Assembly: GCA_033763315.1 (NCBI GenBank)
Contig: JANRKS010000022.1
Location: 1 to 64,000 of the forward strand
Source: Deltaproteobacteria bacterium
Lineage (GTDB): Bacteria; Myxococcota_A; Polyangia; Fen-1088
Length of the DNA stretch: 64,000 nucleotides
Direction of reading: 5' to 3'
In this document: positions 1-64,000 of the stretch, piece by piece
How positions within the stretch are numbered: position 1 is the stretch's first letter
Layout of the letters: the number at the start of each line of letters is the position of its first letter
Made by a program: the position numbers and the translations under genes
The notes under the pieces: generated by a model
The model's database searches: none
What the model saw: the letters and a program-made list of their open reading frames with translations, nothing else
Told to the model about the DNA's origin: nothing

Positions 1-990
1 CATGATTTGCAAGCGGCTCGACTACGGCTGCTTCGAGCTACCTCGCCCAACGTCTGCCGGACAGGCGCATGTCGTGGTCAGCGACGCGTTGTTTGCAGCC
101 ATCTTTGGCGGCAACGGGACGCGCCCAAACAAGCGCAAAAGTGCTTGGTGCCTGGCCGTGCAGTGGTGCCACGGGGATGACAGCAAGAAGAGCAAGCCAT
201 CCGGCCGGCGAAACTTGGCACAAAGTTCGTTGCCTCGCATCGAAGTCGAAATCGAGGATCCAAGGTTCGAGGGCAAGTGCCCTCGCAGCGGCTTCGATGT
301 CAGCTATCAGCTTTACCTTAAACGATCGTCGTATGCGGTGTTGGTGAAGAAGATTGCCAAATACACGGTTACCAATGAGCAAGGCACAGCTGAGCTGAGC
401 GCTGAACAGCCGAAGACGCTCTTTGATCGCGGGCTTCTACACACCAGCACGGTTGCCGACATCATCACGCGCAAATTCAGCCGCGGTGAACCTTTGGCGC
501 GTCAAGAGCAGCACTTCGTTGATGCCGATTCCGCAATCGACCGCGGCACGATGAGCCGGTATGTCGAACAAGCTGGCAACACGTTTGGCGCCACTGTGGT
601 GCACGCAATGTGGCAGGACGCATTGAAGAACGCAGGTGTCATTTCGACTGATGCAACCGGAGCAGCGATTCAGCCCGAGGCTGCAAGCTCCGCGAAGCAA
701 TCCTGCAAGAAAGGGCACTTTTTTTACAGCCGTGGTCGATGATTCTGCCGTGCTCTTTCACTATGTCCCTGAGCATACGAAGCAGGCGGTGAAGACCCTG
801 TTCGGCGAATTCCGCGGCTTCTTGCAAGCCGACGCTCACCACGTTTACGACGTGCTCGAAAAGCCGCCGCCTCGAATTGGCGACGAAGATCATGATGAGC
901 CTCGCGTGACGTTAGTGGGGTGTTGGGCGCACTTCGAGGCCGCGTTGTGCCGCCACGAGATCGGCGTGCAGGGGCTCATGCGCATTCAGG
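1..990 (+). pseudogene. Decayed IS66-family element (TnpB C-terminus plus frameshifted, truncated TnpC transposase)
   Basis: KRLDYGCFELP resembles the TnpB end; PLARQE, IDRGTMSRY, STDATG, FRGFLQADA and GCWAH are TnpC motifs; frame switches at a T7 run (719-725); sequence stops at the IS481 end (991). Confidence 0.85.
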
Positions 991-2207
991 TGTAATGACC
1001 ACGACTTGATCTGACAGTCACCCTAGCTGCGACTGTGTCTGTCAGTTCAAATGTTAAGCGGCTTGATCACCGATGGCTTTGGCTTTCCAGATCTTGATTC
1101 CATCGTCGAAGGTTTGCATTGGCGTCCGGCCGCAGCACATCTTGCCTTGATGGCTTCGTTGGACATTGTACTCAAAAAGCCACGCGTCCAAATCTTTTTG
1201 GATGTCGTCGAGCGCAGTGTAGAGCTTCTTGCGAAACGCGACCTGATAAAACTCTTGAAGAATCGTCCGGTGGAAGCGTTCGCAGATACCGTTTGTCTGC
1301 GGTGATTTCACCTTGGTTCTCGTGTGGTCAATGTCATTGATGGCCAGGTACAGCTGGTAAGGGTGTTCGTCGTGCCGGCCGCAGTACTCTGTGCCTCGGT
1401 CGGTGAGTATGCGTTGCAATGGCACGCCCTTGCCCTCGAACAGCGGCATCACCCGGTCATTGAGCAGGTCGGCAGCGGTCAATGGCGTCTTGCCCGTGTA
1501 CAGCTTCGCAACCGCCACCTTTGAATAGGTATCGACGAATGTTTGCTGATAGATGCGGCCAACGCCCTTGAGCGTTCCTACGTAGAAGGTGTCCTGGGAG
1601 CCCAGATATCCGGGGTGTTCCGTTTCGATTTCGCCAACGGCTTCATCGTCATCCTTCTTTCGTTCAAGTGCGATGACTTGGGCCTCCGTCAAGATGATGC
1701 CTTCTTTTGCAACCTTCTCTTCCAAGGCCTTGAGTCGCTGTTTGAAGGTTTGTAGATTGTGGCGAAGCCACACGCATCGAACGCCGGCCGCAGAGATGTG
1801 CTTGCCCTGTTTCAGAAGTTCGTTCGCGACTCGGACCTGACCAAGAGCCGGCTGCTCAACCGCCAAAGCCAAGATGGCTTCTTCCATGTCCTCAGAGACA
1901 CGGTTTTTGATATTGGGCTTTCGTCGCGTTCTTTCAACCAGGGCGTCAAGACCACCATCATGGGACAGGTCGCGGTATCGATAAAATGTGTCCCTCGAAA
2001 AGCCCATCACCTTGCAGGCCCTCGACACATTTCCCAGCTCTTCGGCCAGCTTCAAAAGTCCGATCTTGTTCTTTATGATTTTCTGATCTGTAGTCATCTT
2101 GGGGGTTACCTCTCTGGAGCAATTCCGCTCCGTGGCTGCGGTTAATCGTCACAGCCAGGGTAACCCCCTTTTTTGTTGAGGTGTCAGATCAAGTCGTAGC
2201 TATTACA
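991..2207 (-). mobile_element. IS481-family insertion sequence, 1217 bp
   Basis: TGT...ACA ends; 26-bp terminal inverted repeats, TGTAATGACCACGACTTGATCTGACA (991-1016) vs reverse complement of 2182-2207, 23/26 identical; single transposase inside. Confidence 0.93.
1054..2097 (-). CDS. IS481-family transposase (HTH plus rve integrase core)
   Basis: GNVSRACKVMGFSRDTFYR HTH; QDTFYVG, TDRGTEY and TNGICERFHRT DDE motifs. Confidence 0.95.
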   Translation of the reverse strand: MTTDQKIIKNKIGLLKLAEELGNVSRACKVMGFSRDTFYRYRDLSHDGGLDALVERTRRKPNIKNRVSEDMEEAILALAVEQPALGQVRVANELLKQGKHISAAGVRCVWLRHNLQTFKQRLKALEEKVAKEGIILTEAQVIALERKKDDDEAVGEIETEHPGYLGSQDTFYVGTLKGVGRIYQQTFVDTYSKVAVAKLYTGKTPLTAADLLNDRVMPLFEGKGVPLQRILTDRGTEYCGRHDEHPYQLYLAINDIDHTRTKVKSPQTNGICERFHRTILQEFYQVAFRKKLYTALDDIQKDLDAWLFEYNVQRSHQGKMCCGRTPMQTFDDGIKIWKAKAIGDQAA

Positions 2208-2214
2208 GCCCAGG

Positions 2215-2505
2215 CTATGCAGCTTTGATTATGGTGCAGAGCTGAAACAGCCGATTCCTCGCAGCAGCGAGCTCATCATTTGCTTTCGTAAGTACCTGAC
2301 CACCTTCGTACAGTACGAGGTCATTGTATGACCCCATTCCACCAAATAGTCGAAGCAGCTCTGACGCCGCATGCTTTATGTCGTTCTGAGCCTGATTTCC
2401 GAGGTTTTCTAGTACTCGCGCCCAAGTTACTTCTGAATGCGCCAAAAGCAATTTGATGTGGATACGCAGCTCATCGAGCAATTCATCGAGGTGAGTGTTG
2501 TTCAT
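2215..2505 (-). CDS. Putative Rhs immunity protein, 96 aa (GGMGSxND motif, DUF6966-like)
   Basis: ATG at 2505 overlaps the Rhs TGA (ATGA); LFGGMGSYNDLVL; visibly more AT-rich than the Rhs core. Confidence 0.75.
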   Translation of the reverse strand: MNNTHLDELLDELRIHIKLLLAHSEVTWARVLENLGNQAQNDIKHAASELLRLFGGMGSYNDLVLYEGGQVLTKANDELAAARNRLFQLCTIIKAA

Positions 2506-5500
2506 AATAGCGGTGATTGTCCAAGAACTTGTACGCCAGGGATGTTCCACGGCTGTTGAACGACTATCTGTTTCCCGCCACCAACAAAGTGGCCACCTTG
2601 GCTTCCGACTTCTCCAACATATACCTTCGTTCCGGCAGGAATTTTGACCGCAAAAGCGGAATCGATAGGCGATTTCCCCCCTCCCGGCCAAGACGGAAGC
2701 ACAGCCTTATCGATGCGAGTTTGGATAACTCCCTTGGGTGGAACAGTATCGAAGAACTGGCCCAACGGCTTTCCGTTCTCGCCCGCCCTATACAACACAG
2801 TGTCCTTTGAAAGAACGACCTCTTTGTACCGTCCTCCCGCAAAAGTTCCAGCTAGTGCCTCCGGAAGCGGTCCCGGATTCATCGCATCGTAGCTACCCGT
2901 TGTCTTACCTAGCTTGCAAGCGAGACCAAGCGGGTCGACCCATCGCAGGGTATCCTTCACGTACCCCATTTGGTTCCAGCCGCCGTCCAACCCGATCGGA
3001 TCCTGGCTCACATACTGCCCGCCCTCGGCGTCGTAGTACCTGAACCTATTGTAATAGAGCCCGACCTCCTCATCCTCGTACTGCCCCGGCCACCTAAACG
3101 GGCACGCGGCTTTCACGCCCTGCACGTCGCGCAGGTCGCCCCAAATCCCGATCTCCGCTTGCCACACCACACGGCCGAGTTCGTCCACCATGCTGGTGGG
3201 CACGCCCAGGTGATCGGCAACGATGCTGAACTTGTCTTCGCCAATAAGCTTCGCGAGCGGCGTGAAGCTTTCGGGCTCGAACAACCACGTGATCGGTTGT
3301 TCTGCCGTGCCTTCAGCGGCCGCTGCCAGATGATACGATTTGAGACTCTTCGATGATGGCGGCCCCTGCGCCGGCTGTTGCAGCAGCAACGCCGCTTGCC
3401 GCGCCTGCGCGCCACGATCTGCACCAGCACTATCGCCCGCCTCAGCCTCGCCGTCCTCCGCCACCACGTGCTCCACCCATTCGTGCAGTGGCACGTTGCC
3501 GTCCCACACCCAACGTGTGCGCTTGCCGCGCCACTGCTTCCACACGCGCCGGCCCAAGGCGTCGTAACCGAACTTCACCTGGCTGCCATCAGGCCGCACC
3601 ACGCACACCAAGCGACCGGCCCCGCTCCACGTGTACTTCCACTCCCCAGCGGGCGTTAGCTTGCGAACAAGGTTGCCCTCAGGATCATATTCATACTTCG
3701 TAACGCCATCGGGCCCTCGTGATTCAAGCAGCGCCCCACCCGGCCCATACTTACGATCGTCGCGCTCCCGTGAGCGAAACAGATTACCCACCGCGTCCGG
3801 CAGCCTGAATTGGCGAACCGCATTCTCGGCGGCGTCTTCAAACGTGGCGCTGACCAAGCTTCCTAAAGCATCGTGTTCAAACCTGATCGGCCCACTCAAT
3901 GAATCCAGGATCTGCTTTAACCGGTCATTGGGCTCCCAACGATACACGCGCGCCCGCACTTCTTGCCCATTCACCTCGATGCTTTGGCGCACCGGCCGCC
4001 CCAGGTTGTCGCGTTCCCAGCGCGCGCTCACACCGCCCGGCAAGTGGCGCGCGATCTCCATGCCCACGCTATCGCGATCAAACCGCGCTTCGTAGGCATT
4101 CGCCCCCGCACCATCCACGTGCGCGAACTCAAACGGCAGATCGCTGCCGCCGCGCTCCACGTGGGCCGACAAACCCAACACATCGCCCATACCGTTGCGG
4201 CGAATCTGATGGCTCAAGCCTTTCGATGACCGAATGCGTGTGCGAAATCCTGCCGGGCTGTACTCCGAGGCCACCCACTCATTCCCCTGCAGCTCTTTCG
4301 TCACGCGCCCAAGCACGTCGCGTTCAAACGCCACAACGGCATGGGCATTGGCTGCCTTCACCATCGCGCCGTCGACCCGGTACGCAAACTCTTCCTTGGT
4401 GCCGTCGCTGTGTTCAACCTCAAGGACGCGGCCGGCTTTGTCGTATTTGTACGCCGACGTTTCGCCCAGCGGCCGGATCACCTGTGTGACGCGACCCATG
4501 GGATCGCGCAGGTACGTGCGCTTGAGGCCATCAAAGCCCCACTCTTCTGTCACGAGGCCCGTGGGGCCAAGGACGAACTGATACACCTTTTGGTGCTCGT
4601 TCTGCACGCCCAACAAACGCTCTTCTTTGTCATACGCAAAACGTATCGTGGTGCCCGCTTCTTCGCGCTTGCGCAAGCGGTTCATGCCTTGATAAGTGAA
4701 GCGCACTTCGTGTTGAACGTCTTTGGCCCAAATGACGTTGCCTTCGGGATCGTAACTCAGCTGCCGCTCGTTGCCGTCGGGCTCCTTCAACAACACCAGG
4801 CGCCCCAGCGCATCGAACTGCCGGTGTTGCGTGTTGCCCTTCGCATCGGTGGCAGCAACGCAGCGGCCCCAAGCGTCGTGGTGCCAGCGGCTTTCGGTGC
4901 CATCGGGCGCGCGCAAAAGGATCAAGTTTCCGGCGGCGTCGTATTGCAGTTGGCTGCGCTGGCCCGTGGGATCCGTGACGGCCACAAGAAACGGGCCGCT
5001 CCACTCATACTGCTGCGTGCGCCCCAAGGGATCGCGCCGGCCCACCAGATGCCGCATCCCATCGTATGACCACTGCCACACGCCGCCCAGCGCATCCACC
5101 ACCTTGACCGGCAGCCCCTGGTCGTTGTGTTCAATGGCCAGCGTGGCGCCGTCGGGCCCCACGATCTGCGTGCAGTTCCCCTCGGCGTCGAAGGTCCATC
5201 GCGTGGCCGTGCCGTCGGGAGAGATCTCCGCGCTTTGTTGGCCGGTGTTTTCGTCGTACTCGTATTTTGTTTCGGCGCCCGTGGCGTCAACGATCGAGAC
5301 GATCTGGCCCGTCTCGTCTTGCTTATAAAGTGTGATCTCGCCTAACGAGTTCTCGACCAGCGTTGAATCATCGGTGTACGTGATGACGTGATCGTAAATT
5401 CCGTCGTCGCCCCAGGTGCGCACGCAACGCGCGGACTCATCGGTGCTGTCATAGACGAAATAAAACGAAAGCCCATTGCGGTTTGTTTCCTGCACCATCA

Positions 5501-6947
5501 GGTGGCATTGATACTCATACCGCCAGGTGCCGCCCAACGCGTCGGTGGCCACAATCAGATCGTCGTTGCCATCGTATTGATACGCAATCTGCGTCACGGG
5601 TGTGGCTTCAGGGGCCGTTTGCACGGCCACGCTCATCAAACGCGCGGCACGATCGTAGGCGAATATGATCCGACGTTGTGCTGAATCCAACACGCTCTCA
5701 AGCAAGCCCTGCGCGTTGTAGAAGAACCCGATGCCCGCGCCATCGCGCTGGCGCTTCGTTAGCGCCTTCCATTCGCTGCTGCCCGGCACACGGCCAAACG
5801 ACCAGATAAGGCCGTCGGGTGTCGCAAGCTCGAACTGGTGGGGGCCGATGCACGAGAGCGTGCTCCGCTCGATCGGGTGCCGCAGGCTCATCCCCGGCTG
5901 CAAAACGCGATCGGGCAGATGCCACGTTGAGAACTCGATCTCGCGGCCATCTTCGGAACGCAACACCATGGCACCACGTTCGGCCGTGAGCGCCACATCC
6001 AAATTGTGAAACCAGCCGTGGCCCAGCGGCCCCCGCCGTGATGACAACGAGGAATCGTAAACGCGTTCAAACGAAAGCGGCATCGGCCCGGGCAAAGCAA
6101 AGTCCACGTTGTCGGTGAACATGCGGCCTGTGGCGACGTCAACCGGGTGGCCTGTGGTGCGGCACACTTTGCGGTTCCACATCGAGCGCAAGCGGTTGCC
6201 CCGCTTGCCCATGCGCACTTGCAAGACGTTGCTGAGCTTCTTCCACCGCAAGCTGCGTTTTTGCCAACGCCGGAACTTTTTGAACAACTTGAATTTGAGC
6301 TTCGCCGCTAGCTTCTGCAGCTTGCCCTTCATCCAATCTTTCAGCTTTTGCGCGATCAGTTTGAGATCGGGCACCGGCGGGCGCATCACCAACACCAATG
6401 GCCCCTTCGGGATCGCCAGCACGGTTGAAACGGGTGCGCGCCCCGTAGGATCGAAGCAGCTCATGGCGATTTCGCCCAAACGCACCACCATCGCGCCGCC
6501 GAACGAAACGTTGAGGCCACCGAAAAGTAGCTCCGCATCGTCGCTGGGTGGCTTTTGGAAGGGGCCAGGCGCAGGAATGTGCTTCACCAGCGCTTTGACT
6601 TCGTCGCCCGTGTGCGTGGCCGGCAAATGGTTGACCTGAACCGCGGCCTTATCGATGTCGTGAAACTCGCCCAGGCTCTCAGATAGAAAGTCTTCCTCTA
6701 TCGCCAAGGCCTCCTCCTCGACGCCTCCACCCATGCCAACGGCTTGTTTCGCGGCCGCCTTTGCCAAGCGTTTGGGAGCCTCCTTCAGCAGCTTCTTGGC
6801 AATGGCGATCGGGTTGCCCGGCGGCTTCCAGATGAGGCCCACGAACGGAAACGGCAACGGCGTGGGCACGGGGCCACCGGGCGTCGGCACCAACACGATG
6901 TGGATGTCGAGGCCAATGACGGGATCGAAATGCGTTGAGACAAGCAC
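2502..6947 (-). CDS. rhs: PAAR-like/DUF6531/RHS-repeat polymorphic toxin with C-terminal toxin domain
   Basis: HFDPVIGLDIH...PTPLPFPF N-terminus; GHPVDVATG; many YD repeats; PFRWPGQYEDEEVGLYYNRFRYYD...DPIGL...WVDPLGL core end; GTG start directly after the upstream TAA, with AAGGAG RBS. Confidence 0.95.
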   Translation of the reverse strand: MLVSTHFDPVIGLDIHIVLVPTPGGPVPTPLPFPFVGLIWKPPGNPIAIAKKLLKEAPKRLAKAAAKQAVGMGGGVEEEALAIEEDFLSESLGEFHDIDKAAVQVNHLPATHTGDEVKALVKHIPAPGPFQKPPSDDAELLFGGLNVSFGGAMVVRLGEIAMSCFDPTGRAPVSTVLAIPKGPLVLVMRPPVPDLKLIAQKLKDWMKGKLQKLAAKLKFKLFKKFRRWQKRSLRWKKLSNVLQVRMGKRGNRLRSMWNRKVCRTTGHPVDVATGRMFTDNVDFALPGPMPLSFERVYDSSLSSRRGPLGHGWFHNLDVALTAERGAMVLRSEDGREIEFSTWHLPDRVLQPGMSLRHPIERSTLSCIGPHQFELATPDGLIWSFGRVPGSSEWKALTKRQRDGAGIGFFYNAQGLLESVLDSAQRRIIFAYDRAARLMSVAVQTAPEATPVTQIAYQYDGNDDLIVATDALGGTWRYEYQCHLMVQETNRNGLSFYFVYDSTDESARCVRTWGDDGIYDHVITYTDDSTLVENSLGEITLYKQDETGQIVSIVDATGAETKYEYDENTGQQSAEISPDGTATRWTFDAEGNCTQIVGPDGATLAIEHNDQGLPVKVVDALGGVWQWSYDGMRHLVGRRDPLGRTQQYEWSGPFLVAVTDPTGQRSQLQYDAAGNLILLRAPDGTESRWHHDAWGRCVAATDAKGNTQHRQFDALGRLVLLKEPDGNERQLSYDPEGNVIWAKDVQHEVRFTYQGMNRLRKREEAGTTIRFAYDKEERLLGVQNEHQKVYQFVLGPTGLVTEEWGFDGLKRTYLRDPMGRVTQVIRPLGETSAYKYDKAGRVLEVEHSDGTKEEFAYRVDGAMVKAANAHAVVAFERDVLGRVTKELQGNEWVASEYSPAGFRTRIRSSKGLSHQIRRNGMGDVLGLSAHVERGGSDLPFEFAHVDGAGANAYEARFDRDSVGMEIARHLPGGVSARWERDNLGRPVRQSIEVNGQEVRARVYRWEPNDRLKQILDSLSGPIRFEHDALGSLVSATFEDAAENAVRQFRLPDAVGNLFRSRERDDRKYGPGGALLESRGPDGVTKYEYDPEGNLVRKLTPAGEWKYTWSGAGRLVCVVRPDGSQVKFGYDALGRRVWKQWRGKRTRWVWDGNVPLHEWVEHVVAEDGEAEAGDSAGADRGAQARQAALLLQQPAQGPPSSKSLKSYHLAAAAEGTAEQPITWLFEPESFTPLAKLIGEDKFSIVADHLGVPTSMVDELGRVVWQAEIGIWGDLRDVQGVKAACPFRWPGQYEDEEVGLYYNRFRYYDAEGGQYVSQDPIGLDGGWNQMGYVKDTLRWVDPLGLACKLGKTTGSYDAMNPGPLPEALAGTFAGGRYKEVVLSKDTVLYRAGENGKPLGQFFDTVPPKGVIQTRIDKAVLPSWPGGGKSPIDSAFAVKIPAGTKVYVGEVGSQGGHFVGGGKQIVVQQPWNIPGVQVLGQSPLL

Positions 6948-8360
6948 TTACGCCGTCTCCTTTGCCGATGCGGCTTCGATGGCCGCGCTGAGAGCCGACC
7001 GGCGTTGAATCCAGTGGGTGGCCTCTGCGGTGGCGCCATGCTTTCGCAAAAGCTCGATCGCCTTGCCCGCCGTTTCCAGAATCGAACTGCCCGCCACATC
7101 TTCGGGCTTTGCTTGTTCGGCCGTCGCAAGCCCTTCATTCCACACCGCCAGCGCGCGGCGCACATCGTTCAAGTCGGCCAAGATCTGGCCACCCATGCCG
7201 AACGATTCAAGGGCCAGAGCCATGGCGCCGAACTTCACCCCGGCTCTTCCGCCTTCTGTGTAAGCCGCGGCGGCATCAAGCCGCCTGTCCAAGAGCGATA
7301 GCGCCCCGCCACGTGCCATGGCCGCCTGCACCGCGAGCGGGCCAAGTCCCGCCGCTTGCGCGCGTTGTTCAACATCCACGAACACTTCCAGGCCCATCTT
7401 CGGTTGGCCCGCCATCAGCGCGTAGCTGCCCAGCATCAAATCCAACGTTGCCGTTTCGGACACCATGCCCAAACGCAAGGTGGTTGTGCGGGCACGACGT
7501 TGGCTCTCAATGGCCTTCGCGAAATTCTTGTCACCGGCCGCCAGTGCCGCCTCCATCACTGCGATGCGAACGTCTTGCATCGCAACCGCATCGGCCATCG
7601 CGGGCGATACGTCCGCCGGGGCCAACGTGGCAGCGGCAGCAGAGCCTTCCGCTGGCTTCGCGGCGGCGTTCGGCCGCGGTGGTGGCGCCACCCGAGGGCC
7701 AACGCCCCCCGCAAATTGAATCGAGGGAGCCCCGATGGGAGCCGTTGCCATCGCCGCCACGGCGGCCTTCATACCCGCAGCGTCAGCCTGATCGTCGTTC
7801 AACACGCGCACCAACGCCGCGGCTTTGCCCGCAGCCACAACCACGGGCTCAAGACCTGAGGGCCCCACTGTGGCCACCACCCATCGACAGCTCGCAAGCG
7901 ACTTGTGCGCGACCATGGCAGCCACCTCCTGGGCCAGCCGGGGGGCGTCCTCAATGGCAATCGGAGCAAACACAATGAACAGCGCCGGAAAATGCGCCGA
8001 CAATTTCGCAGCCGCAAACTCGATCCGCTTCGCAAAGGATCCAATGTCGCCAGCGCCGGCGTCCGGCAAGGGCGCGAGCGCGGGGAGCTTCTCGCGCACA
8101 AACGCTTTGCTCAGGCTTTCCCATTCATCGTCGAACTCTTCGTGCCGCGCGTCCCAACACGCATCGCCAGCCATCCATGGCGATTCGAACATCGAGACCA
8201 CGGCCTGATCTTTCGTGAGCAAATCGAGCGTTTCAATCTGCTCAAGAACGGGCACGCGCAAAGCGTCCTCGGTTTCGATCACCAGCAACCGTTGCTCTGG
8301 TTGGTTGGCGAACGCAACAAGCTCATCATGCAACTTGCCTATGGCGGCGGCGCGACTCAT
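6948..8360 (-). CDS. Hypothetical protein with C-terminal TPR-like helices, between vgrG and rhs
   Basis: 470-aa ORF abutting rhs and 7 nt from the vgrG stop; Ala-rich helical repeats. Confidence 0.7.
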   Translation of the reverse strand: MSRAAAIGKLHDELVAFANQPEQRLLVIETEDALRVPVLEQIETLDLLTKDQAVVSMFESPWMAGDACWDARHEEFDDEWESLSKAFVREKLPALAPLPDAGAGDIGSFAKRIEFAAAKLSAHFPALFIVFAPIAIEDAPRLAQEVAAMVAHKSLASCRWVVATVGPSGLEPVVVAAGKAAALVRVLNDDQADAAGMKAAVAAMATAPIGAPSIQFAGGVGPRVAPPPRPNAAAKPAEGSAAAATLAPADVSPAMADAVAMQDVRIAVMEAALAAGDKNFAKAIESQRRARTTTLRLGMVSETATLDLMLGSYALMAGQPKMGLEVFVDVEQRAQAAGLGPLAVQAAMARGGALSLLDRRLDAAAAYTEGGRAGVKFGAMALALESFGMGGQILADLNDVRRALAVWNEGLATAEQAKPEDVAGSSILETAGKAIELLRKHGATAEATHWIQRRSALSAAIEAASAKETA

Positions 8361-8367
8361 AAAACCT

Positions 8368-10557
8368 TCAACCGACCTTGATGATCGGCGCCATCACGGT
8401 GACGTTGCCCATGCCGGTCACGTTCACCACAGCGCCCTTGACGTCCGCGCCTGCGGGGCTCAACACCACTGAGTTTGTGCCCGTTTGCATCTTCACCCCC
8501 AAGGGGCCATCGATGGTCACGGAGCCATCGGGCGTCATCGTGATGGAAGAGGCACCGCTTTTGAGTTTCACTTGGGCCTTGCCATTGAGGGTCATTGAGC
8601 CATCTTTGCCCATCGTGATCGTGCAACCACCGTTGGTAAGAACGATGTCACCCACCGATTTGATGGTCACTGAATCCTTGACCATCATCGAGTTGCCGCC
8701 TTGGGTGAGGCCAATGTGCTCTTTGGCAGAAAGGTTGAACTGCTTGTCGATCGTGACGGTTTGCGTGGCGTCCTTGACGTACTCGCTGTCGTCCTTTTCA
8801 ACCGTAACTTTGCGACCGCCGTGGAAGTTTTCGGTTCGCAGCTCCACCACATCGAGCGTGTCCGTTTTTTTAACCTCGATCGAACGCGTGTCCAGATAGA
8901 ACTGCTCGTCTTTCTTGGTGACGGTGGTTTTGCGCTCATGCTGAATAGCGATGGTTTCGTTCTTGCCAACCGATACGCTGCGGTTCGCTCCCACCGTGAT
9001 CGATTGATCGTGCTTCACGAACACGGTGTGGTTGCGTTCGGCCTGCACGTGCAGCTCTTCTTTGCCTTTGCGATCTTCAAACCGTATCTCGTTGAAATTA
9101 TCCGCATGGCCCTTCGGCGAACTGCGCGTTTTGATGCCCGATTGCGTGGCATTGTCGGGCAACTTATAGGGCGGCTTGTTTTGCCCGTTGTATAAGCGGC
9201 CCACAATGACGGGGCGATCAGCATCGCCATCGAGGAAATCCACCAGGACCTCTTCACCCACTCGAGGTATCTGAACGCCACCAAAGCCTGCTCCCGCCCA
9301 AGGCGTGGAGACGCGCACCCAGCACGAGGTATTTTGCTTTGAGGAGTCGCCGTAGCGATCCCAATGGAACTGTACAAGCACGCGGCCAAGACCCTCGGGA
9401 TCCGTATAGATCTCGACACCTGGAGGGCCCGTCACGATGGCGCTGTGGGGGCCGTACATGCGCGGCTTCGAAATCTTCCTTTCCGGCCGAAACTCGTGCT
9501 TGCTGCTCATTGCCGTGAAATGACCCTGAAACGTCATTCCCGACGCTGCCTCGCCACTGCTCTCTAATGCGTCGGACTCAATCTTGTACGAGGCCTCCAG
9601 AACCAAAAACTGCTCGGTTTCGTTCACGGCCGCCAGGCCACGAACGCTAAAGAGGGCGCCCACACCAAGACCACGCGCGTTCGAAACAAACTTCACCAAA
9701 TTGCGTTCGACCTGCAAACGTTCAAGCGTGACAACAACAGCCTGCTGCCCATCGACACCAGTGACATACCCCCCTGGATAGTCGAAGTGCTCGAAATGAT
9801 CGTTGGCGTGACCAAGCGGGCTTGTAGATGCCTTCTCCAGCGCCACCTCTTTATACTGATAGTCGAAATCGTTGAGCGCGGCCTTGCCCGGAACCATGGT
9901 GTGGTTGCTGTCCCACGAGCTGATATGGTCCTCATCTCGCCGCGCGTGGGTGCTGGGTGGGTAGTACGGAATTGATTCGTATCCGGGAATCGTTTCGTGT
10001 TTGGCCACGCCATCAACCAGCTTGATGTTGTGCTGGCCATCCTTGTGGACGAAGTGATAGTAGATGCCCTCTTCCTCAAGCAGGCGCGAGACAAAATCAA
10101 AATTGGTTTCGCGATACTGCACCACGTATGGCCGCGTGGGGTAGCCGCCCAACTTCATTTCGGTGGTCACCGGAATGCCCAGGTCTTTGGTTACCTCAAC
10201 GAAGATGTCGGGCACCGCCTGATCTTGGATGATGCGGCAGTTGGAGATAAGCTTCATCAACGAGAGCCAAGGCTCAAGCACAACGCGATACGCGGCGTAA
10301 CGCCCCTGGCGGCCCAACGCCGCAAACGAGGTTACAAAACCCGTGAACTGGCGGTTCTCAAGCGCCGAGAGTTCAAGGTTCACCGTCATCGGTGTGCCGA
10401 GAAGTTGTTCAGCCGCGATGTGGTCGCGTTCACTGCGCAGCTCCACCACATAACGAAACGGACGGCTAAGCGCCTCGTGCCCGGTGAAGCTTCGTAACTG
10501 GAACATCCCGGAGGGGAGAGCCGAGTCGACGCTAACCTGTCTTTCGTCCATGAACAT
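8368..10557 (-). CDS. vgrG: Type VI secretion tip protein VgrG/TssI
   Basis: EALSRPFRY, VQYRETNFDFVSRLLEEEGIYY, SCWVRVS, IPRVGEEVLVDFLDGDADRP, NEIRFEDRKGKEE; start moved to ATG 10557 behind GGAGGAG. Confidence 0.97.
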   Translation of the reverse strand: MFMDERQVSVDSALPSGMFQLRSFTGHEALSRPFRYVVELRSERDHIAAEQLLGTPMTVNLELSALENRQFTGFVTSFAALGRQGRYAAYRVVLEPWLSLMKLISNCRIIQDQAVPDIFVEVTKDLGIPVTTEMKLGGYPTRPYVVQYRETNFDFVSRLLEEEGIYYHFVHKDGQHNIKLVDGVAKHETIPGYESIPYYPPSTHARRDEDHISSWDSNHTMVPGKAALNDFDYQYKEVALEKASTSPLGHANDHFEHFDYPGGYVTGVDGQQAVVVTLERLQVERNLVKFVSNARGLGVGALFSVRGLAAVNETEQFLVLEASYKIESDALESSGEAASGMTFQGHFTAMSSKHEFRPERKISKPRMYGPHSAIVTGPPGVEIYTDPEGLGRVLVQFHWDRYGDSSKQNTSCWVRVSTPWAGAGFGGVQIPRVGEEVLVDFLDGDADRPVIVGRLYNGQNKPPYKLPDNATQSGIKTRSSPKGHADNFNEIRFEDRKGKEELHVQAERNHTVFVKHDQSITVGANRSVSVGKNETIAIQHERKTTVTKKDEQFYLDTRSIEVKKTDTLDVVELRTENFHGGRKVTVEKDDSEYVKDATQTVTIDKQFNLSAKEHIGLTQGGNSMMVKDSVTIKSVGDIVLTNGGCTITMGKDGSMTLNGKAQVKLKSGASSITMTPDGSVTIDGPLGVKMQTGTNSVVLSPAGADVKGAVVNVTGMGNVTVMAPIIKVG

Positions 10558-11003
10558 TGCTGGCGTAATCTCCTCCAAAAGACGCACGTGGTCTATGCCG
10601 AACTGGCCCAAGTGGCCGCTCGTTGGCTTGACGAGCAGTTATCGGCGAGGCGGCGTGCGAAGTTGCTAAGAAATGCGATTGCGATAAACACGAACAGAGC
10701 GAGCGCACGGGTCAACGCATAACGCAACGCTTCCTTGCGATGTGAGCTAGAGTGATAAAAAGGCAACGGCAGCGAGAGAACTGCGCATGACATTCGCAGA
10801 ATACTTGCGTTTCGAGAACGGCAGCTCCACGAAGCACGAGTTCGCACTTAGACGACATTTACCGAAACGATCTCCCGAACTAGGGAAGCAGCTCTGGTTA
10901 AATCAATCGCCGACCGCCGCGCCGCAGCGCGCCGAACGGTGAAACGTCTTCATGGGGCGATTTTGCGCAACAAATCACGCCCCGGTCCGATAACTTGCGA
11001 CAG

Positions 11004-12302
11004 ATGAGCCGCGTTGGCCTCGCTTTAGACACAGTGTTCGGCACGCTCGAATTGCGTCCGCCGCAGTCTGCGAGCGACGTAAACCGGGTGCCCTTAATCA
11101 GGTGCCGCGACACCATCGCGAAGGCGCTCGGTTTTCATCTTAAGTACGGAAACATCTACGACGCGCGCATACTGGCCAGCCACGTCTGCGCGTTGCCGAT
11201 CGGCGCCTCGGAGGAAGAGGTGGCGGAAGGTCTGCTGGGCGCGCTGGATCACGGTCACTTGATAGCTGCGGCTGCTGGCGATGCGCACAGTGACGATCAC
11301 GGCAAAGAACTCTGGGCGGCTTATGTGACCTTCAGAGCGCGCCTTGGCCGCGAGTTTGTTGTGGCCGCGCGCCGACACCGTTTGGTCCAGCGAGAGCAAG
11401 TGGAAACCATTCGCTCCGAAAATGACTATGACGTGGTTCGGGCTACGGAGGCCGCCGGCATCATCAAGCGCGTCGCCCAATCCGCTGGCGGCGGCCCGTG
11501 GCAAAAGGCCGCGGAGGTCATTGCAAAGCATTTGGCCGACCTGCACATGCCGCCCGCGCCTGGATCGTTTGTGTTGCTGCGCGCACCGGCGTCGCAAGCC
11601 GAGCGAATCACGCCACCAGAGGACGTGATCACGCCAGCAAAGCTCAAAGAACTGGTGTCGCGACGGTTAAGAGATCCGAGGTGGTTGGGCGCCCAGCCAG
11701 TCGCCACACGCGAACAGCCGATCAGCAGCGCCAGCATCGACGATGAGGTTTTTGTGCGCGTCACGACGTCTCAATTCCCGATCGGCACCTCGATCACATT
11801 CGTGATCATGGACGCCGCCACGCGCGAGGTGGTGACAACCCTTGCTGGAACCGTGGGCGATGGTGAAAGCGAGACCATGGCTCACGGGCGATGGATTGTG
11901 CCTGAAATGCTCGAATCGGGCCCCGTGGTGCCAGACAAAACCAAGTTCCTGATCGCGGCTGAGGCGATGGGGCAAAAGGTAGACGGCGCGGAACTAAAGA
12001 TTGTGCCGTGGGTTTGGGAGTTGCTCGTGCAGTTCGATCCCGATGATCCCAAGACCGCGGATGACGAATTGATCTTGCTCGATAGCGGTCACGCCGAGGT
12101 TGAGCGGGTTGGCCCGGGGCAAATGAGCAAAGAGGGCAAAGACTGGATGCGTGTGAAGTTCAAGAAGGCGCGTAAGATGCAAAAATACACGCTGATTCGC
12201 GACCATGGCGAGGACGAAGGCGGCGGTATCGACCTTTTGCTGCAAGACGAATCACCCTTCGAACTCGAAAAGCTTGCTGATGAACAGAAGGCGGGTGCTT
12301 AA
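11004..12302 (+). CDS. Hypothetical protein, first gene of an operon divergent from vgrG
   Basis: Long ORF whose stop abuts the next start (TAAATG); no recognised domain. Confidence 0.7.
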   Translation: MSRVGLALDTVFGTLELRPPQSASDVNRVPLIRCRDTIAKALGFHLKYGNIYDARILASHVCALPIGASEEEVAEGLLGALDHGHLIAAAAGDAHSDDHGKELWAAYVTFRARLGREFVVAARRHRLVQREQVETIRSENDYDVVRATEAAGIIKRVAQSAGGGPWQKAAEVIAKHLADLHMPPAPGSFVLLRAPASQAERITPPEDVITPAKLKELVSRRLRDPRWLGAQPVATREQPISSASIDDEVFVRVTTSQFPIGTSITFVIMDAATREVVTTLAGTVGDGESETMAHGRWIVPEMLESGPVVPDKTKFLIAAEAMGQKVDGAELKIVPWVWELLVQFDPDDPKTADDELILLDSGHAEVERVGPGQMSKEGKDWMRVKFKKARKMQKYTLIRDHGEDEGGGIDLLLQDESPFELEKLADEQKAGA

Positions 12303-15300
12303 ATGGCCACAGCCCCCATCCATCGCCTGTACCTGATGAGTGGAGCCTACGACGTAAAGACGGGCGTGGCGGATCACTCACTTGAGCCCGTGGCCGATCG
12401 CATTTTGATGATGCGTGACCACAAGGGCAATCTCAGCATGAATTACGTCGACACACGCGGCCAGCTGATGTCCATCGGCAAAAAGGGCGAGCAGCTGGAC
12501 GTCGTGCAGCGAATTGCCGAAAGGCCTTTGCGACTATCTCTCGCACCTACTGGCACCTTGAAGGAAGCGGTTGCGGCCTATGGAGACCAATGGCAAACCA
12601 AGCTTTTGAACCATGCGGCACAGGCGGGAATCACGGATGAAATTACGACGCTCCCGATCAAGTTCACCTCGGCAAAACTCAAACCAGGCGCAACCGAAGC
12701 CGAAAAGAAGCTGCTTAGTTTTTTCGACAGCGGTGAGTTTCGAGGGCAGCTAATCGTCAAAAACCGGTGCGTTCTGGTATTGGTGGATGCAAGTTGCGCG
12801 GCTGCGCTGCATGGCTGCCAACTTAAGTGCGGTGCAAATGCGATCAAGACGGTCGAGCTTCCGGATTTGCTCACATTGGCCTTGCCGGGACACGGGACAG
12901 CGTCATACAGGGTCGCGGCAGCGATCGGCCCGGCGTTGCCAGAAGGCCGATACACGGCCTCGGTCCCAGCGCAGACGTTCGTCGATCAACGCGTGCACAC
13001 CACATCGGGCATGGTACACCGCTCTTTCGAGGTTGCCTTCGCGATCAAAACCGTCTTCTTTGACATCGACGTACACGTCTTCGCCATGCCAACCGTCGAG
13101 TCGTCGATCATGTTGCACTTTGCGGATCGCTTTCCTCACCTAAGCGATGCGAGTGATGAGGCGTCGCCCGTTTATGAAGCTGGCATGAACGCCATAGCAT
13201 CGGCGCGCGCGCACGCGGCCATTTACAAAGAAAAAAAGGCCTTGGTCACGGGCTTTATGCCGGCCGACGGTGTCTTTGCTGGCCAGCGCAAGGACCTAAA
13301 CAAGTACCTCCTTTCACTGGCCGACAAGGCCCTGGCCCAAGCGTTGCCATCGCTTAGCACCGACCCGGAATATCTGGAGGTGAGCAAAACCCTTCTGGCT
13401 GTTTACCAAGGCAGCCGCGCTTATCTCAAGGGCAAGGAGAAGTGGCTAGCCGTGAGGGGAAAACTGCAAGAGGTCATTTGGGCTGCCATGGAGGTCGATG
13501 GCAACACGGCCCTCAAGATTTCCAAGGATGTTGAATCGTTTAAGGTTTTCTTTCACCCCAACTTCTTCAGAGACATGGAGACGGAGATCCGGAAGTCACT
13601 AACGGATAAAAAGCAGAAGCTGATGCTCAAGGTCGGCCTGCTTGATGAATCAAAGGTGTCTGCAGATCTGCTCAACCGAATCAAGGCCGAATCGGAGACG
13701 AAGGCCTTGCGTGGATTCGAGGCCGTCAAAGGTCTAAAGGGGGTACTAAGCGCCATCGACACCGCCTTAACGATTGAGGAAGCGGCGAAATCAATCTCCG
13801 CGCTGATTGATGCGCATGCCGATCGCGATCTGCAGTACGCGCGTATGAATACGGGATTGAAGCGGTATCACGACCATTACCACGCTTCGCCCAACACCGA
13901 AGCTTGGGCCAAACTTGAGGCGCTTCGGCTTATGGCGAATGCGGCGCGGGCGGGCGTAGATGCTGCAGAAATGGAGGTCATCACCCAAGCGGCGTCTGCG
14001 GTGATGGGCGGCATCTCCATGATCCCTGTTGTCGGCGAAGTCGCGCAAGTCGTGGCTATCGCGGGGGTGGCCAAGGACCTAGGCCTTCATTTACTAAACA
14101 CAATTAGCAGTGCCGTGGATCGATTCGGCTTGCGGCACCGTTCGCAGGGCAACCGGTTGCTTGACCTTGGCCGGCAGCACGCGCTATGCGTCCGGGCCCT
14201 CCCTCGAGAGTCCAAGCCCAATGACCCATCGGTGCTTTGGTATTCGCGGGTCATCGCCATCATCGGGCTGCTGCGTTTGATTGAGCGATTGGGCAGCCCC
14301 ATGTATGACCGAGCGCGTTTCGATCGAAAGGTGCAGGACTATCGGATTCAGAAATACATTCAGGTGTATCTGATGGGTTCCTCCTTTCCCGCGGTGTTGT
14401 GGCCGGAGCTGCCCTTGGATGAGGTGTGGATGTATGCATGTGGTGGTGAAAAGTCTTCCTGGACTGAAAGCCTGATGAAGGCCCTGACACCCAGCCAATA
14501 CTCGTGGAGCGAACTGCAGGAATCAGGTGCGCACCATGCCCAATTCGGCCGCAGCCATCTATTCCCCATTGAGGGAATCGAAACGGCCGACTGTGGCGCT
14601 TTGGCTCGCGCCTTCTCGGTGAACTTTTCTGGTGTCATCGACAAGCAGTATTCATGGGCGCGGGTATACGTGCGTGATCGTGCCTCGAAGCGATGGATCG
14701 TCATCGACAAGGCTCTATTCAAAATTGGGCCATTTGATGAAATCCGCGTCGTCGTGGCTTTTCGCGCGAAGTCGACAAAAGAAAACCTTACAGGCGTTCC
14801 TGTTTCCCTGCAGATCATGAGAACGGACGGCATATTCCGCGATGAGGGGCCGATCTACAAAAGCTCACTCATGAGGGTTATACCGCGCACGCCCCTAACC
14901 AAGAGCGAGGGCGATGACAAAGAACTTCTGCAAGACGATCCGTTCGAGAAGGCACTGAGCGAGGACGCGCTTGGCTACTATGCGGTTTTCTCACCCTTTT
15001 ATTTTTATCGCGACAAGATGTACCGGGGCATTAAGCCGTTTAGCCACATACCACTGTCACCGGATCCAAACTTCTCGGTGGCTTTCGACATTGCCACTGG
15101 GGATGACGCCAAGCGAATCGCACACGAGCGAAAGGACGTGGACACCAAGGTCCATTTCGATCTCAAAGACGGCAACGCCGTGGGCATGCTGCTCGACCGC
15201 GGTTTTCTCGCGAAGAAGACGGCGGAAAAGACGCTGGTGAATATATTCGATCTGCCTTATCAGAAAATTGTGCCCCTCGGCGTGGTGGCACGAGTGTCGG

Positions 15301-15965
15301 GAAAGTTGCATCAATCCGTAAGGAACGATGGCGCTTGGGAGCTGCCAATCCAGGATGGTGAAGTTTGGGGCCATCCTATGCAGTTGATCTTCTGTTTTGG
15401 TGCTCGCCTAACGCACATTGGAGCGGATGTGCAGTTTCCGGGCCGTCTGCAGTTTCGTCAACTTCATCGGTTCGTTGATGACTACGGACCTCAGTATCCG
15501 ACATCAATTGTGAATGTCGGACGAGCTGCAGCGGGAGGGCGCTTCGCGTGGACAGCTGTTTTGTCAGGGTTGATAAAGGCCGACGACTCATATGCCAAGG
15601 CGCTAAAAGACTTCTCGGTTGGAGGCGACATGGAGACACGCGAGGCCTTCTCAATTTTTTCGTGTTTCGTGGATCTCACCTTCGCCATAGAATCGGCTGA
15701 TCGGAAATCGATGATTGCCCTTCCGGGTCCGAAGCCCTTCGCAAACGAACTTGGAGGGCGCGAATATGCCTACGGGGTAGGGCTTAACGCGCCTACGGAA
15801 GTCGGGTTGGGCTCTGCCCTGAAGACCGGGTTCGTCTTGAAGTTGCCTCCGATCGACTCCGCTTTCTTGAAAGGCACCGCCTTCGACGGAGATCTCAGCT
15901 TCGTGACCGATGAAAGGTACTTTTCTACTTTGGCGGTCGACAGGCCTGAGCACGTGAAGAAATGA
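12303..15965 (+). CDS. Large hypothetical protein (1220 aa), candidate T6SS effector with central hydrophobic hairpin
   Basis: Coiled helical middle; hydrophobic AASAVMGGISMIPVVGEVAQVVAIAGV; two C-terminal internal repeats; ATGA overlap with the ankyrin gene. Confidence 0.65.
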   Translation: MATAPIHRLYLMSGAYDVKTGVADHSLEPVADRILMMRDHKGNLSMNYVDTRGQLMSIGKKGEQLDVVQRIAERPLRLSLAPTGTLKEAVAAYGDQWQTKLLNHAAQAGITDEITTLPIKFTSAKLKPGATEAEKKLLSFFDSGEFRGQLIVKNRCVLVLVDASCAAALHGCQLKCGANAIKTVELPDLLTLALPGHGTASYRVAAAIGPALPEGRYTASVPAQTFVDQRVHTTSGMVHRSFEVAFAIKTVFFDIDVHVFAMPTVESSIMLHFADRFPHLSDASDEASPVYEAGMNAIASARAHAAIYKEKKALVTGFMPADGVFAGQRKDLNKYLLSLADKALAQALPSLSTDPEYLEVSKTLLAVYQGSRAYLKGKEKWLAVRGKLQEVIWAAMEVDGNTALKISKDVESFKVFFHPNFFRDMETEIRKSLTDKKQKLMLKVGLLDESKVSADLLNRIKAESETKALRGFEAVKGLKGVLSAIDTALTIEEAAKSISALIDAHADRDLQYARMNTGLKRYHDHYHASPNTEAWAKLEALRLMANAARAGVDAAEMEVITQAASAVMGGISMIPVVGEVAQVVAIAGVAKDLGLHLLNTISSAVDRFGLRHRSQGNRLLDLGRQHALCVRALPRESKPNDPSVLWYSRVIAIIGLLRLIERLGSPMYDRARFDRKVQDYRIQKYIQVYLMGSSFPAVLWPELPLDEVWMYACGGEKSSWTESLMKALTPSQYSWSELQESGAHHAQFGRSHLFPIEGIETADCGALARAFSVNFSGVIDKQYSWARVYVRDRASKRWIVIDKALFKIGPFDEIRVVVAFRAKSTKENLTGVPVSLQIMRTDGIFRDEGPIYKSSLMRVIPRTPLTKSEGDDKELLQDDPFEKALSEDALGYYAVFSPFYFYRDKMYRGIKPFSHIPLSPDPNFSVAFDIATGDDAKRIAHERKDVDTKVHFDLKDGNAVGMLLDRGFLAKKTAEKTLVNIFDLPYQKIVPLGVVARVSGKLHQSVRNDGAWELPIQDGEVWGHPMQLIFCFGARLTHIGADVQFPGRLQFRQLHRFVDDYGPQYPTSIVNVGRAAAGGRFAWTAVLSGLIKADDSYAKALKDFSVGGDMETREAFSIFSCFVDLTFAIESADRKSMIALPGPKPFANELGGREYAYGVGLNAPTEVGLGSALKTGFVLKLPPIDSAFLKGTAFDGDLSFVTDERYFSTLAVDRPEHVKK

Positions 15966-17122
15966 AGAAACGTCTCCGCACGGTTGCCGCAGCCGCGGGC
16001 GCTATGGCAATGGCGTTCATATGGTTCGTACGTGCTGATATCTTGGATTGGTCAGCATGTAACATGTCGCTTCTAAGCAGAGTGGTTTTGCCTCTGGTGG
16101 CCGACCACGAGAAACTCGATGCTTTACGTAGCGCCCTTTTCTGCAGCAACTCTAGCGGAATCGACGCGGCTATTTCTGGGCTCTCGGGTCAAACTGTCGG
16201 CGTTGTGGACGCGTTCAGGTCGACGGCAACCTTCTGCGCCAAACTGCCACCGGACTTGGCGGTGGAAACGATCCGCCAACTTGTCGCTAAAGTTCCGAAT
16301 GCGGAGGTTCTCCTCAACGGTAACGATCCGCCCGTAGCGTATGCGTCGACGACCGAGTGCGCACGCGCGCTTCTGAGCGCGGGAGCCAAATTGGAATACG
16401 AATACGAAGGGCAGCCGCAATCTGTTTTGGTGCGCGTACCAACGTTCGCCGAGCGCTTGCCAGTCTATGAAGAGTTCTTGAAGCTTGGCGCAGATCCGAA
16501 CTTCAGAGGACCCTTGGGCCTCACTGTCATGATGCAGACAAGCAAGCCGGAGTACATCAAGCTATTGGCCCGCTACGGCGCTGATCCGAACCTCAAAGAT
16601 GACGAAGGCCTAAACGCACTTGATCACGCATACCAAGAAAAGGATCAGGAAAAGGCTGACGCCCTTATCGCCGTGGGCGCGAAGATTGGCACGTTTGTGA
16701 ACTCTGACCATGCACAAGCCGACTACGCTTACAAGAACCAGCATGCCATTCTTGGCGGTGGCGGCAGCGGTTCGGACTCATGCCGCGTGTCCGTACGCAC
16801 ACACTCGTCTATGTTCGCTGACGGTGGGAATACATGGACCATGAGCGTGGGGACCGAACTCGACATCACAGTGCGATGCCTAGACGGTGGCGTGCTGCAC
16901 GCGGCTGTTGTGCCTCGCAAAGGGGACATCGAGGTTTACGCCAACCTTTTCATGATGGAGGGCGTTGGAACCTTCAAATTCAGGGCCAGTAAGCCTTACG
17001 ATAGCGCACGCCTCAGATTCTTCCGGTCGCAGGGGTCAGTGGAAAACCTCGCCGCCGCCGTTGCTGACGGCAAGGCCCGCGCCGTGGCCCAAAGGACAAT
17101 CACTGCGGCCGTTCCGCAATGA
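15962..17122 (+). CDS. Membrane-anchored or exported ankyrin-repeat protein, candidate immunity protein
   Basis: N-terminal signal/TM segment; LGADPNFRGPLGLT and YGADPNLKDDEGLNALDHA ankyrin repeats. Confidence 0.8.
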   Translation: MKKRLRTVAAAAGAMAMAFIWFVRADILDWSACNMSLLSRVVLPLVADHEKLDALRSALFCSNSSGIDAAISGLSGQTVGVVDAFRSTATFCAKLPPDLAVETIRQLVAKVPNAEVLLNGNDPPVAYASTTECARALLSAGAKLEYEYEGQPQSVLVRVPTFAERLPVYEEFLKLGADPNFRGPLGLTVMMQTSKPEYIKLLARYGADPNLKDDEGLNALDHAYQEKDQEKADALIAVGAKIGTFVNSDHAQADYAYKNQHAILGGGGSGSDSCRVSVRTHSSMFADGGNTWTMSVGTELDITVRCLDGGVLHAAVVPRKGDIEVYANLFMMEGVGTFKFRASKPYDSARLRFFRSQGSVENLAAAVADGKARAVAQRTITAAVPQ

Positions 17123-17264
17123 TCTTCGGCGGCCCCCCGGGTCGCCCGCCATTTCGCTTCACGACCACAGCAACCGCCTCGGGCCCGCCCACATCTTTTC
17201 GACCAGTTGAGTCGACACCACTACGCGCTTGCCGTCGCACCTCAACCTGACCTAAGGTCCGGCC

Positions 17265-18422
17265 ATGCAACGGGACGAATGGAATACGGGGTGGCGCCGT
17301 GGTTTCGGCGCGGTGGTTTTGGCAGCGGCGATCGTGTGGGGGGAGGGCCGTGCTTTCGCCGTCGTCACTTTCGAGCAGATGGCGCTCGAGTTTACGGAGG
17401 GCCTTGGTTACCTCAAGGGCAGCGTGCCGGCCGCCATCGGCGAAGACGGCACCGTTGTGTTTGCGGGCTCGGCACCGAACACGTTTGCGGATTCACTTTT
17501 CATTCGCGCGGCGCCGGCGAACACACTTGTGAAGTATACGTTGCCTAGCCCGCGCAAGTTGCCGCAGTCGCTGCAAACGCAGGCCGGTCGCGTGGTGTAC
17601 GTGGCCGATGGGGGCAGCGGAAGACTCGGCGTGTATCGGTTGCGCACGGACGGAACCGGTGGCGCCACCATCTATTCTTCTTCAACGGTTTCCGCGCGGC
17701 CCTACGTGTCCGTGGCGCCCAACCAAACGCTGGTTTACTCCACTTTGGCCAACGGCACGGGGGCAATCATGAAGGGCACAGTTACCGGCAGAGCCGCCGT
17801 GTTTCGATCGGGAACGAACATCTTTTATAACCACCTTGGTCTCGACGTAAACGAGCTGGGGCAAGTGGCGGCGCAAATGGAGTATAGCGATCCGTCGCGG
17901 GGGCTTTCGCGCGGCATCTTGGTGATCGACACCGCGGAAGAAGAGCTTGCCAACACGACCACGGCGATCGAACGCACGGCGGTGTCGGTGCAACCTAGAC
18001 CATCCATTAACAGCTTGGGCGAAGTGGCCTTCGCCCTCAACAGCGCGGTCACAGTGACTTTTGGTGCTCAACAATTCACCTATGCCGCCGGCGTTTATAA
18101 GGTGACGCCCACAGCGTTCGGGCAATACCGGCAAGCCACACCAATCGCGACCACCGCAAAATACAGTAGCTTTGGCAAGGTGGAGATCAATGACGACGGC
18201 TTGGTGGTGTTCGAAGCCACACCCGTGGGTGGCAGCTTTGGTGTTTTTTACGGAGCGGATCCCGCCACTAGCAAGGTGATCGCGATCGGCGACACCCGCG
18301 GCGGCCGCTTGTTTTCGTGGGTGTCGATGGGTGGATTGAACAACAGCGGGCAAGTGGCCATCAGCACGAGCGACTACTACAGCACCGATCGACAGGTGTG
18401 GCGCGTGACGATCGCGCCCTAA
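17265..18422 (+). CDS. Secreted NxxGxxAF-repeat (beta-propeller-like) protein
   Basis: Signal peptide ending AFA; repeats VNELGQVAA, INSLGEVAF, INDDGLVVF, LNNSGQVAI. Confidence 0.75.
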   Translation: MQRDEWNTGWRRGFGAVVLAAAIVWGEGRAFAVVTFEQMALEFTEGLGYLKGSVPAAIGEDGTVVFAGSAPNTFADSLFIRAAPANTLVKYTLPSPRKLPQSLQTQAGRVVYVADGGSGRLGVYRLRTDGTGGATIYSSSTVSARPYVSVAPNQTLVYSTLANGTGAIMKGTVTGRAAVFRSGTNIFYNHLGLDVNELGQVAAQMEYSDPSRGLSRGILVIDTAEEELANTTTAIERTAVSVQPRPSINSLGEVAFALNSAVTVTFGAQQFTYAAGVYKVTPTAFGQYRQATPIATTAKYSSFGKVEINDDGLVVFEATPVGGSFGVFYGADPATSKVIAIGDTRGGRLFSWVSMGGLNNSGQVAISTSDYYSTDRQVWRVTIAP

Positions 18423-18640
18423 GCGTCACTGAGACGTCCTCGCTCTCTCAGTATGGGGCGGGCACGAAACTCTATTTGCCGGCGCGGTCGCTGGGCGTCT
18501 TGTATCGCTCTTGTCTATGCGCACGCCACGAGGCAAAGCAAAATGTCGCCGCCCCGAGGAGCGGCAACCAAGTGAGAGAGAATCAAATTCTCTGTGCGAC
18601 AAACGCAGCCGCCACCCCTCACTTAACGAGGGTAAATCAC

Positions 18641-19252
18641 ATGTTGCTTCGATTTCATAAATCAGTCACGACCGTTTGTTTTGCAGTCGCCGTTGGCTTG
18701 ACCGCGCTTCCCGAGGCGGCCCACGCCACACCCGAGAAAGGCTCTTTGGAATTGCGCCTCCCAGGGGGCCACCTGTTGGGAGGTTTCGGCATTCCCCAAG
18801 GGATCGTTTACCAGGCGCCCACAGAGGGCAGCAATACAACGCTCATCCACGTGGCAGCCGGGCTAGGTTACTTCCTCACCGACAATTTTGAGCTCGGCGG
18901 TCACGCGGGTCTTTTCTGGGGCAAATCGAGCGACTTTGACGAGGCGTCCGCCGGGCCGGAGATCGGAACCTTCGTGCGCGGCTTCTCGATGATTACACCC
19001 CGGCTCGCTTTATTCGCAGAGGGTTCCTTCAACTTCATTCGGCTTAGTCAAGGCGAGGCCACCACGACGGGAACGATCCTGGGTCTAGACGCGGGTCTTG
19101 AGTTCTTCTTGTCTGAAAGCTGGGCGCTTCGAGTCGCGCCGGCCTATCGTCATTCCAACGCTGATACAAGCAGCTCTGGGACCCTCATCAGTGGCACAGA
19201 CCGAAGCATCAACAGTTTCGGCATCGGGTGGGGTGTCGCCGCGTATTTCTAA
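18641..19252 (+). CDS. Outer-membrane beta-barrel protein (8-stranded OmpA/porin type)
   Basis: Signal peptide (AHA); GLGYFLTDNFELG and GLEFFLSESWAL; C-terminal Phe; GAGGG RBS before ATG 18641. Confidence 0.8.
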   Translation: MLLRFHKSVTTVCFAVAVGLTALPEAAHATPEKGSLELRLPGGHLLGGFGIPQGIVYQAPTEGSNTTLIHVAAGLGYFLTDNFELGGHAGLFWGKSSDFDEASAGPEIGTFVRGFSMITPRLALFAEGSFNFIRLSQGEATTTGTILGLDAGLEFFLSESWALRVAPAYRHSNADTSSSGTLISGTDRSINSFGIGWGVAAYF

Positions 19253-19308
19253 CTTTTCGGCTTAAACGAGTCGCGCCGGCCTCTGCCCCGGCGCCACCTG
19301 CGTTCTTT

Positions 19309-20817
19309 TCACTTCGCCGCGGCAGGCAAAGGCAACAGCGTAACCATTGTTTTTTGAGACGCGTTGAAATCGTTGTCGTTCACGAGCACGAGGTAATCCC
19401 CGAGTATCGTGATCGCTTCAATCTTGTTGGGGAGCGCAGGCGTTTGGTTGGCAGCGGCATAGGCAACGCCATCAAACACCAGCACCTTGGCGACGGCGGC
19501 CACGCCCGCAAAGGCAGCGTTCGCCGTGTCGTACTTTTCAAGCGAAGGATCGGTGGCAACGGCATCCCACTTAGCCTCAAGTGGTGCGGCCGTACTCAGT
19601 TTCACGCGGTAGATCTTTGCTACGAAATCCGTACGCTCTTGCACCAAAAGATCGTCGGTGCCCAGAGCCACCATCTCGCTGACCTTGAGATCGGTGCGCT
19701 TCACAGCTGCGTTGTCGGCCAGCTTGAACGTCGCCTCGTTGTCGAGCAGATACAGCCACTCCCCTTCCACCTTATCGAACGCGCCATTGGCCTTGAGCGA
19801 CACCTTGTGAATGCGAATCACCAAGGAGGCATCACCCGCCGCCTTGTTCGGATTCTGCATCGGGCTTTGCAAGGCGGTGTAAAGGAATTTGCCGTCAGGC
19901 GAAAGCGCCAGCGCTTCAAAGCCGCGGTTGCTCTTGCGTTTGGTCAGCAGCCCAGGCAGCCCATCGGTCACCGGGTAATTGGGGTTGTATGCGGCCGCGC
20001 CTGCGGGCTTAACGCCTTCGGGAGTCACGCGTTCAACCACCTTGCCAGCGGCGTCAACGTGCACAAGGCTTGGTCCATACTCTTCGGCAAGCCAGAAGGT
20101 GCCATCGGCAAGCCGCACCAGGCCCTCGGTGTCCATGCCGTTGTCATTGTCGGGGATGATCGATTGGTTGGGCGCAACGGCTTCTTCTTTGACGTAGGCG
20201 GGGCTGATGGGCAAACCGGTCACCGAAGCGCCATCTTTGTCGAGGATGGGCAGTTTGTTTGAAACGGTCACAGACAAACCACAAGCGGCTTCTGGCGCGC
20301 GGTTCAACGTCACCTTTACGATCGTGGGCGAGAACGCCGGCTTCGCGAAGATCTTGTTGTCGGTGGTGGTGCAGTAAACGGTATCGCAATCATAATTGGG
20401 TCCGCGATCCGTCACGGCCCAGAACACGCCTTCGGAATCTTTGGGATCACGGAACGCGGCACTGCCAAGACCGAAGTCGAGGTTGAGCGTGCTGAACAAA
20501 GTGTTGTCGGCTTTTTTCAGTTCAACGGTTCCCATGGGCTCGCTGAACTGCCCTTGACCGCGAGCCAGCACAGGTCCGCAGCCCGCATCACCAGCGGCAT
20601 CTGTGGCTGTGTCAGTGGCAACGGCGTCTGTGCCTACGTCGACCGAAGCGGTGTCACGCGCCCCAGCGTCACTTCCGCCCGCGCTGTCGCCGCCCATGTC
20701 AACGGCGGCATCCATCGCAGCAGCATCCACATCTTCGGCTTCGTCACCACAAGCGACGAGCCATGAACAACAATAAACCCAGCATAAAACGGCAGACGAT
20801 TTCCTAAGCAAACGCAT
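19309..20817 (-). CDS. Esterase-like activity of phytase family lipoprotein
   Basis: LVAC lipobox; TDRGPN, DTEG, EEYGPSL, NRGFEALA, LQSP and NDNDF motifs. Confidence 0.88.
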   Translation of the reverse strand: MRLLRKSSAVLCWVYCCSWLVACGDEAEDVDAAAMDAAVDMGGDSAGGSDAGARDTASVDVGTDAVATDTATDAAGDAGCGPVLARGQGQFSEPMGTVELKKADNTLFSTLNLDFGLGSAAFRDPKDSEGVFWAVTDRGPNYDCDTVYCTTTDNKIFAKPAFSPTIVKVTLNRAPEAACGLSVTVSNKLPILDKDGASVTGLPISPAYVKEEAVAPNQSIIPDNDNGMDTEGLVRLADGTFWLAEEYGPSLVHVDAAGKVVERVTPEGVKPAGAAAYNPNYPVTDGLPGLLTKRKSNRGFEALALSPDGKFLYTALQSPMQNPNKAAGDASLVIRIHKVSLKANGAFDKVEGEWLYLLDNEATFKLADNAAVKRTDLKVSEMVALGTDDLLVQERTDFVAKIYRVKLSTAAPLEAKWDAVATDPSLEKYDTANAAFAGVAAVAKVLVFDGVAYAAANQTPALPNKIEAITILGDYLVLVNDNDFNASQKTMVTLLPLPAAAK

Positions 20818-20891
20818 GCGCGCACCATAGGTGGCGCGTGTGACGGCACGGTCACAGGCGGCGTGTCGGGTTAGCGACAGTTGCGTTGCGG
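20818..20891 (-). promoter_or_regulatory. Putative PHO-box-type promoter giving a leaderless transcript
   Basis: Five heptamers (CCGCAAC, CTGTCGC, CCGACAC, CTGTGAC, CCGTCAC) at 11/11/12/11-bp spacing, then N10-TATGGT-N6-ATG. Confidence 0.6.
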
Positions 20892-20892
20892 T

Positions 20893-21993
20893 TTAGGGTT
20901 CAAAGCTCATGTTGTCGATGCGGATCATTTGGTTGAGCCCGGCAAAATCGAGGCGCACCACGCAGTCGTTGGCCATGCCAAGCGCTGTCACCGCCTCAGG
21001 CTTGATGGCCCACGTAAGCCGCGACCACATGTTGGCCTGCACGCCCTTGCCCTTCAGGCTGAAATTATCGACGAAATAGCCGTACAACGCGGCTGATTTG
21101 CATTCCATCCACAAGGCAACAAAGAGCCCATCCGGCGGTGGAGCCGTGACGTAAACGTCGATGCCGATCTTGGCGGTGGCGGCCCCCACATCGGACGGCA
21201 TGAACGCGCGCGAAAGCAATTGGACCATCGGCGTGGAGGGCGTGACCAAGAGCGACGCCGTGCCCTGCTTTTTCATCGCCATGTCAAGCGCCACTGTTGC
21301 GCCCGTGGGCGACCAACCGTTTGCCTCTTCAAAGCCCCACAAGACCCCTGCCGCCACGGGCGGTGCCGTGCCGCCCGTACCCGCGCCTCCCATACCAGCG
21401 CCACCCATGCTTGAACCGCCCGTACCCGGAGCCCCCGCACCGCCGCCGCCGGTGCCTGTAGGCGAGCCGCCCGCGCCTCCAGAGCCCAAACCACCTTTGC
21501 CTCCGGCTGTACCTGCGTCAGTGACGCCCGCATCCAATCCGGCTGACTGCATGCACATGTCAGCGCCTGGCGAGCTGGGTTTGCACGCACAGTTGCGTGA
21601 ATCATCGGGCCGCCAACCAATCGGCGGGGCTTCCAGTGTGATTTCAACTTTGGCTTGTGCGTGGGCCTCAACTTTGAAACAGGCCACCGAGCGGGCAGCG
21701 GCAATGATGCGGTTGTTGGCGTCGGTGGCCCAGACGAACACGCCCAGCAGCTGCGCATCGTCGCTGCTTCTCAAAAGAACTGTACCGGGCAGTGCCAACG
21801 GCTTGTCGTTCGCGGCCGGCAAATCGTACGTCATGGTGTCGGGACCATCTTCGCGCACAACGATCACATGCAGGGCGCGCACGTCCGCGAAGGTTCCCTT
21901 GACCGTCATCAGCACGGTGGTCTCGCCTCGACACGACAGCAGCAGCCGCGCAAGCGACAAAACGACCGCACAGGCCAGCCCGCGCCTCATCAT
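20893..21993 (-). CDS. Hypothetical lipoprotein with Gly-rich linker and C-terminal beta-sandwich (CBM-like) domain
   Basis: LLSC lipobox; GxGG linker; WGFE...IRIDN C-terminal domain. Confidence 0.65.
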   Translation of the reverse strand: MMRRGLACAVVLSLARLLLSCRGETTVLMTVKGTFADVRALHVIVVREDGPDTMTYDLPAANDKPLALPGTVLLRSSDDAQLLGVFVWATDANNRIIAAARSVACFKVEAHAQAKVEITLEAPPIGWRPDDSRNCACKPSSPGADMCMQSAGLDAGVTDAGTAGGKGGLGSGGAGGSPTGTGGGGAGAPGTGGSSMGGAGMGGAGTGGTAPPVAAGVLWGFEEANGWSPTGATVALDMAMKKQGTASLLVTPSTPMVQLLSRAFMPSDVGAATAKIGIDVYVTAPPPDGLFVALWMECKSAALYGYFVDNFSLKGKGVQANMWSRLTWAIKPEAVTALGMANDCVVRLDFAGLNQMIRIDNMSFEP

Positions 21994-22184
21994 GCCTCGC
22001 CCCCGTAGGGATTGGCCGCACGCCCTGTACCCGCCGTTGATGAGGCAAATTTCGATAACGAAGTCTCATTCCCAAACGTCACAGAACATCAACACTCGTA
22101 TAACGCCGAGTGGGTAAGCAAAAGCGAGGGCTCCATGAGGCAAGAGTGTGGGCCACCCCCGTTTGGCGCCTCGCTCAAGACCAG

Positions 22185-23699
22185 CTACGTCCTTCCCCCA
22201 CAGTCACCAGAGGATAAGCTGCAAAGCACCAGCACAAGGCCACCATGACTTCGAACCTGTGGCGCCAATGCATGACCCCACCGCGTCACCTCGACGTCTT
22301 CCGACTTTTCCACCGTCGCGCCCTGGGGAGAAAGCCACGACACCCGCCACTTGCCCTTGGGCACCTGAATGGCCGTCTTGATTTCACCCTCGCCGGGAAA
22401 AAACGTCGCATAGAGGTGCCCAGGCCAAGCCAAAGTGTGGTGGGCCACCGCCGCCCCGAGTCCGTATTCGATGATGACGCCATCGTCCGGCTGCATTTTG
22501 TTTAGCGGTAGCGAGTTTATGAACTTCTGAAGGCCGCCCAGTTGCTTACGTAGAGTAGGCGAGCCTCCGCCATTGTAGCCGTGCGAGGACCAAGACGGCT
22601 GGTGCGTGCCGTCGGGGCTGCTCACTGTGAATGAATAATCGAGGTGTCCATAAAGCGCTCCCCCCGACAGTAGATAGCGCCAGGCATCCACCAGGTAAGG
22701 CTCATCTGAAGGTCCCTGAAAGCCGGTTTCATTGAACGTCATGGGGCGTCCGAGATTCCGGTTCAACAACAAGGATAACGCGAAGGAATCGTAGTGAACA
22801 TTGAAGCCATCAAGGTCTGCATACGGCCCCGTAAGCTCTTCCTGTGTAAGCGCCACGCCTCGATTCGTACAGTCTGCAGTCACAACGTGCCGTTTGCGCA
22901 AGTTAGCCTCCGCATCGCGTATCCAGCCACTGGCAACGCGAATCCACTCCTTGGTGGCCGTAGGCGGTTGCGACGTGAAGCCAATGATTTCTTGGTTCAA
23001 GAACCAAGGTTCGTTGACGAGATCGAAAATGACGTTGTCGTAGCCGTTGAGTTCTGTGATGAGCTTGTGTACGTAGAGTTTTTGGCGCTCCAGAAGGTTG
23101 CCGTTATTTAGGGTCAGCACTTGCGTCTGTGTGACCTGACTTGTTCCGTTGATGTTGTTCGCAGCGTGCAAGGGAGATCGGGCCCAGTCCATGCCGACGA
23201 AAAACATCACGGCTTCGACAACAATGCCTTTCTCAGCAGCAGATCGCATGAATGCGTGCAAGCGGGCCCAGTAGATTGGATCCCACGCATTGAGATCGAA
23301 TTTGTTGCCGCCATCGGCGGCGCCTGAAGTGGCGCTTCTTGCCCAGGGCGTGAGTTGGGTTCCAGGCGCGGGTTCAAGGTTGTTGTCGGTGATTCCGAAG
23401 CGCCGGCTGTCTTCTATGTAGTCGCCGAGGAAGATGCGAACTTGATTCAGGCCATCGGCTTGCGTCGTTTTTAGGTAAGTTTCATAGTCAAACGCCGGAT
23501 TGATGACGGCCCCGTAGTGCTCGGTGGAGGCCACAAAGACCATCGGTTTGCCCTTCCAATGAAAGTAGCGTGGGTTCTCGCGATCCACACTGACAGGCCC
23601 GGCAACGCCAGGCGCAGACGGACGCGGCTTGGCAACCTGCACTGCCGGGTGGCAACCAGGCATGGCGACGCTAATCAAAGCAACCAGCAAGAGCCTCAT
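22185..23699 (-). CDS. Exported clan GH-A (GH5-like) glycoside hydrolase with C-terminal beta domain
   Basis: Signal peptide with Cys (AMPGC); ENPRYF; DLVNEPW acid/base; FNETG nucleophile. Confidence 0.7.
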   Translation of the reverse strand: MRLLLVALISVAMPGCHPAVQVAKPRPSAPGVAGPVSVDRENPRYFHWKGKPMVFVASTEHYGAVINPAFDYETYLKTTQADGLNQVRIFLGDYIEDSRRFGITDNNLEPAPGTQLTPWARSATSGAADGGNKFDLNAWDPIYWARLHAFMRSAAEKGIVVEAVMFFVGMDWARSPLHAANNINGTSQVTQTQVLTLNNGNLLERQKLYVHKLITELNGYDNVIFDLVNEPWFLNQEIIGFTSQPPTATKEWIRVASGWIRDAEANLRKRHVVTADCTNRGVALTQEELTGPYADLDGFNVHYDSFALSLLLNRNLGRPMTFNETGFQGPSDEPYLVDAWRYLLSGGALYGHLDYSFTVSSPDGTHQPSWSSHGYNGGGSPTLRKQLGGLQKFINSLPLNKMQPDDGVIIEYGLGAAVAHHTLAWPGHLYATFFPGEGEIKTAIQVPKGKWRVSWLSPQGATVEKSEDVEVTRWGHALAPQVRSHGGLVLVLCSLSSGDCGGRT

Positions 23700-23727
23700 C
23701 AATTCACGCAACACAATGGATCCTTCG

Positions 23728-24909
23728 CTAGAAGTTTGTGCCCTTCCACTTAAACGCTTTTTCCAAGCGGCTTGAGAGGACGAGGGCACCAGAGGTGCAG
23801 ATCGGAATCGTCAGGACAGCGAAGCGCAATCCCCACCAAAGCGTGGTCTGTGCCGCCAAGACGGGGGCCAGGATGCCGCCCACCGGTATGCAAAGTTTGA
23901 GAATCGCCATGACCCGAGGCGCGGCGGGTCCCGCGGCGCGGCTGCCTCTGGCCAACATCAATGGCAGCAACCCGGCCACCCCCGCGCCCGCAAAGAAGGC
24001 AAGCGCGTAGAGCACCGAGGCTCCAACCTGCCCCACGGTGAACAAAGCGCTGAAGGCAAGCGTGGCAACAGCGGAAGTGACTACGGTGGCTGAGGCCACG
24101 CGTTCGTCTTTCACCAACAGGCCCAACGCAAAGCGACCTCCCGCAACACCCAACAGGAACGACAACAAAGCAGCTTTGGACTGAGACGAGGCCAAGCGGT
24201 GCGCCTCGACGAGATACAGGGGCAAGAAGCCCATGGTGGCAAGCTCGGCCCCTACAACCAAAATGCCGAACGCAAACAACCAGAAAATGAAACGTGGGGC
24301 GACAGGTTCACGCGCGGTGGTGCCCGGATCGGCTGCGGGGGCCGCCGGCACCGGTATCGCAAAAAAAATCAAACCGACGACAAGCGCTCCCAACGACAAA
24401 CGCAGAAGGCTAAGGTGCCAATCAAGTGGCCAGGACATCAAGTAGGCCGTGATGCCCGTGGCGCCAACCGTGACAAAGAAGTGGCTGATGTTGATCTGAC
24501 GGCTTTGCCTCTCCTTGTGAATCTGGATGAGCAGCGGATCGGTTGTGCCCTCAAACGTCCCCATTCCAACCCCAATGCCCACCATCAGAAGACCGTTGAT
24601 GGCAAACACGGCTTGTCTGAAGAAGGCAGCCAGGGCCGCGGCCATGATGAAACAGCCCAACGAAAGAATTCGGGCCCGCGCTCGGTTGCTTTTGGCCAGG
24701 CCCGACAGTACCAAACCGATGGCGAAGCCTACCTGCTGCAACGCCAACAAGATGCCAAGCTGGGACGCGGAGATACCAACCTCGCTTGCCGTGGCGCCAA
24801 CAATGGCGAAACCGATGCCCAAGAAAGTCATCGCGCCATAACAGGCAAGCGTGATCAACCCTGAGTAGATCCCCTCAGTCCGCCCTGCTGGCACAGCCTC
24901 GGCAGTCAC
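23728..24909 (-). CDS. MFS transporter
   Basis: About 12 hydrophobic segments; GVGMGTFEG and GGRF motifs; GTGA overlap with the upstream gene. Confidence 0.85.
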   Translation of the reverse strand: MTAEAVPAGRTEGIYSGLITLACYGAMTFLGIGFAIVGATASEVGISASQLGILLALQQVGFAIGLVLSGLAKSNRARARILSLGCFIMAAALAAFFRQAVFAINGLLMVGIGVGMGTFEGTTDPLLIQIHKERQSRQINISHFFVTVGATGITAYLMSWPLDWHLSLLRLSLGALVVGLIFFAIPVPAAPAADPGTTAREPVAPRFIFWLFAFGILVVGAELATMGFLPLYLVEAHRLASSQSKAALLSFLLGVAGGRFALGLLVKDERVASATVVTSAVATLAFSALFTVGQVGASVLYALAFFAGAGVAGLLPLMLARGSRAAGPAAPRVMAILKLCIPVGGILAPVLAAQTTLWWGLRFAVLTIPICTSGALVLSSRLEKAFKWKGTNF

Positions 24910-25961
24910 TCGAAACCTAACCGGCTAGGATCGCGGTCAAACGGTCGGACGGCCGCGATGAACCCTTCGCGCACCTGTTCCCAGGCGGCGAGGATGGCGC
25001 CATAATGGGGCTGGTCTTCAGCGCGTTGAAGACGGTTGTTTGCGATCAACCAGTTGTAAACGCGTTGGGTAATCTCCTCAAAGGGAACCGTGTTGCGGAA
25101 ATTCAACACGTCATGCGCTTCGGTATTGTCGAACAGGTTGTTGAACAGAAAATTCTCTGCGCATTCGCGCGCCAGCTGCGGCAACGCACCCTGTAGCAAC
25201 GACGAGGGTATCCCCACCCGCGCGGGAACAGGGACTCCCAAAGCCTTCGCGGTGGCTTCGTAGTAAGCGTTCCAAGTAAAAACCTGGTCTGCGGTAAGGT
25301 GAAAGGCACGACCAAGCGCACGCGGGTTGCCCAAGGCATTGACGATGGCCCGAGCGACGTCTCCCACGTAGCACGTGCCCCACAGCGATTGCCCGTCACC
25401 GTGCAGAATAAGTGGCAAACCCCGTACGATTCGGTCCAGGTAATGGCTGTTCCAGCCGAACAGGTCAAGCCCCTGCCCGCCCTCGCCGGTGCTGTGCCCG
25501 GGGCGGATCACCGTCACGCGCAAATCGCTCGCGGCATCAGCGGCCAAGAGCCACTCTTCGCAGGCTGCTTTGGCCTGACCATAAGCTGTCAAGCCACCAC
25601 GCGGGTGCGCGAGCGTGATCGGGTATTGCACGTAAGGCTTGCGATATGCATCAACAGAGCTGATGAACAGGTATTGCGATGTTTGCCCGCGCAGCGCCTC
25701 AACCGCTTCTTGGACGTCTGTGAGGCCAAACGCCACCATATCAATAACGGCGTCAAAGCGTTCGCCACCACGTGCTGCGAGAGCGACGACACCCTTGGTC
25801 TTGCGATCGCCCACAATCACTTTCGGACGCGCCAGGCCGTCTGGCAGCCGCATGGCCGTGCGCCCCCTGGTGAGAAGAGTCACCTGATGGCCGCCGCTCA
25901 ATAAGACTTCGGTTATCGCTGTGCTGATCAGACCCGTGCCGCCCACGATAAGAACGTTCAT
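24906..25961 (-). CDS. NAD-dependent epimerase/dehydratase (extended SDR)
   Basis: GGTGLIS Rossmann motif; FISS; YGQAK catalytic motif; IRP. Confidence 0.9.
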   Translation of the reverse strand: MNVLIVGGTGLISTAITEVLLSGGHQVTLLTRGRTAMRLPDGLARPKVIVGDRKTKGVVALAARGGERFDAVIDMVAFGLTDVQEAVEALRGQTSQYLFISSVDAYRKPYVQYPITLAHPRGGLTAYGQAKAACEEWLLAADAASDLRVTVIRPGHSTGEGGQGLDLFGWNSHYLDRIVRGLPLILHGDGQSLWGTCYVGDVARAIVNALGNPRALGRAFHLTADQVFTWNAYYEATAKALGVPVPARVGIPSSLLQGALPQLARECAENFLFNNLFDNTEAHDVLNFRNTVPFEEITQRVYNWLIANNRLQRAEDQPHYGAILAAWEQVREGFIAAVRPFDRDPSRLGFE

Positions 25962-26220
25962 CGACTGCCTTCATCCTTAAACATAGTCAGACACCAAGCT
26001 TCGCGCAGTGATACCAAAGGCGCTGCGGCGTGTGCCTTGCGGGTGTTAATCCTCGGCACAAAACGGGACGCGAGCGGCCTGCAACCTTGTCAGCTGTGGT
26101 CGCCAAAAGATTGGCAAGGCGCGCCCCAGTCCAGATCAGTTTGATTGGCTTTAACTCAGGTTATCAGCGCGCCGCGAGCCGACCTGACAGGCTGGTATGA
26201 AAAAGGAGTGCGCTATTTTG

Positions 26221-27000
26221 ATGCAACGACGTCAGTTTCATGCCGGCTTGTGGAGCGGCCTCTTGGGCCTTTCGGCTTGCGGCTCCCTCTTTGGACGCAA
26301 CAAAACGGCTAGCGAAGCAAACGGTCTCGATGGCATGTGGAAGATTGAGAAGCGGCTAAATCATGCCACCAACACCGTAAGGGCAACGGGCCTGCAAGGA
26401 TACAGAATGATGTTGGGCGGCCACTTGGCCATGATCTTCTACCGCCCTGCGGGAAATGATTTTGTGGGTGCGATCGCGGGCACATTTGATCGTCTTGCCA
26501 ACGGCCACGTACGCGAGAACTACCGGCTGTTCAATTTCGGATCGGATCAGGAGCCGCATTCCATTGACTTCGAGGCTCATGCCGACGCAGATACGTACGA
26601 ACACGTTTGCCTCGGCATGTACGGTTTTAGCGAAACATATAAACGCGTGCGTTTGTCGAACAAGGCAAGAATTCCTCAAGGCCTTTGGCAGATAGATGAT
26701 CCGCCCTTGAACCTGCCGCTGCGAGACAAAGCGCAACTAAAAGGTGTAAGGCTGGCCCTGGGCGATTACACCATTGACATCTACAACCAGAATACGTTCG
26801 AGTTTCGCGCGGCCACTTTGGGGCAATGGTCAAAAAGTGGCAACGGCGTTGTTTACACCCCGCTTGTGCAAAGTTGGTCTCGTGACGCTAAAGATCTGGC
26901 TTTAGCGCTGATCGAACTAAGCGATGATGAGTGGAAAGTCGAAGGCTCTGACGGCAGACAGCAGCGTTTTCGTCGCCTGGACGCCTACGAATCGGCGTAG
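26221..27000 (+). CDS. Tat-type lipoprotein with two tandem lipocalin-like domains
   Basis: MQRRQF twin-arginine motif and LSAC lipobox; repeats LDGMWKI...AGTF and PQGLWQI...LGQW; start may instead be 26197. Confidence 0.6.
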   Translation: MQRRQFHAGLWSGLLGLSACGSLFGRNKTASEANGLDGMWKIEKRLNHATNTVRATGLQGYRMMLGGHLAMIFYRPAGNDFVGAIAGTFDRLANGHVRENYRLFNFGSDQEPHSIDFEAHADADTYEHVCLGMYGFSETYKRVRLSNKARIPQGLWQIDDPPLNLPLRDKAQLKGVRLALGDYTIDIYNQNTFEFRAATLGQWSKSGNGVVYTPLVQSWSRDAKDLALALIELSDDEWKVEGSDGRQQRFRRLDAYESA

Positions 27001-27035
27001 CCTGCTCAGACGATCAAGTGCAAACGATTGGCAGA

Positions 27036-27938
27036 ATGAATACGGGTTGCACGTTGGTACTTTATGCCATCGCCAGCCTTGGGCTCGCCTGGGGTCTGGC
27101 GTGCGCGGAGCCGCGGTCGCTCCAGGACTTGCCGTGCCCCTGCTCCGTCACCAAGGGCTACGTCTGCTGTGCGAGCCTTGGCCTGTGCTTAAAGGCCGAT
27201 CAAAAGTGTCCACCCCCGTGTGCCGTCGCCCCCAACCCTTCAGACTACTGTGCAGCCCTGCCGCATGTCAGTGCAGCGGCGATCGACGGCGTCGTCGAAT
27301 GTGGCCTCCCGCTGATGCCTGTGATCCCCACCGGCTGGACGGGCCTCGTGCCACAACCGGCCTCAAGCACCGCGCGCTTCGCGGCTGGATGGACCAGCAC
27401 GGGCCTATATTTTTACGCTGAAATCGACACCACAGAACGTGTGGCGAGCACCAATGATGCGTCCTTGCACTGCGGAGATTCGCTGGAGATCTTTGTTGAT
27501 GACAACGGGACGTTCTTAAACCCGCCCGCTTACGATGCACGTGGGACGCGCCAGTTTGTCATCGCAGCTCCGAACGGAAACGAAAGCACATCCAAACGCG
27601 CCGCCACGTGGTTGTTGGGTCAAAGCGGTGGTCTATGGACCGGTCAGTACACCTCCCTTTCCTCGGCCACTGGTTTCACAGTTGAAGCCCTGGTCGACGC
27701 ACGTGATCTGGGCATCGATGCTTGGGCCTTGCAAAGCGGCGGGTTGGTGGGAATCGATCTCGCGGTCAACGTGGGAGGGGGAAGCGACCCAAGTTGTCCG
27801 CGTCTCGGACAGTACGCCTTTCGAACGGCCGCAATCCCAGCGTTTCCGGCCGTGGCGCCCGAGGGATGCGTGGCCCCCTGGTGCAACACCGACGCTTTTT
27901 GTAAGCCCGAGCTTCGACCGCGAAGCCCCTCGCGCTAG
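27036..27938 (+). CDS. CBM9-like (DOMON) sugar-binding lipoprotein with Cys-rich N-terminus
   Basis: GLAC lipobox; IDG, WTSTGLYF, GDSLEIFVD, GFTVEA and GIDLAVN motifs. Confidence 0.75.
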   Translation: MNTGCTLVLYAIASLGLAWGLACAEPRSLQDLPCPCSVTKGYVCCASLGLCLKADQKCPPPCAVAPNPSDYCAALPHVSAAAIDGVVECGLPLMPVIPTGWTGLVPQPASSTARFAAGWTSTGLYFYAEIDTTERVASTNDASLHCGDSLEIFVDDNGTFLNPPAYDARGTRQFVIAAPNGNESTSKRAATWLLGQSGGLWTGQYTSLSSATGFTVEALVDARDLGIDAWALQSGGLVGIDLAVNVGGGSDPSCPRLGQYAFRTAAIPAFPAVAPEGCVAPWCNTDAFCKPELRPRSPSR

Positions 27939-29431
27939 GGCTCTTCCTGTTCGGTGCCCTGCCTGTCCAACAACCACAGGACCAACGCAGTGGTCCCGGC
28001 GAGCGCGAGCGCGCCGAAGGCAAACGCTTCAACCTGCTGCGTTTTTTGCAGCCGGCCATTCTGCATATCCACGTCCTGTTGGCTCACCGCCGTTTGTGTC
28101 TGCGATTCGATCTGCGAGGCCGAGACCGCCGACCACGCCCCGATGGCTCCTGCGGTGGCAGCCGAAGCGGCGAGTGTCCACCAGGCCCAAGACGGCGCAA
28201 CAGACGTGTTGCGGACAGCCACCGGTGGCGACGGCATTGAAAAAGCGGTTACGTTCTGTTGATCAAACGGCAGGTCGAACGTGGCCGAGAAAACGCCGTC
28301 GAGACGACCCCGGGCCGCGGTCGCTGAAGGCTCCCAAACCGGTGATCCGCTGGCCGTGGCCTCGCTTGGCTCTGCAGGGATAACGAGTTCACTGCCATCA
28401 TTGACCTTCAACAAAGTCAACGGCCCCCGGGCGTATGTGACATAGGCCTTTGCCCCCGGATGAACATCGGCAAATCGAATGCCACGACCATCTTCAATGG
28501 CGACGTGTTCGCTCACAACCTCATCGAGTTGCAGCTTACGCACCAAGTGCTGATCAAGCGCAGGCCGCAGGTCCAAAAACACAGCGTTCTCACCCTCAAC
28601 GGCACCTCGTGGCGGACGAGCAAAGGCTTCCGGCGCATAACGATTGCGCGCGATCGGTTGATTGGCCCGCGCCACAAAGGCGGCAATCTCTTTATAACTG
28701 ATCAAGCCATCCGCGTTTGCGTCGGCCGCGCCTGTGAGCCCGCTACGCACTTCATGGCTAAACACTCCGGCTGAAAAGCCGCTCCATTCGTGGCTTTCTT
28801 GGGCCGACGCGGTGGACAGCAATAAGCCAACGTTCTTGTTGCCGCGCATGCCGCCCAAGGTTGCAAAGCCATGCAAGGAGCGGCGCTCGCCTTTGCCCCC
28901 ACGCGTGAAAGCTAGAAAGTACGAGTAACAAGCATCTACAACGAGGTGGGTTTCATCGGCCCCAATCGTTTGGATCGAACGCTCAAGGTCCGCCCCGCTC
29001 AATTGGGCGTCCTCCAACCCCAACCGGCCCCGCCCATCCTCCACGTCGCCGTGCCCCGCATACACAAAATAAAAGCGCGTGTGGTCACCGCGGTCACGTG
29101 CCTTGGCGACCAGCGCGGCCAATTGTTCCACGGCGCTTTTCAGATCTGCTTTGCGCGGCGGCTGGGCGGCCTTGAGGACGCCGCTGTGAAGCCGCTGGGT
29201 TGACGCATCGGCGCGCGTGAGCACACGAGATGTGATCCCAAAGCTACCAAACATTTCGGCGTATTTTGCCGCGTCATCATCGGCATAGTGCAAGGTCTGG
29301 CTTGAATCAGGGCTGTGGTTCACGCCCACGATCAACGCAAAAGTCGACGTTGCCGTTTCCGCCCTCGCCGGACCGCCCGCGCAAAGCACCGATAGAAAAA
29401 GCGAAAGAACAAGGCTTGTCATTATTGTCAC
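27935..29431 (-). CDS. Exported caspase-family (peptidase C14) protein with C-terminal TM helices
   Basis: Signal peptide; FALIVGVN, LHYADDDA, YAGHG (His) and DACYS (Cys); C-terminal hydrophobic segments. Confidence 0.9.
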   Translation of the reverse strand: MTIMTSLVLSLFLSVLCAGGPARAETATSTFALIVGVNHSPDSSQTLHYADDDAAKYAEMFGSFGITSRVLTRADASTQRLHSGVLKAAQPPRKADLKSAVEQLAALVAKARDRGDHTRFYFVYAGHGDVEDGRGRLGLEDAQLSGADLERSIQTIGADETHLVVDACYSYFLAFTRGGKGERRSLHGFATLGGMRGNKNVGLLLSTASAQESHEWSGFSAGVFSHEVRSGLTGAADANADGLISYKEIAAFVARANQPIARNRYAPEAFARPPRGAVEGENAVFLDLRPALDQHLVRKLQLDEVVSEHVAIEDGRGIRFADVHPGAKAYVTYARGPLTLLKVNDGSELVIPAEPSEATASGSPVWEPSATAARGRLDGVFSATFDLPFDQQNVTAFSMPSPPVAVRNTSVAPSWAWWTLAASAATAGAIGAWSAVSASQIESQTQTAVSQQDVDMQNGRLQKTQQVEAFAFGALALAGTTALVLWLLDRQGTEQEEP

Positions 29432-30273
29432 GGCGCCACCTCCTGCACACGCACTTCCCTATAAATCTGTGCCCCTTGATGTTTGCGAAGGGGCAACGGC
29501 CCCAAACCAACTTTTGCCGCCAAACGTTCCAGGTCTGCCCGGCTAATGGACTCGTCGGCAAACACACCATAGATGTTTGCGCTGCCGCGGGCCAGAGTAT
29601 GCCGGATGGCTTCCGGCAGCTCGTGCAAAGTGGCGTCGTGTGCTGCCACGCGCACGCCTTGCGTTCCCGACGAGGGAAAATACCAGTGGAGGTTACCGAC
29701 GCTATCGCGCGCGAAAACAAACAAACGCCGGTACTCGGTGGGGTTAACGTATGCAAAGGCGAGTTCATCAGATCCAGATATGTGTTCAGCAACCGGCGCC
29801 ACTTGTTGCCCGTCGTTCAATCTATAGATAATTAGGGTAGGCGTATCTTTGACACCCGCCTGAGAAGCGCCGCGCGCCTGCAAAGTTGCCGGGGTTGTGG
29901 TTAACCGCGTGGCGCCTGCAAATACGGCACACACAGCGGCCATGCCCAATGCAGAGAAGGCGAGAGGTCTAGGTGAGCGAATCCGCTGGCTCCATCTTTG
30001 CCACAAAGTCGTCCCTGGGTTCGTCGTCTTGGGGGGCAACCCTAGCCCCTTCGCAAGACGCTGTTCCGCACCGGGGGCGTTGGGAATCAATCGATTGAGC
30101 AGCAGCTGCCGCCGGTAATACTGCCGGCAAGGCTGACACGTCAGCAAATGCGCTCGCATACTCCGCTCCTCATCGATCAACACCCGCAGGTGAAAATGAG
30201 CCTCGATATGATCGCGCTGGGTGGCGCAACTAGGTTCCGATGGAGCGAATTGTGCGGATGCTTGTTTCGTCAT
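29428..30273 (-). CDS. Zinc-finger (zf-HC2) anti-sigma factor with TM helix and DUF4384-like periplasmic domain
   Basis: HLLTCQPCR (HxxxCxxC); one TM segment; ARG after the TM; LFVFARD...HWYFP. Confidence 0.8.
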   Translation of the reverse strand: MTKQASAQFAPSEPSCATQRDHIEAHFHLRVLIDEERSMRAHLLTCQPCRQYYRRQLLLNRLIPNAPGAEQRLAKGLGLPPKTTNPGTTLWQRWSQRIRSPRPLAFSALGMAAVCAVFAGATRLTTTPATLQARGASQAGVKDTPTLIIYRLNDGQQVAPVAEHISGSDELAFAYVNPTEYRRLFVFARDSVGNLHWYFPSSGTQGVRVAAHDATLHELPEAIRHTLARGSANIYGVFADESISRADLERLAAKVGLGPLPLRKHQGAQIYREVRVQEVAP

Positions 30274-30276
30274 GAT

Positions 30277-30903
30277 CTACCTGCCTTTCAGGACGAATCT
30301 GGTCAATAGACGCCGAATGCGATGTTCCTGGTAAATAAGCGTGGTGCGGTTCATGTTCAGCCGGCGCGAAGCTTCGGACTGATCCAACTGTTCGAGAAAG
30401 CGCAGCTTAAAAACCGCGCGCCACTTGGCCGGAAGAACGTCCCGCTCGAACTGACGTATCAGCGCCGCGGCGTCCACGTCCGCATGTTGACCGTCCTCAA
30501 TCTCAAGCTGGGCATCGCCCTGGGGCCGCTCGGGAACCATGCCGCACGGCAACTCGTAAGCTTGGTGCCGGGCATAATCAATGGCTTGGTTACGAGCCAC
30601 CACACGAAGCCAGGCACCGATGGCTCCGCCGCCAAATGAGCGCCGGAAGTCGACGTCAGATAGCAAGCGTAAGAAGACATCGTGCACGACCGTTTCACGA
30701 TCCACGCTTGGTAGGATCCGCCCGACGGCGAATGTCACGGCGGCGTGATGTTCGTAATAAAGCTGCGTGAGCAACCGCCGGTCTCCCGCGTGAAAGCGCT
30801 CGAGCCACAGGGCATCCCGCGCGTGCACAGAAGGGGGCAAGCCATCCAATGCCACCGAAGATGCGGTCTTCATGCGGACACAGTGTTCATCGCCACGCTC
30901 CAT
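30277..30903 (-). CDS. ECF sigma-70 factor
   Basis: VVHDVFL and WLRVVARNQAIDYAR (region 2); region-4 HTH. Confidence 0.9.
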   Translation of the reverse strand: MERGDEHCVRMKTASSVALDGLPPSVHARDALWLERFHAGDRRLLTQLYYEHHAAVTFAVGRILPSVDRETVVHDVFLRLLSDVDFRRSFGGGAIGAWLRVVARNQAIDYARHQAYELPCGMVPERPQGDAQLEIEDGQHADVDAAALIRQFERDVLPAKWRAVFKLRFLEQLDQSEASRRLNMNRTTLIYQEHRIRRLLTRFVLKGR

Positions 30904-31057
30904 GACAACGCTTTAACGACTGAGCGATTGCCGTATGTCAAAAATATTTTCTTCACAAAGCGCGAACGACGATTTTTCTTCGGAAAGGCGATTTTTCTGT
31001 CAACGGCCCCCGGGCCGACCGTTCGGTCAAGCAGACGCCATTACAAGGAGGCCGTTC

Positions 31058-33607
31058 ATGTTTGCCAGATCCAAAGCATCTCCGTTTGTGCTCCGCTTTG
31101 CCGCCCTCGCCGCGGCTTTGGGCGGATGCCATAGCCCCGCCCTCGAAACCCCAGCGCCCGAGCCCCCCGAACCAACCGAGAAATCAAGCGCCCTGCTCGT
31201 CACCGGCGTAGACGTTGACCCCGCCGCCTCGCTGATGATCAACGACGTGCCGGTCTTGCAAAGATTTCCCCTCAGCCGCGTGCTTGAGCAGATCGTCTCG
31301 CAGTCTGCCGTGCCCGGGTTCACGGGTCAGGATCTCTTTAACCAACTGTGGGACACCGAAAATCCATCGCCAGGGTTATCGGCGGCGCGGCCTCACTGCA
31401 ACACGGTGAGCTCACCGTTTCCGTTCTCTTGCCCTCGCTTTGAAGGTCTACAGGCCACCGAGCCTGGCAGCCTCACCAAATACGTCACGACCTCGCTCGT
31501 CAACCGCGTTGACTTGATGCCCCCAGATGGCTCCCATTGCGGAGAGTTTCGAATCACGGCCGCCCGCCAACCTAGCCAACAGTTCGGGGGGCGATCGTTG
31601 ATCATCTTCGAAGCCGTGTTGCCTAACCCGCGTGGAGATCTCGGACGCGAAGGTTGCCGACCCGTGCAAGCCTTTTGGCGGGACCTTTCTTCGATAACAG
31701 ACCTCAACTTGCGTGCGGCCCGGCTTGAAGAGTTCTTTTTCACCGGTCTGCCTGGATTCCGGCCGGCCATTCATTTGAACAATTTTGGCGATGCCCCCGC
31801 GTCAGGCGGCCGCATTCGCACCAACCAGTTTTTGCAAAGTCCCTGGCTGTTACGTGAGTTCAAGCTGGTGTCCACGTGTAACGCCACAGACTGCAGCCTG
31901 TTTGCCCAACCAGTGACGGTGAAAAACTCACCGCACCCGTCATTGTTCGGCAACGGCGCCCCCGCGGCTGAGACTGCGGCCTTTCAAGACTTCTTTGTCT
32001 CGCAAGTTGAAAACCTTGCCAACCCCAACATCATCGACATCTTTTGGGAAAATAGGGAGCGCTTCAATCCGCTTGAGAGCTCGGCGCAACCGAATCAAGA
32101 TCAAAGCGCGCTCGACCAGTTTCAAAATGCCCACCCCGTGGGATCGCCGTTCCGAAATCGTTTGCAACAAGAGCTCACGCGCATCGGCAGCCCCTTGCCC
32201 CCAGAGGCGATCGTCAATCGCGCCATTTCGCAAACGTGCGCTGGATGCCACGCCCTGAGCAACAACGCCGCGATCGGCAGCAACACTTCGCCGCTAGCAT
32301 TCCCCACGAGCGCCGATGGCTTTACGCATGTGACCGAAAACATCGTGGGTGGCCCCGTGCCGCGCTTCGCGATTTCCCCGGCACTGCGGGATGTGTTTTT
32401 GCCGGCTCGGCTCGGGAAGCTCAACGCGTTTCTCTCGTTTGCCCCGGCACCGGTGCTGGCCAAGCAAACGCTTCAGCCCGTTGTCGTGGATGGTCACTTG
32501 AATGAGGCCGCATGGGAGCTTCTGCAGCCGGTGACGAAAAACACGGTGGGGGCATCGGGCAACCAGGTGAGCTACGCGGTCACCTGGAATCCGAATTTTC
32601 TCTTCGTGGGCATTCGGGTCCAGGATGACCGTCTTAGCAACGATTCCGCCGATCCGTGGCAAGACGATTCTGCGGAGGTTTATCTTGATGCCGACAACAA
32701 CCGCAGCACCAGCTATGACTCCTTTGATCGACAGTTCGTTAAGGGTTGGAATGATGCGGGCCTCTTCGAGCGCGCCGGGCGCACAAGTGGTGTGTTGTCC
32801 GCGACGGCAGCCATCGTGGGTGGATACAGTGTTGAGTTCGCCATTCCCTGGTCGGCCCTGGGCGTATCGGCCACGGCGGGCCGCACCTTTGGCTTTGACA
32901 TCGCTGTCAACGATGATGACGATGGCATCGATCGCGAAGGGCAAATGATGTGGAACGGTGATAACAACAACTGGGCCAGCACGGTGCGATTCGGCAGTGT
33001 CACTTTAAGCGCGGTCACGGCACCCACGAACGCCAACGTTGCGAAGGTTTCAACGCCACCTGTGATCGACGGCCGACTGAGCGAATCGGCTTGGGCGTTG
33101 CCCTCGGTGGCGACCAAGGTTGATAAACCCGTATTAGGCAGCATCGCGGGCAACCGCGTGACGTGGAACGCTTTGTGGGACAGCACAGGCCTCTACGTCG
33201 GGGCGCGCGTTCTGGACGACACGTTGTTCGTCGATTCGGCGGATCCCTGGCAGGACGACTCGATCGAGTTGTACTTCGATGGCGATCGCAACCGCAGCAC
33301 CACCTACGACGCGTTTGATCGACAGTATGTGATCCGCCTTGATGCCACGTCGCTGTTTGAGCGATTTGGACGCACAAGCAACGTTGCATTCGCAACTTCA
33401 CGCATCCCAGGAGGCTACACCGTGGAGGTCAAAGTGCCTTGGAGCGAGCTTGGCAGCATCCCGTTTGGAAATCGTCTCGTCGGATTTGACGTGGCATTCA
33501 ATGACGACGACAACGGCGGCAACCGCGAAGGCCAGGCCGTTTGGAACGGCACCGCCGACAACTGGACGAACACTTCCAACTTCGGCACGTTGATCCTGCG
33601 CGAGTAG
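31058..33607 (+). CDS. Lipoprotein with an unknown CxxCH-containing domain plus two CBM9-like domains
   Basis: AAGGAGG RBS; LGGC lipobox; CAGCH at about 32237; two repeats of DG.L.E.AW...DPWQDDS.E...GY.VE..PW...GFD.A.NDDD. Confidence 0.85.
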   Translation: MFARSKASPFVLRFAALAAALGGCHSPALETPAPEPPEPTEKSSALLVTGVDVDPAASLMINDVPVLQRFPLSRVLEQIVSQSAVPGFTGQDLFNQLWDTENPSPGLSAARPHCNTVSSPFPFSCPRFEGLQATEPGSLTKYVTTSLVNRVDLMPPDGSHCGEFRITAARQPSQQFGGRSLIIFEAVLPNPRGDLGREGCRPVQAFWRDLSSITDLNLRAARLEEFFFTGLPGFRPAIHLNNFGDAPASGGRIRTNQFLQSPWLLREFKLVSTCNATDCSLFAQPVTVKNSPHPSLFGNGAPAAETAAFQDFFVSQVENLANPNIIDIFWENRERFNPLESSAQPNQDQSALDQFQNAHPVGSPFRNRLQQELTRIGSPLPPEAIVNRAISQTCAGCHALSNNAAIGSNTSPLAFPTSADGFTHVTENIVGGPVPRFAISPALRDVFLPARLGKLNAFLSFAPAPVLAKQTLQPVVVDGHLNEAAWELLQPVTKNTVGASGNQVSYAVTWNPNFLFVGIRVQDDRLSNDSADPWQDDSAEVYLDADNNRSTSYDSFDRQFVKGWNDAGLFERAGRTSGVLSATAAIVGGYSVEFAIPWSALGVSATAGRTFGFDIAVNDDDDGIDREGQMMWNGDNNNWASTVRFGSVTLSAVTAPTNANVAKVSTPPVIDGRLSESAWALPSVATKVDKPVLGSIAGNRVTWNALWDSTGLYVGARVLDDTLFVDSADPWQDDSIELYFDGDRNRSTTYDAFDRQYVIRLDATSLFERFGRTSNVAFATSRIPGGYTVEVKVPWSELGSIPFGNRLVGFDVAFNDDDNGGNREGQAVWNGTADNWTNTSNFGTLILRE

Positions 33608-33696
33608 AGACACGATAAACAAGGCGTTCGCGTGTCTTGGACCACGCGGACGCCTATTGGTGCCCCCGAACGAGGCGCCGTGACCATCGGCCACGG

Positions 33697-36600
33697 CTAT
33701 CGGGCCACGCAAGACGCAGGCTGGGGTGCCGTTATGAGCTGGCTTGTGGGCGCATCGTCAAGCACCACGTTCCGAAAAGAAACCTTCGCGGGGATGCCAC
33801 CGTGCAATTGCAAGGCAATCAGGCCTCGCGCTTCGCCCCGCGGGTCGTCAATGCAAGATGCAACATGACCATTGATCGCTGTGATGATGCGGCTGCCAAT
33901 GGCGAGGATCTCGTAACTGTTGTAATCGTTTGGCTTCACGATGCCCTTGCTTAGCGTTTCCTGCGTAAGCCACTGCCGACCTCGCTCGTGGTAAAGCCTC
34001 CCCCAGTAAGCGTTTGCGGGCCCTCCGATGTCGGCTTGATAGCCGCGCACACCTTCGTGCCCATCCTCGTAACGAATTCGCGCCGAACGAAATTGGATGC
34101 CACTGTTGTTCCCCGCCGACTCAAGTAGGACTTCGGCCTGCAGACGAAAATCGCTGACGGGAATCGAATAGATCAAGAACTCATTGTGTGGCAAATCCCC
34201 CGCCACCCTGCCTACGATTGCCGCTGAATCCGTTCCGGGGCGTTCAACGCGCCACAAATCAGGCCTTCCCACCCACCCGTGCAACGTGCGACCGTCAAAG
34301 ATATTCTGCTTGGTGCTCAAGGCGCTCGCGTGACCACGTGATTGCAGGTATGCGATGAGATCCTGCATCTCGGCTGCGGTCATGAGATCGCCTAAGCCCT
34401 CGGGCATGAACGAGTTGGATGGGGTGTCAACCCGGGCAATCGTACGCAAGGCACGTATCTCGCCCGTTTGCAGTTCCAACGTCGCCACATCTCCCGCCGC
34501 GTTCCAATGCAACTGGGTGCCTTCGAGAACTGTGCCGTCCTTGAGGGTGACCACATACACCTGAAACTCCGGTGATAACTCCGCGGAAGGTTGCAGGATC
34601 GATTGCGTGATACGCGTACGATCCGTGGAGAGTCCAATTTGGTCGAGGGGAGGCCCCAACCGCCCACCTTGCCCGTCGATCGAATGGCAGCGCGTACAGC
34701 CAACACCTGGATGGCGAAAGACGAACTGACCAAGGAGCGGATCACCGCCCGCCTCAAGCGACTTGTTATAGGCCTGCACGTCCTTGGAGCGGCTCTCAAG
34801 GGTCGCCGCGGGTGACAAAGCAAAGGCCAAAGCGGCGGCGAGGCGAGGATCCGCTGGCTCCGCTTGACGTTGTTCAAAAGCTGCGCGCACGGCTGGATTT
34901 GCGACAAAGACGCGCAAAGAGCGCGCAACCAAGATTGCAACGTCAGCTTCCGGGTCACGCAGCAGAGGCAGCAGTTCCTTGACGTTGTTGGGGTGAACGG
35001 CCACCTGTGCAATGGCTGTGAGCCGCAACGGAACCGCAGCGTTGGGGTCCTTCGCCATGCCAATCAACCGATTGGACGCAACCGTTGTTTGTGGCAAAGC
35101 GCGCAGAGCCGGCAACCGCATCCGCGGAGACGGTCCGTGCACAAGGCCGATGAGCCAGTCCACCTGATCGGGCGACGCTTTGGTCAATTGCAGCAACGCC
35201 AAGGCACGGACTTCTTCGGGCAAACTTTCATCCTTGACCAACGCTTGCACAAGGCCAGGCGGTGCTTGTGCGGCATTGTCGGGCCACGCCCCGGACCACA
35301 CGCGAGGCGGCGGCTCAGCGTAAAGCTGTTCGGTGGCGAGGTACCCTCTTACGAGACTCGGGCTGACCACAGCTTGGGCGATCGCTTTGCGAAGCGAACT
35401 GCGGTCCTTTCGCTCAAGCGTTTCGCCCACCCAACGCAGGGCCACTTGCCGAACATCCACATCCTCATCGGCGAGCCACGCCGTGGAATCAAACACTGCG
35501 GTTTCGCCGGACAAGCGGCGCCAACGCAAGGCCAGCAGGGCCGCCAGACGTTCGCATGGCTTTGGCGAGGCTGCAAGTGAAGTGATTGAGTCTGGGCGGG
35601 TGGCCAATCGGAACACAAAGGCCGCGCGCACGAAATCGTCGTTCCCGCATGCGAACCTGCGCCAACGAAGAGGTGCGTCGCTGCTTGTGAGCAGACGTTG
35701 CATTTGGATCTCAAGTGGCGCAAGGCGTGGCACTGGCGTCAGGGCCAGGCCAGGAGCGCGCCGCCGCAGCCTCCAAAGGCGACCATCACCGTGATTCGGA
35801 TACTCCTGATGCACCCAATCTGAAATGAAGACATCACCGCTTGTGGCGCTTGCGAGGCCCACGGGCCGAAAACTCGCGTCGCCTTCGATCAAGTTGTCAC
35901 GCTTGCCACGAAACGTCGCGCCTGCGTTGGACAATGAAAAGCGTTCGATCCGGTTGTCGGCCCACGACGCCACCCACATCTCACGTTCACCTTTTGTGAG
36001 CAAGCCCCCAGGAGATTCGCCCGTGCCGCCGACGTAGCCGAGCGTTCCCGGAAGCTCACCATTCCACGCCACATGCGGATGAAGGCCACTGTTGCCGTAG
36101 CGTGCAGCAAAACCATAATCGCCCCCTGCGATGATGTGTAAGAGTCGGTTAGGCCCGCGGGAATTTGGATCGTTGTCGGTGGCCCACAGCCGACCTCGGC
36201 GATCGACGTGAAGGCCGAACGGATTCCAAAAACCGGTGGCCACCAAGGTTAAACCGCCTCCATCCAAACGAACACGAACAATGTCGCCTCCGGTGCCCAT
36301 ACCGGCAAGGCGTCGGCCATCGCTCCCAACGTAGGTATACGGGGCACCGCCAATGTTCCCACGCGAAACGTAAAGCCAACCGTCGCGCGAAACGGCCACG
36401 CCGAGGAGGCCCGAATGTGGATAACGATTGGGAGATTCCAATCGTAAAAGCGTGACTTGGGTCTCCGCGCGATCATCATGGTCTTTGTCAAACAGCGCCA
36501 CAACCGCGTCTCGGGTCACCACAATGAGGTGACCGGGTTTCACGAAAGCCAAGTTCATGGCGTCGCGGAACGGACCGTCAGCGAACACGGAGATGAGCTC

Positions 36601-36876
36601 CCCTCGCCCGTCGTTGTTAACGTCGGAAAAGATCTTGACCCGATCGTGCGGTGGCCCGGCGTAGCCCGCCGGAGGCATGTGCGTGTGAGACTCGATCACA
36701 AACAAGCGATCGCGCTCATCGGTGGCCACGCCGGTAGGGGTGACGATATCGGGAGCCTGTGCGAACAGCGACAGCTCATAGGCAGGATCCGAAACCTTGG
36801 GGGCCGCCGCGTGTGCCGTGCAGGTGTGCCAAGCGCCAAGGCCTGCCACGAGCAGCGCCAGGGAAAGGTTTTTCAA
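33697..36876 (-). CDS. PVC-type heme-binding protein: beta-propeller dehydrogenase-like domain, HEAT repeats, cytochrome c and DUF1080 (3-ketoglycoside hydrolase-like)
   Basis: LFAQAPDIVTP, GFWNPFG, DND, FRPV, SDW; CTRCH...GPPL...SFMPEGL; FDGRTLHGW, NNSGIQFRS, GYQAD, IALQLH. Confidence 0.9.
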   Translation of the reverse strand: MKNLSLALLVAGLGAWHTCTAHAAAPKVSDPAYELSLFAQAPDIVTPTGVATDERDRLFVIESHTHMPPAGYAGPPHDRVKIFSDVNNDGRGELISVFADGPFRDAMNLAFVKPGHLIVVTRDAVVALFDKDHDDRAETQVTLLRLESPNRYPHSGLLGVAVSRDGWLYVSRGNIGGAPYTYVGSDGRRLAGMGTGGDIVRVRLDGGGLTLVATGFWNPFGLHVDRRGRLWATDNDPNSRGPNRLLHIIAGGDYGFAARYGNSGLHPHVAWNGELPGTLGYVGGTGESPGGLLTKGEREMWVASWADNRIERFSLSNAGATFRGKRDNLIEGDASFRPVGLASATSGDVFISDWVHQEYPNHGDGRLWRLRRRAPGLALTPVPRLAPLEIQMQRLLTSSDAPLRWRRFACGNDDFVRAAFVFRLATRPDSITSLAASPKPCERLAALLALRWRRLSGETAVFDSTAWLADEDVDVRQVALRWVGETLERKDRSSLRKAIAQAVVSPSLVRGYLATEQLYAEPPPRVWSGAWPDNAAQAPPGLVQALVKDESLPEEVRALALLQLTKASPDQVDWLIGLVHGPSPRMRLPALRALPQTTVASNRLIGMAKDPNAAVPLRLTAIAQVAVHPNNVKELLPLLRDPEADVAILVARSLRVFVANPAVRAAFEQRQAEPADPRLAAALAFALSPAATLESRSKDVQAYNKSLEAGGDPLLGQFVFRHPGVGCTRCHSIDGQGGRLGPPLDQIGLSTDRTRITQSILQPSAELSPEFQVYVVTLKDGTVLEGTQLHWNAAGDVATLELQTGEIRALRTIARVDTPSNSFMPEGLGDLMTAAEMQDLIAYLQSRGHASALSTKQNIFDGRTLHGWVGRPDLWRVERPGTDSAAIVGRVAGDLPHNEFLIYSIPVSDFRLQAEVLLESAGNNSGIQFRSARIRYEDGHEGVRGYQADIGGPANAYWGRLYHERGRQWLTQETLSKGIVKPNDYNSYEILAIGSRIITAINGHVASCIDDPRGEARGLIALQLHGGIPAKVSFRNVVLDDAPTSQLITAPQPASCVAR

Positions 36877-37733
36877 AGATAACTCCGTGCGATGTGAATG
36901 CCTTCGGCAAGCTCAGCCAGGGGCACGTCGCCCGCGGCTCGCGCATATTCGATCACCCAAAAGCCTTGGTATCCAGCGTCTCGAAGCCCTTGCAGCATTG
37001 CCTGTAGCGGCACCAAACCCTTTCCGTATGGGGTCACGTGGTGTCGCCCAGGCCCGTCGCAATCTTTCACATCCACGTGAAAGATCTTGCGACCGAAGCG
37101 TTGAATCAACGGCACGGGGTCAACCCCGCTGGCCACGAAATGCGCCATATCGAGACACATGCCAAGCGAGGAATGTGGTAGCGCCGAGAAAAACGCTTCG
37201 AAGTCTTCAGGGAACTCGATGTTGTTCTCAAAATGATTCTCAAGCGCGATTCGAACGTGTGCGGCTTGCGCCGCTGGCAGCACTTGCGCCAAGACGTTCA
37301 TGATTCCTGCGGTGCCGCCACGGGTGCCGCGCGCCTCCCCCGTGGCCTTGATAAGAGAACATCCCCATGCTTTGCAAATTTCGATCAGCCACAACCAACG
37401 ACTTACTTCTCGGGCAATTTCTGGTTCATCGGCCCCCACGAAGGCATTGACCTGCAAACTGATGGGCCGCAGCTTTTGGCGATCGCAAATCGCCTTAATT
37501 CGTTTAACAGAATGGGGCGTGAGCTGATCTGCGTGCCACAAATTGAATTCGATATTGTTCATACCCAAAAGCGGCGCCGCCTTAAATGTCTTAGCGAAGT
37601 TCGTGGGACCAAAGCCTTCGATGCAAATCGTGGCCAGTGCGAGTTCAGGATGGCCACGTCGACGCGCAGAAGGCGCGCCGATCTCGCTCGCAGCTCCCGC
37701 CACCGCGAGAAACTCCCGCCGCGATGTCATCAT
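36873..37733 (-). CDS. Tat-exported sugar-phosphate isomerase/epimerase-like TIM barrel (AP_endonuc_2)
   Basis: SRREFL Tat motif; ALENH, CLDMAHF, HVDVKD, GYQGFWVIEY. Confidence 0.88.
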   Translation of the reverse strand: MMTSRREFLAVAGAASEIGAPSARRRGHPELALATICIEGFGPTNFAKTFKAAPLLGMNNIEFNLWHADQLTPHSVKRIKAICDRQKLRPISLQVNAFVGADEPEIAREVSRWLWLIEICKAWGCSLIKATGEARGTRGGTAGIMNVLAQVLPAAQAAHVRIALENHFENNIEFPEDFEAFFSALPHSSLGMCLDMAHFVASGVDPVPLIQRFGRKIFHVDVKDCDGPGRHHVTPYGKGLVPLQAMLQGLRDAGYQGFWVIEYARAAGDVPLAELAEGIHIARSYL

Positions 37734-38866
37734 ACGCAAAACTCCGGCAACGACATCACTTGGCCCCCCGCCAGTGCCGAGGCATGCCCCAGCAAGCCCA
37801 CACACGTCCAGTTGGCCGAGGTCTGCGCGTCTGGGAAAGGCGGTCGCTCACCTCGCAACGCGGAGACGAACGCGTGCACAAGGTGCGGGTGTGAGCCACC
37901 ATGGCCGTCACCTTGCAAGAATGAAAGGTGTTGATTGCTTGAGGCGTCGTACACACCGTGACGTGTGAACGGGCGCAGAGCTTCAGGCAGCAACCGAGCG
38001 AAATCCGGCACCGTAATGCGCTCGGGGATCGCAGGTTCGGGCCTTCCCTTGTGGTGTAGCACCGGGCTTTCGTTTGCCAACAAAGGCCACTCAAAACTCG
38101 CCAAAGATCCGTATACATCAAAGCTTTCGCGATACTGGCGCGCGGTGGAAAACAACGACCGATAGATGCGCGCCCCTACGTCTGAATTCGCCACCTCGAT
38201 GTGGCAGCTTTCCACGGCGAAGGGCGATCCATATTTCTGAGCGGCGGCATCATCAATGCGTCCTGAACCGAGCCCGCTCACGTGTTTCGCACGGCCGCCT
38301 ATCAAGGCAAGACACGGCCCCACACAATGGGTGGCGTAGTGAAGTGGTGGCAGCCCTTCCCAATACCCAGGCCAGCCATCCATGTCTTGTTGGTGACTGG
38401 CCTGGACAAACTGCAGCCGTCCGAGCGTCCCATCGTCAAGCAACGACTTAACGTGGAGGAATTCGCGCGCATACACCACGGTCTCCATCATCATGTACTG
38501 CAAGCCCGTGGTGCGACAGAGCTTCACGATGGTTTCGCAATCTTGCACGCTGGTCGCCATCGGCACGGTGCATGCCACGTGTTTGCCCGCGCGCAAAGCC
38601 GCGATGGTGGCGGGGCCATGGTCAGGGATGGGTGTGTTGATGTGGACCGCATCAACTTCAGGGTCGGCCAGAACTTGACCCAGCGATTCATAGGTCTTCG
38701 GAATCTGATAGCGCTCGGCGAGTTGCCGCATGGGCTCCACACGACGCTGGCAAATGCCGATCAATTCGGCATGGGGATGCGCCTGGTAAATCGGCAAAAA
38801 CTCGGCTCCGAACCCCAGGCCCACGACCACCACTTTCACTTTTTCACCTGAACGCACAATGGGCAT
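37730..38866 (-). CDS. Gfo/Idh/MocA oxidoreductase
   Basis: VVGLGFGAEF, DAVHINTP, AGKHVACTVPMA, HYATH. Confidence 0.92.
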   Translation of the reverse strand: MPIVRSGEKVKVVVVGLGFGAEFLPIYQAHPHAELIGICQRRVEPMRQLAERYQIPKTYESLGQVLADPEVDAVHINTPIPDHGPATIAALRAGKHVACTVPMATSVQDCETIVKLCRTTGLQYMMMETVVYAREFLHVKSLLDDGTLGRLQFVQASHQQDMDGWPGYWEGLPPLHYATHCVGPCLALIGGRAKHVSGLGSGRIDDAAAQKYGSPFAVESCHIEVANSDVGARIYRSLFSTARQYRESFDVYGSLASFEWPLLANESPVLHHKGRPEPAIPERITVPDFARLLPEALRPFTRHGVYDASSNQHLSFLQGDGHGGSHPHLVHAFVSALRGERPPFPDAQTSANWTCVGLLGHASALAGGQVMSLPEFCV

Positions 38867-38930
38867 GCATCGATTCTGCTGGGCAACTTTGAGGTTGCCA
38901 TGAGAAACCCGCCCCAAAAATTGTGTTTTT

Positions 38931-40088
38931 TTACGACGCGCGTTTCGGACGATACCGCCGTCGAAAGTGCAGCGGTGTCTCCTTGAACCACCGCCGGAAT
39001 TGCACGCACAGATATTCAGCGTGTGTGTATCCCGTGCGTTGGGCGATCTCATAGATAGCCAAATCCGTTTCCGCGAGCAGTTGCTTTACGGCTGCCAGGC
39101 GACATCGTGCGATTTCATCGGCCGGCGAATGGCCAACAGCGCTGAGAAATCGTGCATCAAAAACGCGCCTCGATAGCCTTGAGCCCGCAAGGACGTCGGG
39201 GACTTTGATGCCCTCTTGCGCGTGGTCTCGAATGAAGCGCAAGGCTTGCCGCACAACCTGATCCGCAACGGCCAGGGTTTCAGTAGACTGACGTTCGGAG
39301 ATTCCTAGCGGCGGGATTCGTATTGCCACCGCGGCCACCGCACGGCCCGTCATCAATAGCTGTAGAGTCTGGGCCGCGCGCTCGCCGGCGCCGCGCGCGT
39401 CGGGCCGCACGCTTGTCAACGATGGCGTGCAGAGGGCACAGAGCAACGGGTCGTCGTCCACTCCGATCACAGCCACTGACTCAGGCACCGCCACGCCCCC
39501 CGCCTTACAAACCTGCAGAACTTCTCGCGCCAAGGAATCATAAGCCGCCATCAAGCCCACGGGTGGAAGCAACCCACGCAGCCAACGCGCGAGGTTGCGA
39601 CGCTTTTGTGACGAGTCAAAGACATCGACCTCGTGGCCATGCTGGCGAGCCAGACTCGTGAACGCCTCCCCGCGCCAGCGAGACCAGTTGAAACCTCGAT
39701 CACCCACAAAGGCAAAGCGGCGAAAGCCTCGCTGCCGCAGGTGCTCAAAAGCCATCTGCGCAATGGCCACGTCATCCGTTTCCACCCAGGGCACGATCTG
39801 CGGCGACAAGCGCGCAGAGCTAACGTCAACCACGGGCACACCCAAGGCCATGACTGCGTGTGAGACGCGCGCGTTTTCGAGGCGTGCGATAACGCCATCT
39901 CCTTTCCAGCCCGCCAGGTCCCCGGGGCTCCCCCGAGCGTGCTCAACCAGATCCACGGCCCAAGGCAAACGCTGCTCCCGGAGAAAGGATCCGATGCCCT
40001 CTAACAGCCCGCGCGCGTAGGCGTTGGAGGTTTCAATGACCAATGCAACGCGTTTTGCTTTGCCTGCGCGGCCGGCCGTGCGTGTCAT
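38931..40088 (-). CDS. XylR-type transcriptional regulator (periplasmic-binding-like domain plus AraC HTH)
   Basis: YARGLLEGI, DGVIAR, VPESVAVIGVDDD, RQSTE; C-terminal IAQRTGY...TP.HFR. Confidence 0.9.
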   Translation of the reverse strand: MTRTAGRAGKAKRVALVIETSNAYARGLLEGIGSFLREQRLPWAVDLVEHARGSPGDLAGWKGDGVIARLENARVSHAVMALGVPVVDVSSARLSPQIVPWVETDDVAIAQMAFEHLRQRGFRRFAFVGDRGFNWSRWRGEAFTSLARQHGHEVDVFDSSQKRRNLARWLRGLLPPVGLMAAYDSLAREVLQVCKAGGVAVPESVAVIGVDDDPLLCALCTPSLTSVRPDARGAGERAAQTLQLLMTGRAVAAVAIRIPPLGISERQSTETLAVADQVVRQALRFIRDHAQEGIKVPDVLAGSRLSRRVFDARFLSAVGHSPADEIARCRLAAVKQLLAETDLAIYEIAQRTGYTHAEYLCVQFRRWFKETPLHFRRRYRPKRAS

Positions 40089-40537
40089 GTCACTTGGGGA
40101 ACCTAAGGCGAGGCGTCCGTGAACGGACGATGCCACAAAGCCAGAACTATCGCACACGATAGCCTTAGCTTTGGAAAAATCCTGACTTAGCCACACTTAG
40201 TCGCGTTAATGACTGTTCATTAAGGCCGGCCTTAAAGAGGTTTTACGATGGGTTAGTGACCGCTCGCGGTGCACTAGACGCTGTCACGAATCTTAGGCCT
40301 CACCTCGCCGCCCGCAAAAATTGCGAAGGGCGTATATGTCGGCGTGAAACAGAGCGACCTCGGTCCACAACGGAATTTTCCCTGCCACCAATCCGACAGA
40401 TCGGCGCATCTCGAGCCAATCGTAACCTCCCGTACTGCCTGATTCGGCGCAGCCGTCACCCCAGCGCGCGACCATGTTCATTACGCCATAAACGACTTGC
40501 ACATCTCTTGGGCGTTCCCCCGCAGCAGCAGGATCCC

Positions 40538-41614
40538 CTACTGACCCGTGACCGCGAAGCAGTTGAAACCACCATAGCCGCCGCCCGCGCCCACGGTCTT
40601 TGTGCCGTTGCTGGCTTTGAGCTCAGTGTCGATGCCTTTGCCACAACCACCTGCGGGGTGATCGCTGATCCAGTGGCGACCATTGTTGTTGGAGCGAGGC
40701 CAAGCGTGACCGATCATGGGCGGAGGCAGGTTCTGGTCTGTGCTTGTCCAATCGTTGCAGGTGCTTCCCGTGCCGGCCGCGTACTTGCCGTTCTTGTCCG
40801 AGCCCGTGAGCATGTCGTGGTTGTCCACCGACATGGCGGGTCGAATCGGATCGCCGTTTTCGTCGGTGAACATGATCGCTAGCGCCGGATCACCGCCCTT
40901 GGGCCGGCCGCCCGTGGCCGTGTTGTCGGGGATCAAGTCGGCCACCGTCTTTGCGAACAGCTTGTTGTTAAAGTCGTACCAGGGGCCTTTGCCGACCCGA
41001 TCGATGGCGTTCACGGGCTGCCCATTCGGACCGGCTTTGACGCTCAAGAAGGCATGCCATGTCTTTTGATCGCCGGGGTTGGTTTTCTGGGCAAGCTTCG
41101 TGCAAATGTTGTCGGCCCCCGCTAGGCCTCCCAAGTCGCCGCCCAAGCCGTTCACCTTGTCGGTCGCAAAAGACACAATGCCAGCTTGGCTCGTGGTGAA
41201 GAAAGTGAACCAAGGACGCTTGTCAGAAGCCGCGGTGCCTCCCGCCCCTGCCGCCGATCCGGCCGCCCCTCCTCCCATGCCGCCACCCATTCCCCCAGAA
41301 CCGCCAGCCTGCATGCCGCCGCTGCTTCCCCCACCACTTCCGCCTGAGCCCGAGCCGCCCACATTGCTGCCGCCGGATCCGCCGTCCGTTTTGGCGGCAC
41401 CCCCACCGCCGCCTTTTCCTCCTGCGCTGCTGCCACCTGATTCGGTGTCTCCGCCATTGCTTTCACCGCCATTGCCGCCATTGCCTTCATCATCGCCACC
41501 ACCACCTGACGAGCAATGCAGCGCCAAGGCCGCGATGCCCCCAAGAAGAGCTAAGCGAGACGTGGGGCGCAACGCGATACCACACAAAGCCATCGAACCA
41601 TTCTTCGTTTTCAT
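40538..41614 (-). CDS. Lipoprotein with Gly-rich linker and endostatin/DUF1554-like lectin-fold domain
   Basis: GGDLGGLAGADNIC, WHAFLS, GKGPW, HDMLTGS, CNDWTS, FNCFA. Confidence 0.78.
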   Translation of the reverse strand: MKTKNGSMALCGIALRPTSRLALLGGIAALALHCSSGGGGDDEGNGGNGGESNGGDTESGGSSAGGKGGGGGAAKTDGGSGGSNVGGSGSGGSGGGSSGGMQAGGSGGMGGGMGGGAAGSAAGAGGTAASDKRPWFTFFTTSQAGIVSFATDKVNGLGGDLGGLAGADNICTKLAQKTNPGDQKTWHAFLSVKAGPNGQPVNAIDRVGKGPWYDFNNKLFAKTVADLIPDNTATGGRPKGGDPALAIMFTDENGDPIRPAMSVDNHDMLTGSDKNGKYAAGTGSTCNDWTSTDQNLPPPMIGHAWPRSNNNGRHWISDHPAGGCGKGIDTELKASNGTKTVGAGGGYGGFNCFAVTGQ

Positions 41615-41654
41615 GGTGGATCCTTTCCGAACATAAGGAAGGTGGACAAGTGAT

Positions 41655-42713
41655 TCATTTACAGACGCGACGTACGTCTTCGCAGGTCTTGCCCATGGGG
41701 CAGTCCTCGGTGGTCCGGCACGAAGTCACGCCGTCAACGGCGAGATCAAGTACGGCCTCAGCGGTGACGTTAAACTCGACGCATCCGTTACCAACCGTTT
41801 TTGATTCAACCGAACGGCGCTTCAATGTCATCGTCGGAAATCCCGAAACACCCAGGGTCGAGAGCGCATCAACCAAGGCTGCGGGTATCTCGAACGAGCC
41901 TGTGTCGGGGGCGTCGCACTCAAGTTGCTGTGAGGTGGTGCCGTGGTTGTCAAGACTCACCACCATGTACACGCGCGCGCCGGAGCTCACGAGGGGCGGC
42001 TTCCACGAAAGGGTGATAGGCAAACCCTTCTTAACGGCAGGCGTGGTGGAGGTGACCTCAAGCGGCGCGATCCCTTTCGTGCTCAATGTGAACGCGGGAT
42101 AATCGCCGCCTGACGATGACAACGTGACGTCAGCACCCTCCGTTACGCCGGGGTATGCGATCGTTTCTTTGTTCGTGTAGAACTTGGTGCCCGACGGCGT
42201 CGCCGTCAGCGCTTGGGTTAAACCTGTGAGCGTGAGGGTGCCCAAGTCCTTTTGTTTGGGGCTTGCCACACACTTGGAATCAAGCCCACACAATGGTGTG
42301 TCACCCGTGCATGCCGGTGAACATTGCCTGATTGTTTGCTTCGAGACGCGGCAGACGCCGGAGGACTGCGTGACAGAGAAGACTTCCAGTGGGTTCACAC
42401 CGTCCTTTACGCTGCCCTGAAAGATGGTAAGCGAGGTGCCGTTATCGGTTTTCATGCCAAGCTCGAATTGGCCCACTTTCGACGTAGGGTCGCACGGCCG
42501 GTAGTTCGCCTCTTGGGGCTGCGTGGCCCCGCCCGCACCTGTGGCCCCGCCCCCCCCGCTGCCGCCGGTTGCGCCCTTGCCGCCCGACCCGCCCGCGCCC
42601 TCGTCCGAGCCGCCGCAGGCCACCGCCGCCACGCAGACGAGCACCGCTACCCACAAATTGGCTATTCTGGGCCCTGTCAAAGCCGCTAAACGAGAAGAAC
42701 ATGCCGAATTCAT
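41655..42713 (-). CDS. Cys-rich hypothetical lipoprotein
   Basis: AVAC lipobox; Gly linker; disulfide-rich segments (CSPAC, CRTTEDCPMGKTC); start uncertain. Confidence 0.65.
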   Translation of the reverse strand: MNSACSSRLAALTGPRIANLWVAVLVCVAAVACGGSDEGAGGSGGKGATGGSGGGGATGAGGATQPQEANYRPCDPTSKVGQFELGMKTDNGTSLTIFQGSVKDGVNPLEVFSVTQSSGVCRVSKQTIRQCSPACTGDTPLCGLDSKCVASPKQKDLGTLTLTGLTQALTATPSGTKFYTNKETIAYPGVTEGADVTLSSSGGDYPAFTLSTKGIAPLEVTSTTPAVKKGLPITLSWKPPLVSSGARVYMVVSLDNHGTTSQQLECDAPDTGSFEIPAALVDALSTLGVSGFPTMTLKRRSVESKTVGNGCVEFNVTAEAVLDLAVDGVTSCRTTEDCPMGKTCEDVRRVCK

Positions 42714-42989
42714 TGGGTTAATCAAAGCCCGAATTGGAGCGGGACAAGGTAAAAAAGCGGGCTTTTGAGCTGAATGTGAGGCGCGAAGCATGTTTGAACC
42801 GGCAGGTTTGTGGCGCTTTGTGTGCCGATTCCGTCAAAGTTTCGCGGACGAAAGGCAACAAAAACGAATGTTTCGGCTTCGGTCACATGGCATTTGGGCA
42901 AAGCAATCCGTTACGAAAAGTGCTACGACCTCGGGCTCAATCTTTAGAAACCCACCCCCTGCTTTCGCGAAAAGCAAACGAGGAAACGC

Positions 42990-44063
42990 ATGTCCAAGAT
43001 GAAATTGAAGCCTGGCGTTTTGACGGGTTCCGCCGTCAAAGAAGTTTTCGCTTACATGAAGGAGACGCAATGCGCCCTTCCTGCGGTCAACGTCATCGGC
43101 TCGAACAGCACCACGGCCGCGTTCCAGGCCGCCAAAGAAGCCAACGCCCCCGTCATCATTCAGTACTCGAACGGCGGCGCGCAGTTCAACGCAGGCAAGG
43201 CGATGGTGAACGACAAACTTCAAGCCTGCATCGCGGGCGCCGTGGCAGGTGCCCACTACGTGCGTTCATTGTCTGAGGCCTACGGCGTTCCGGTGATCTT
43301 GCACACCGACCACGCTTCGGAAAAATTCATTCCTTGGGTGGAAGGCATGTTGGATCACAGCGAAAAGTATTTCGCCGTGAACAAAGAGCCGCTGTTCAGC
43401 TCGCACATGTTGGACCTCAGCGAAATGCCGCTCAAGGAGAATCTGGAGATCTCCGCACGCGTGCTTTCGCGGATGGCGAAGATGGGCATGCTGCTTGAGA
43501 TCGAGCTTGGCGTCACCGGCGGCGAAGAAGACGGCGTTGATAACAGCGAGATCGACAACTCGAAGCTTTACACGCAGCCCTCTGAAGTCATGGCCGCGTA
43601 CGACGCTTTGAAGCCAATCGGTGGCTTCACGGTCGCGGCCTCGTTTGGCAACACGCACGGCGTGTACAAGCCCGGCAACGTGAAGTTGCGGCCAGACATT
43701 TTGAAAAACTCACAAGACGTGATCCAAAAGGAACGCAAGACGGGCCCCAAGCCTGTTGATTTCGTGTTCCACGGTGGTTCTGGTTCATCGCCCGAAGAGA
43801 TCAAGGCCGCAGTGAGCTATGGCGTGATCAAGATGAACATCGACACAGACACGCAATGGGCGTTCTGTGAGCCGATCCGTAAATACATGGATGACAAGAA
43901 AGCTTACTTGCAGTCGCAGCTCGGCAACCCCGAAGGCGAAGACAAGCCCAATAAGAAGTACATCGATCCCCGCGGCTGGCTGTGGCTCGGCGAAAAGGGC
44001 ATGACAGCACGCCTGGTGCAGGCCTTCAAAGATCTGAACTCATTCGGCCAATTCGAGTTCTAA
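42990..44063 (+). CDS. fbaA: Class II fructose-bisphosphate aldolase
   Basis: PAVNV, HTDH, FSSHMLDLS, EIELGVTGGEEDG, FGNTHGVY, VFHGGSG, KMNIDTD. Confidence 0.97.
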   Translation: MSKMKLKPGVLTGSAVKEVFAYMKETQCALPAVNVIGSNSTTAAFQAAKEANAPVIIQYSNGGAQFNAGKAMVNDKLQACIAGAVAGAHYVRSLSEAYGVPVILHTDHASEKFIPWVEGMLDHSEKYFAVNKEPLFSSHMLDLSEMPLKENLEISARVLSRMAKMGMLLEIELGVTGGEEDGVDNSEIDNSKLYTQPSEVMAAYDALKPIGGFTVAASFGNTHGVYKPGNVKLRPDILKNSQDVIQKERKTGPKPVDFVFHGGSGSSPEEIKAAVSYGVIKMNIDTDTQWAFCEPIRKYMDDKKAYLQSQLGNPEGEDKPNKKYIDPRGWLWLGEKGMTARLVQAFKDLNSFGQFEF

Positions 44064-44083
44064 AAACGCCGCCGGCACAACAC

Positions 44084-44125
44084 AAAGGGCGCCCCCGGTT
44101 CATGCCAGGGCGCCCTTTCGTTTTT
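44084..44125 (+). terminator. Intrinsic terminator, probably bidirectional, between fbaA and the dikinase gene
   Basis: AAAGGGCGCCC (44084-44094) pairs with GGGCGCCCTTT (44108-44118), followed by CGTTTTT. Confidence 0.8.
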
Positions 44126-44130
44126 GCTGC

Positions 44131-46179
44131 TTACTGTCCGCGCCCGGGATGCGGTCGTGCTTGTTTGATCCACACCGTAGGTGTTTTTCCGCTGCCCATG
44201 TCGTCGAATTTAAACTCCACGTCCATGGCGTAAAAGCCCGCGGCCGTGCCGTAGGCGGGCCGGAAGTATTCGTGCACCTTGTCGAGCGCCCCGCCAAGCT
44301 CAAACATTTGCTCACGCGTGATCACCGTTTTACCCGAGCCCACAAGCGAGGAGTGGGCCAAATAGACCGCGGGCTGACCTGGCGAGTAATAATGATAGAT
44401 CAGTTCATCAGTCGTTGTCTTGGAACCGGGCAACACCACCGATGTTTCACCTTTTTGCACGTTGACGTAGAAGGCCGGCTCTAGGCCGGAGGTGTCAAAA
44501 GGGTTTGCCGTCAGAGCCACACCGTTGGCCTCCTCGTCCACAAACGAGACGCTGCACAGGATGGCCATGCCAACGGACTTGTGATCGATGCTGCGATATT
44601 CACGCTCTTCAAACGCGCGAAACAACCACACGCTGGCCCACGTGCTCTTCAGAGCCCTCAGAACGGGACGATCCGGATCTTCGACCTGCCCCGCGTACGA
44701 CTCATACAAACCCGCGCCTGTGAAGCCTTCAAGGTCTTCGGCGTTGGTGCTGGAACGAAACTTCATGCGCGTTCTCGGAAATTCGGTCTTTAGTTTTGCG
44801 AACAACGCTGCCTCAAACGCAGGATCAACCTTCCCCTTAATGATGTCTGCGCGAATGGCAGTCAGTTGTTTATCGCGCGTGGCGGGATCGCTTTTGAACA
44901 AAGGATCGGCCAACATCGCAGCGATCTTTGCCGAGATGCCGTTTTGATCCAGGTGCTGTTGGTAATAGAAGACGGGAATGCCAAAGGCACGGGGAACCGG
45001 AAGACCTGGAATGTGCTTTAGCGAAGAAAAGTGTGCGGCTTTGCCTCCGTAAGAAGGGATCGCCGTTTTGATGGCTTCTCGCAACGGCAAGCTCCCGTCG
45101 TTGGGCACGAGATCTTCGATGTTCTTAAGCGCGGTGACCGTCAAGTCCATGCGGGGCACGCCCACAGCGGCGGGTTTATTCGTCTCCCACCACGCGTCTG
45201 CTTCCGCCACCGGAACTTCAACAATCGTATAAGCAAAGGCCCCCACTTCCAGCTTTACCCATTTGTCCTTCAGCGCCGTAAGCGCCGGGTTGGTAACGGC
45301 TCCGCGCAAACTCATGTTTGGGGTGCGGCGGTTTTGGGAAAGCACGTTTAAATGCGACAGCGGCGTTTGGAAATCTTGCGTGATGATGCCCACCACTGTG
45401 GCGATGTCGTTCGGCACTCGATCCAGAACCACGATGTCGCGGAACGAAAGGTAAGTTTTGTGCAGATCGGCTTCCTTTACAAAACGCAACCGACCGTAAG
45501 ACGTTGCAATGTTGAGCGGTTGGTAATCGATGCCCGTAAAAAGGATCTCGTTGACCAAGAAAGGTACCTCTGGAGGCAGCGTGGCTGCGGTGGCCTCAGC
45601 GGTATCGGACGTGGGGTGAATCACTAAGTCGGTGCCGAAGTACGTTGCGGCTTTGACGGCCGCAAACAACTTGGTTTGCATGGCTGCGTTCGCCGTGTCG
45701 TAGGGAGCTAGCTCTAAGGTCCACACCTTCGCTTGATCGTAGTAGGTGACAGCCGCCAAGATGAAGCGACGATCGGGTGAGTAATATTCAGTTTGGTTGA
45801 ACGACGACAAAGGCGGCACCACGGGTTTGCCGTTGCCTGACAGAGCCATCGACGCAAATTTGTAGTGAACGGGAAACTTTGTGGTGTTCTGAAAATAAAG
45901 CTTATCGCCATCAGCTTGATCCAAAATGACTTTCATCGACCGCGCACCGGGAATGGTTGCGTCCAAAGGCGCGGCAGACAGCTGCACAAAGTCCTCGCGG
46001 CAACCGATGCGATCGAGAAAATCAGGCATGGACGCAGACGGAGCAACGCAGGCGCCTTCAGGGGCCTTGGCCACGGGGACCGCTTGTAAACCGGGGATGC
46101 TGCGTTCTGATTCACCGCCGCCGCAAGCAGCGACAACGACGAACGCAAACCAGAGCGCGCAAAGACCGTGTTTGTTCAT
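44131..46179 (-). CDS. Exported PEP/pyruvate-binding (PPDK_N ATP-grasp) dikinase-like lipoprotein with phosphohistidine domain
   Basis: VVAAC lipobox; TPLSHLNVLSQNRRTPN; YGGKAA, RSSTNAEDLEGFTGAGLYES, MDVEFK, IKQARP. Confidence 0.88.
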   Translation of the reverse strand: MNKHGLCALWFAFVVVAACGGGESERSIPGLQAVPVAKAPEGACVAPSASMPDFLDRIGCREDFVQLSAAPLDATIPGARSMKVILDQADGDKLYFQNTTKFPVHYKFASMALSGNGKPVVPPLSSFNQTEYYSPDRRFILAAVTYYDQAKVWTLELAPYDTANAAMQTKLFAAVKAATYFGTDLVIHPTSDTAEATAATLPPEVPFLVNEILFTGIDYQPLNIATSYGRLRFVKEADLHKTYLSFRDIVVLDRVPNDIATVVGIITQDFQTPLSHLNVLSQNRRTPNMSLRGAVTNPALTALKDKWVKLEVGAFAYTIVEVPVAEADAWWETNKPAAVGVPRMDLTVTALKNIEDLVPNDGSLPLREAIKTAIPSYGGKAAHFSSLKHIPGLPVPRAFGIPVFYYQQHLDQNGISAKIAAMLADPLFKSDPATRDKQLTAIRADIIKGKVDPAFEAALFAKLKTEFPRTRMKFRSSTNAEDLEGFTGAGLYESYAGQVEDPDRPVLRALKSTWASVWLFRAFEEREYRSIDHKSVGMAILCSVSFVDEEANGVALTANPFDTSGLEPAFYVNVQKGETSVVLPGSKTTTDELIYHYYSPGQPAVYLAHSSLVGSGKTVITREQMFELGGALDKVHEYFRPAYGTAAGFYAMDVEFKFDDMGSGKTPTVWIKQARPHPGRGQ

Positions 46180-46186
46180 GGAGCAC

Positions 46187-46864
46187 CTAAATGTCAAATG
46201 CATACGACAACACGAGGATGTGCAACGACGGATCGCCAACGTCCAAAAGCTTGTCTTCGTAACGATACTCGAAGCCCAAGCGGTGGTTGTTTACCTCAAA
46301 GTCCACTCCGGCCTCCAAACGATACTTATGGAAGCCCGTGCCATCTTGACCAGCAATGGCATAAAAGAGCTCGGTGCCCACGAAGGGGTCCCAGAAGCTA
46401 TCGGTGTCGTAGCCAAAAAGCAGCTCGTCGCGGAACCAATGGCGGTTGTCGGCGGAAAAATCCGAGCTGCGTTGTTCTTGGTAGCGCAGCCGATTCGAAA
46501 CCTTGAACTTGTGGCTTTTCGTTTTGACTCGGACATCGGCGTAAACGCGGTGCCATTCCACAAAGCGTTCAAAGCGGTTGCGCATCTGTAAGTAGCGGTA
46601 ACCAAGCGTTACACGCAGCCACTTCTTGATGTCGTAGTTCCCAGAGAGATCAGGCATCACATTGTCCACGCGCCACGGATCGGTGTGAAACCGGATGTGC
46701 TGATCGAAATCGAGGCGGAGGCGTTTGTTGAAGTTGTAGCGGACACCCACTTTTGTCCACAGCTCTTCGTCAGCGGCTTGCGCAGGCGACGGACGCACCA
46801 TGGGGATCAGCAACGCTGCCCAAAGACATGCAGAAGATACGAGTTTAAATGCAAGACGAAGCAT
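46187..46864 (-). CDS. DUF2490-like outer-membrane beta-barrel
   Basis: Signal peptide (AQA); TLGYRY, HR, NRLRYQ, DPF..ELFY; Arg-rich amphipathic strands. Confidence 0.8.
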   Translation of the reverse strand: MLRLAFKLVSSACLWAALLIPMVRPSPAQAADEELWTKVGVRYNFNKRLRLDFDQHIRFHTDPWRVDNVMPDLSGNYDIKKWLRVTLGYRYLQMRNRFERFVEWHRVYADVRVKTKSHKFKVSNRLRYQEQRSSDFSADNRHWFRDELLFGYDTDSFWDPFVGTELFYAIAGQDGTGFHKYRLEAGVDFEVNNHRLGFEYRYEDKLLDVGDPSLHILVLSYAFDI

Positions 46865-46872
46865 GTAAAACT

Positions 46873-47478
46873 TTACGGGCGATGAAAAACAGTGAGGTGA
46901 ACGGTATCCCGCAACAGATCGATCTGCCCCACGGAAACGCGATGAATTTTGAGACCCGTGCGCGCGTGTAAATCGGCAATCAGCTCTGTGCGTTTCTCCG
47001 GCCGAAGCAGATCCAGTTTGTCGTAAAGCACCAATTGCTCGTCTTCAATTCCACCAAACGAGGCCCGTTCAAGAATCACGATGGCCAGCACCGTGATCAC
47101 GTTGACGAACAAAAGTTCAGACACGCTGATCTTCTTGTTCGATAGGCCATTCCAAATGCCTACGCCAATCAGCACGAACAGATAGGTCAGATCGCGGCTG
47201 CGCATGGCTTCGGTACGGTAGCGTAAGATGCCGAACACCGCGAAAAGGCCCAGAGCAAACCCCAGTTCGATGGGCACCTTGCGCAGCAACGTGCAGATGA
47301 ACAGGGTGACCAAGTTCAACATATAGAACACGAAGACGTATTCGCGCCGTCGGTACATCGGGTAATACACGCCCCGGATGACAACCGTGGCCACGAGCAA
47401 ATCGAGGATCAGACGCGTCAGCAGCTTTCCAAAATCTTCGGCATCTAGGAACGCACTCGCACCAAACAATTCAAGCAT
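46873..47478 (-). CDS. DUF4956 membrane protein
   Basis: GFALGLFAVFGILRYRT and DLTYLF; several TM segments plus soluble C-terminal domain. Confidence 0.9.
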   Translation of the reverse strand: MLELFGASAFLDAEDFGKLLTRLILDLLVATVVIRGVYYPMYRRREYVFVFYMLNLVTLFICTLLRKVPIELGFALGLFAVFGILRYRTEAMRSRDLTYLFVLIGVGIWNGLSNKKISVSELLFVNVITVLAIVILERASFGGIEDEQLVLYDKLDLLRPEKRTELIADLHARTGLKIHRVSVGQIDLLRDTVHLTVFHRP

Positions 47479-48238
47479 GCACAAGCCTTTCAATCATTCG
47501 CACAGCCGGACGGAAGGCGTTTACTCGGGTCGCCAATCCCAAAAACGCCACACCGAGAGAGTATTTGCTGAAAGATCGCGCGCGCGCCGATACATCGTGC
47601 AGGGCCTCAGTGAAAGGCGTGCGGCTAAGCGCGTTGGCTTGTTTGATCTCGGTGACCACAAGACGCGATAAATCTTTGCTTACGCTTCCGACCGCAAACG
47701 ACAAAAATATGTCCGAGGTGACGCGTTCACCCAGCACGGGATCAAGCAACGTCAACCGCAAAAAGTTGGTGCCCAGCAGCGGACGCAACGCAGCCGGATC
47801 AAGTTGCGTGTGTTTGCGGATGAAGTTGTAATTGGAAGCCGCAATGGCGTCTTGGCCAAACGTAATCTGTTTCCGTTCCTTCAGGGTCTCGCCCCGGTTT
47901 GTCTTTTGTTTCACTTCGAGATACGAGACTTGGCGATCAGGATAGTGCCGAATGCGCACTTTGAAGCGCGGCCGCTTGCCCCGCGCGTGCTGCATGAACA
48001 TGAACATATCGGGTGTATCGAAATACACGGTCTGGTAGGTGGCTAACGGGCGGCCGGCGGTGGGGAGCACTCGGTACTTCCCCTTCACTTGCTCAAGGAC
48101 CTGCTCCAGTTGTTTGTCACGAAGCACAAACTTTCGGTCGAAGCGGCGCTGCAAGGCCGTGGCCTCAACGTCGGCCCAGGAGGCGGCGGGGAAAGCCGAC
48201 AACAAGACCTCGTCACTGAGATATTGGGGAACGTTCAC
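47471..48238 (-). CDS. VTC-domain polyphosphate polymerase
   Basis: RFDRKF, TVYFDT, RFKVRIRHY, LEVKQK, ERVTSD, EIKQ, FSKY; GTG start after GGGAG. Confidence 0.92.
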   Translation of the reverse strand: MNVPQYLSDEVLLSAFPAASWADVEATALQRRFDRKFVLRDKQLEQVLEQVKGKYRVLPTAGRPLATYQTVYFDTPDMFMFMQHARGKRPRFKVRIRHYPDRQVSYLEVKQKTNRGETLKERKQITFGQDAIAASNYNFIRKHTQLDPAALRPLLGTNFLRLTLLDPVLGERVTSDIFLSFAVGSVSKDLSRLVVTEIKQANALSRTPFTEALHDVSARARSFSKYSLGVAFLGLATRVNAFRPAVRMIERLVHA

Positions 48239-48416
48239 TGCAGATCTCCCAAGGCGCAGCCGCGATGCCAACCGCCGAGCTGAAAGACTAACCTATTGCG
48301 ACGATGAAGTGACAATCGAGTAAATTTTCCGTCAATGCGGTATGTGGGCGGCAGGGCCCCACTTCATCAGCTTTTTTCACGATTTTGTGAGACTCCAGTC
48401 GCACAAAGGCACGGCC

Positions 48417-49601
48417 CTACGGGGCAAGCCAGCGGAACAGTTCTGTGTTTTCGATGGCGGCGGGAAACTGCGCGGCCCCCACCCCCGCCGCGAACAACGG
48501 CACCGGCGCGGCGGTGTGCCAGGTCTCCGCGAAGCTGTGGCGGGGCAGAACGCCCGCCTGGGGTGGCTCGTCGGCCAAAGACAGGCCGCCCGTTTCGTGA
48601 TCGGCCGTGACCACAATCAAGGTGTCACCACGGCCCGCTTGCCATGCAAGTGCGGCCGCCACCGCGCGATCGAGCTCGAGAACCGACGCCACCACATGCT
48701 GCAAATCGTGGGCATGCGCAGCCGTATCGGTGCCTTCATTTTCGACCAGCAAGAAGAACCCCACGGGGTTGCGTGAAAGGAAGCTGATGGCCGTGGCCGC
48801 GACGCCCGAAAGCGCAGGGGGCGTGCTTTCATAGAGCCAGGCAAGCTTGACGGTGCCGGGCATGGGTAACTCCGTTGGAGCTTCGGTGATTGCGGTATAT
48901 CCGGCGGCCGCCGCCACCACGTTGTCAGCATTGACGACGGCCTCGGCGGCCAAAAAATCGGGCCTCACCACGTCGAACAGATCGTGCGCGATGCCATCGT
49001 AGGCATAACGAGAGCTCTGGTGCGCGATGAACGCGGCTGGCGTGGCATCCACGATCGGCGTCTCACGCGTCACAAGGCCGGTGGCCGCACCCAAGGCCTT
49101 CCGCAGCTCAAGCGCCGTGGGCAACGGCGCTCCTCCACCAGGAAGCTGTAAGCCAAGAACTTCATTTTGCACTTTTCTGCCGGTGGCGAACGCTGTGGCC
49201 CCCGCCGCGGAATCGGTGATGCCACCCAAGGCATTGCGGGTAAACATGCGCCCCTTCGTGGGCAAGGTTTCCATCGTCAGGGGCGCAGTGTTGCCATTGG
49301 CAAAGCGACGGGCCGCCTCCACCTGCGCGAAGCCCATGCCATCGCCAATGAACAGAATCACATTGCGCGCGAACGGGGGGCGAGGGGCGGCACGGCGCAG
49401 GTCAGCGGCGAAGGCAGCGTCGTTGGCGCCGGGCCAGCCGCCATCCTCAGCCACACCCGCAGGCGTGCGCGCGTCGGCGCCCAGACCCAGACGCGGTTCA
49501 CGAAACGAATGATCGCCTTCATGGCACGCGGCCAAGCCGGAAAGCACAAGCAGAACGGAAGGCAAAACAACAACGCTTCTCACCTGCAACCGCGTGAACA
49601 T
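48417..49601 (-). CDS. phoA: Alkaline phosphatase (PhoA family) lipoprotein
   Basis: LAAC lipobox; FIGDGMG, TDSAAGATA, ATPAAF.AH, TADHETGG, HTAAPVP. Confidence 0.9.
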   Translation of the reverse strand: MFTRLQVRSVVVLPSVLLVLSGLAACHEGDHSFREPRLGLGADARTPAGVAEDGGWPGANDAAFAADLRRAAPRPPFARNVILFIGDGMGFAQVEAARRFANGNTAPLTMETLPTKGRMFTRNALGGITDSAAGATAFATGRKVQNEVLGLQLPGGGAPLPTALELRKALGAATGLVTRETPIVDATPAAFIAHQSSRYAYDGIAHDLFDVVRPDFLAAEAVVNADNVVAAAAGYTAITEAPTELPMPGTVKLAWLYESTPPALSGVAATAISFLSRNPVGFFLLVENEGTDTAAHAHDLQHVVASVLELDRAVAAALAWQAGRGDTLIVVTADHETGGLSLADEPPQAGVLPRHSFAETWHTAAPVPLFAAGVGAAQFPAAIENTELFRWLAP

Positions 49602-49621
49602 GCAGCGATTATAGACTCGCT

Positions 49622-52600
49622 TTAGGTCAACAGGGTGGCAAGACGTTTCACCACGTCGGCGGCGTCGGGCGCGGTCGAGGCGGCCACACGCATGGTTTCC
49701 TCAGCAAGCGGTTGCGGTAGGACCTCTTTGAGCAACGCCCACGCGGCCTCACACCGGCGTTTGGCTGAAGCGGCGTCTGGCGCAAACGCGGCCAGTTCTG
49801 ACAACGCCGCGTAGATTTCGGAAGCAGCGGGCCACACGGGCGGAGCGATCTTCGCCGCCAAGACGGCATCGCCAGCCGCGGCGCTGGCCAAACACAAGAT
49901 GAGGCTCAACTGCTCCGCCTGTGCCGCTTCCCGGCCTTCTTCGTTGGCTTGCAGATCAGCAGCGACGCCGGCCACATCTAACACTTCGCCGCGTTGCCAA
50001 TAAAACGGCACCAGCCGGACCAAAGCCGGAGCGAAAGTGGGATCCATATCGGCCGAGCGCAAGTAGGCGTCCATCGCGCCCGTGGACTCCTGCAATGAAA
50101 CGCGCCGCAACTCGCCTTCACGGAACAACGCGCGCGCGCGCTCACGGGGCAACGTGTAAAGCCGTGACAATCGGTTCCACAAGGACGCCGCCGATACGTG
50201 ATCGCCCAGCATCTCTGCCGCCTGGGTCAACCGCTGCAAGGCCGTCAAACGTGTGGGTTCAAGACGCGTGGCTTCTTCAAGGTAGGTGCGCGCGGCAGCC
50301 GCGTTGTCCAGCGCGAGCAAGCATTCGCCCATGCGCTCACAAAGCGCGACCCGGCGGCCCACCGCCTCAGCCGGCAAACTCTGCAGCACGGGCGCGAGAA
50401 GCTTGACCACTTCAGCGTGGTCTTCGCGCAGGTAAGCAAATTCAGCCAAGGCTTCGCTCGCACCTGCATGCGTGGGCTCAAGCTCAAGCACCTTGCGGTA
50501 GTTCGCCTCGGCGGCCGCCTCGTCGCCAAACATTTCGGCCAGCTCGGCGCGGCGGAACGCCAACAACACGGGTTCGATCACGCCTGTGTGATCAGGCTTT
50601 TCACTGAGCGCTTCGTACGCGCGCCGTGCCTCAGCCCAATCTTGCAAGCGGTAAGACAGCTCGGCAAAAGCGCCAAGCGCACCAACGTGGTTCGGATCCG
50701 CAGCCAGCGCTTCATCAAGATCAGCCACCGCGGCGTCCAAAGCTTTTTGGCTGACGGCAAAAGCCGCACGCGCCACAAGCCAACCCGCACGTATCGGCGC
50801 AGGCACAGGTTCAGCCAACGCGCGCGCAAAACGCTCTTCGGCGGCCGCATGATCATCTTGTGTGATCGCGTGTTGAGCGAGCTTGAGCCACAGGCGGCCC
50901 TTGACCGTGGGCTCAAGTTCACTGGGCGGCGCCAGCAGAGCGGCGATCTTATCTTCATGGCCGCTGACGTCACCCAGCGCTTCATAGAGCGCGGCCAACT
51001 GTTGTGCCGCGGCGGCGTCCACGGGTCCGCGTTCTGCCAAACGTTCAAGTAAGGGCAACGGCCCAAGGCCGCCGGGCAAACCTAGATCCGCCAGCTGTAG
51101 GAAGGCATCGCGATCCGCCGCGGTAAGCGCACCATCCACGCCTGCGGCACCAGGCGCCAAACGCGCTGAAGCTTCTGCCAAAACCGCAGCCACATCACTT
51201 TCGTTGCCCACCTTGCGAGCCAACTCCGCGCGCAGAGCCAGACCCGCGACGGGCAACGTGGGCAAAGGCCAGCCCTGCAAGACAGCATAGGCCGCGGGCA
51301 CCCCGGCCTCCCCCTCAAGGCGCGCGCGCGCACGTTCAACCACCAACGCAGGCTCTTCGATGGCCGGCGCCAGTGGCGCGAGTTCAACAGCGGAGCCGGG
51401 AGCGTTCACAAAGTCAGACGCCGTTTCGTTGTCGGGCGTCGGTGTTGACGAATGCGCTTCGGTTGACGAGGGCTCGATCAAACCAGCGCGGGCCAGCACT
51501 TCGTCGGCCTGCTGCCATGCGCCCCGTGCCAACAACAAACGCCCTAAACTATCGCCCGCCTCTTTGAGTACGGCCGGTGATTGCATCAGCGCGCGCAACA
51601 TGTCTTCGGCACGTTCAACGTCTTTGCCCGAACGCCACAACGCGCGCGCAATTTCAAGCTTGAGCACCAAGGGATCGGGCTCGCGTGGTTCGGTGGAATC
51701 GCTTTGCTGTTCGCTCACCGCAAGCAAGCGTTCGAGCGTCAAAAGCAGTTCGTCAAAACGCGATTCGCGCCGGCACAGTTCAATCAGCCGCTTTTGTGTT
51801 TCAAGATCCTCGGGCGCCGCGACCAAGCGGCGACGATACACCGCCAAGGCTTCATCTGAACGGCCCAACCGCTCAAGCGCGCGTGCATAGGCCATTTCAA
51901 TTTCGTGCTGCTCGGGTGACAGTGGCGCCGCCAACTCAAGACGCCCGGCCAACGCCTTGACCAGCGCTTCTGCGAATCCAGCGGAATCAAGCCCGTCAAC
52001 AAGCAGCGCCAAATCGGCGCCGTGGGGCTCTTGCGCCAGCGCGCGTTCAAGATGTGCCTCGGCGTCCGCGAGGGAGCCGGTCAAGCGATCCCAACGCGAC
52101 AAGCGCAAGTGTGCGTTCGCCTTGTCTCGGCTCGACACCAGACCACGGCCATCAGGGCGGCCCGCAACACGCAGCAAGCGTTCAGAAATTGTGGCGGCTT
52201 CGTCGAGGCGGCCTTCATCCCACGCGCGCGCCGCCCCCCACAACAATGACGGCACGTGCTCGGCGTCGACTTCAAGCGCGCGTGCGTAGGCGGCGTCGGC
52301 TTGCGCCGGATCCGCCAAATGTTGAGCGTAAACCCAACCGAGTTTTGCAAAAGCATCGCGGCGCTCAGCAAGGCGCGTGTTGGCGGCATGCGCCTGCAAA
52401 GTTCGCGCAACCAATTCCCATTCGCCACGCGCTTCGTAGGCCTCTTGCAGCGCGCGCCACGCTTCGCCGCGCGAAGGATCCCGTTCCGATGCCGACTGCC
52501 AGGCGGCCAGCGCCGCGTCCTTGGATTCGGCTTGCTCGAACAGCTTTGCGGCCGCGATCCAAACCTCGGCAACACGTTCACTCTCGTTCGAACCTGCGCG

Positions 52601-55033
52601 GGGCGTGCCGGCTTGTTCGATTGACTGCACCAGCGCCTTCGCCGCAGCCGAAGGCTTGCCTTGTGCCGACCACAACTGCGACGACCGCTGGCCGAGCTCC
52701 AAACACACGTCAAATGCGGCCGCGCCCTCGAGACCTTTCTCGAACGCGGCGAGCGCCGCTTCGTCATCGCCTTGCGCTTCGGCCAAGCGGCCTCGCATCA
52801 AAGCAAGCTCACCGTGCAAGGGTCCGGCGGCGCCCGTGGTGGAGCTGAGGTAACCCTCGATGATGCGCACCAAATCGGCGGCCACGGCGGCGTGTTGCTC
52901 GGCGGGGCCGGCGGTTTCGGCCAACCACTCTTCGGCCCACGCGATCGCGGCGCGCGCGCCGGCGTTGGTGCCCGTGGCGGACGCGGTGGCCAAAGCGCGC
53001 GTCACGAAATCGGATTGGCCCGCACGATCCGCCACGTCACGGGCGCGCCCCAACACGGCGGCGAAGATCACGGGATCGGTGATGCGCTCCAGGGCGCGTT
53101 CGAAGCGAACCAGCACGTCGCCAAGATCTTCAGCTGCCGCTTGGGCGGCCAATTCGTCCAACGCGCCAAGATGGGCCGGATTGCTGCGCAACACATCGTC
53201 AAGCGCCACGCGGCCTCGCGCCTTATCGCCAAGCACGCGGCCCAACAAACCTGCGCGCTCTACGTCTAGATCAAGCTTATCATCGCCTTCGGACACAGCG
53301 CTTGCGGACGCGAGCAACTGGGCGGCTTCTTCGCCACGCCCCAGGCGCGACAGCACACGCGCGCGCTGCTGCAGCCATGCAACGGCGCCGGGTTGCAACG
53401 TAAGTGCCTGGGCCCAATGCGCTTCAGCGGCCGCGTCCACGCCCGCTGATTCTTCACACTGCGCAAGCGCCGCCAGCGCTTCGGCTTGTGAGTCGGTGGC
53501 GCGCATGGCAGCGAACAAAGCCACCGCTTTTTCAAGGGCAAGCCTGGCGCCGTCATGGTTGCGTGAAGCTTTGCGCGCGCGGCCCAAGCCGAGCCACGCC
53601 GGCGCCAACATTTCATCAAGCACCACGGCCTCGGCAAAACGTTCGGCGGCCTTATCAACTTGCCCAAGCTCATCGAACAACACTTGACCCGCGTCGCACA
53701 GAAGCTTCGCGCGTGCGACGGGGCTGGGCTCTTCGAGCTCGCGGCGCCGCAACAACGCAAGCCACTCACTCCAGCGCTTTTGCACGCCGAAAATGCGGCG
53801 CAGAACGTCCAGCGCACGCGGGTGCCCGGGCCGCGCCACGCGCACCGATTCGAGCAAGCCCAACGCGCGCTCGGTTTGCCCCGCCTCCAAGTAAGCTTCG
53901 GCAGCGGCGGTGAGCGCCGTGGCCGCTTCCAAGCTGGGCAAGGCTTCGCCGGCTTGGGCCAATTGTTCGTAAAGTTCGGCAGCTTCTGCGGAACGCCCCT
54001 GGGCCAATGCCGAAACGGCGCGCGCCAACAAAGCGGGCGCGAAACCGGGCATGCGCGCCAACAGCGCACTGGCCAGCTCTTCAGCTTCACGCAGCGATTG
54101 GGGCGTGATGCACAGCAGTTGCAGCAAACGCGTGGCGACGAAAACGTTGCCCGAGTGAAGCGTCGCCGCACGACGGTAAAGCGCCAGCGCCGCGGCCACA
54201 TCACCTGTGGCCAAATGCGATTCCGCCTCGGCAAACAAGCTGCGGCCTTCTTCATACGCGGCACGCCCGCCTGAGTGGGTGGATGACGAGCCGAACGAAA
54301 ACTCGTCGTCGTCGTCCGCGGCGCGCGTCAACGGTGCAAACCGCAACAACACGCGGTCCCCACCATGTCCAAGCGGCAGCAAACCCAAGCCGCCACGCCC
54401 AGGCATGCGCCAGCCGCGCATCGGAAACAGATCCAGCAGCGCCAACTCAAGCGGCTCGACCACCACTTCGGTGGGCCCTTGCAGGTACGCAAACGGCGGC
54501 CGATCCGCAGGACCGTGATCAAGAATGGATCCACACACGGCTTTGAGCAGCGCTGTGATCACCTGCGGCGCACCGATGGGCAAAAAGCCGTGTAAACGCA
54601 GATCGTAAACCGCCACGCGCAAACGCCGCGGCTGCAGAACGCGGAAATAACCGGCCGCCAGCAGCTCGGCGCCGTGGCTGCCCACCTCAACGCGCGCTTG
54701 CAGCGTGAACCCATCAGGTCCCATCTCGACGATCGGCCGCAAGATGCCAACCTGAGCCAGCGGTGCGCGCGCCAAAAGCCGCACAACATCGTTGGCACTT
54801 AACGAAAGCGTAAGCTGGTTTAGCTGGCAGCGGCGGTTGGCAAAGCGGGTCGAGCCGCCCGACAAATCAAAAGGAAAGCGCAGGTTGGGCACTGTCATCG
54901 CCAGCGCGTCCACACGCCCTACATGCGACAGGCCGAATGACGTGAGCGAAAGCTGCCCCTGCCCGCTTTCGATTTGAACCACGAGAGGAAGCGCGTTTCG
55001 TGCCGCCGCCGGGGCCTCTGGACGCGCGGTCAC
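49622..55033 (-). CDS. Giant TPR-repeat protein (1803 aa) with non-TPR N-terminal domain
   Basis: Many A...Y..AL...P.H..A TPR motifs; N-terminal VPNLRFPFDLSGG domain. Confidence 0.85.
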   Translation of the reverse strand: MTARPEAPAAARNALPLVVQIESGQGQLSLTSFGLSHVGRVDALAMTVPNLRFPFDLSGGSTRFANRRCQLNQLTLSLSANDVVRLLARAPLAQVGILRPIVEMGPDGFTLQARVEVGSHGAELLAAGYFRVLQPRRLRVAVYDLRLHGFLPIGAPQVITALLKAVCGSILDHGPADRPPFAYLQGPTEVVVEPLELALLDLFPMRGWRMPGRGGLGLLPLGHGGDRVLLRFAPLTRAADDDDEFSFGSSSTHSGGRAAYEEGRSLFAEAESHLATGDVAAALALYRRAATLHSGNVFVATRLLQLLCITPQSLREAEELASALLARMPGFAPALLARAVSALAQGRSAEAAELYEQLAQAGEALPSLEAATALTAAAEAYLEAGQTERALGLLESVRVARPGHPRALDVLRRIFGVQKRWSEWLALLRRRELEEPSPVARAKLLCDAGQVLFDELGQVDKAAERFAEAVVLDEMLAPAWLGLGRARKASRNHDGARLALEKAVALFAAMRATDSQAEALAALAQCEESAGVDAAAEAHWAQALTLQPGAVAWLQQRARVLSRLGRGEEAAQLLASASAVSEGDDKLDLDVERAGLLGRVLGDKARGRVALDDVLRSNPAHLGALDELAAQAAAEDLGDVLVRFERALERITDPVIFAAVLGRARDVADRAGQSDFVTRALATASATGTNAGARAAIAWAEEWLAETAGPAEQHAAVAADLVRIIEGYLSSTTGAAGPLHGELALMRGRLAEAQGDDEAALAAFEKGLEGAAAFDVCLELGQRSSQLWSAQGKPSAAAKALVQSIEQAGTPRAGSNESERVAEVWIAAAKLFEQAESKDAALAAWQSASERDPSRGEAWRALQEAYEARGEWELVARTLQAHAANTRLAERRDAFAKLGWVYAQHLADPAQADAAYARALEVDAEHVPSLLWGAARAWDEGRLDEAATISERLLRVAGRPDGRGLVSSRDKANAHLRLSRWDRLTGSLADAEAHLERALAQEPHGADLALLVDGLDSAGFAEALVKALAGRLELAAPLSPEQHEIEMAYARALERLGRSDEALAVYRRRLVAAPEDLETQKRLIELCRRESRFDELLLTLERLLAVSEQQSDSTEPREPDPLVLKLEIARALWRSGKDVERAEDMLRALMQSPAVLKEAGDSLGRLLLARGAWQQADEVLARAGLIEPSSTEAHSSTPTPDNETASDFVNAPGSAVELAPLAPAIEEPALVVERARARLEGEAGVPAAYAVLQGWPLPTLPVAGLALRAELARKVGNESDVAAVLAEASARLAPGAAGVDGALTAADRDAFLQLADLGLPGGLGPLPLLERLAERGPVDAAAAQQLAALYEALGDVSGHEDKIAALLAPPSELEPTVKGRLWLKLAQHAITQDDHAAAEERFARALAEPVPAPIRAGWLVARAAFAVSQKALDAAVADLDEALAADPNHVGALGAFAELSYRLQDWAEARRAYEALSEKPDHTGVIEPVLLAFRRAELAEMFGDEAAAEANYRKVLELEPTHAGASEALAEFAYLREDHAEVVKLLAPVLQSLPAEAVGRRVALCERMGECLLALDNAAAARTYLEEATRLEPTRLTALQRLTQAAEMLGDHVSAASLWNRLSRLYTLPRERARALFREGELRRVSLQESTGAMDAYLRSADMDPTFAPALVRLVPFYWQRGEVLDVAGVAADLQANEEGREAAQAEQLSLILCLASAAAGDAVLAAKIAPPVWPAASEIYAALSELAAFAPDAASAKRRCEAAWALLKEVLPQPLAEETMRVAASTAPDAADVVKRLATLLT

Positions 55034-55671
55034 GCAGGTCTACCTTGAGGCACAGGAGCGGCGTCTTCCAAGCCGTAAAGCCGACGCCCGCGGCGACCAC
55101 CGAAAAACGCCATGATGACCACACAAAACAGGATCCCAAACAAAGCGGTGACCAGCGGCATGATCACGGCCAGCGCTTTGATCGTGGCCTCTACTTCGCC
55201 AGCGGACGAACCGGAAATGGTCGACGACAGGCGTCGCGCCAATTCGGGCGCCACCCGCACTATCTCCGGACGAACCACAGCCAAACCAAACACCGCGTTG
55301 ACTGCATGATAAAGCACACCCACCCAAGCAGCCAAAAGCGCCAGCATACGGCCCCTCGGATCTAGGGTGAAAATCGACGCCACCACATAGAGCACGAGCA
55401 TGGCTATGCCCAATTGAAAGCCGGCCAGCGCTTTGACCAAGAGCGGGTGCCGTTGCTCCACCCGCTGCATTGCCACTTCAATCGCTTTGGCGGGGGCTTC
55501 GTCGGCTGGGATCGCAGCGTTTGACTGTGCCAGCACCACGCCAGGCTGCCCGCGCAAAGTCACCAGCCCTGACAGACCCAGCCGCGTGGCCGACATCAAC
55601 ATCAGGGCTGCGACCAAGACCAACCAGGGCGGTCGGTGTTGGGGCGCCCGAGCCAGTCGTGCGCCCGTCAT
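55030..55671 (-). CDS. Hypothetical integral membrane protein (about 4 TM)
   Basis: Hydrophobic segments; tightly spaced with both neighbours. Confidence 0.7.
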   Translation of the reverse strand: MTGARLARAPQHRPPWLVLVAALMLMSATRLGLSGLVTLRGQPGVVLAQSNAAIPADEAPAKAIEVAMQRVEQRHPLLVKALAGFQLGIAMLVLYVVASIFTLDPRGRMLALLAAWVGVLYHAVNAVFGLAVVRPEIVRVAPELARRLSSTISGSSAGEVEATIKALAVIMPLVTALFGILFCVVIMAFFGGRRGRRLYGLEDAAPVPQGRPA

Positions 55672-55672
55672 C

Positions 55673-57319
55673 TCAGATTCCGAAAGGCGAAGCCGGCGTG
55701 CAGGGCTTGTAGTCGACAAGACCCTTCTTGCCGTCGGGGTAAACCAAGATTTGATCGTTCACTTTGATGCCCGAAGATTGCTGCACTTGCTTGCAGCGGT
55801 TTTGCGACCACTCGGTCATGACCTGGTAGCTCTTCACCGTTTCGGCCATCTGCGTCTCAGTGGCTTTGCTCTTCTCAAACTCTGCAGGGTCCGCCGTTTT
55901 GCGCTCCTTGAGGCGCACAACCACGAAGCTGCTTGCCACTTCCACAGGGCCGAAGAATGGCGATTCGGGCGTCAAAGCCCACGCCGCCTTGGCGAGTTCA
56001 GCCGAACGACCGATGCCTTCGATGCTGATGCCCTCGCGCATGAACAAGCCTGTTTCTTCCGCGCGTGGGGCGTCGCCCACGGGTGGCGCGCCTTCGGCTG
56101 GGGATGGGAACACATCTTTGAGCGTTTTCGCCGGATCTTTGCCAGCCGCTTCTTTGGCCTTCGCCAAGGCAGACTCGGCCGCCGCTTTGGCCTTCGCCGT
56201 CGCTTGGTCCTTGCGCAAAGCCTCTTCTGCCAACTCAAGCTTCACTTGATCATACGCCAGATCACCTTCGCGAGCGCCCAGCACCTTAACCACATAAACC
56301 GAGCCTTCGGCCGTCTTCGGGCCCAAAACGGCGTTGTCTGCCGCTGCCATCACTTCAGTCCACAGGTCGGCGCCCAAACCTTCGGAGCCTTCGCGGCGCC
56401 AGGCGGGAGGAGCCACGGTCACGTTCGACTTGGCGTCGGCGGTCAAAGGCTTGGCGGCAAGGGCCAGGGCTTGTCCCGCTTTACCGGCTGAGGCAACGGC
56501 TTCGAGTTTCTTCGTCGCGGCTTGCTTGTCGGCGTCTGCAGCGTCAGCCGCCAAAGCCAGCTTCACCACTTCGATCTTCTTTTCCTTGGGCAGCTTGGTG
56601 TAGCGGAAGGCCTTATCCTTTTCGTAGGTGGCCTTAAGTTCAGCTTCGTGGGCGGCGGCGTACGCGGCCACGTCTTGCGCCGACGGAGCGACGGCGGCCT
56701 CGAACTTCCCCACGGGGAAGCGCAGGTATTCAAGGTTTAACTGGGTGTTGCGGTGTTCCCATTCAGCCTTCACCTCGGTGGGGGAAACCGTGAGGCCTCC
56801 TTTAAGGAAGGCGCGCACGCGTTCGGCCTGAAGCTCCCGCTGTTGCATTTCAAGGAAGGTGGCGGGCGTGAAGCCGTAGTAGCGGATGAAGCGCGTGAAA
56901 TCGTCGTAGCTAAAGCCGGGTTCATTTGAGAATGCTTTTGCGCCACCAAACAACAAGAACTTGCCCGTGGCGACGAAATCTTCCGCCTCTTCGCGGCTGA
57001 CCACCAAACCAAGTTCATTGGCCTGCTGGGCCAAAAGCTCGCGATCGATCAAGCGGTCGAGGACAATCTCGCGCACGCGGGCTTGCTTGGCTTGTTCCCC
57101 ATCAAAGCGGTCTCCGCCAGCCAACAAAAACGCCGTGCGGTACTCTTGTGCGGTCACCTCGCGTTTGCCCACCTTCACGGCATAATCCACGGTGCTGCCG
57201 GGGGCGTTGAAGCCTCCTAACGACTGCGGTCCGAAGCTGATGATAAACACCGCGATGATGATGCCGAACAACGCATAGATGAGCAGGCTTCGGGAGTGTT
57301 GACGCATCTGCTCGAGCAT
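55673..57319 (-). CDS. PpiD/SurA-N-domain periplasmic chaperone
   Basis: MLEQMR start, N-terminal TM, LDRLIDRELLAQQA..LGL.VS SurA_N motif; GGAGG RBS. Confidence 0.85.
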   Translation of the reverse strand: MLEQMRQHSRSLLIYALFGIIIAVFIISFGPQSLGGFNAPGSTVDYAVKVGKREVTAQEYRTAFLLAGGDRFDGEQAKQARVREIVLDRLIDRELLAQQANELGLVVSREEAEDFVATGKFLLFGGAKAFSNEPGFSYDDFTRFIRYYGFTPATFLEMQQRELQAERVRAFLKGGLTVSPTEVKAEWEHRNTQLNLEYLRFPVGKFEAAVAPSAQDVAAYAAAHEAELKATYEKDKAFRYTKLPKEKKIEVVKLALAADAADADKQAATKKLEAVASAGKAGQALALAAKPLTADAKSNVTVAPPAWRREGSEGLGADLWTEVMAAADNAVLGPKTAEGSVYVVKVLGAREGDLAYDQVKLELAEEALRKDQATAKAKAAAESALAKAKEAAGKDPAKTLKDVFPSPAEGAPPVGDAPRAEETGLFMREGISIEGIGRSAELAKAAWALTPESPFFGPVEVASSFVVVRLKERKTADPAEFEKSKATETQMAETVKSYQVMTEWSQNRCKQVQQSSGIKVNDQILVYPDGKKGLVDYKPCTPASPFGI

Positions 57320-57338
57320 GGAAACTGGGCCTCCGTAG

Positions 57339-58625
<1,287 letters not shown>

Positions 58626-58683
58626 TGCGGCAAGCGGCCTCGGCCGCGTGAGCTCTTGTTGATTCGATCGCTGTGTGTTTGTG

Positions 58684-59580
58684 ATGACCGGCACCCGACA
58701 AAAATTGCGAGAGGTGGCCGTGGTAACGGCAACGCTGCTCGTGTCGCTGTTTCTGCTGCGCCAGAGCGCGAAGAACCCAGGCGAACTGTCCACCTTGGAT
58801 CGCGGGATTCTGCATCTGCTATCGCCTGTGCAAGGGGCGCTTTCATCTTTGGGCCGCAACATTGGCAACTTGGCGGGCCGCTACGTGGATCTGGTGCACG
58901 TGCGGTCTGAAAACGAAAACCTGCGGCGCGAAAACAGCCGCTTGCGTGCGGAGCTGCTTGAGGCCAAACGCGGCGCTGCGCAAAGCATTCGGCTGCAAAA
59001 GCTGCTTGACCTACGCAACGCCATCGCGTCGGAGACAATCTCGGCCCGCGTGGTGGCCATCGATACGTCGCCGTATTTCCGCGTGGCACGCGTGACCCTG
59101 GATCGAGGCGAAGGCGCGCTCACGCGTGGCATGCCTGTGATCACACCTGAAGGCGTGGTGGGCCGCATCGATCGCGTGGCCGGCAACACCGCTGACATTC
59201 AGTTGGCCGTGGATCCTCGATTTGCGCTGGATGTGTTTTTGCCGCGCACGCGCAGCCGGGGCATCTTGCGGGGCAAAGCCGGTGAAAACGGCTACCGCAG
59301 CGTTGTTGAATACTTGGCGCGCGGCGAAGAAGTGCAAGAAGGCGACATCGTGGTGACGAGTGGTTTGGGCGGCAACTTCCCGCGTGATCTGCCAGTGGGG
59401 CGCATCAGCAAGATCACTCATGGCAGCTCCCTACACCAAGAGGTGGAAGTGACACCCGATGTGGACTTCGTGCGTTTGTCTGAAGTGCTGGTGGTGATTG
59501 CCCCCGCACCAGCCCCCGATCCCGACGCAGGCACGCGCCGTGCGGTCACCCCTGCCCGCGGGATTACGGTTTACAAATGA
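58684..59580 (+). CDS. mreC: Rod shape-determining protein MreC
   Basis: TM, coiled coil ENENLRREN, GMPVITPEGVVG, VVTSGLGG.FP; follows mreB. Confidence 0.95.
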   Translation: MTGTRQKLREVAVVTATLLVSLFLLRQSAKNPGELSTLDRGILHLLSPVQGALSSLGRNIGNLAGRYVDLVHVRSENENLRRENSRLRAELLEAKRGAAQSIRLQKLLDLRNAIASETISARVVAIDTSPYFRVARVTLDRGEGALTRGMPVITPEGVVGRIDRVAGNTADIQLAVDPRFALDVFLPRTRSRGILRGKAGENGYRSVVEYLARGEEVQEGDIVVTSGLGGNFPRDLPVGRISKITHGSSLHQEVEVTPDVDFVRLSEVLVVIAPAPAPDPDAGTRRAVTPARGITVYK

Positions 59581-60128
59581 GAGCCACCGCCACCCTCATC
59601 GTCGCCATGATCTTGGTGCTGTTGCAATCCACAGTCTTGGAGCTGGCGCCCGTGCACATCGTCACCCCAGCGTGTGGCCTCTTGGTGGTGTTGCACGTGT
59701 CGTTTTCAGAACGGTGGTCGCTGTCGTCGGCGGCCCTGCTTTCTTTTGCGCTTGGTTATTTGTTCGATTTGGTGTCGGGCGCCCCGTTGGGCGTGCACGC
59801 ATTTGTGTATTTGTTGCTCAGCCAAGGCGCGCGTTTGATGTCCACGCGCGTGCTTATGCGCGGCGTGATCTTGAGCGCCGGCATCGCGTTCCTGGCCGGC
59901 CTGCTCTCCGGCTTGATCGTTGTGGTTGTGCGTGCCCAGCTGAACCCTGAGGGCGGTTACGAAGGTTTGGGCGAAGCACCTGTGGAAGCCTTGCTCACGG
60001 GTCTATTCGCGCCGCCTCTGATGTGGATGTTGCGCCAGCTTGAAGGCCGCTTGGATCCGGCGCGTCTGCGCGTGGGCCTGGCCCGCCGCCGCAAGCGTTC
60101 GTTAAGCCACGCCGCCACACAACGCTAA
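59577..60128 (+). CDS. mreD: Rod shape-determining protein MreD
   Basis: Hydrophobic; GYLFDLVSG.PLG; lies between mreC and mrdA. Confidence 0.88.
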   Translation: MRATATLIVAMILVLLQSTVLELAPVHIVTPACGLLVVLHVSFSERWSLSSAALLSFALGYLFDLVSGAPLGVHAFVYLLLSQGARLMSTRVLMRGVILSAGIAFLAGLLSGLIVVVVRAQLNPEGGYEGLGEAPVEALLTGLFAPPLMWMLRQLEGRLDPARLRVGLARRRKRSLSHAATQR

Positions 60129-60142
60129 GTTTTACGGCCGTT

Positions 60143-62125
60143 ATGGAAATCGCGGGACAAAACGCCGAACTGCCGGAGATCAGGCGACGCACACGATACT
60201 TTGCATTGCTTGTGCTGTTGGTGTTCGGCGCTTTAGGCACACGGCTGTTCTTCCTGCAGGTGCTTGAAGGCGATTCGTTTTACCGCGTGACCGCCGACAG
60301 CGTGATCCGCACTGAAATTTTGCCCGCGTTGCGCGGCGAGATCCGCGACCACCGCGGCCGCGTGTTGGCTTCGACGCGACCGGCGTACAACGTTGAGGTG
60401 GTGCCGTCGCGCTTGGACCGCGCCACGTATACGCAACTGCTGAAGATATTGGCAGACCACGATGAAGATCTGCCAGACTGGGATACGTTTTTGGCGCGTG
60501 TGGGTGACAAGAAGGACCGCCCGTTCATTGTGGCCACCGATGTCTCGCGCGAGACGATGGCGCAATTGGAGACATCGATGGATAGCCGCGGCGTTACCGT
60601 GCGCACCGAGGCGCGGCGGTTTTATCCGAATGGCCCGCTGGCCGCGAACACGCTGGGGTACCTGAACGAAGTGTCGGCCGAAGAGCTGCGCACGCTGAAA
60701 GATGAAGGTTACCGCCCCGGCGATCTGGCGGGACGCACGGGGCTTGAAAAGCAGTGGGAGCCTTACCTGCGCGGGCGAAAGGGGTTGCGTAAATACGTGG
60801 TTCCCCGACGCGGCATCGACCCCAGCACAATTGCGATCTCAGATCTTGTGTCGGGCCCCACAGAAGTGGCGCCGGTGCCAGGCGAGAACCTTGTGCTCAC
60901 GCTGGATCTCGATGTGCAAAAGGCCGCCGAGCGATCGCTGGCGCAATACCGCGCGGCCGCCGCCGTTGTGTTGGATGTCAAGACGGGCCGCATCTTGGCG
61001 ATGGTGTCGCGGCCTGGCTACGATCCCAACTCGATGTCGGGCAGCTTGAGTTCAGAAGCGGCGGCGCGTTTGTTCAGCGATCCGTTTCGACCTCTGCGTG
61101 ACCGCTGCCTGAGTGACACGTTCAACCCCGGCTCCACGTTCAAGGCCATCTCTGCAATATCGGCGATAGAGGAAGGTGTGATCACCGCGGAAGAGCGCAC
61201 CAAGTGCTACCAGTTTGTGCAAGTGGGGCGCCGCCGCTTTCGTTGCACCAAAGCTCACGGCATCGTGAATTTGCAACAGGCCATCATTCAAAGCTGCAAC
61301 GTTTTCTTCTATGAGTTGGCCATGCGCCCCGGGATGATGGGGCACCTTTCGCATTACGCAGCGATGTTGGGCCTCGGCGTGCCCACAGGCCTCGGGCTCA
61401 ACGGCGAGCAGGCTGGCTTTGTGCCCACCGAAGAGTGGCACCGCCAACAAGAGCCAACGTCATCACAGCAAGGCTTCATGATCGGCCACGCGTTGAACAC
61501 GGCCATTGGCGAAGGCGCCACGCGCGTCACGCCGATGCAGATGGCCCTGGTTTACGCCACCATCGCGGCCGACGGCGTGCTGTGGTTGCCACAGATCATC
61601 GAACGCATCGAAACCAATGATGGCCGCGTGGTGGAGGAGTTCGAGCCACGCGTGCGCAGCCACCTGACGATCGGCGCCGACACTTTGAACATCGTGCGTA
61701 AGGCGCTGGTGGGCGTGGTGAACAACCCCAAAGGCACGGCCTACAAAGCGCGTTCAAACAAGGTGACCGTGGCAGGCAAAACCGGCACGGCGCAAGCCAA
61801 CCAGATGCGCAACGTCAAGACCGGTGAACTGCCACCGATCTATGCGCGCCAAGATCACGCGTGGTTCGCTGGGTTCGCGCCGGCTGAGGCTCCTCAGATT
61901 GCGTTTGCGGTGTTGGTGGAGCACGGCGGTCACGGCGGTGATGTGGCGGCGCCCGCGGCCATCGCGATCGCCGAACGATACATGGAACTCAAAGCGGAAC
62001 GCGAAGCCGCTGACAACAAGGTGCTGCCCGTGCGGCCCAGCGCCGCCCCCACCCCGCCCGCCGCAGCCGCTCCCAACGGTGCCACGGCCGCGGAAGGGCC
62101 ACCTCCGCGCCGGCTCTCACCCTGA
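60143..62125 (+). CDS. mrdA: Penicillin-binding protein 2
   Basis: RGEIRD; PGSTFK (SxxK), SCN (SxN) and KTGTAQ motifs. Confidence 0.96.
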   Translation: MEIAGQNAELPEIRRRTRYFALLVLLVFGALGTRLFFLQVLEGDSFYRVTADSVIRTEILPALRGEIRDHRGRVLASTRPAYNVEVVPSRLDRATYTQLLKILADHDEDLPDWDTFLARVGDKKDRPFIVATDVSRETMAQLETSMDSRGVTVRTEARRFYPNGPLAANTLGYLNEVSAEELRTLKDEGYRPGDLAGRTGLEKQWEPYLRGRKGLRKYVVPRRGIDPSTIAISDLVSGPTEVAPVPGENLVLTLDLDVQKAAERSLAQYRAAAAVVLDVKTGRILAMVSRPGYDPNSMSGSLSSEAAARLFSDPFRPLRDRCLSDTFNPGSTFKAISAISAIEEGVITAEERTKCYQFVQVGRRRFRCTKAHGIVNLQQAIIQSCNVFFYELAMRPGMMGHLSHYAAMLGLGVPTGLGLNGEQAGFVPTEEWHRQQEPTSSQQGFMIGHALNTAIGEGATRVTPMQMALVYATIAADGVLWLPQIIERIETNDGRVVEEFEPRVRSHLTIGADTLNIVRKALVGVVNNPKGTAYKARSNKVTVAGKTGTAQANQMRNVKTGELPPIYARQDHAWFAGFAPAEAPQIAFAVLVEHGGHGGDVAAPAAIAIAERYMELKAEREAADNKVLPVRPSAAPTPPAAAAPNGATAAEGPPPRRLSP

Positions 62126-62134
62126 GGTTTCGTA

Positions 62135-63235
62135 ATGTTGAAAGTGTTCTCCTGGCGCAAGCTGGTGTTTCGGTTTGATTGGACCTTGGTGCTGGCCGTC
62201 ATGATGGTCATCTTCTTGGGGCTCGTGAACCTGTGGGGCTCCGTCAAAGATCAACAATACTTGTTGTTTGCGCGGCAGCTGTCGTGGCTGGGATTGGGCT
62301 TGCTGCTGTTCTTCGTGATCGCTTCAATCGATTACAGGATCATCGCACGATACGCGTATGTGCTTTACGGCATAGGCGCGTTGCTACTTGTTTCTGTGCT
62401 GATCGCGGGCAAAGTTGTGGCAGGCGCGCGACGCTGGTTTGATCTGGGGCCGTCGCACTTTCAGCCTTCTGAAATTATGAAGGTGGTTGTGATCTTGGCG
62501 GTGGGCAAATACCTCAACGACACGCCCTTGCAAGATGGCCGCACGTGGCAGCACCTGGCTGTACCGGCGGCGATCGTGGGTCTGCCTGTATTGTTGATCG
62601 CGGCGCAACCCGATCTCGGCACGGCGATGATGGTGCTCCTTATCTTCATGTCCGTGATGATCACGGCACGGCTCAAAGCCAAAACGATGTTGGGCTTGGG
62701 CGCGTTGGCGGCGCTCGCCATTGCACCGATCTGGGAGTACGGCCTGCATGATTACCAAAAAGGGCGCGTGCTGGCGTTCATCAATCCCAACCTGGATCCG
62801 GCGACGGCTTGGCAGCCACGCCAGGCGATGAACGCGGTGGGCTCGGGCCGCTTTATTGGCAAGGGTTTCTTGGAAGGATCGCAGATTCGCTTGCGCAACT
62901 TGCCAGCTTTGTGGACCGACTTCCCCTTCGCCGTCTGGGCCGAGGAATGGGGCTTTGTGGGCTGCGCCGTGGTTTTGTGCGCCTATGCGTTTTTGATATT
63001 GCGCGCACTGCGGGTGGCTTCCGAAGCGCGTGATCGCTTCGGCGCCGCTGTGTGCGTGGGCACCGCGGCCATTATCTTTTGGCAGGTGAGCGTGAACATC
63101 GGCATGGTTACAGGCGTGCTGCCCGTGGTGGGCGTGACCCTACCGTTGATCAGCTACGGCGGCTCCAGTGTGTTAACAGTGTTGGTGTCGCTGGGGCTGG
63201 TGATGAACGTTTCGGTTCGTCGTTACTCGTATTAG
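62135..63235 (+). CDS. rodA: SEDS peptidoglycan polymerase RodA
   Basis: ARRW, FQPSEIMK, QPDLGTA, TDF.F...EEWG, GVTLPLISYGGSS. Confidence 0.96.
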   Translation: MLKVFSWRKLVFRFDWTLVLAVMMVIFLGLVNLWGSVKDQQYLLFARQLSWLGLGLLLFFVIASIDYRIIARYAYVLYGIGALLLVSVLIAGKVVAGARRWFDLGPSHFQPSEIMKVVVILAVGKYLNDTPLQDGRTWQHLAVPAAIVGLPVLLIAAQPDLGTAMMVLLIFMSVMITARLKAKTMLGLGALAALAIAPIWEYGLHDYQKGRVLAFINPNLDPATAWQPRQAMNAVGSGRFIGKGFLEGSQIRLRNLPALWTDFPFAVWAEEWGFVGCAVVLCAYAFLILRALRVASEARDRFGAAVCVGTAAIIFWQVSVNIGMVTGVLPVVGVTLPLISYGGSSVLTVLVSLGLVMNVSVRRYSY

Positions 63236-64000
63236 AACCAAGTGGTTGCCCCAAGGGTGAGCGTGTCTTGCGACCTTCGATTGGCGACGTACGGTACCAC
63301 GTTGCCAACGCCCGCCACGTTGGATCCAAAATAGATGTCGCCTCCTGCGTGATCATGCCGGAACTCGAGACGGAACGAGGCACGGTCGTGCGGCCGATAA
63401 TCGATCGTCGCGGTGCCTGACGAAACCCAAGCCGTGGGCCAGAAGATCGGCGATTCTCGGCCCTCGCCGTTTTGCGCGACGTCCTGCCGAAACGCATCGG
63501 CTCGCAACGCGAGGAAAAGGCGATCGACAAGGAGGATGCGGCCGTATATTGCACCCGCTGCCCAATGGCTTCCACCAAAGCGGGTGCGCTCGAAACCCCC
63601 ATTGGCGTGAACCATGGCAGACACGCGTGGGCTCACATGCCAGGTAAGATGTGCGTCCACCAAATGCCGCCACCCGCTGCCTTCTGACGCCGCCGGGGCG
63701 CGCTCGACGCCGCCGAAGTAAAGCAGCGACAAGATCACTTTCGGTTGCGTATAGGCCAGCTGCAACGAGAGTGATTTCTGACTGTTGTTGTCGACGACGG
63801 AATTCCAGCCGTTGTAAATCGCTGCGGTGGCCGCCCAAGCCTTTGACAAGGCGTACTGCAGCCGTACCCCTGTATGATAAAACGGCAGCCCATAGAACAG
63901 ATTTGAACGCGACCAGTTCCAATTGTCTCGCACGGCCATCGACTCTGGGCCTATGGGCGACAGGAAAACGCCAGCCGAAGCCGTGACCGCGTCGCCAAAG
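63232..64000 (-). CDS. Outer-membrane beta-barrel porin (BBP2/DUF1597-like), 5' end outside the window
   Basis: Frame open to the window edge: GVFLSPIGPES...DNWNWSRS..F..LPFYHTG, NGWN; ends in WF. Confidence 0.8.
   Translation of the reverse strand, partial: FGDAVTASAGVFLSPIGPESMAVRDNWNWSRSNLFYGLPFYHTGVRLQYALSKAWAATAAIYNGWNSVVDNNSQKSLSLQLAYTQPKVILSLLYFGGVERAPAASEGSGWRHLVDAHLTWHVSPRVSAMVHANGGFERTRFGGSHWAAGAIYGRILLVDRLFLALRADAFRQDVAQNGEGRESPIFWPTAWVSSGTATIDYRPHDRASFRLEFRHDHAGGDIYFGSNVAGVGNVVPYVANRRSQDTLTLGATTWF

What the first reader, a model, noticed from the sequence alone, without database searches (positions are those of the whole stretch)
44131..48238. Candidate polyphosphate-powered extracytoplasmic phosphorylation system: VTC + DUF4956 + DUF2490 + exported dikinase
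Seen: four tightly packed co-oriented genes (8-nt overlap, then 8-nt and 7-nt gaps) encoding a cytoplasmic VTC polyP polymerase, an inner-membrane DUF4956 protein, an Arg-rich DUF2490 outer-membrane barrel and a lipoprotein dikinase. Known: yeast VTC couples polyP synthesis to membrane translocation; bacterial VTC/DUF4956 pairs often neighbour exported CotH kinases; the periplasm normally lacks ATP. Inference: VTC plus DUF4956 make and export polyP, DUF2490 passes polyP or substrate across the outer membrane, and the exported dikinase fills the CotH slot, using polyP as phosphoryl donor outside the cytoplasm. I know of no characterised system with this composition.
Basis: partly seen in the sequence, partly recalled or inferred. 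Interest (0 to 1): 0.9.

Follow-up and report, generated by a model that had tools for sequence, protein, structure and literature searches.

The report
Exported dikinase joined to VTC-like operon
A myxobacterial operon joins a yeast-type polyphosphate-polymerase-like enzyme and its membrane partners to an exported, histidine-carrying dikinase, which hints at a way to power phosphate transfer outside the cytoplasm, but no function has been tested.

Summary
Four co-oriented minus-strand genes, with an 8-nt overlap and 8- and 7-nt gaps, encode a VTC-domain protein, a DUF4956 membrane protein, a DUF2490 barrel and a lipoprotein with a PPDK_N ATP-grasp domain.

New here:
- The lipoprotein is a complete dikinase-type enzyme: N-terminal domain of unknown fold, swivel domain with invariant His276, intact ATP-grasp.
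- It belongs to a large exported Myxococcota family. Its commonest neighbours are two other lipoproteins, both present in the window.
- Linkage to VTC/DUF4956 recurs but is not obligate: 17 of 80 dikinase loci, 16 of 87 DUF4956 loci, at several separate tree positions.
- In window-type loci CotH (27) and dikinase (16) never co-occur, and this genome has no CotH. In HlyD-type loci they do co-occur.
- Five genomes with the dikinase lack VTC and DUF4956.

The "CotH slot" idea is therefore partly supported. Polyphosphate export and polyphosphate as donor remain inference.

This scan has noted the VTC-DUF4956-CotH idea 779 times and the DUF2490 trio 89 times on other DNA. The dikinase variant is the new part.

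The parts
47471..48238 (-). VTC-domain (Vtc4-like triphosphate-tunnel) protein, 255 aa, cytoplasmic
   Evidence: PF09359 at 7.1e-20. No hydrophobic segment. A 17-sequence profile hits the Vtc2 (3g3o, 2.8e-6) and Vtc4 (3g3q, 1.8e-5) catalytic domains. Charged residues lining the tunnel strands are invariant: R91 K93 R95 R97 E108 K110 R161 R172 T174 D176 E197 K199 S224 K225.
46873..47478 (-). DUF4956 inner-membrane protein, 201 aa, start overlapping the VTC stop by 8 nt
   Evidence: PF16316 at 1.3e-48 and no other Pfam family even at E<=10. Four to five hydrophobic segments, then a soluble tail of about 60 aa. VTC lies directly upstream in 81 of 87 related loci. It is the only copy in the genome.
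46187..46864 (-). DUF2490 predicted outer-membrane beta-barrel, 225 aa, with signal peptide
   Evidence: PF10677 at 2.1e-22 and a weak OMP_b-brl match. N-terminal hydrophobic segment ending AQA. Follows DUF4956 in 45 of 87 related loci. 22 Arg, but the mature protein is about neutral.
44131..46179 (-). Lipoprotein dikinase, 682 aa (P0001): signal/lipobox, N-terminal domain, swivel His domain, ATP-grasp domain
   Evidence: PPDK_N on residues 376-677. AlphaFold model pLDDT 86.3. Foldseek best hits are rifampin phosphotransferase 5hv1 (6e-16), PEP synthase 2ols and PPDK. 2091 relatives at E<=1e-10 among 8000 scored candidates.
46123..46179 (-). Signal peptide with lipobox (VVAAC) of the dikinase
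   Evidence: Read from the sequence. A lipobox-like signal was found in 54 of 80 relatives by a strict script. By my reading of the rows printed, 24 of the other 26 also have one; the last 2 are cut by contig ends.
45535..46047 (-). N-terminal domain (residues 45-215), unknown fold, candidate acceptor-binding domain
   Evidence: Well modelled, with no clear PDB match. Invariant C60 D63 K83 D87 H105 R137 R138, and near-invariant C44. The same domain is found by structure in PPDK_N clusters carrying LTD, a T9SS tail or EF-hands in four phyla.
45175..45534 (-). Swivel phosphohistidine-type domain (about residues 216-335), with invariant His276 (codon 45352-45354)
   Evidence: Foldseek of the 45-350 model: the part of rifampin phosphotransferase that I take to be its His swivel domain (5hv1, 106 columns, rmsd 2.6), pyruvate kinase 3t05/2e28 (which I take to be its C-terminal PEP-utiliser domain), Enzyme I N-terminal domain 1zym, and the PPDK phosphoryl-carrier domain 2fm4. 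Q271 T272 L274 H276 N278 L280 R284 T286 P287 N288 are invariant in 54 sequences. Pfam does not detect it.
44134..45087 (-). ATP-grasp nucleotide-binding domain (about residues 365-682)
   Evidence: PF01326. Aligned to PEP synthase and RPH. K380, R475 and S494 align with RPH Lys22, Arg117 and Thr136, which the RPH paper shows are needed for the ATP phosphates. They are invariant, as are D653 E655 Q673 R675.
48417..49601 (-). PhoA-like alkaline phosphatase lipoprotein, 178 nt upstream on the same strand; possibly co-regulated
   Evidence: PF00245 at 1.6e-49. A homologue also sits beside VTC in L001/L082 and L081, where it is divergent, and in no other fetched locus.
41655..42791 (-). 'c1' lipoprotein of unknown family, the most constant neighbour of this dikinase family
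   Evidence: Matches 46 members of cluster c1. c1 lies beside the dikinase in 65 of 80 loci. No Pfam or NCBIfam family. Only unnamed Myxococcota clusters in the Atlas.
40538..41614 (-). 'c3' DUF1554-like lipoprotein, second constant neighbour of the dikinase family
   Evidence: Matches 25 members of cluster c3. c3 lies beside the dikinase in 44 of 80 loci and is replaced by an SGL propeller protein in 18. Weak PF07588 match.

Best explanation
This is a variant of the uncharacterised bacterial VTC-DUF4956 envelope cassette. Its exported partner is a histidine-swivel dikinase instead of a CotH kinase.

Shown:
- The operon encodes a cytoplasmic Vtc4-like tunnel enzyme with conserved tunnel residues, translationally coupled to a 4-5-helix membrane protein, followed by an outer-membrane barrel and a lipoprotein.
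- The lipoprotein has an N-terminal domain of unknown fold, a swivel domain with invariant His276, and an ATP-grasp domain with intact phosphate-binding and metal-binding residues.
- The lipoprotein belongs to a large exported family that usually sits beside two further lipoproteins. Both of these lie 1.3 kb downstream in this window.

Inferred:
- The dikinase is a client of the VTC/DUF4956 system. VTC uses cytoplasmic ATP to make an energy-rich phosphate compound, most likely polyphosphate.
- DUF4956 takes that compound, or its phosphoryl groups, across the inner membrane.
- The dikinase loads His276 from it at the ATP-grasp site.
- The swivel domain then carries the phosphate to an acceptor held by the N-terminal domain, possibly with c1 and c3. 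The acceptor would be an envelope or extracellular glycan or protein.
- DUF2490 is an optional outer-membrane component. The PhoA-like lipoprotein may recycle the phosphate.

My odds for each step:
- Functional coupling of the dikinase to VTC/DUF4956: about 0.55.
- Polyphosphate as the exported species: about 0.3.
- Polyphosphate as the direct donor to His276: about 0.15.
For: Domains, spacing and compartments.

Dikinase anatomy:
- His276 and its motif are invariant in 54 sequences.
- The swivel fold is supported and the ATP-grasp fold.
- K380, R475 and S494 align with RPH Lys22, Arg117 and Thr136.

Export:
- A lipobox in the window protein, and in 54 of 80 relatives by the strict script plus 24 more by my reading of the printed rows.
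- A conserved Cys pair, C44 and C60.
- Relatives sharing the N-terminal domain carry T9SS tails (23% of members of one Bacteroidota cluster) or LTD domains (73% of one Myxococcota cluster).

Linkage:
- DUF4956 lies within 8 kb in 17 of 80 dikinase loci, and VTC in 13.
- The dikinase lies within 8 kb in 16 of 87 loci holding window-type DUF4956.
- DUF4956 and the dikinase are on the same strand in 30 of 32 linked loci, and the dikinase often directly follows DUF4956.
- Linkage is scattered over the dikinase tree: at least 14 changes among 94 rows, 10 of them forced by well-supported branches.
- Dikinase-linked loci sit at 4-5 separate places among CotH-linked ones on the VTC+DUF4956 tree.
- CotH (27) and the dikinase (16) never share one of the 87 window-type loci.

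Genome level, 201 Myxococcota genomes:
- 69 of 81 dikinase genomes have DUF4956, against 34 of the 120 without the dikinase.
- 99 of 103 DUF4956 genomes have CotH or the dikinase.
- The window's genome is one of 4 with the dikinase only.

VTC: the profile hits Vtc2 and Vtc4, and the tunnel residues are invariant.
Against: - The linkage is a minority state: 63 of 80 dikinase loci show no DUF4956 within 8 kb.
- 12 of 81 dikinase genomes show no DUF4956. Five of them, 93-99% complete and four with very close dikinase orthologues, show neither VTC nor DUF4956 even with a broader profile. The family can therefore work without VTC.
- The strongest partners of the dikinase are c1 and c3, not VTC.
- CotH and the dikinase co-occur in 8 of 80 loci, mostly of the HlyD type, so they are not strictly interchangeable.
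- Genome counts come from related genomes and overstate significance.
- The ATP-grasp site keeps the residues that hold the alpha, beta and gamma phosphates of a nucleotide. That fits ATP better than a bare polyphosphate chain.
- This DUF2490 is not net basic.
- No bacterial VTC protein, DUF4956 protein or exported dikinase has a tested activity in any paper I found.
- In the passages I read, the Streptococcus intermedius study reports reduced Pel levels and aggregation only for the SIR_1592 (membrane protein) and SIR_1594 (CotH-like) mutants. It says nothing there of a phenotype for the polymerase-domain gene SIR_1593.
Confidence: 0.4

Rival explanations
1. Independent neighbours. The dikinase works with its own lipoprotein partners (c1, c3 or the SGL propeller) on an extracellular or envelope substrate, and takes ATP from another source such as lysed prey, vesicles or leakage. 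VTC-DUF4956-DUF2490 is a separate phosphate or polyphosphate system. The two lie together because both are envelope and phosphate genes under common regulation, for instance by phosphate limitation, given the PhoA-like gene.
For: - c1 is beside the dikinase in 65 of 80 loci and c3 in 44 of 80, against DUF4956 in 17 of 80.
- Five dikinase genomes lack VTC and DUF4956.
- A second paralogue in this genome, on contig C7, has no VTC nearby.
- The nucleotide-phosphate residues are intact.
- A PhoA-like gene is adjacent in the window, L001/L082 and L081.
Against: - DUF4956 is a one-to-few-copy gene: 1 copy in this 7.6-Mb genome and mostly 1-2 matches per genome. Finding it within 8 kb in about a fifth of loci is therefore far above chance.
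- Linkage arose or was kept at many separate tree positions and in three different locus types.
- The genes are on the same strand, and the dikinase often directly follows DUF4956.
- The dikinase and CotH exclude each other in window-type loci.
Confidence: 0.3
2. The VTC/DUF4956 system supplies something other than polyphosphate to exported nucleotide-dependent enzymes, such as ATP or another nucleotide polyphosphate. Alternatively it acts as a regulator or anchor, as MgtC-like membrane proteins do, rather than as a polymerase-translocase. The dikinase and CotH would then both use a nucleotide.
For: - Both client families, CotH and the ATP-grasp dikinase, are nucleotide-binding folds.
- The dikinase keeps the residues that hold the ATP phosphates.
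- The mBio 2025 paper describes the S. intermedius DUF4956-type protein as an MgtC-like membrane domain with a cytoplasmic ACT domain (passages).
Against: - The VTC protein keeps the tunnel residues of Vtc4 and Vtc2, whose known chemistry is polyphosphate synthesis (recalled).
- Pfam finds no MgtC match in this DUF4956 protein, even at E<=10.
- No transporter-like family is present.
Confidence: 0.12
3. The dikinase does not phosphorylate an acceptor outside the cell. Either it runs the other way or serves phosphate scavenging, taking phosphate from extracellular nucleotides or phosphorylated polymers alongside PhoA. Or it is a binding protein that has lost turnover.
For: - The PhoA-like lipoprotein is adjacent.
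- Dikinase partial reactions are reversible in PPDK (recalled).
- No acceptor domain of known type was found.
Against: Every catalytic position examined is invariant across 54 sequences at 50-59% identity. That argues for a working enzyme. The conserved N-terminal domain and partner lipoproteins suggest a defined substrate.
Confidence: 0.08
4. The dikinase is really cytoplasmic and the lipoprotein signal is a wrong start-codon call.
For: All characterised relatives (PEP synthase, PPDK, rifampin phosphotransferase) are cytoplasmic (recalled).
Against: - The lipobox-type N-terminus is conserved in nearly all of 80 relatives.
- An AGGTG precedes the ATG at 46179.
- A conserved Cys pair is present.
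- Relatives carry T9SS tails and LTD domains.
- The neighbouring c1 and c3 genes also encode lipoproteins.
Confidence: 0.03

Closest known systems
VTC-domain / DUF4956 / CotH accessory genes, e.g. at Gram-positive Pel loci (Streptococcus intermedius SIR_1592-1594)
   Same: A VTC-domain protein and a DUF4956 membrane protein are encoded together with an exported phosphotransferase (passages of 10.1101/768473, and PMC12345266). In the window's DUF4956 lineage, CotH is the commoner neighbour, in 27 of 87 loci.
   Different: Here the exported enzyme is a His-swivel ATP-grasp dikinase, unrelated in fold to CotH. The genome shows no CotH. A DUF2490 barrel and further lipoproteins are present. No function is known for either version.
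Eukaryotic VTC complex (Vtc4 catalytic tunnel domain with Vtc1/2/3; PDB 3g3q, 3g3o, 8i6v, 7ytj)
   Same: The VTC-domain protein matches the Vtc4 and Vtc2 catalytic domains by profile, and the charged tunnel positions are conserved. Like Vtc4, it is encoded together with a membrane protein.
   Different: There is no SPX domain and no Vtc1-type membrane domain. The partner is DUF4956, which Pfam assigns to no other family. Synthesis coupled to translocation is known for yeast (recalled, and cited in PMC10657179), but is untested here.
Rifampin phosphotransferase, PEP synthase and pyruvate phosphate dikinase
   Same: An ATP-grasp domain plus a swivel phosphohistidine domain. The best structural matches are 5hv1, 2ols and 1kbl. 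Residues equivalent to RPH Lys22, Arg117 and Thr136 are conserved.
   Different: - The domain order is reversed, with the His domain before the ATP-grasp.
- There is no PEP/pyruvate or rifampin-binding domain; an N-terminal domain of unknown fold stands in its place.
- The protein is exported as a lipoprotein.
- NCBIfam scores are far below every family cut-off, for example 75.9 against 598 bits.
Plant alpha-glucan, water dikinases (GWD/PWD)
   Same: The order is substrate-binding N-terminus, then His domain, then a C-terminal nucleotide-binding domain. The GWD order is recalled, not tested here.
   Different: No starch-binding module was detected. No sequence or structural comparison with a GWD was possible here. 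The protein is bacterial and exported.
CotH family kinases
   Same: An exported or surface phosphotransferase that needs an energy-rich phosphate donor where ATP is scarce. It has the same neighbours, VTC/DUF4956 with or without DUF2490.
   Different: The fold and chemistry are unrelated: direct kinase against phospho-enzyme dikinase. The two co-occur in some loci.

Membership tests
Vtc4-type polyphosphate polymerase (VTC domain, triphosphate tunnel metalloenzyme) | Match to the VTC domain model | tested here: met
   PF09359 at 7.1e-20, 72 bits against a cut-off of 23, covering 2-234 of 235 profile positions.
Vtc4-type polyphosphate polymerase (VTC domain, triphosphate tunnel metalloenzyme) | Similarity to the solved Vtc4/Vtc2 catalytic domains and conserved charged tunnel residues | tested here: met
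   Profile A3 hits 3g3o (2.8e-6) and 3g3q (1.8e-5). The aligned R-x-R, E-x-K, R-x-T-x-D, E-x-K and S-K motifs are invariant in 17 bacterial sequences. Which of these are catalytic in Vtc4 is recalled.
Vtc4-type polyphosphate polymerase (VTC domain, triphosphate tunnel metalloenzyme) | SPX regulatory domain and Vtc1-type transmembrane channel partner | tested here: not met
   The 255-aa protein has only the VTC domain. The coupled membrane protein matches only DUF4956.
Vtc4-type polyphosphate polymerase (VTC domain, triphosphate tunnel metalloenzyme) | Makes polyphosphate from ATP | not testable with these tools
   Needs an enzyme assay.
PEP-utilising / dikinase superfamily (PEP synthase, PPDK, rifampin phosphotransferase, glucan water dikinase) | ATP-grasp nucleotide-binding domain with phosphate-binding residues | tested here: met
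   PF01326 at 1.3e-25. Fold hits 5hv1, 2ols and 1kbl. K380, R475 and S494 equal RPH K22, R117 and T136 and are invariant.
PEP-utilising / dikinase superfamily (PEP synthase, PPDK, rifampin phosphotransferase, glucan water dikinase) | Swivel phosphohistidine domain with a conserved catalytic His | tested here: met
   By fold: 5hv1 at rmsd 2.6 over 106 columns, plus 3t05, 1zym and 2fm4. His276 is invariant. It is not met by the sequence model: Pfam PF00391 is not reported even at E<=10.
PEP-utilising / dikinase superfamily (PEP synthase, PPDK, rifampin phosphotransferase, glucan water dikinase) | PEP/pyruvate-binding TIM-barrel domain (PEP synthase, PPDK) or rifampin-binding domain (RPH) | tested here: not met
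   No such Pfam or NCBIfam domain was found. All NCBIfam scores are far below their cut-offs. The third domain is N-terminal and has no clear PDB match.
PEP-utilising / dikinase superfamily (PEP synthase, PPDK, rifampin phosphotransferase, glucan water dikinase) | GWD-type order (His domain before the nucleotide domain) with starch-binding modules | tested here: inconclusive
   The order His (216-335) then ATP-grasp (365-682) is seen. No carbohydrate-binding module was detected. No GWD sequence or structure was compared; the GWD order is recalled.
VTC-DUF4956-exported kinase cassette | VTC and DUF4956 genes adjacent and co-oriented | tested here: met
   An 8-nt overlap in the window. VTC lies next to DUF4956 in 81 of 87 related loci.
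VTC-DUF4956-exported kinase cassette | Exported CotH kinase in the locus | tested here: not met
   No PF08757 match anywhere in the genome, which is 90.85% complete. The dikinase stands there instead.
VTC-DUF4956-exported kinase cassette | Outer-membrane component in double-membraned bacteria (DUF2490 barrel, or HlyD adaptor with duct) | tested here: met
   DUF2490 at 2.1e-22, and in 45 of 87 related loci.
Bacterial lipoprotein | Signal peptide ending in a lipobox cysteine, conserved in relatives | tested here: met
   The window protein has VVAAC at residues 15-19. 54 of 80 relatives pass a strict script, and 24 of the other 26 do so by my reading of the printed rows.

The most novel reading that the evidence does not exclude
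Bacteria have a general way to power phosphoryl transfer outside the cytoplasm. A Vtc4-like polymerase and DUF4956 deliver polyphosphate across the inner membrane. At least two unrelated exported enzyme families draw on it: CotH kinases and these His-swivel dikinases. Here the dikinase would load His276 directly from polyphosphate and phosphorylate an envelope or extracellular polymer, much as plant glucan water dikinases phosphorylate starch.
Probability: 0.12. Interest if true: 0.9.

Novelty: new variant of a known kind. Interest (0 to 1): 0.6.

Why it matters
How enzymes that need an energy-rich phosphate donor can work outside the cytoplasm, where ATP is scarce, is an open question. CotH kinases raised it first.

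This work shows that a second, structurally unrelated family of exported phosphotransferases keeps turning up beside the same VTC-DUF4956 pair. That family is a dikinase with an intact catalytic histidine. It replaces CotH in one locus type, and it is the only candidate client in this genome.

This gives independent comparative support for the idea that VTC-DUF4956 serves exported phosphoryl transfer.

It also offers a cleaner test object. A dikinase forms a covalent phospho-histidine, so donor specificity (ATP, pyrophosphate or polyphosphate) can be read directly.

The exported dikinase family itself is large: 2091 relatives at E<=1e-10 among the 8000 scored candidates. I found it described in no paper in my searches.

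Tried and rejected
Tests that gave nothing:
- Pfam on residues 181-356 of the dikinase found no PEP-utiliser model even at E<=10. The swivel domain rests on fold and conservation.
- A single-sequence PDB search with VTC gave only chance hits. A profile was needed.
- The promoter and terminator scan of 43900-49800 was at background level and sets no operon limits.
I do not claim a Pho box.
- Pfam gave no MgtC match for DUF4956.
- The Atlas gave no named relatives for c1.
- Complex prediction on VTC with DUF4956 gave no verdict (score 0.00, controls not run). It counts neither for nor against binding.
- The look-up of sequencing runs listed no RNA holder.

Literature:
- Searches for exported dikinases, bacterial polyphosphate export, DUF4956 and DUF2490 found gene-neighbourhood mentions only.
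- I saw passages only, never whole texts, of PMC10434189, 10.1101/768473, PMC12345266, PMC10657179 and PMC4844700.
- Supplements were closed. Figures S4-S7 of the Pel papers, which I could not see, may bear on DUF4956 topology and locus maps.
- The Vtc4 mutagenesis paper and the GWD literature are recalled, not seen.

Caveats on the counts:
- A plain tblastn survey undercounted linkage, because divergent VTC and DUF4956 subfamilies were missed. It was replaced by HMM surveys.
- My HMMs were built from Myxococcota rows. CotH and DUF2490 may therefore be undercounted in Bacteroidota loci.
- Some low-scoring HMM hits on stop-to-stop ORFs of GC-rich DNA may be spurious. 16 of the 17 DUF4956 hits score at least 80 bits.
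- The 87 loci include two contigs already present among the 80 dikinase loci (L082 = L001, L146 = L045), and some pairs come from one MAG.
- For the trees I dropped L081 (partial dikinase), L082 and L146.
- For one search I dropped rows lacking either a DUF4956 segment of at least 150 aa or a VTC segment of at least 180 aa.

Rejected readings:
- A cytoplasmic dikinase.
- A degenerate ATP-grasp pseudoenzyme, because every catalytic position checked is invariant.

Full report
**What is there**

On the minus strand of the window lie four tightly packed genes.
- 47471-48238 encodes a 255-aa VTC-domain protein (PF09359, 7.1e-20).
- 46873-47478 encodes a 201-aa DUF4956 protein (PF16316, 1.3e-48).
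- 46187-46864 encodes a 225-aa DUF2490 protein (PF10677, 2.1e-22, with a weak outer-membrane barrel match).
- 44131-46179 encodes a 682-aa protein whose residues 376-677 match PPDK_N (PF01326, 1.3e-25).

The VTC stop and the DUF4956 start share ATGCTTGA.

VTC has no hydrophobic segment and DUF4956 has four to five. The other two proteins have only an N-terminal signal. The last protein begins with a lipobox, VVAAC.

One correction concerns DUF2490. It has 22 Arg, but the mature protein is about neutral, whereas its relatives are mostly basic.

**The lipoprotein is a complete dikinase-type enzyme**

Pfam and NCBIfam see only the ATP-grasp part, and all NCBIfam scores are far below the family cut-offs.

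An alignment of 54 relatives at 50-59% identity shows an invariant stretch around His276, with Q271 T272 L274 H276 N278 L280 R284 T286 P287 N288.

An AlphaFold model of the whole protein (pLDDT 86.3) matches rifampin phosphotransferase (5hv1, 6e-16), PEP synthase and PPDK through the ATP-grasp domain.

A model of residues 45-350 (pLDDT 90.5) matches:
- rifampin phosphotransferase (about 106 columns, rmsd 2.6-3.5), over what I take to be its His swivel domain;
- pyruvate kinase 3t05/2e28, over what I take to be its C-terminal PEP-utiliser domain;
- the N-terminal domain of Enzyme I;
- the phosphoryl-carrier domain of PPDK.

Residues 216-335 are therefore a swivel phosphohistidine-type domain.

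In the ATP-grasp domain, K380, R475 and S494 align with Lys22, Arg117 and Thr136 of rifampin phosphotransferase. The paper on that enzyme shows by mutation that these hold the ATP phosphates (PMC4844700, passages). They are invariant, as are D653, E655, Q673 and R675.

The order is N-terminal domain, His domain, ATP-grasp. That is the reverse of PEP synthase and, from recall, the order of plant glucan water dikinases.

The N-terminal domain (45-215) has no clear solved relative. It carries a conserved Cys pair and conserved Lys, His and Arg residues.

**It is exported**

A strict script finds a lipobox-type start in 54 of 80 relatives. By my reading, 24 of the remaining 26 printed N-termini also show a hydrophobic run ending in a small residue and Cys; the last 2 are cut by contig ends.

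The Atlas finds the same N-terminal domain, by structure, in PPDK_N clusters that also carry:
- a lamin-tail domain (73% of members, Myxococcota);
- a T9SS secretion tail (23%, Bacteroidota);
- EF-hands (55%, Planctomycetota).

A second paralogue in this genome, on contig C7, has a lamin-tail domain and sits beside a Kazal-domain protein.

**Its usual company**

From 294 relatives in the species-genome collection, the best 80 loci were kept, and nearly all are Myxococcota. I clustered the neighbours and searched with HMMs built from them. Counts within 8 kb, out of 80 loci:

| Neighbour | Loci |
|---|---|
| c1 (unnamed lipoprotein) | 65 |
| c3 (DUF1554-like lipoprotein) | 44 |
| SGL propeller protein | 18 |
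| DUF4956 | 17 |
| VTC | 13 |
| HlyD adaptor | 11 |
| DUF2490 | 4 |

The window's own ORFs 41655-42791 and 40538-41614 are members of c1 and c3. They lie downstream of the dikinase on the same strand, separated from it by a plus-strand class II aldolase gene. The core of the family's neighbourhood is thus dikinase plus c1 plus c3 or the propeller. VTC is a minority companion.

**The linkage to VTC-DUF4956 is nevertheless real**

DUF4956 is a low-copy gene, with one copy in this 7.6-Mb genome. About a fifth of loci is therefore far above chance.

I took 87 loci that hold the window's type of DUF4956 (45-62% identity), from Myxococcota, Bacteroidota, Acidobacteriota and others. Counts out of 87:

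| Neighbour | Loci |
|---|---|
| VTC adjacent | 81 |
| DUF2490 following | 45 |
| CotH within 8 kb | 27 |
| Dikinase within 8 kb | 16 |
| Both CotH and dikinase | 0 |

- Ten Kofleriaceae/Haliangiales-type loci read c1-c3 (divergent), then VTC-DUF4956-dikinase, with no DUF2490.
- In 30 of 32 linked loci DUF4956 and the dikinase are on one strand. The dikinase often directly follows DUF4956.
- On a tree of 94 dikinases the linked state needs at least 14 changes, 10 of them forced by well-supported branches.
- On a VTC+DUF4956 tree of 77 loci the dikinase-linked loci sit at 4-5 places among CotH-linked ones.

Both are FastTree trees with local support only.

**Genome level**

In 201 Myxococcota genomes the N-domain/His profile is found in 81, DUF4956 in 103 and CotH in 111.
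- 69 of the 81 dikinase genomes have DUF4956, against 34 of the other 120.
- Of the 103 DUF4956 genomes, 95 have CotH, 69 have the dikinase, 65 have both and 4 have neither.
- 4 have the dikinase only. The window's genome is one of them, as is G119, where the dikinase lies about 2 kb from DUF4956 on one contig.

These genomes are related, so the odds ratios overstate the case.

- 12 dikinase genomes show no DUF4956. Five of them, 93-99% complete and four with very close dikinase orthologues, show neither VTC nor DUF4956 with a broader profile. The family does not depend on VTC.
- CotH and the dikinase share a locus in 8 of 80 dikinase-anchored loci, mostly Sorangium-type loci with DUF4956 and HlyD. 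They are not simply one slot.
- L002 keeps DUF2490 beside the dikinase with no VTC or DUF4956 within 8 kb.
- The nucleotide-phosphate residues are intact, which fits ATP at least as well as polyphosphate.
- Nothing shows that the VTC protein makes polyphosphate, that DUF4956 conducts it, or that DUF2490 passes it.

**The VTC protein**

A profile of 17 bacterial sequences hits the Vtc2 and Vtc4 catalytic domains (2.8e-6, 1.8e-5). The aligned charged positions on the tunnel strands are invariant. There is no SPX domain and no Vtc1-type partner.

**Comparison with what is known**

In print I found only neighbourhood remarks:
- cotH, a polyphosphate-polymerase gene and DUF4956 at Gram-positive Pel loci (10.1101/768473);
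- reduced Pel levels and aggregation in the S. intermedius SIR_1592 (membrane protein) and SIR_1594 (CotH-like) mutants, with nothing said of a SIR_1593 (polymerase-domain) phenotype in the passages I read (PMC12345266);
- a table line showing adjacent DUF4956 and DUF2490 genes in Bacteroides thetaiotaomicron (PMC10434189).

My searches found no paper on an exported dikinase.

This scan has noted the VTC-DUF4956-CotH idea 779 times and the DUF2490 trio 89 times on other DNA. A later check in one of those notes priced the export reading at 5 in 100. The dikinase as partner appears only in first-reader notes on this same stretch. Two first-reader notes elsewhere describe PPDK_N lipoproteins.

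**Verdict**

The finding is real, and its gene content is a new variant of an uncharacterised but widespread cassette.

The best-supported reading is that the exported dikinase is functionally tied to VTC-DUF4956, as CotH is elsewhere. Two unrelated exported phosphotransferase families meeting at the same cytoplasmic and inner-membrane pair is the strongest comparative argument so far that this pair serves phosphoryl transfer outside the cytoplasm.

Polyphosphate as the carried species is plausible. Polyphosphate as the direct donor to His276 is speculative.

The dikinase forms a covalent intermediate, so it is a good object for a direct donor test.

Noticed in passing
window 42990-44063 (+): A class II fructose-bisphosphate aldolase gene (PF01116, 1.4e-78) on the opposite strand. 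It separates the dikinase from its usual partners c1 and c3, which are directly adjacent to the dikinase in most other loci.
   Followed up: partly
L171:9648-12656 (own genome, contig C7): A second dikinase paralogue of 1002 aa, 34% identical, with an added N-terminal lamin-tail domain. It sits next to a multi-Kazal-domain protein. No VTC or DUF4956 is nearby.
   Followed up: partly
L002:7188-10022: DUF2490 lies directly upstream of the dikinase, with c3 and c1 before it, and no VTC or DUF4956 within 8 kb. The barrel may therefore be tied to the dikinase as well as to VTC.
   Followed up: no
L038, L039, L054, L063, L071 (Sorangium/Polyangium loci): Another locus type: c1-c3-dikinase, then a divergent DUF4956 fused or adjacent to a long HlyD-like protein. 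In four of the five (L038, L039, L054, L071) CotH lies a few kb on; one search found none in L063. In those four both exported enzymes sit in one neighbourhood.
   Followed up: partly
window 48298-48315 (-); L001:2670-2690; L081:7205-7225: A short shared ATCGTCGC stretch upstream of the VTC gene in the window and its two closest loci. A PhoA-like lipoprotein gene neighbours VTC in just these loci, co-directional in the window and divergent in the others. It is too short to call a Pho box.
   Followed up: partly
genomes G012, G097, G102, G197 (genome search handles): Four of the 103 DUF4956-bearing Myxococcota genomes show neither CotH nor the dikinase. They may hold a third kind of client, or none.
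   Followed up: no
Atlas clusters reported: Relatives with the same N-terminal domain plus PPDK_N carry T9SS tails in Bacteroidota and EF-hands in Planctomycetota. None of the Bacteroidota VTC-DUF4956 loci fetched here had a dikinase within 8 kb.
   Followed up: partly
window 49622-55033 (-): A giant 1803-aa TPR-repeat protein lies directly upstream of the PhoA-like gene on the same strand.
   Followed up: no
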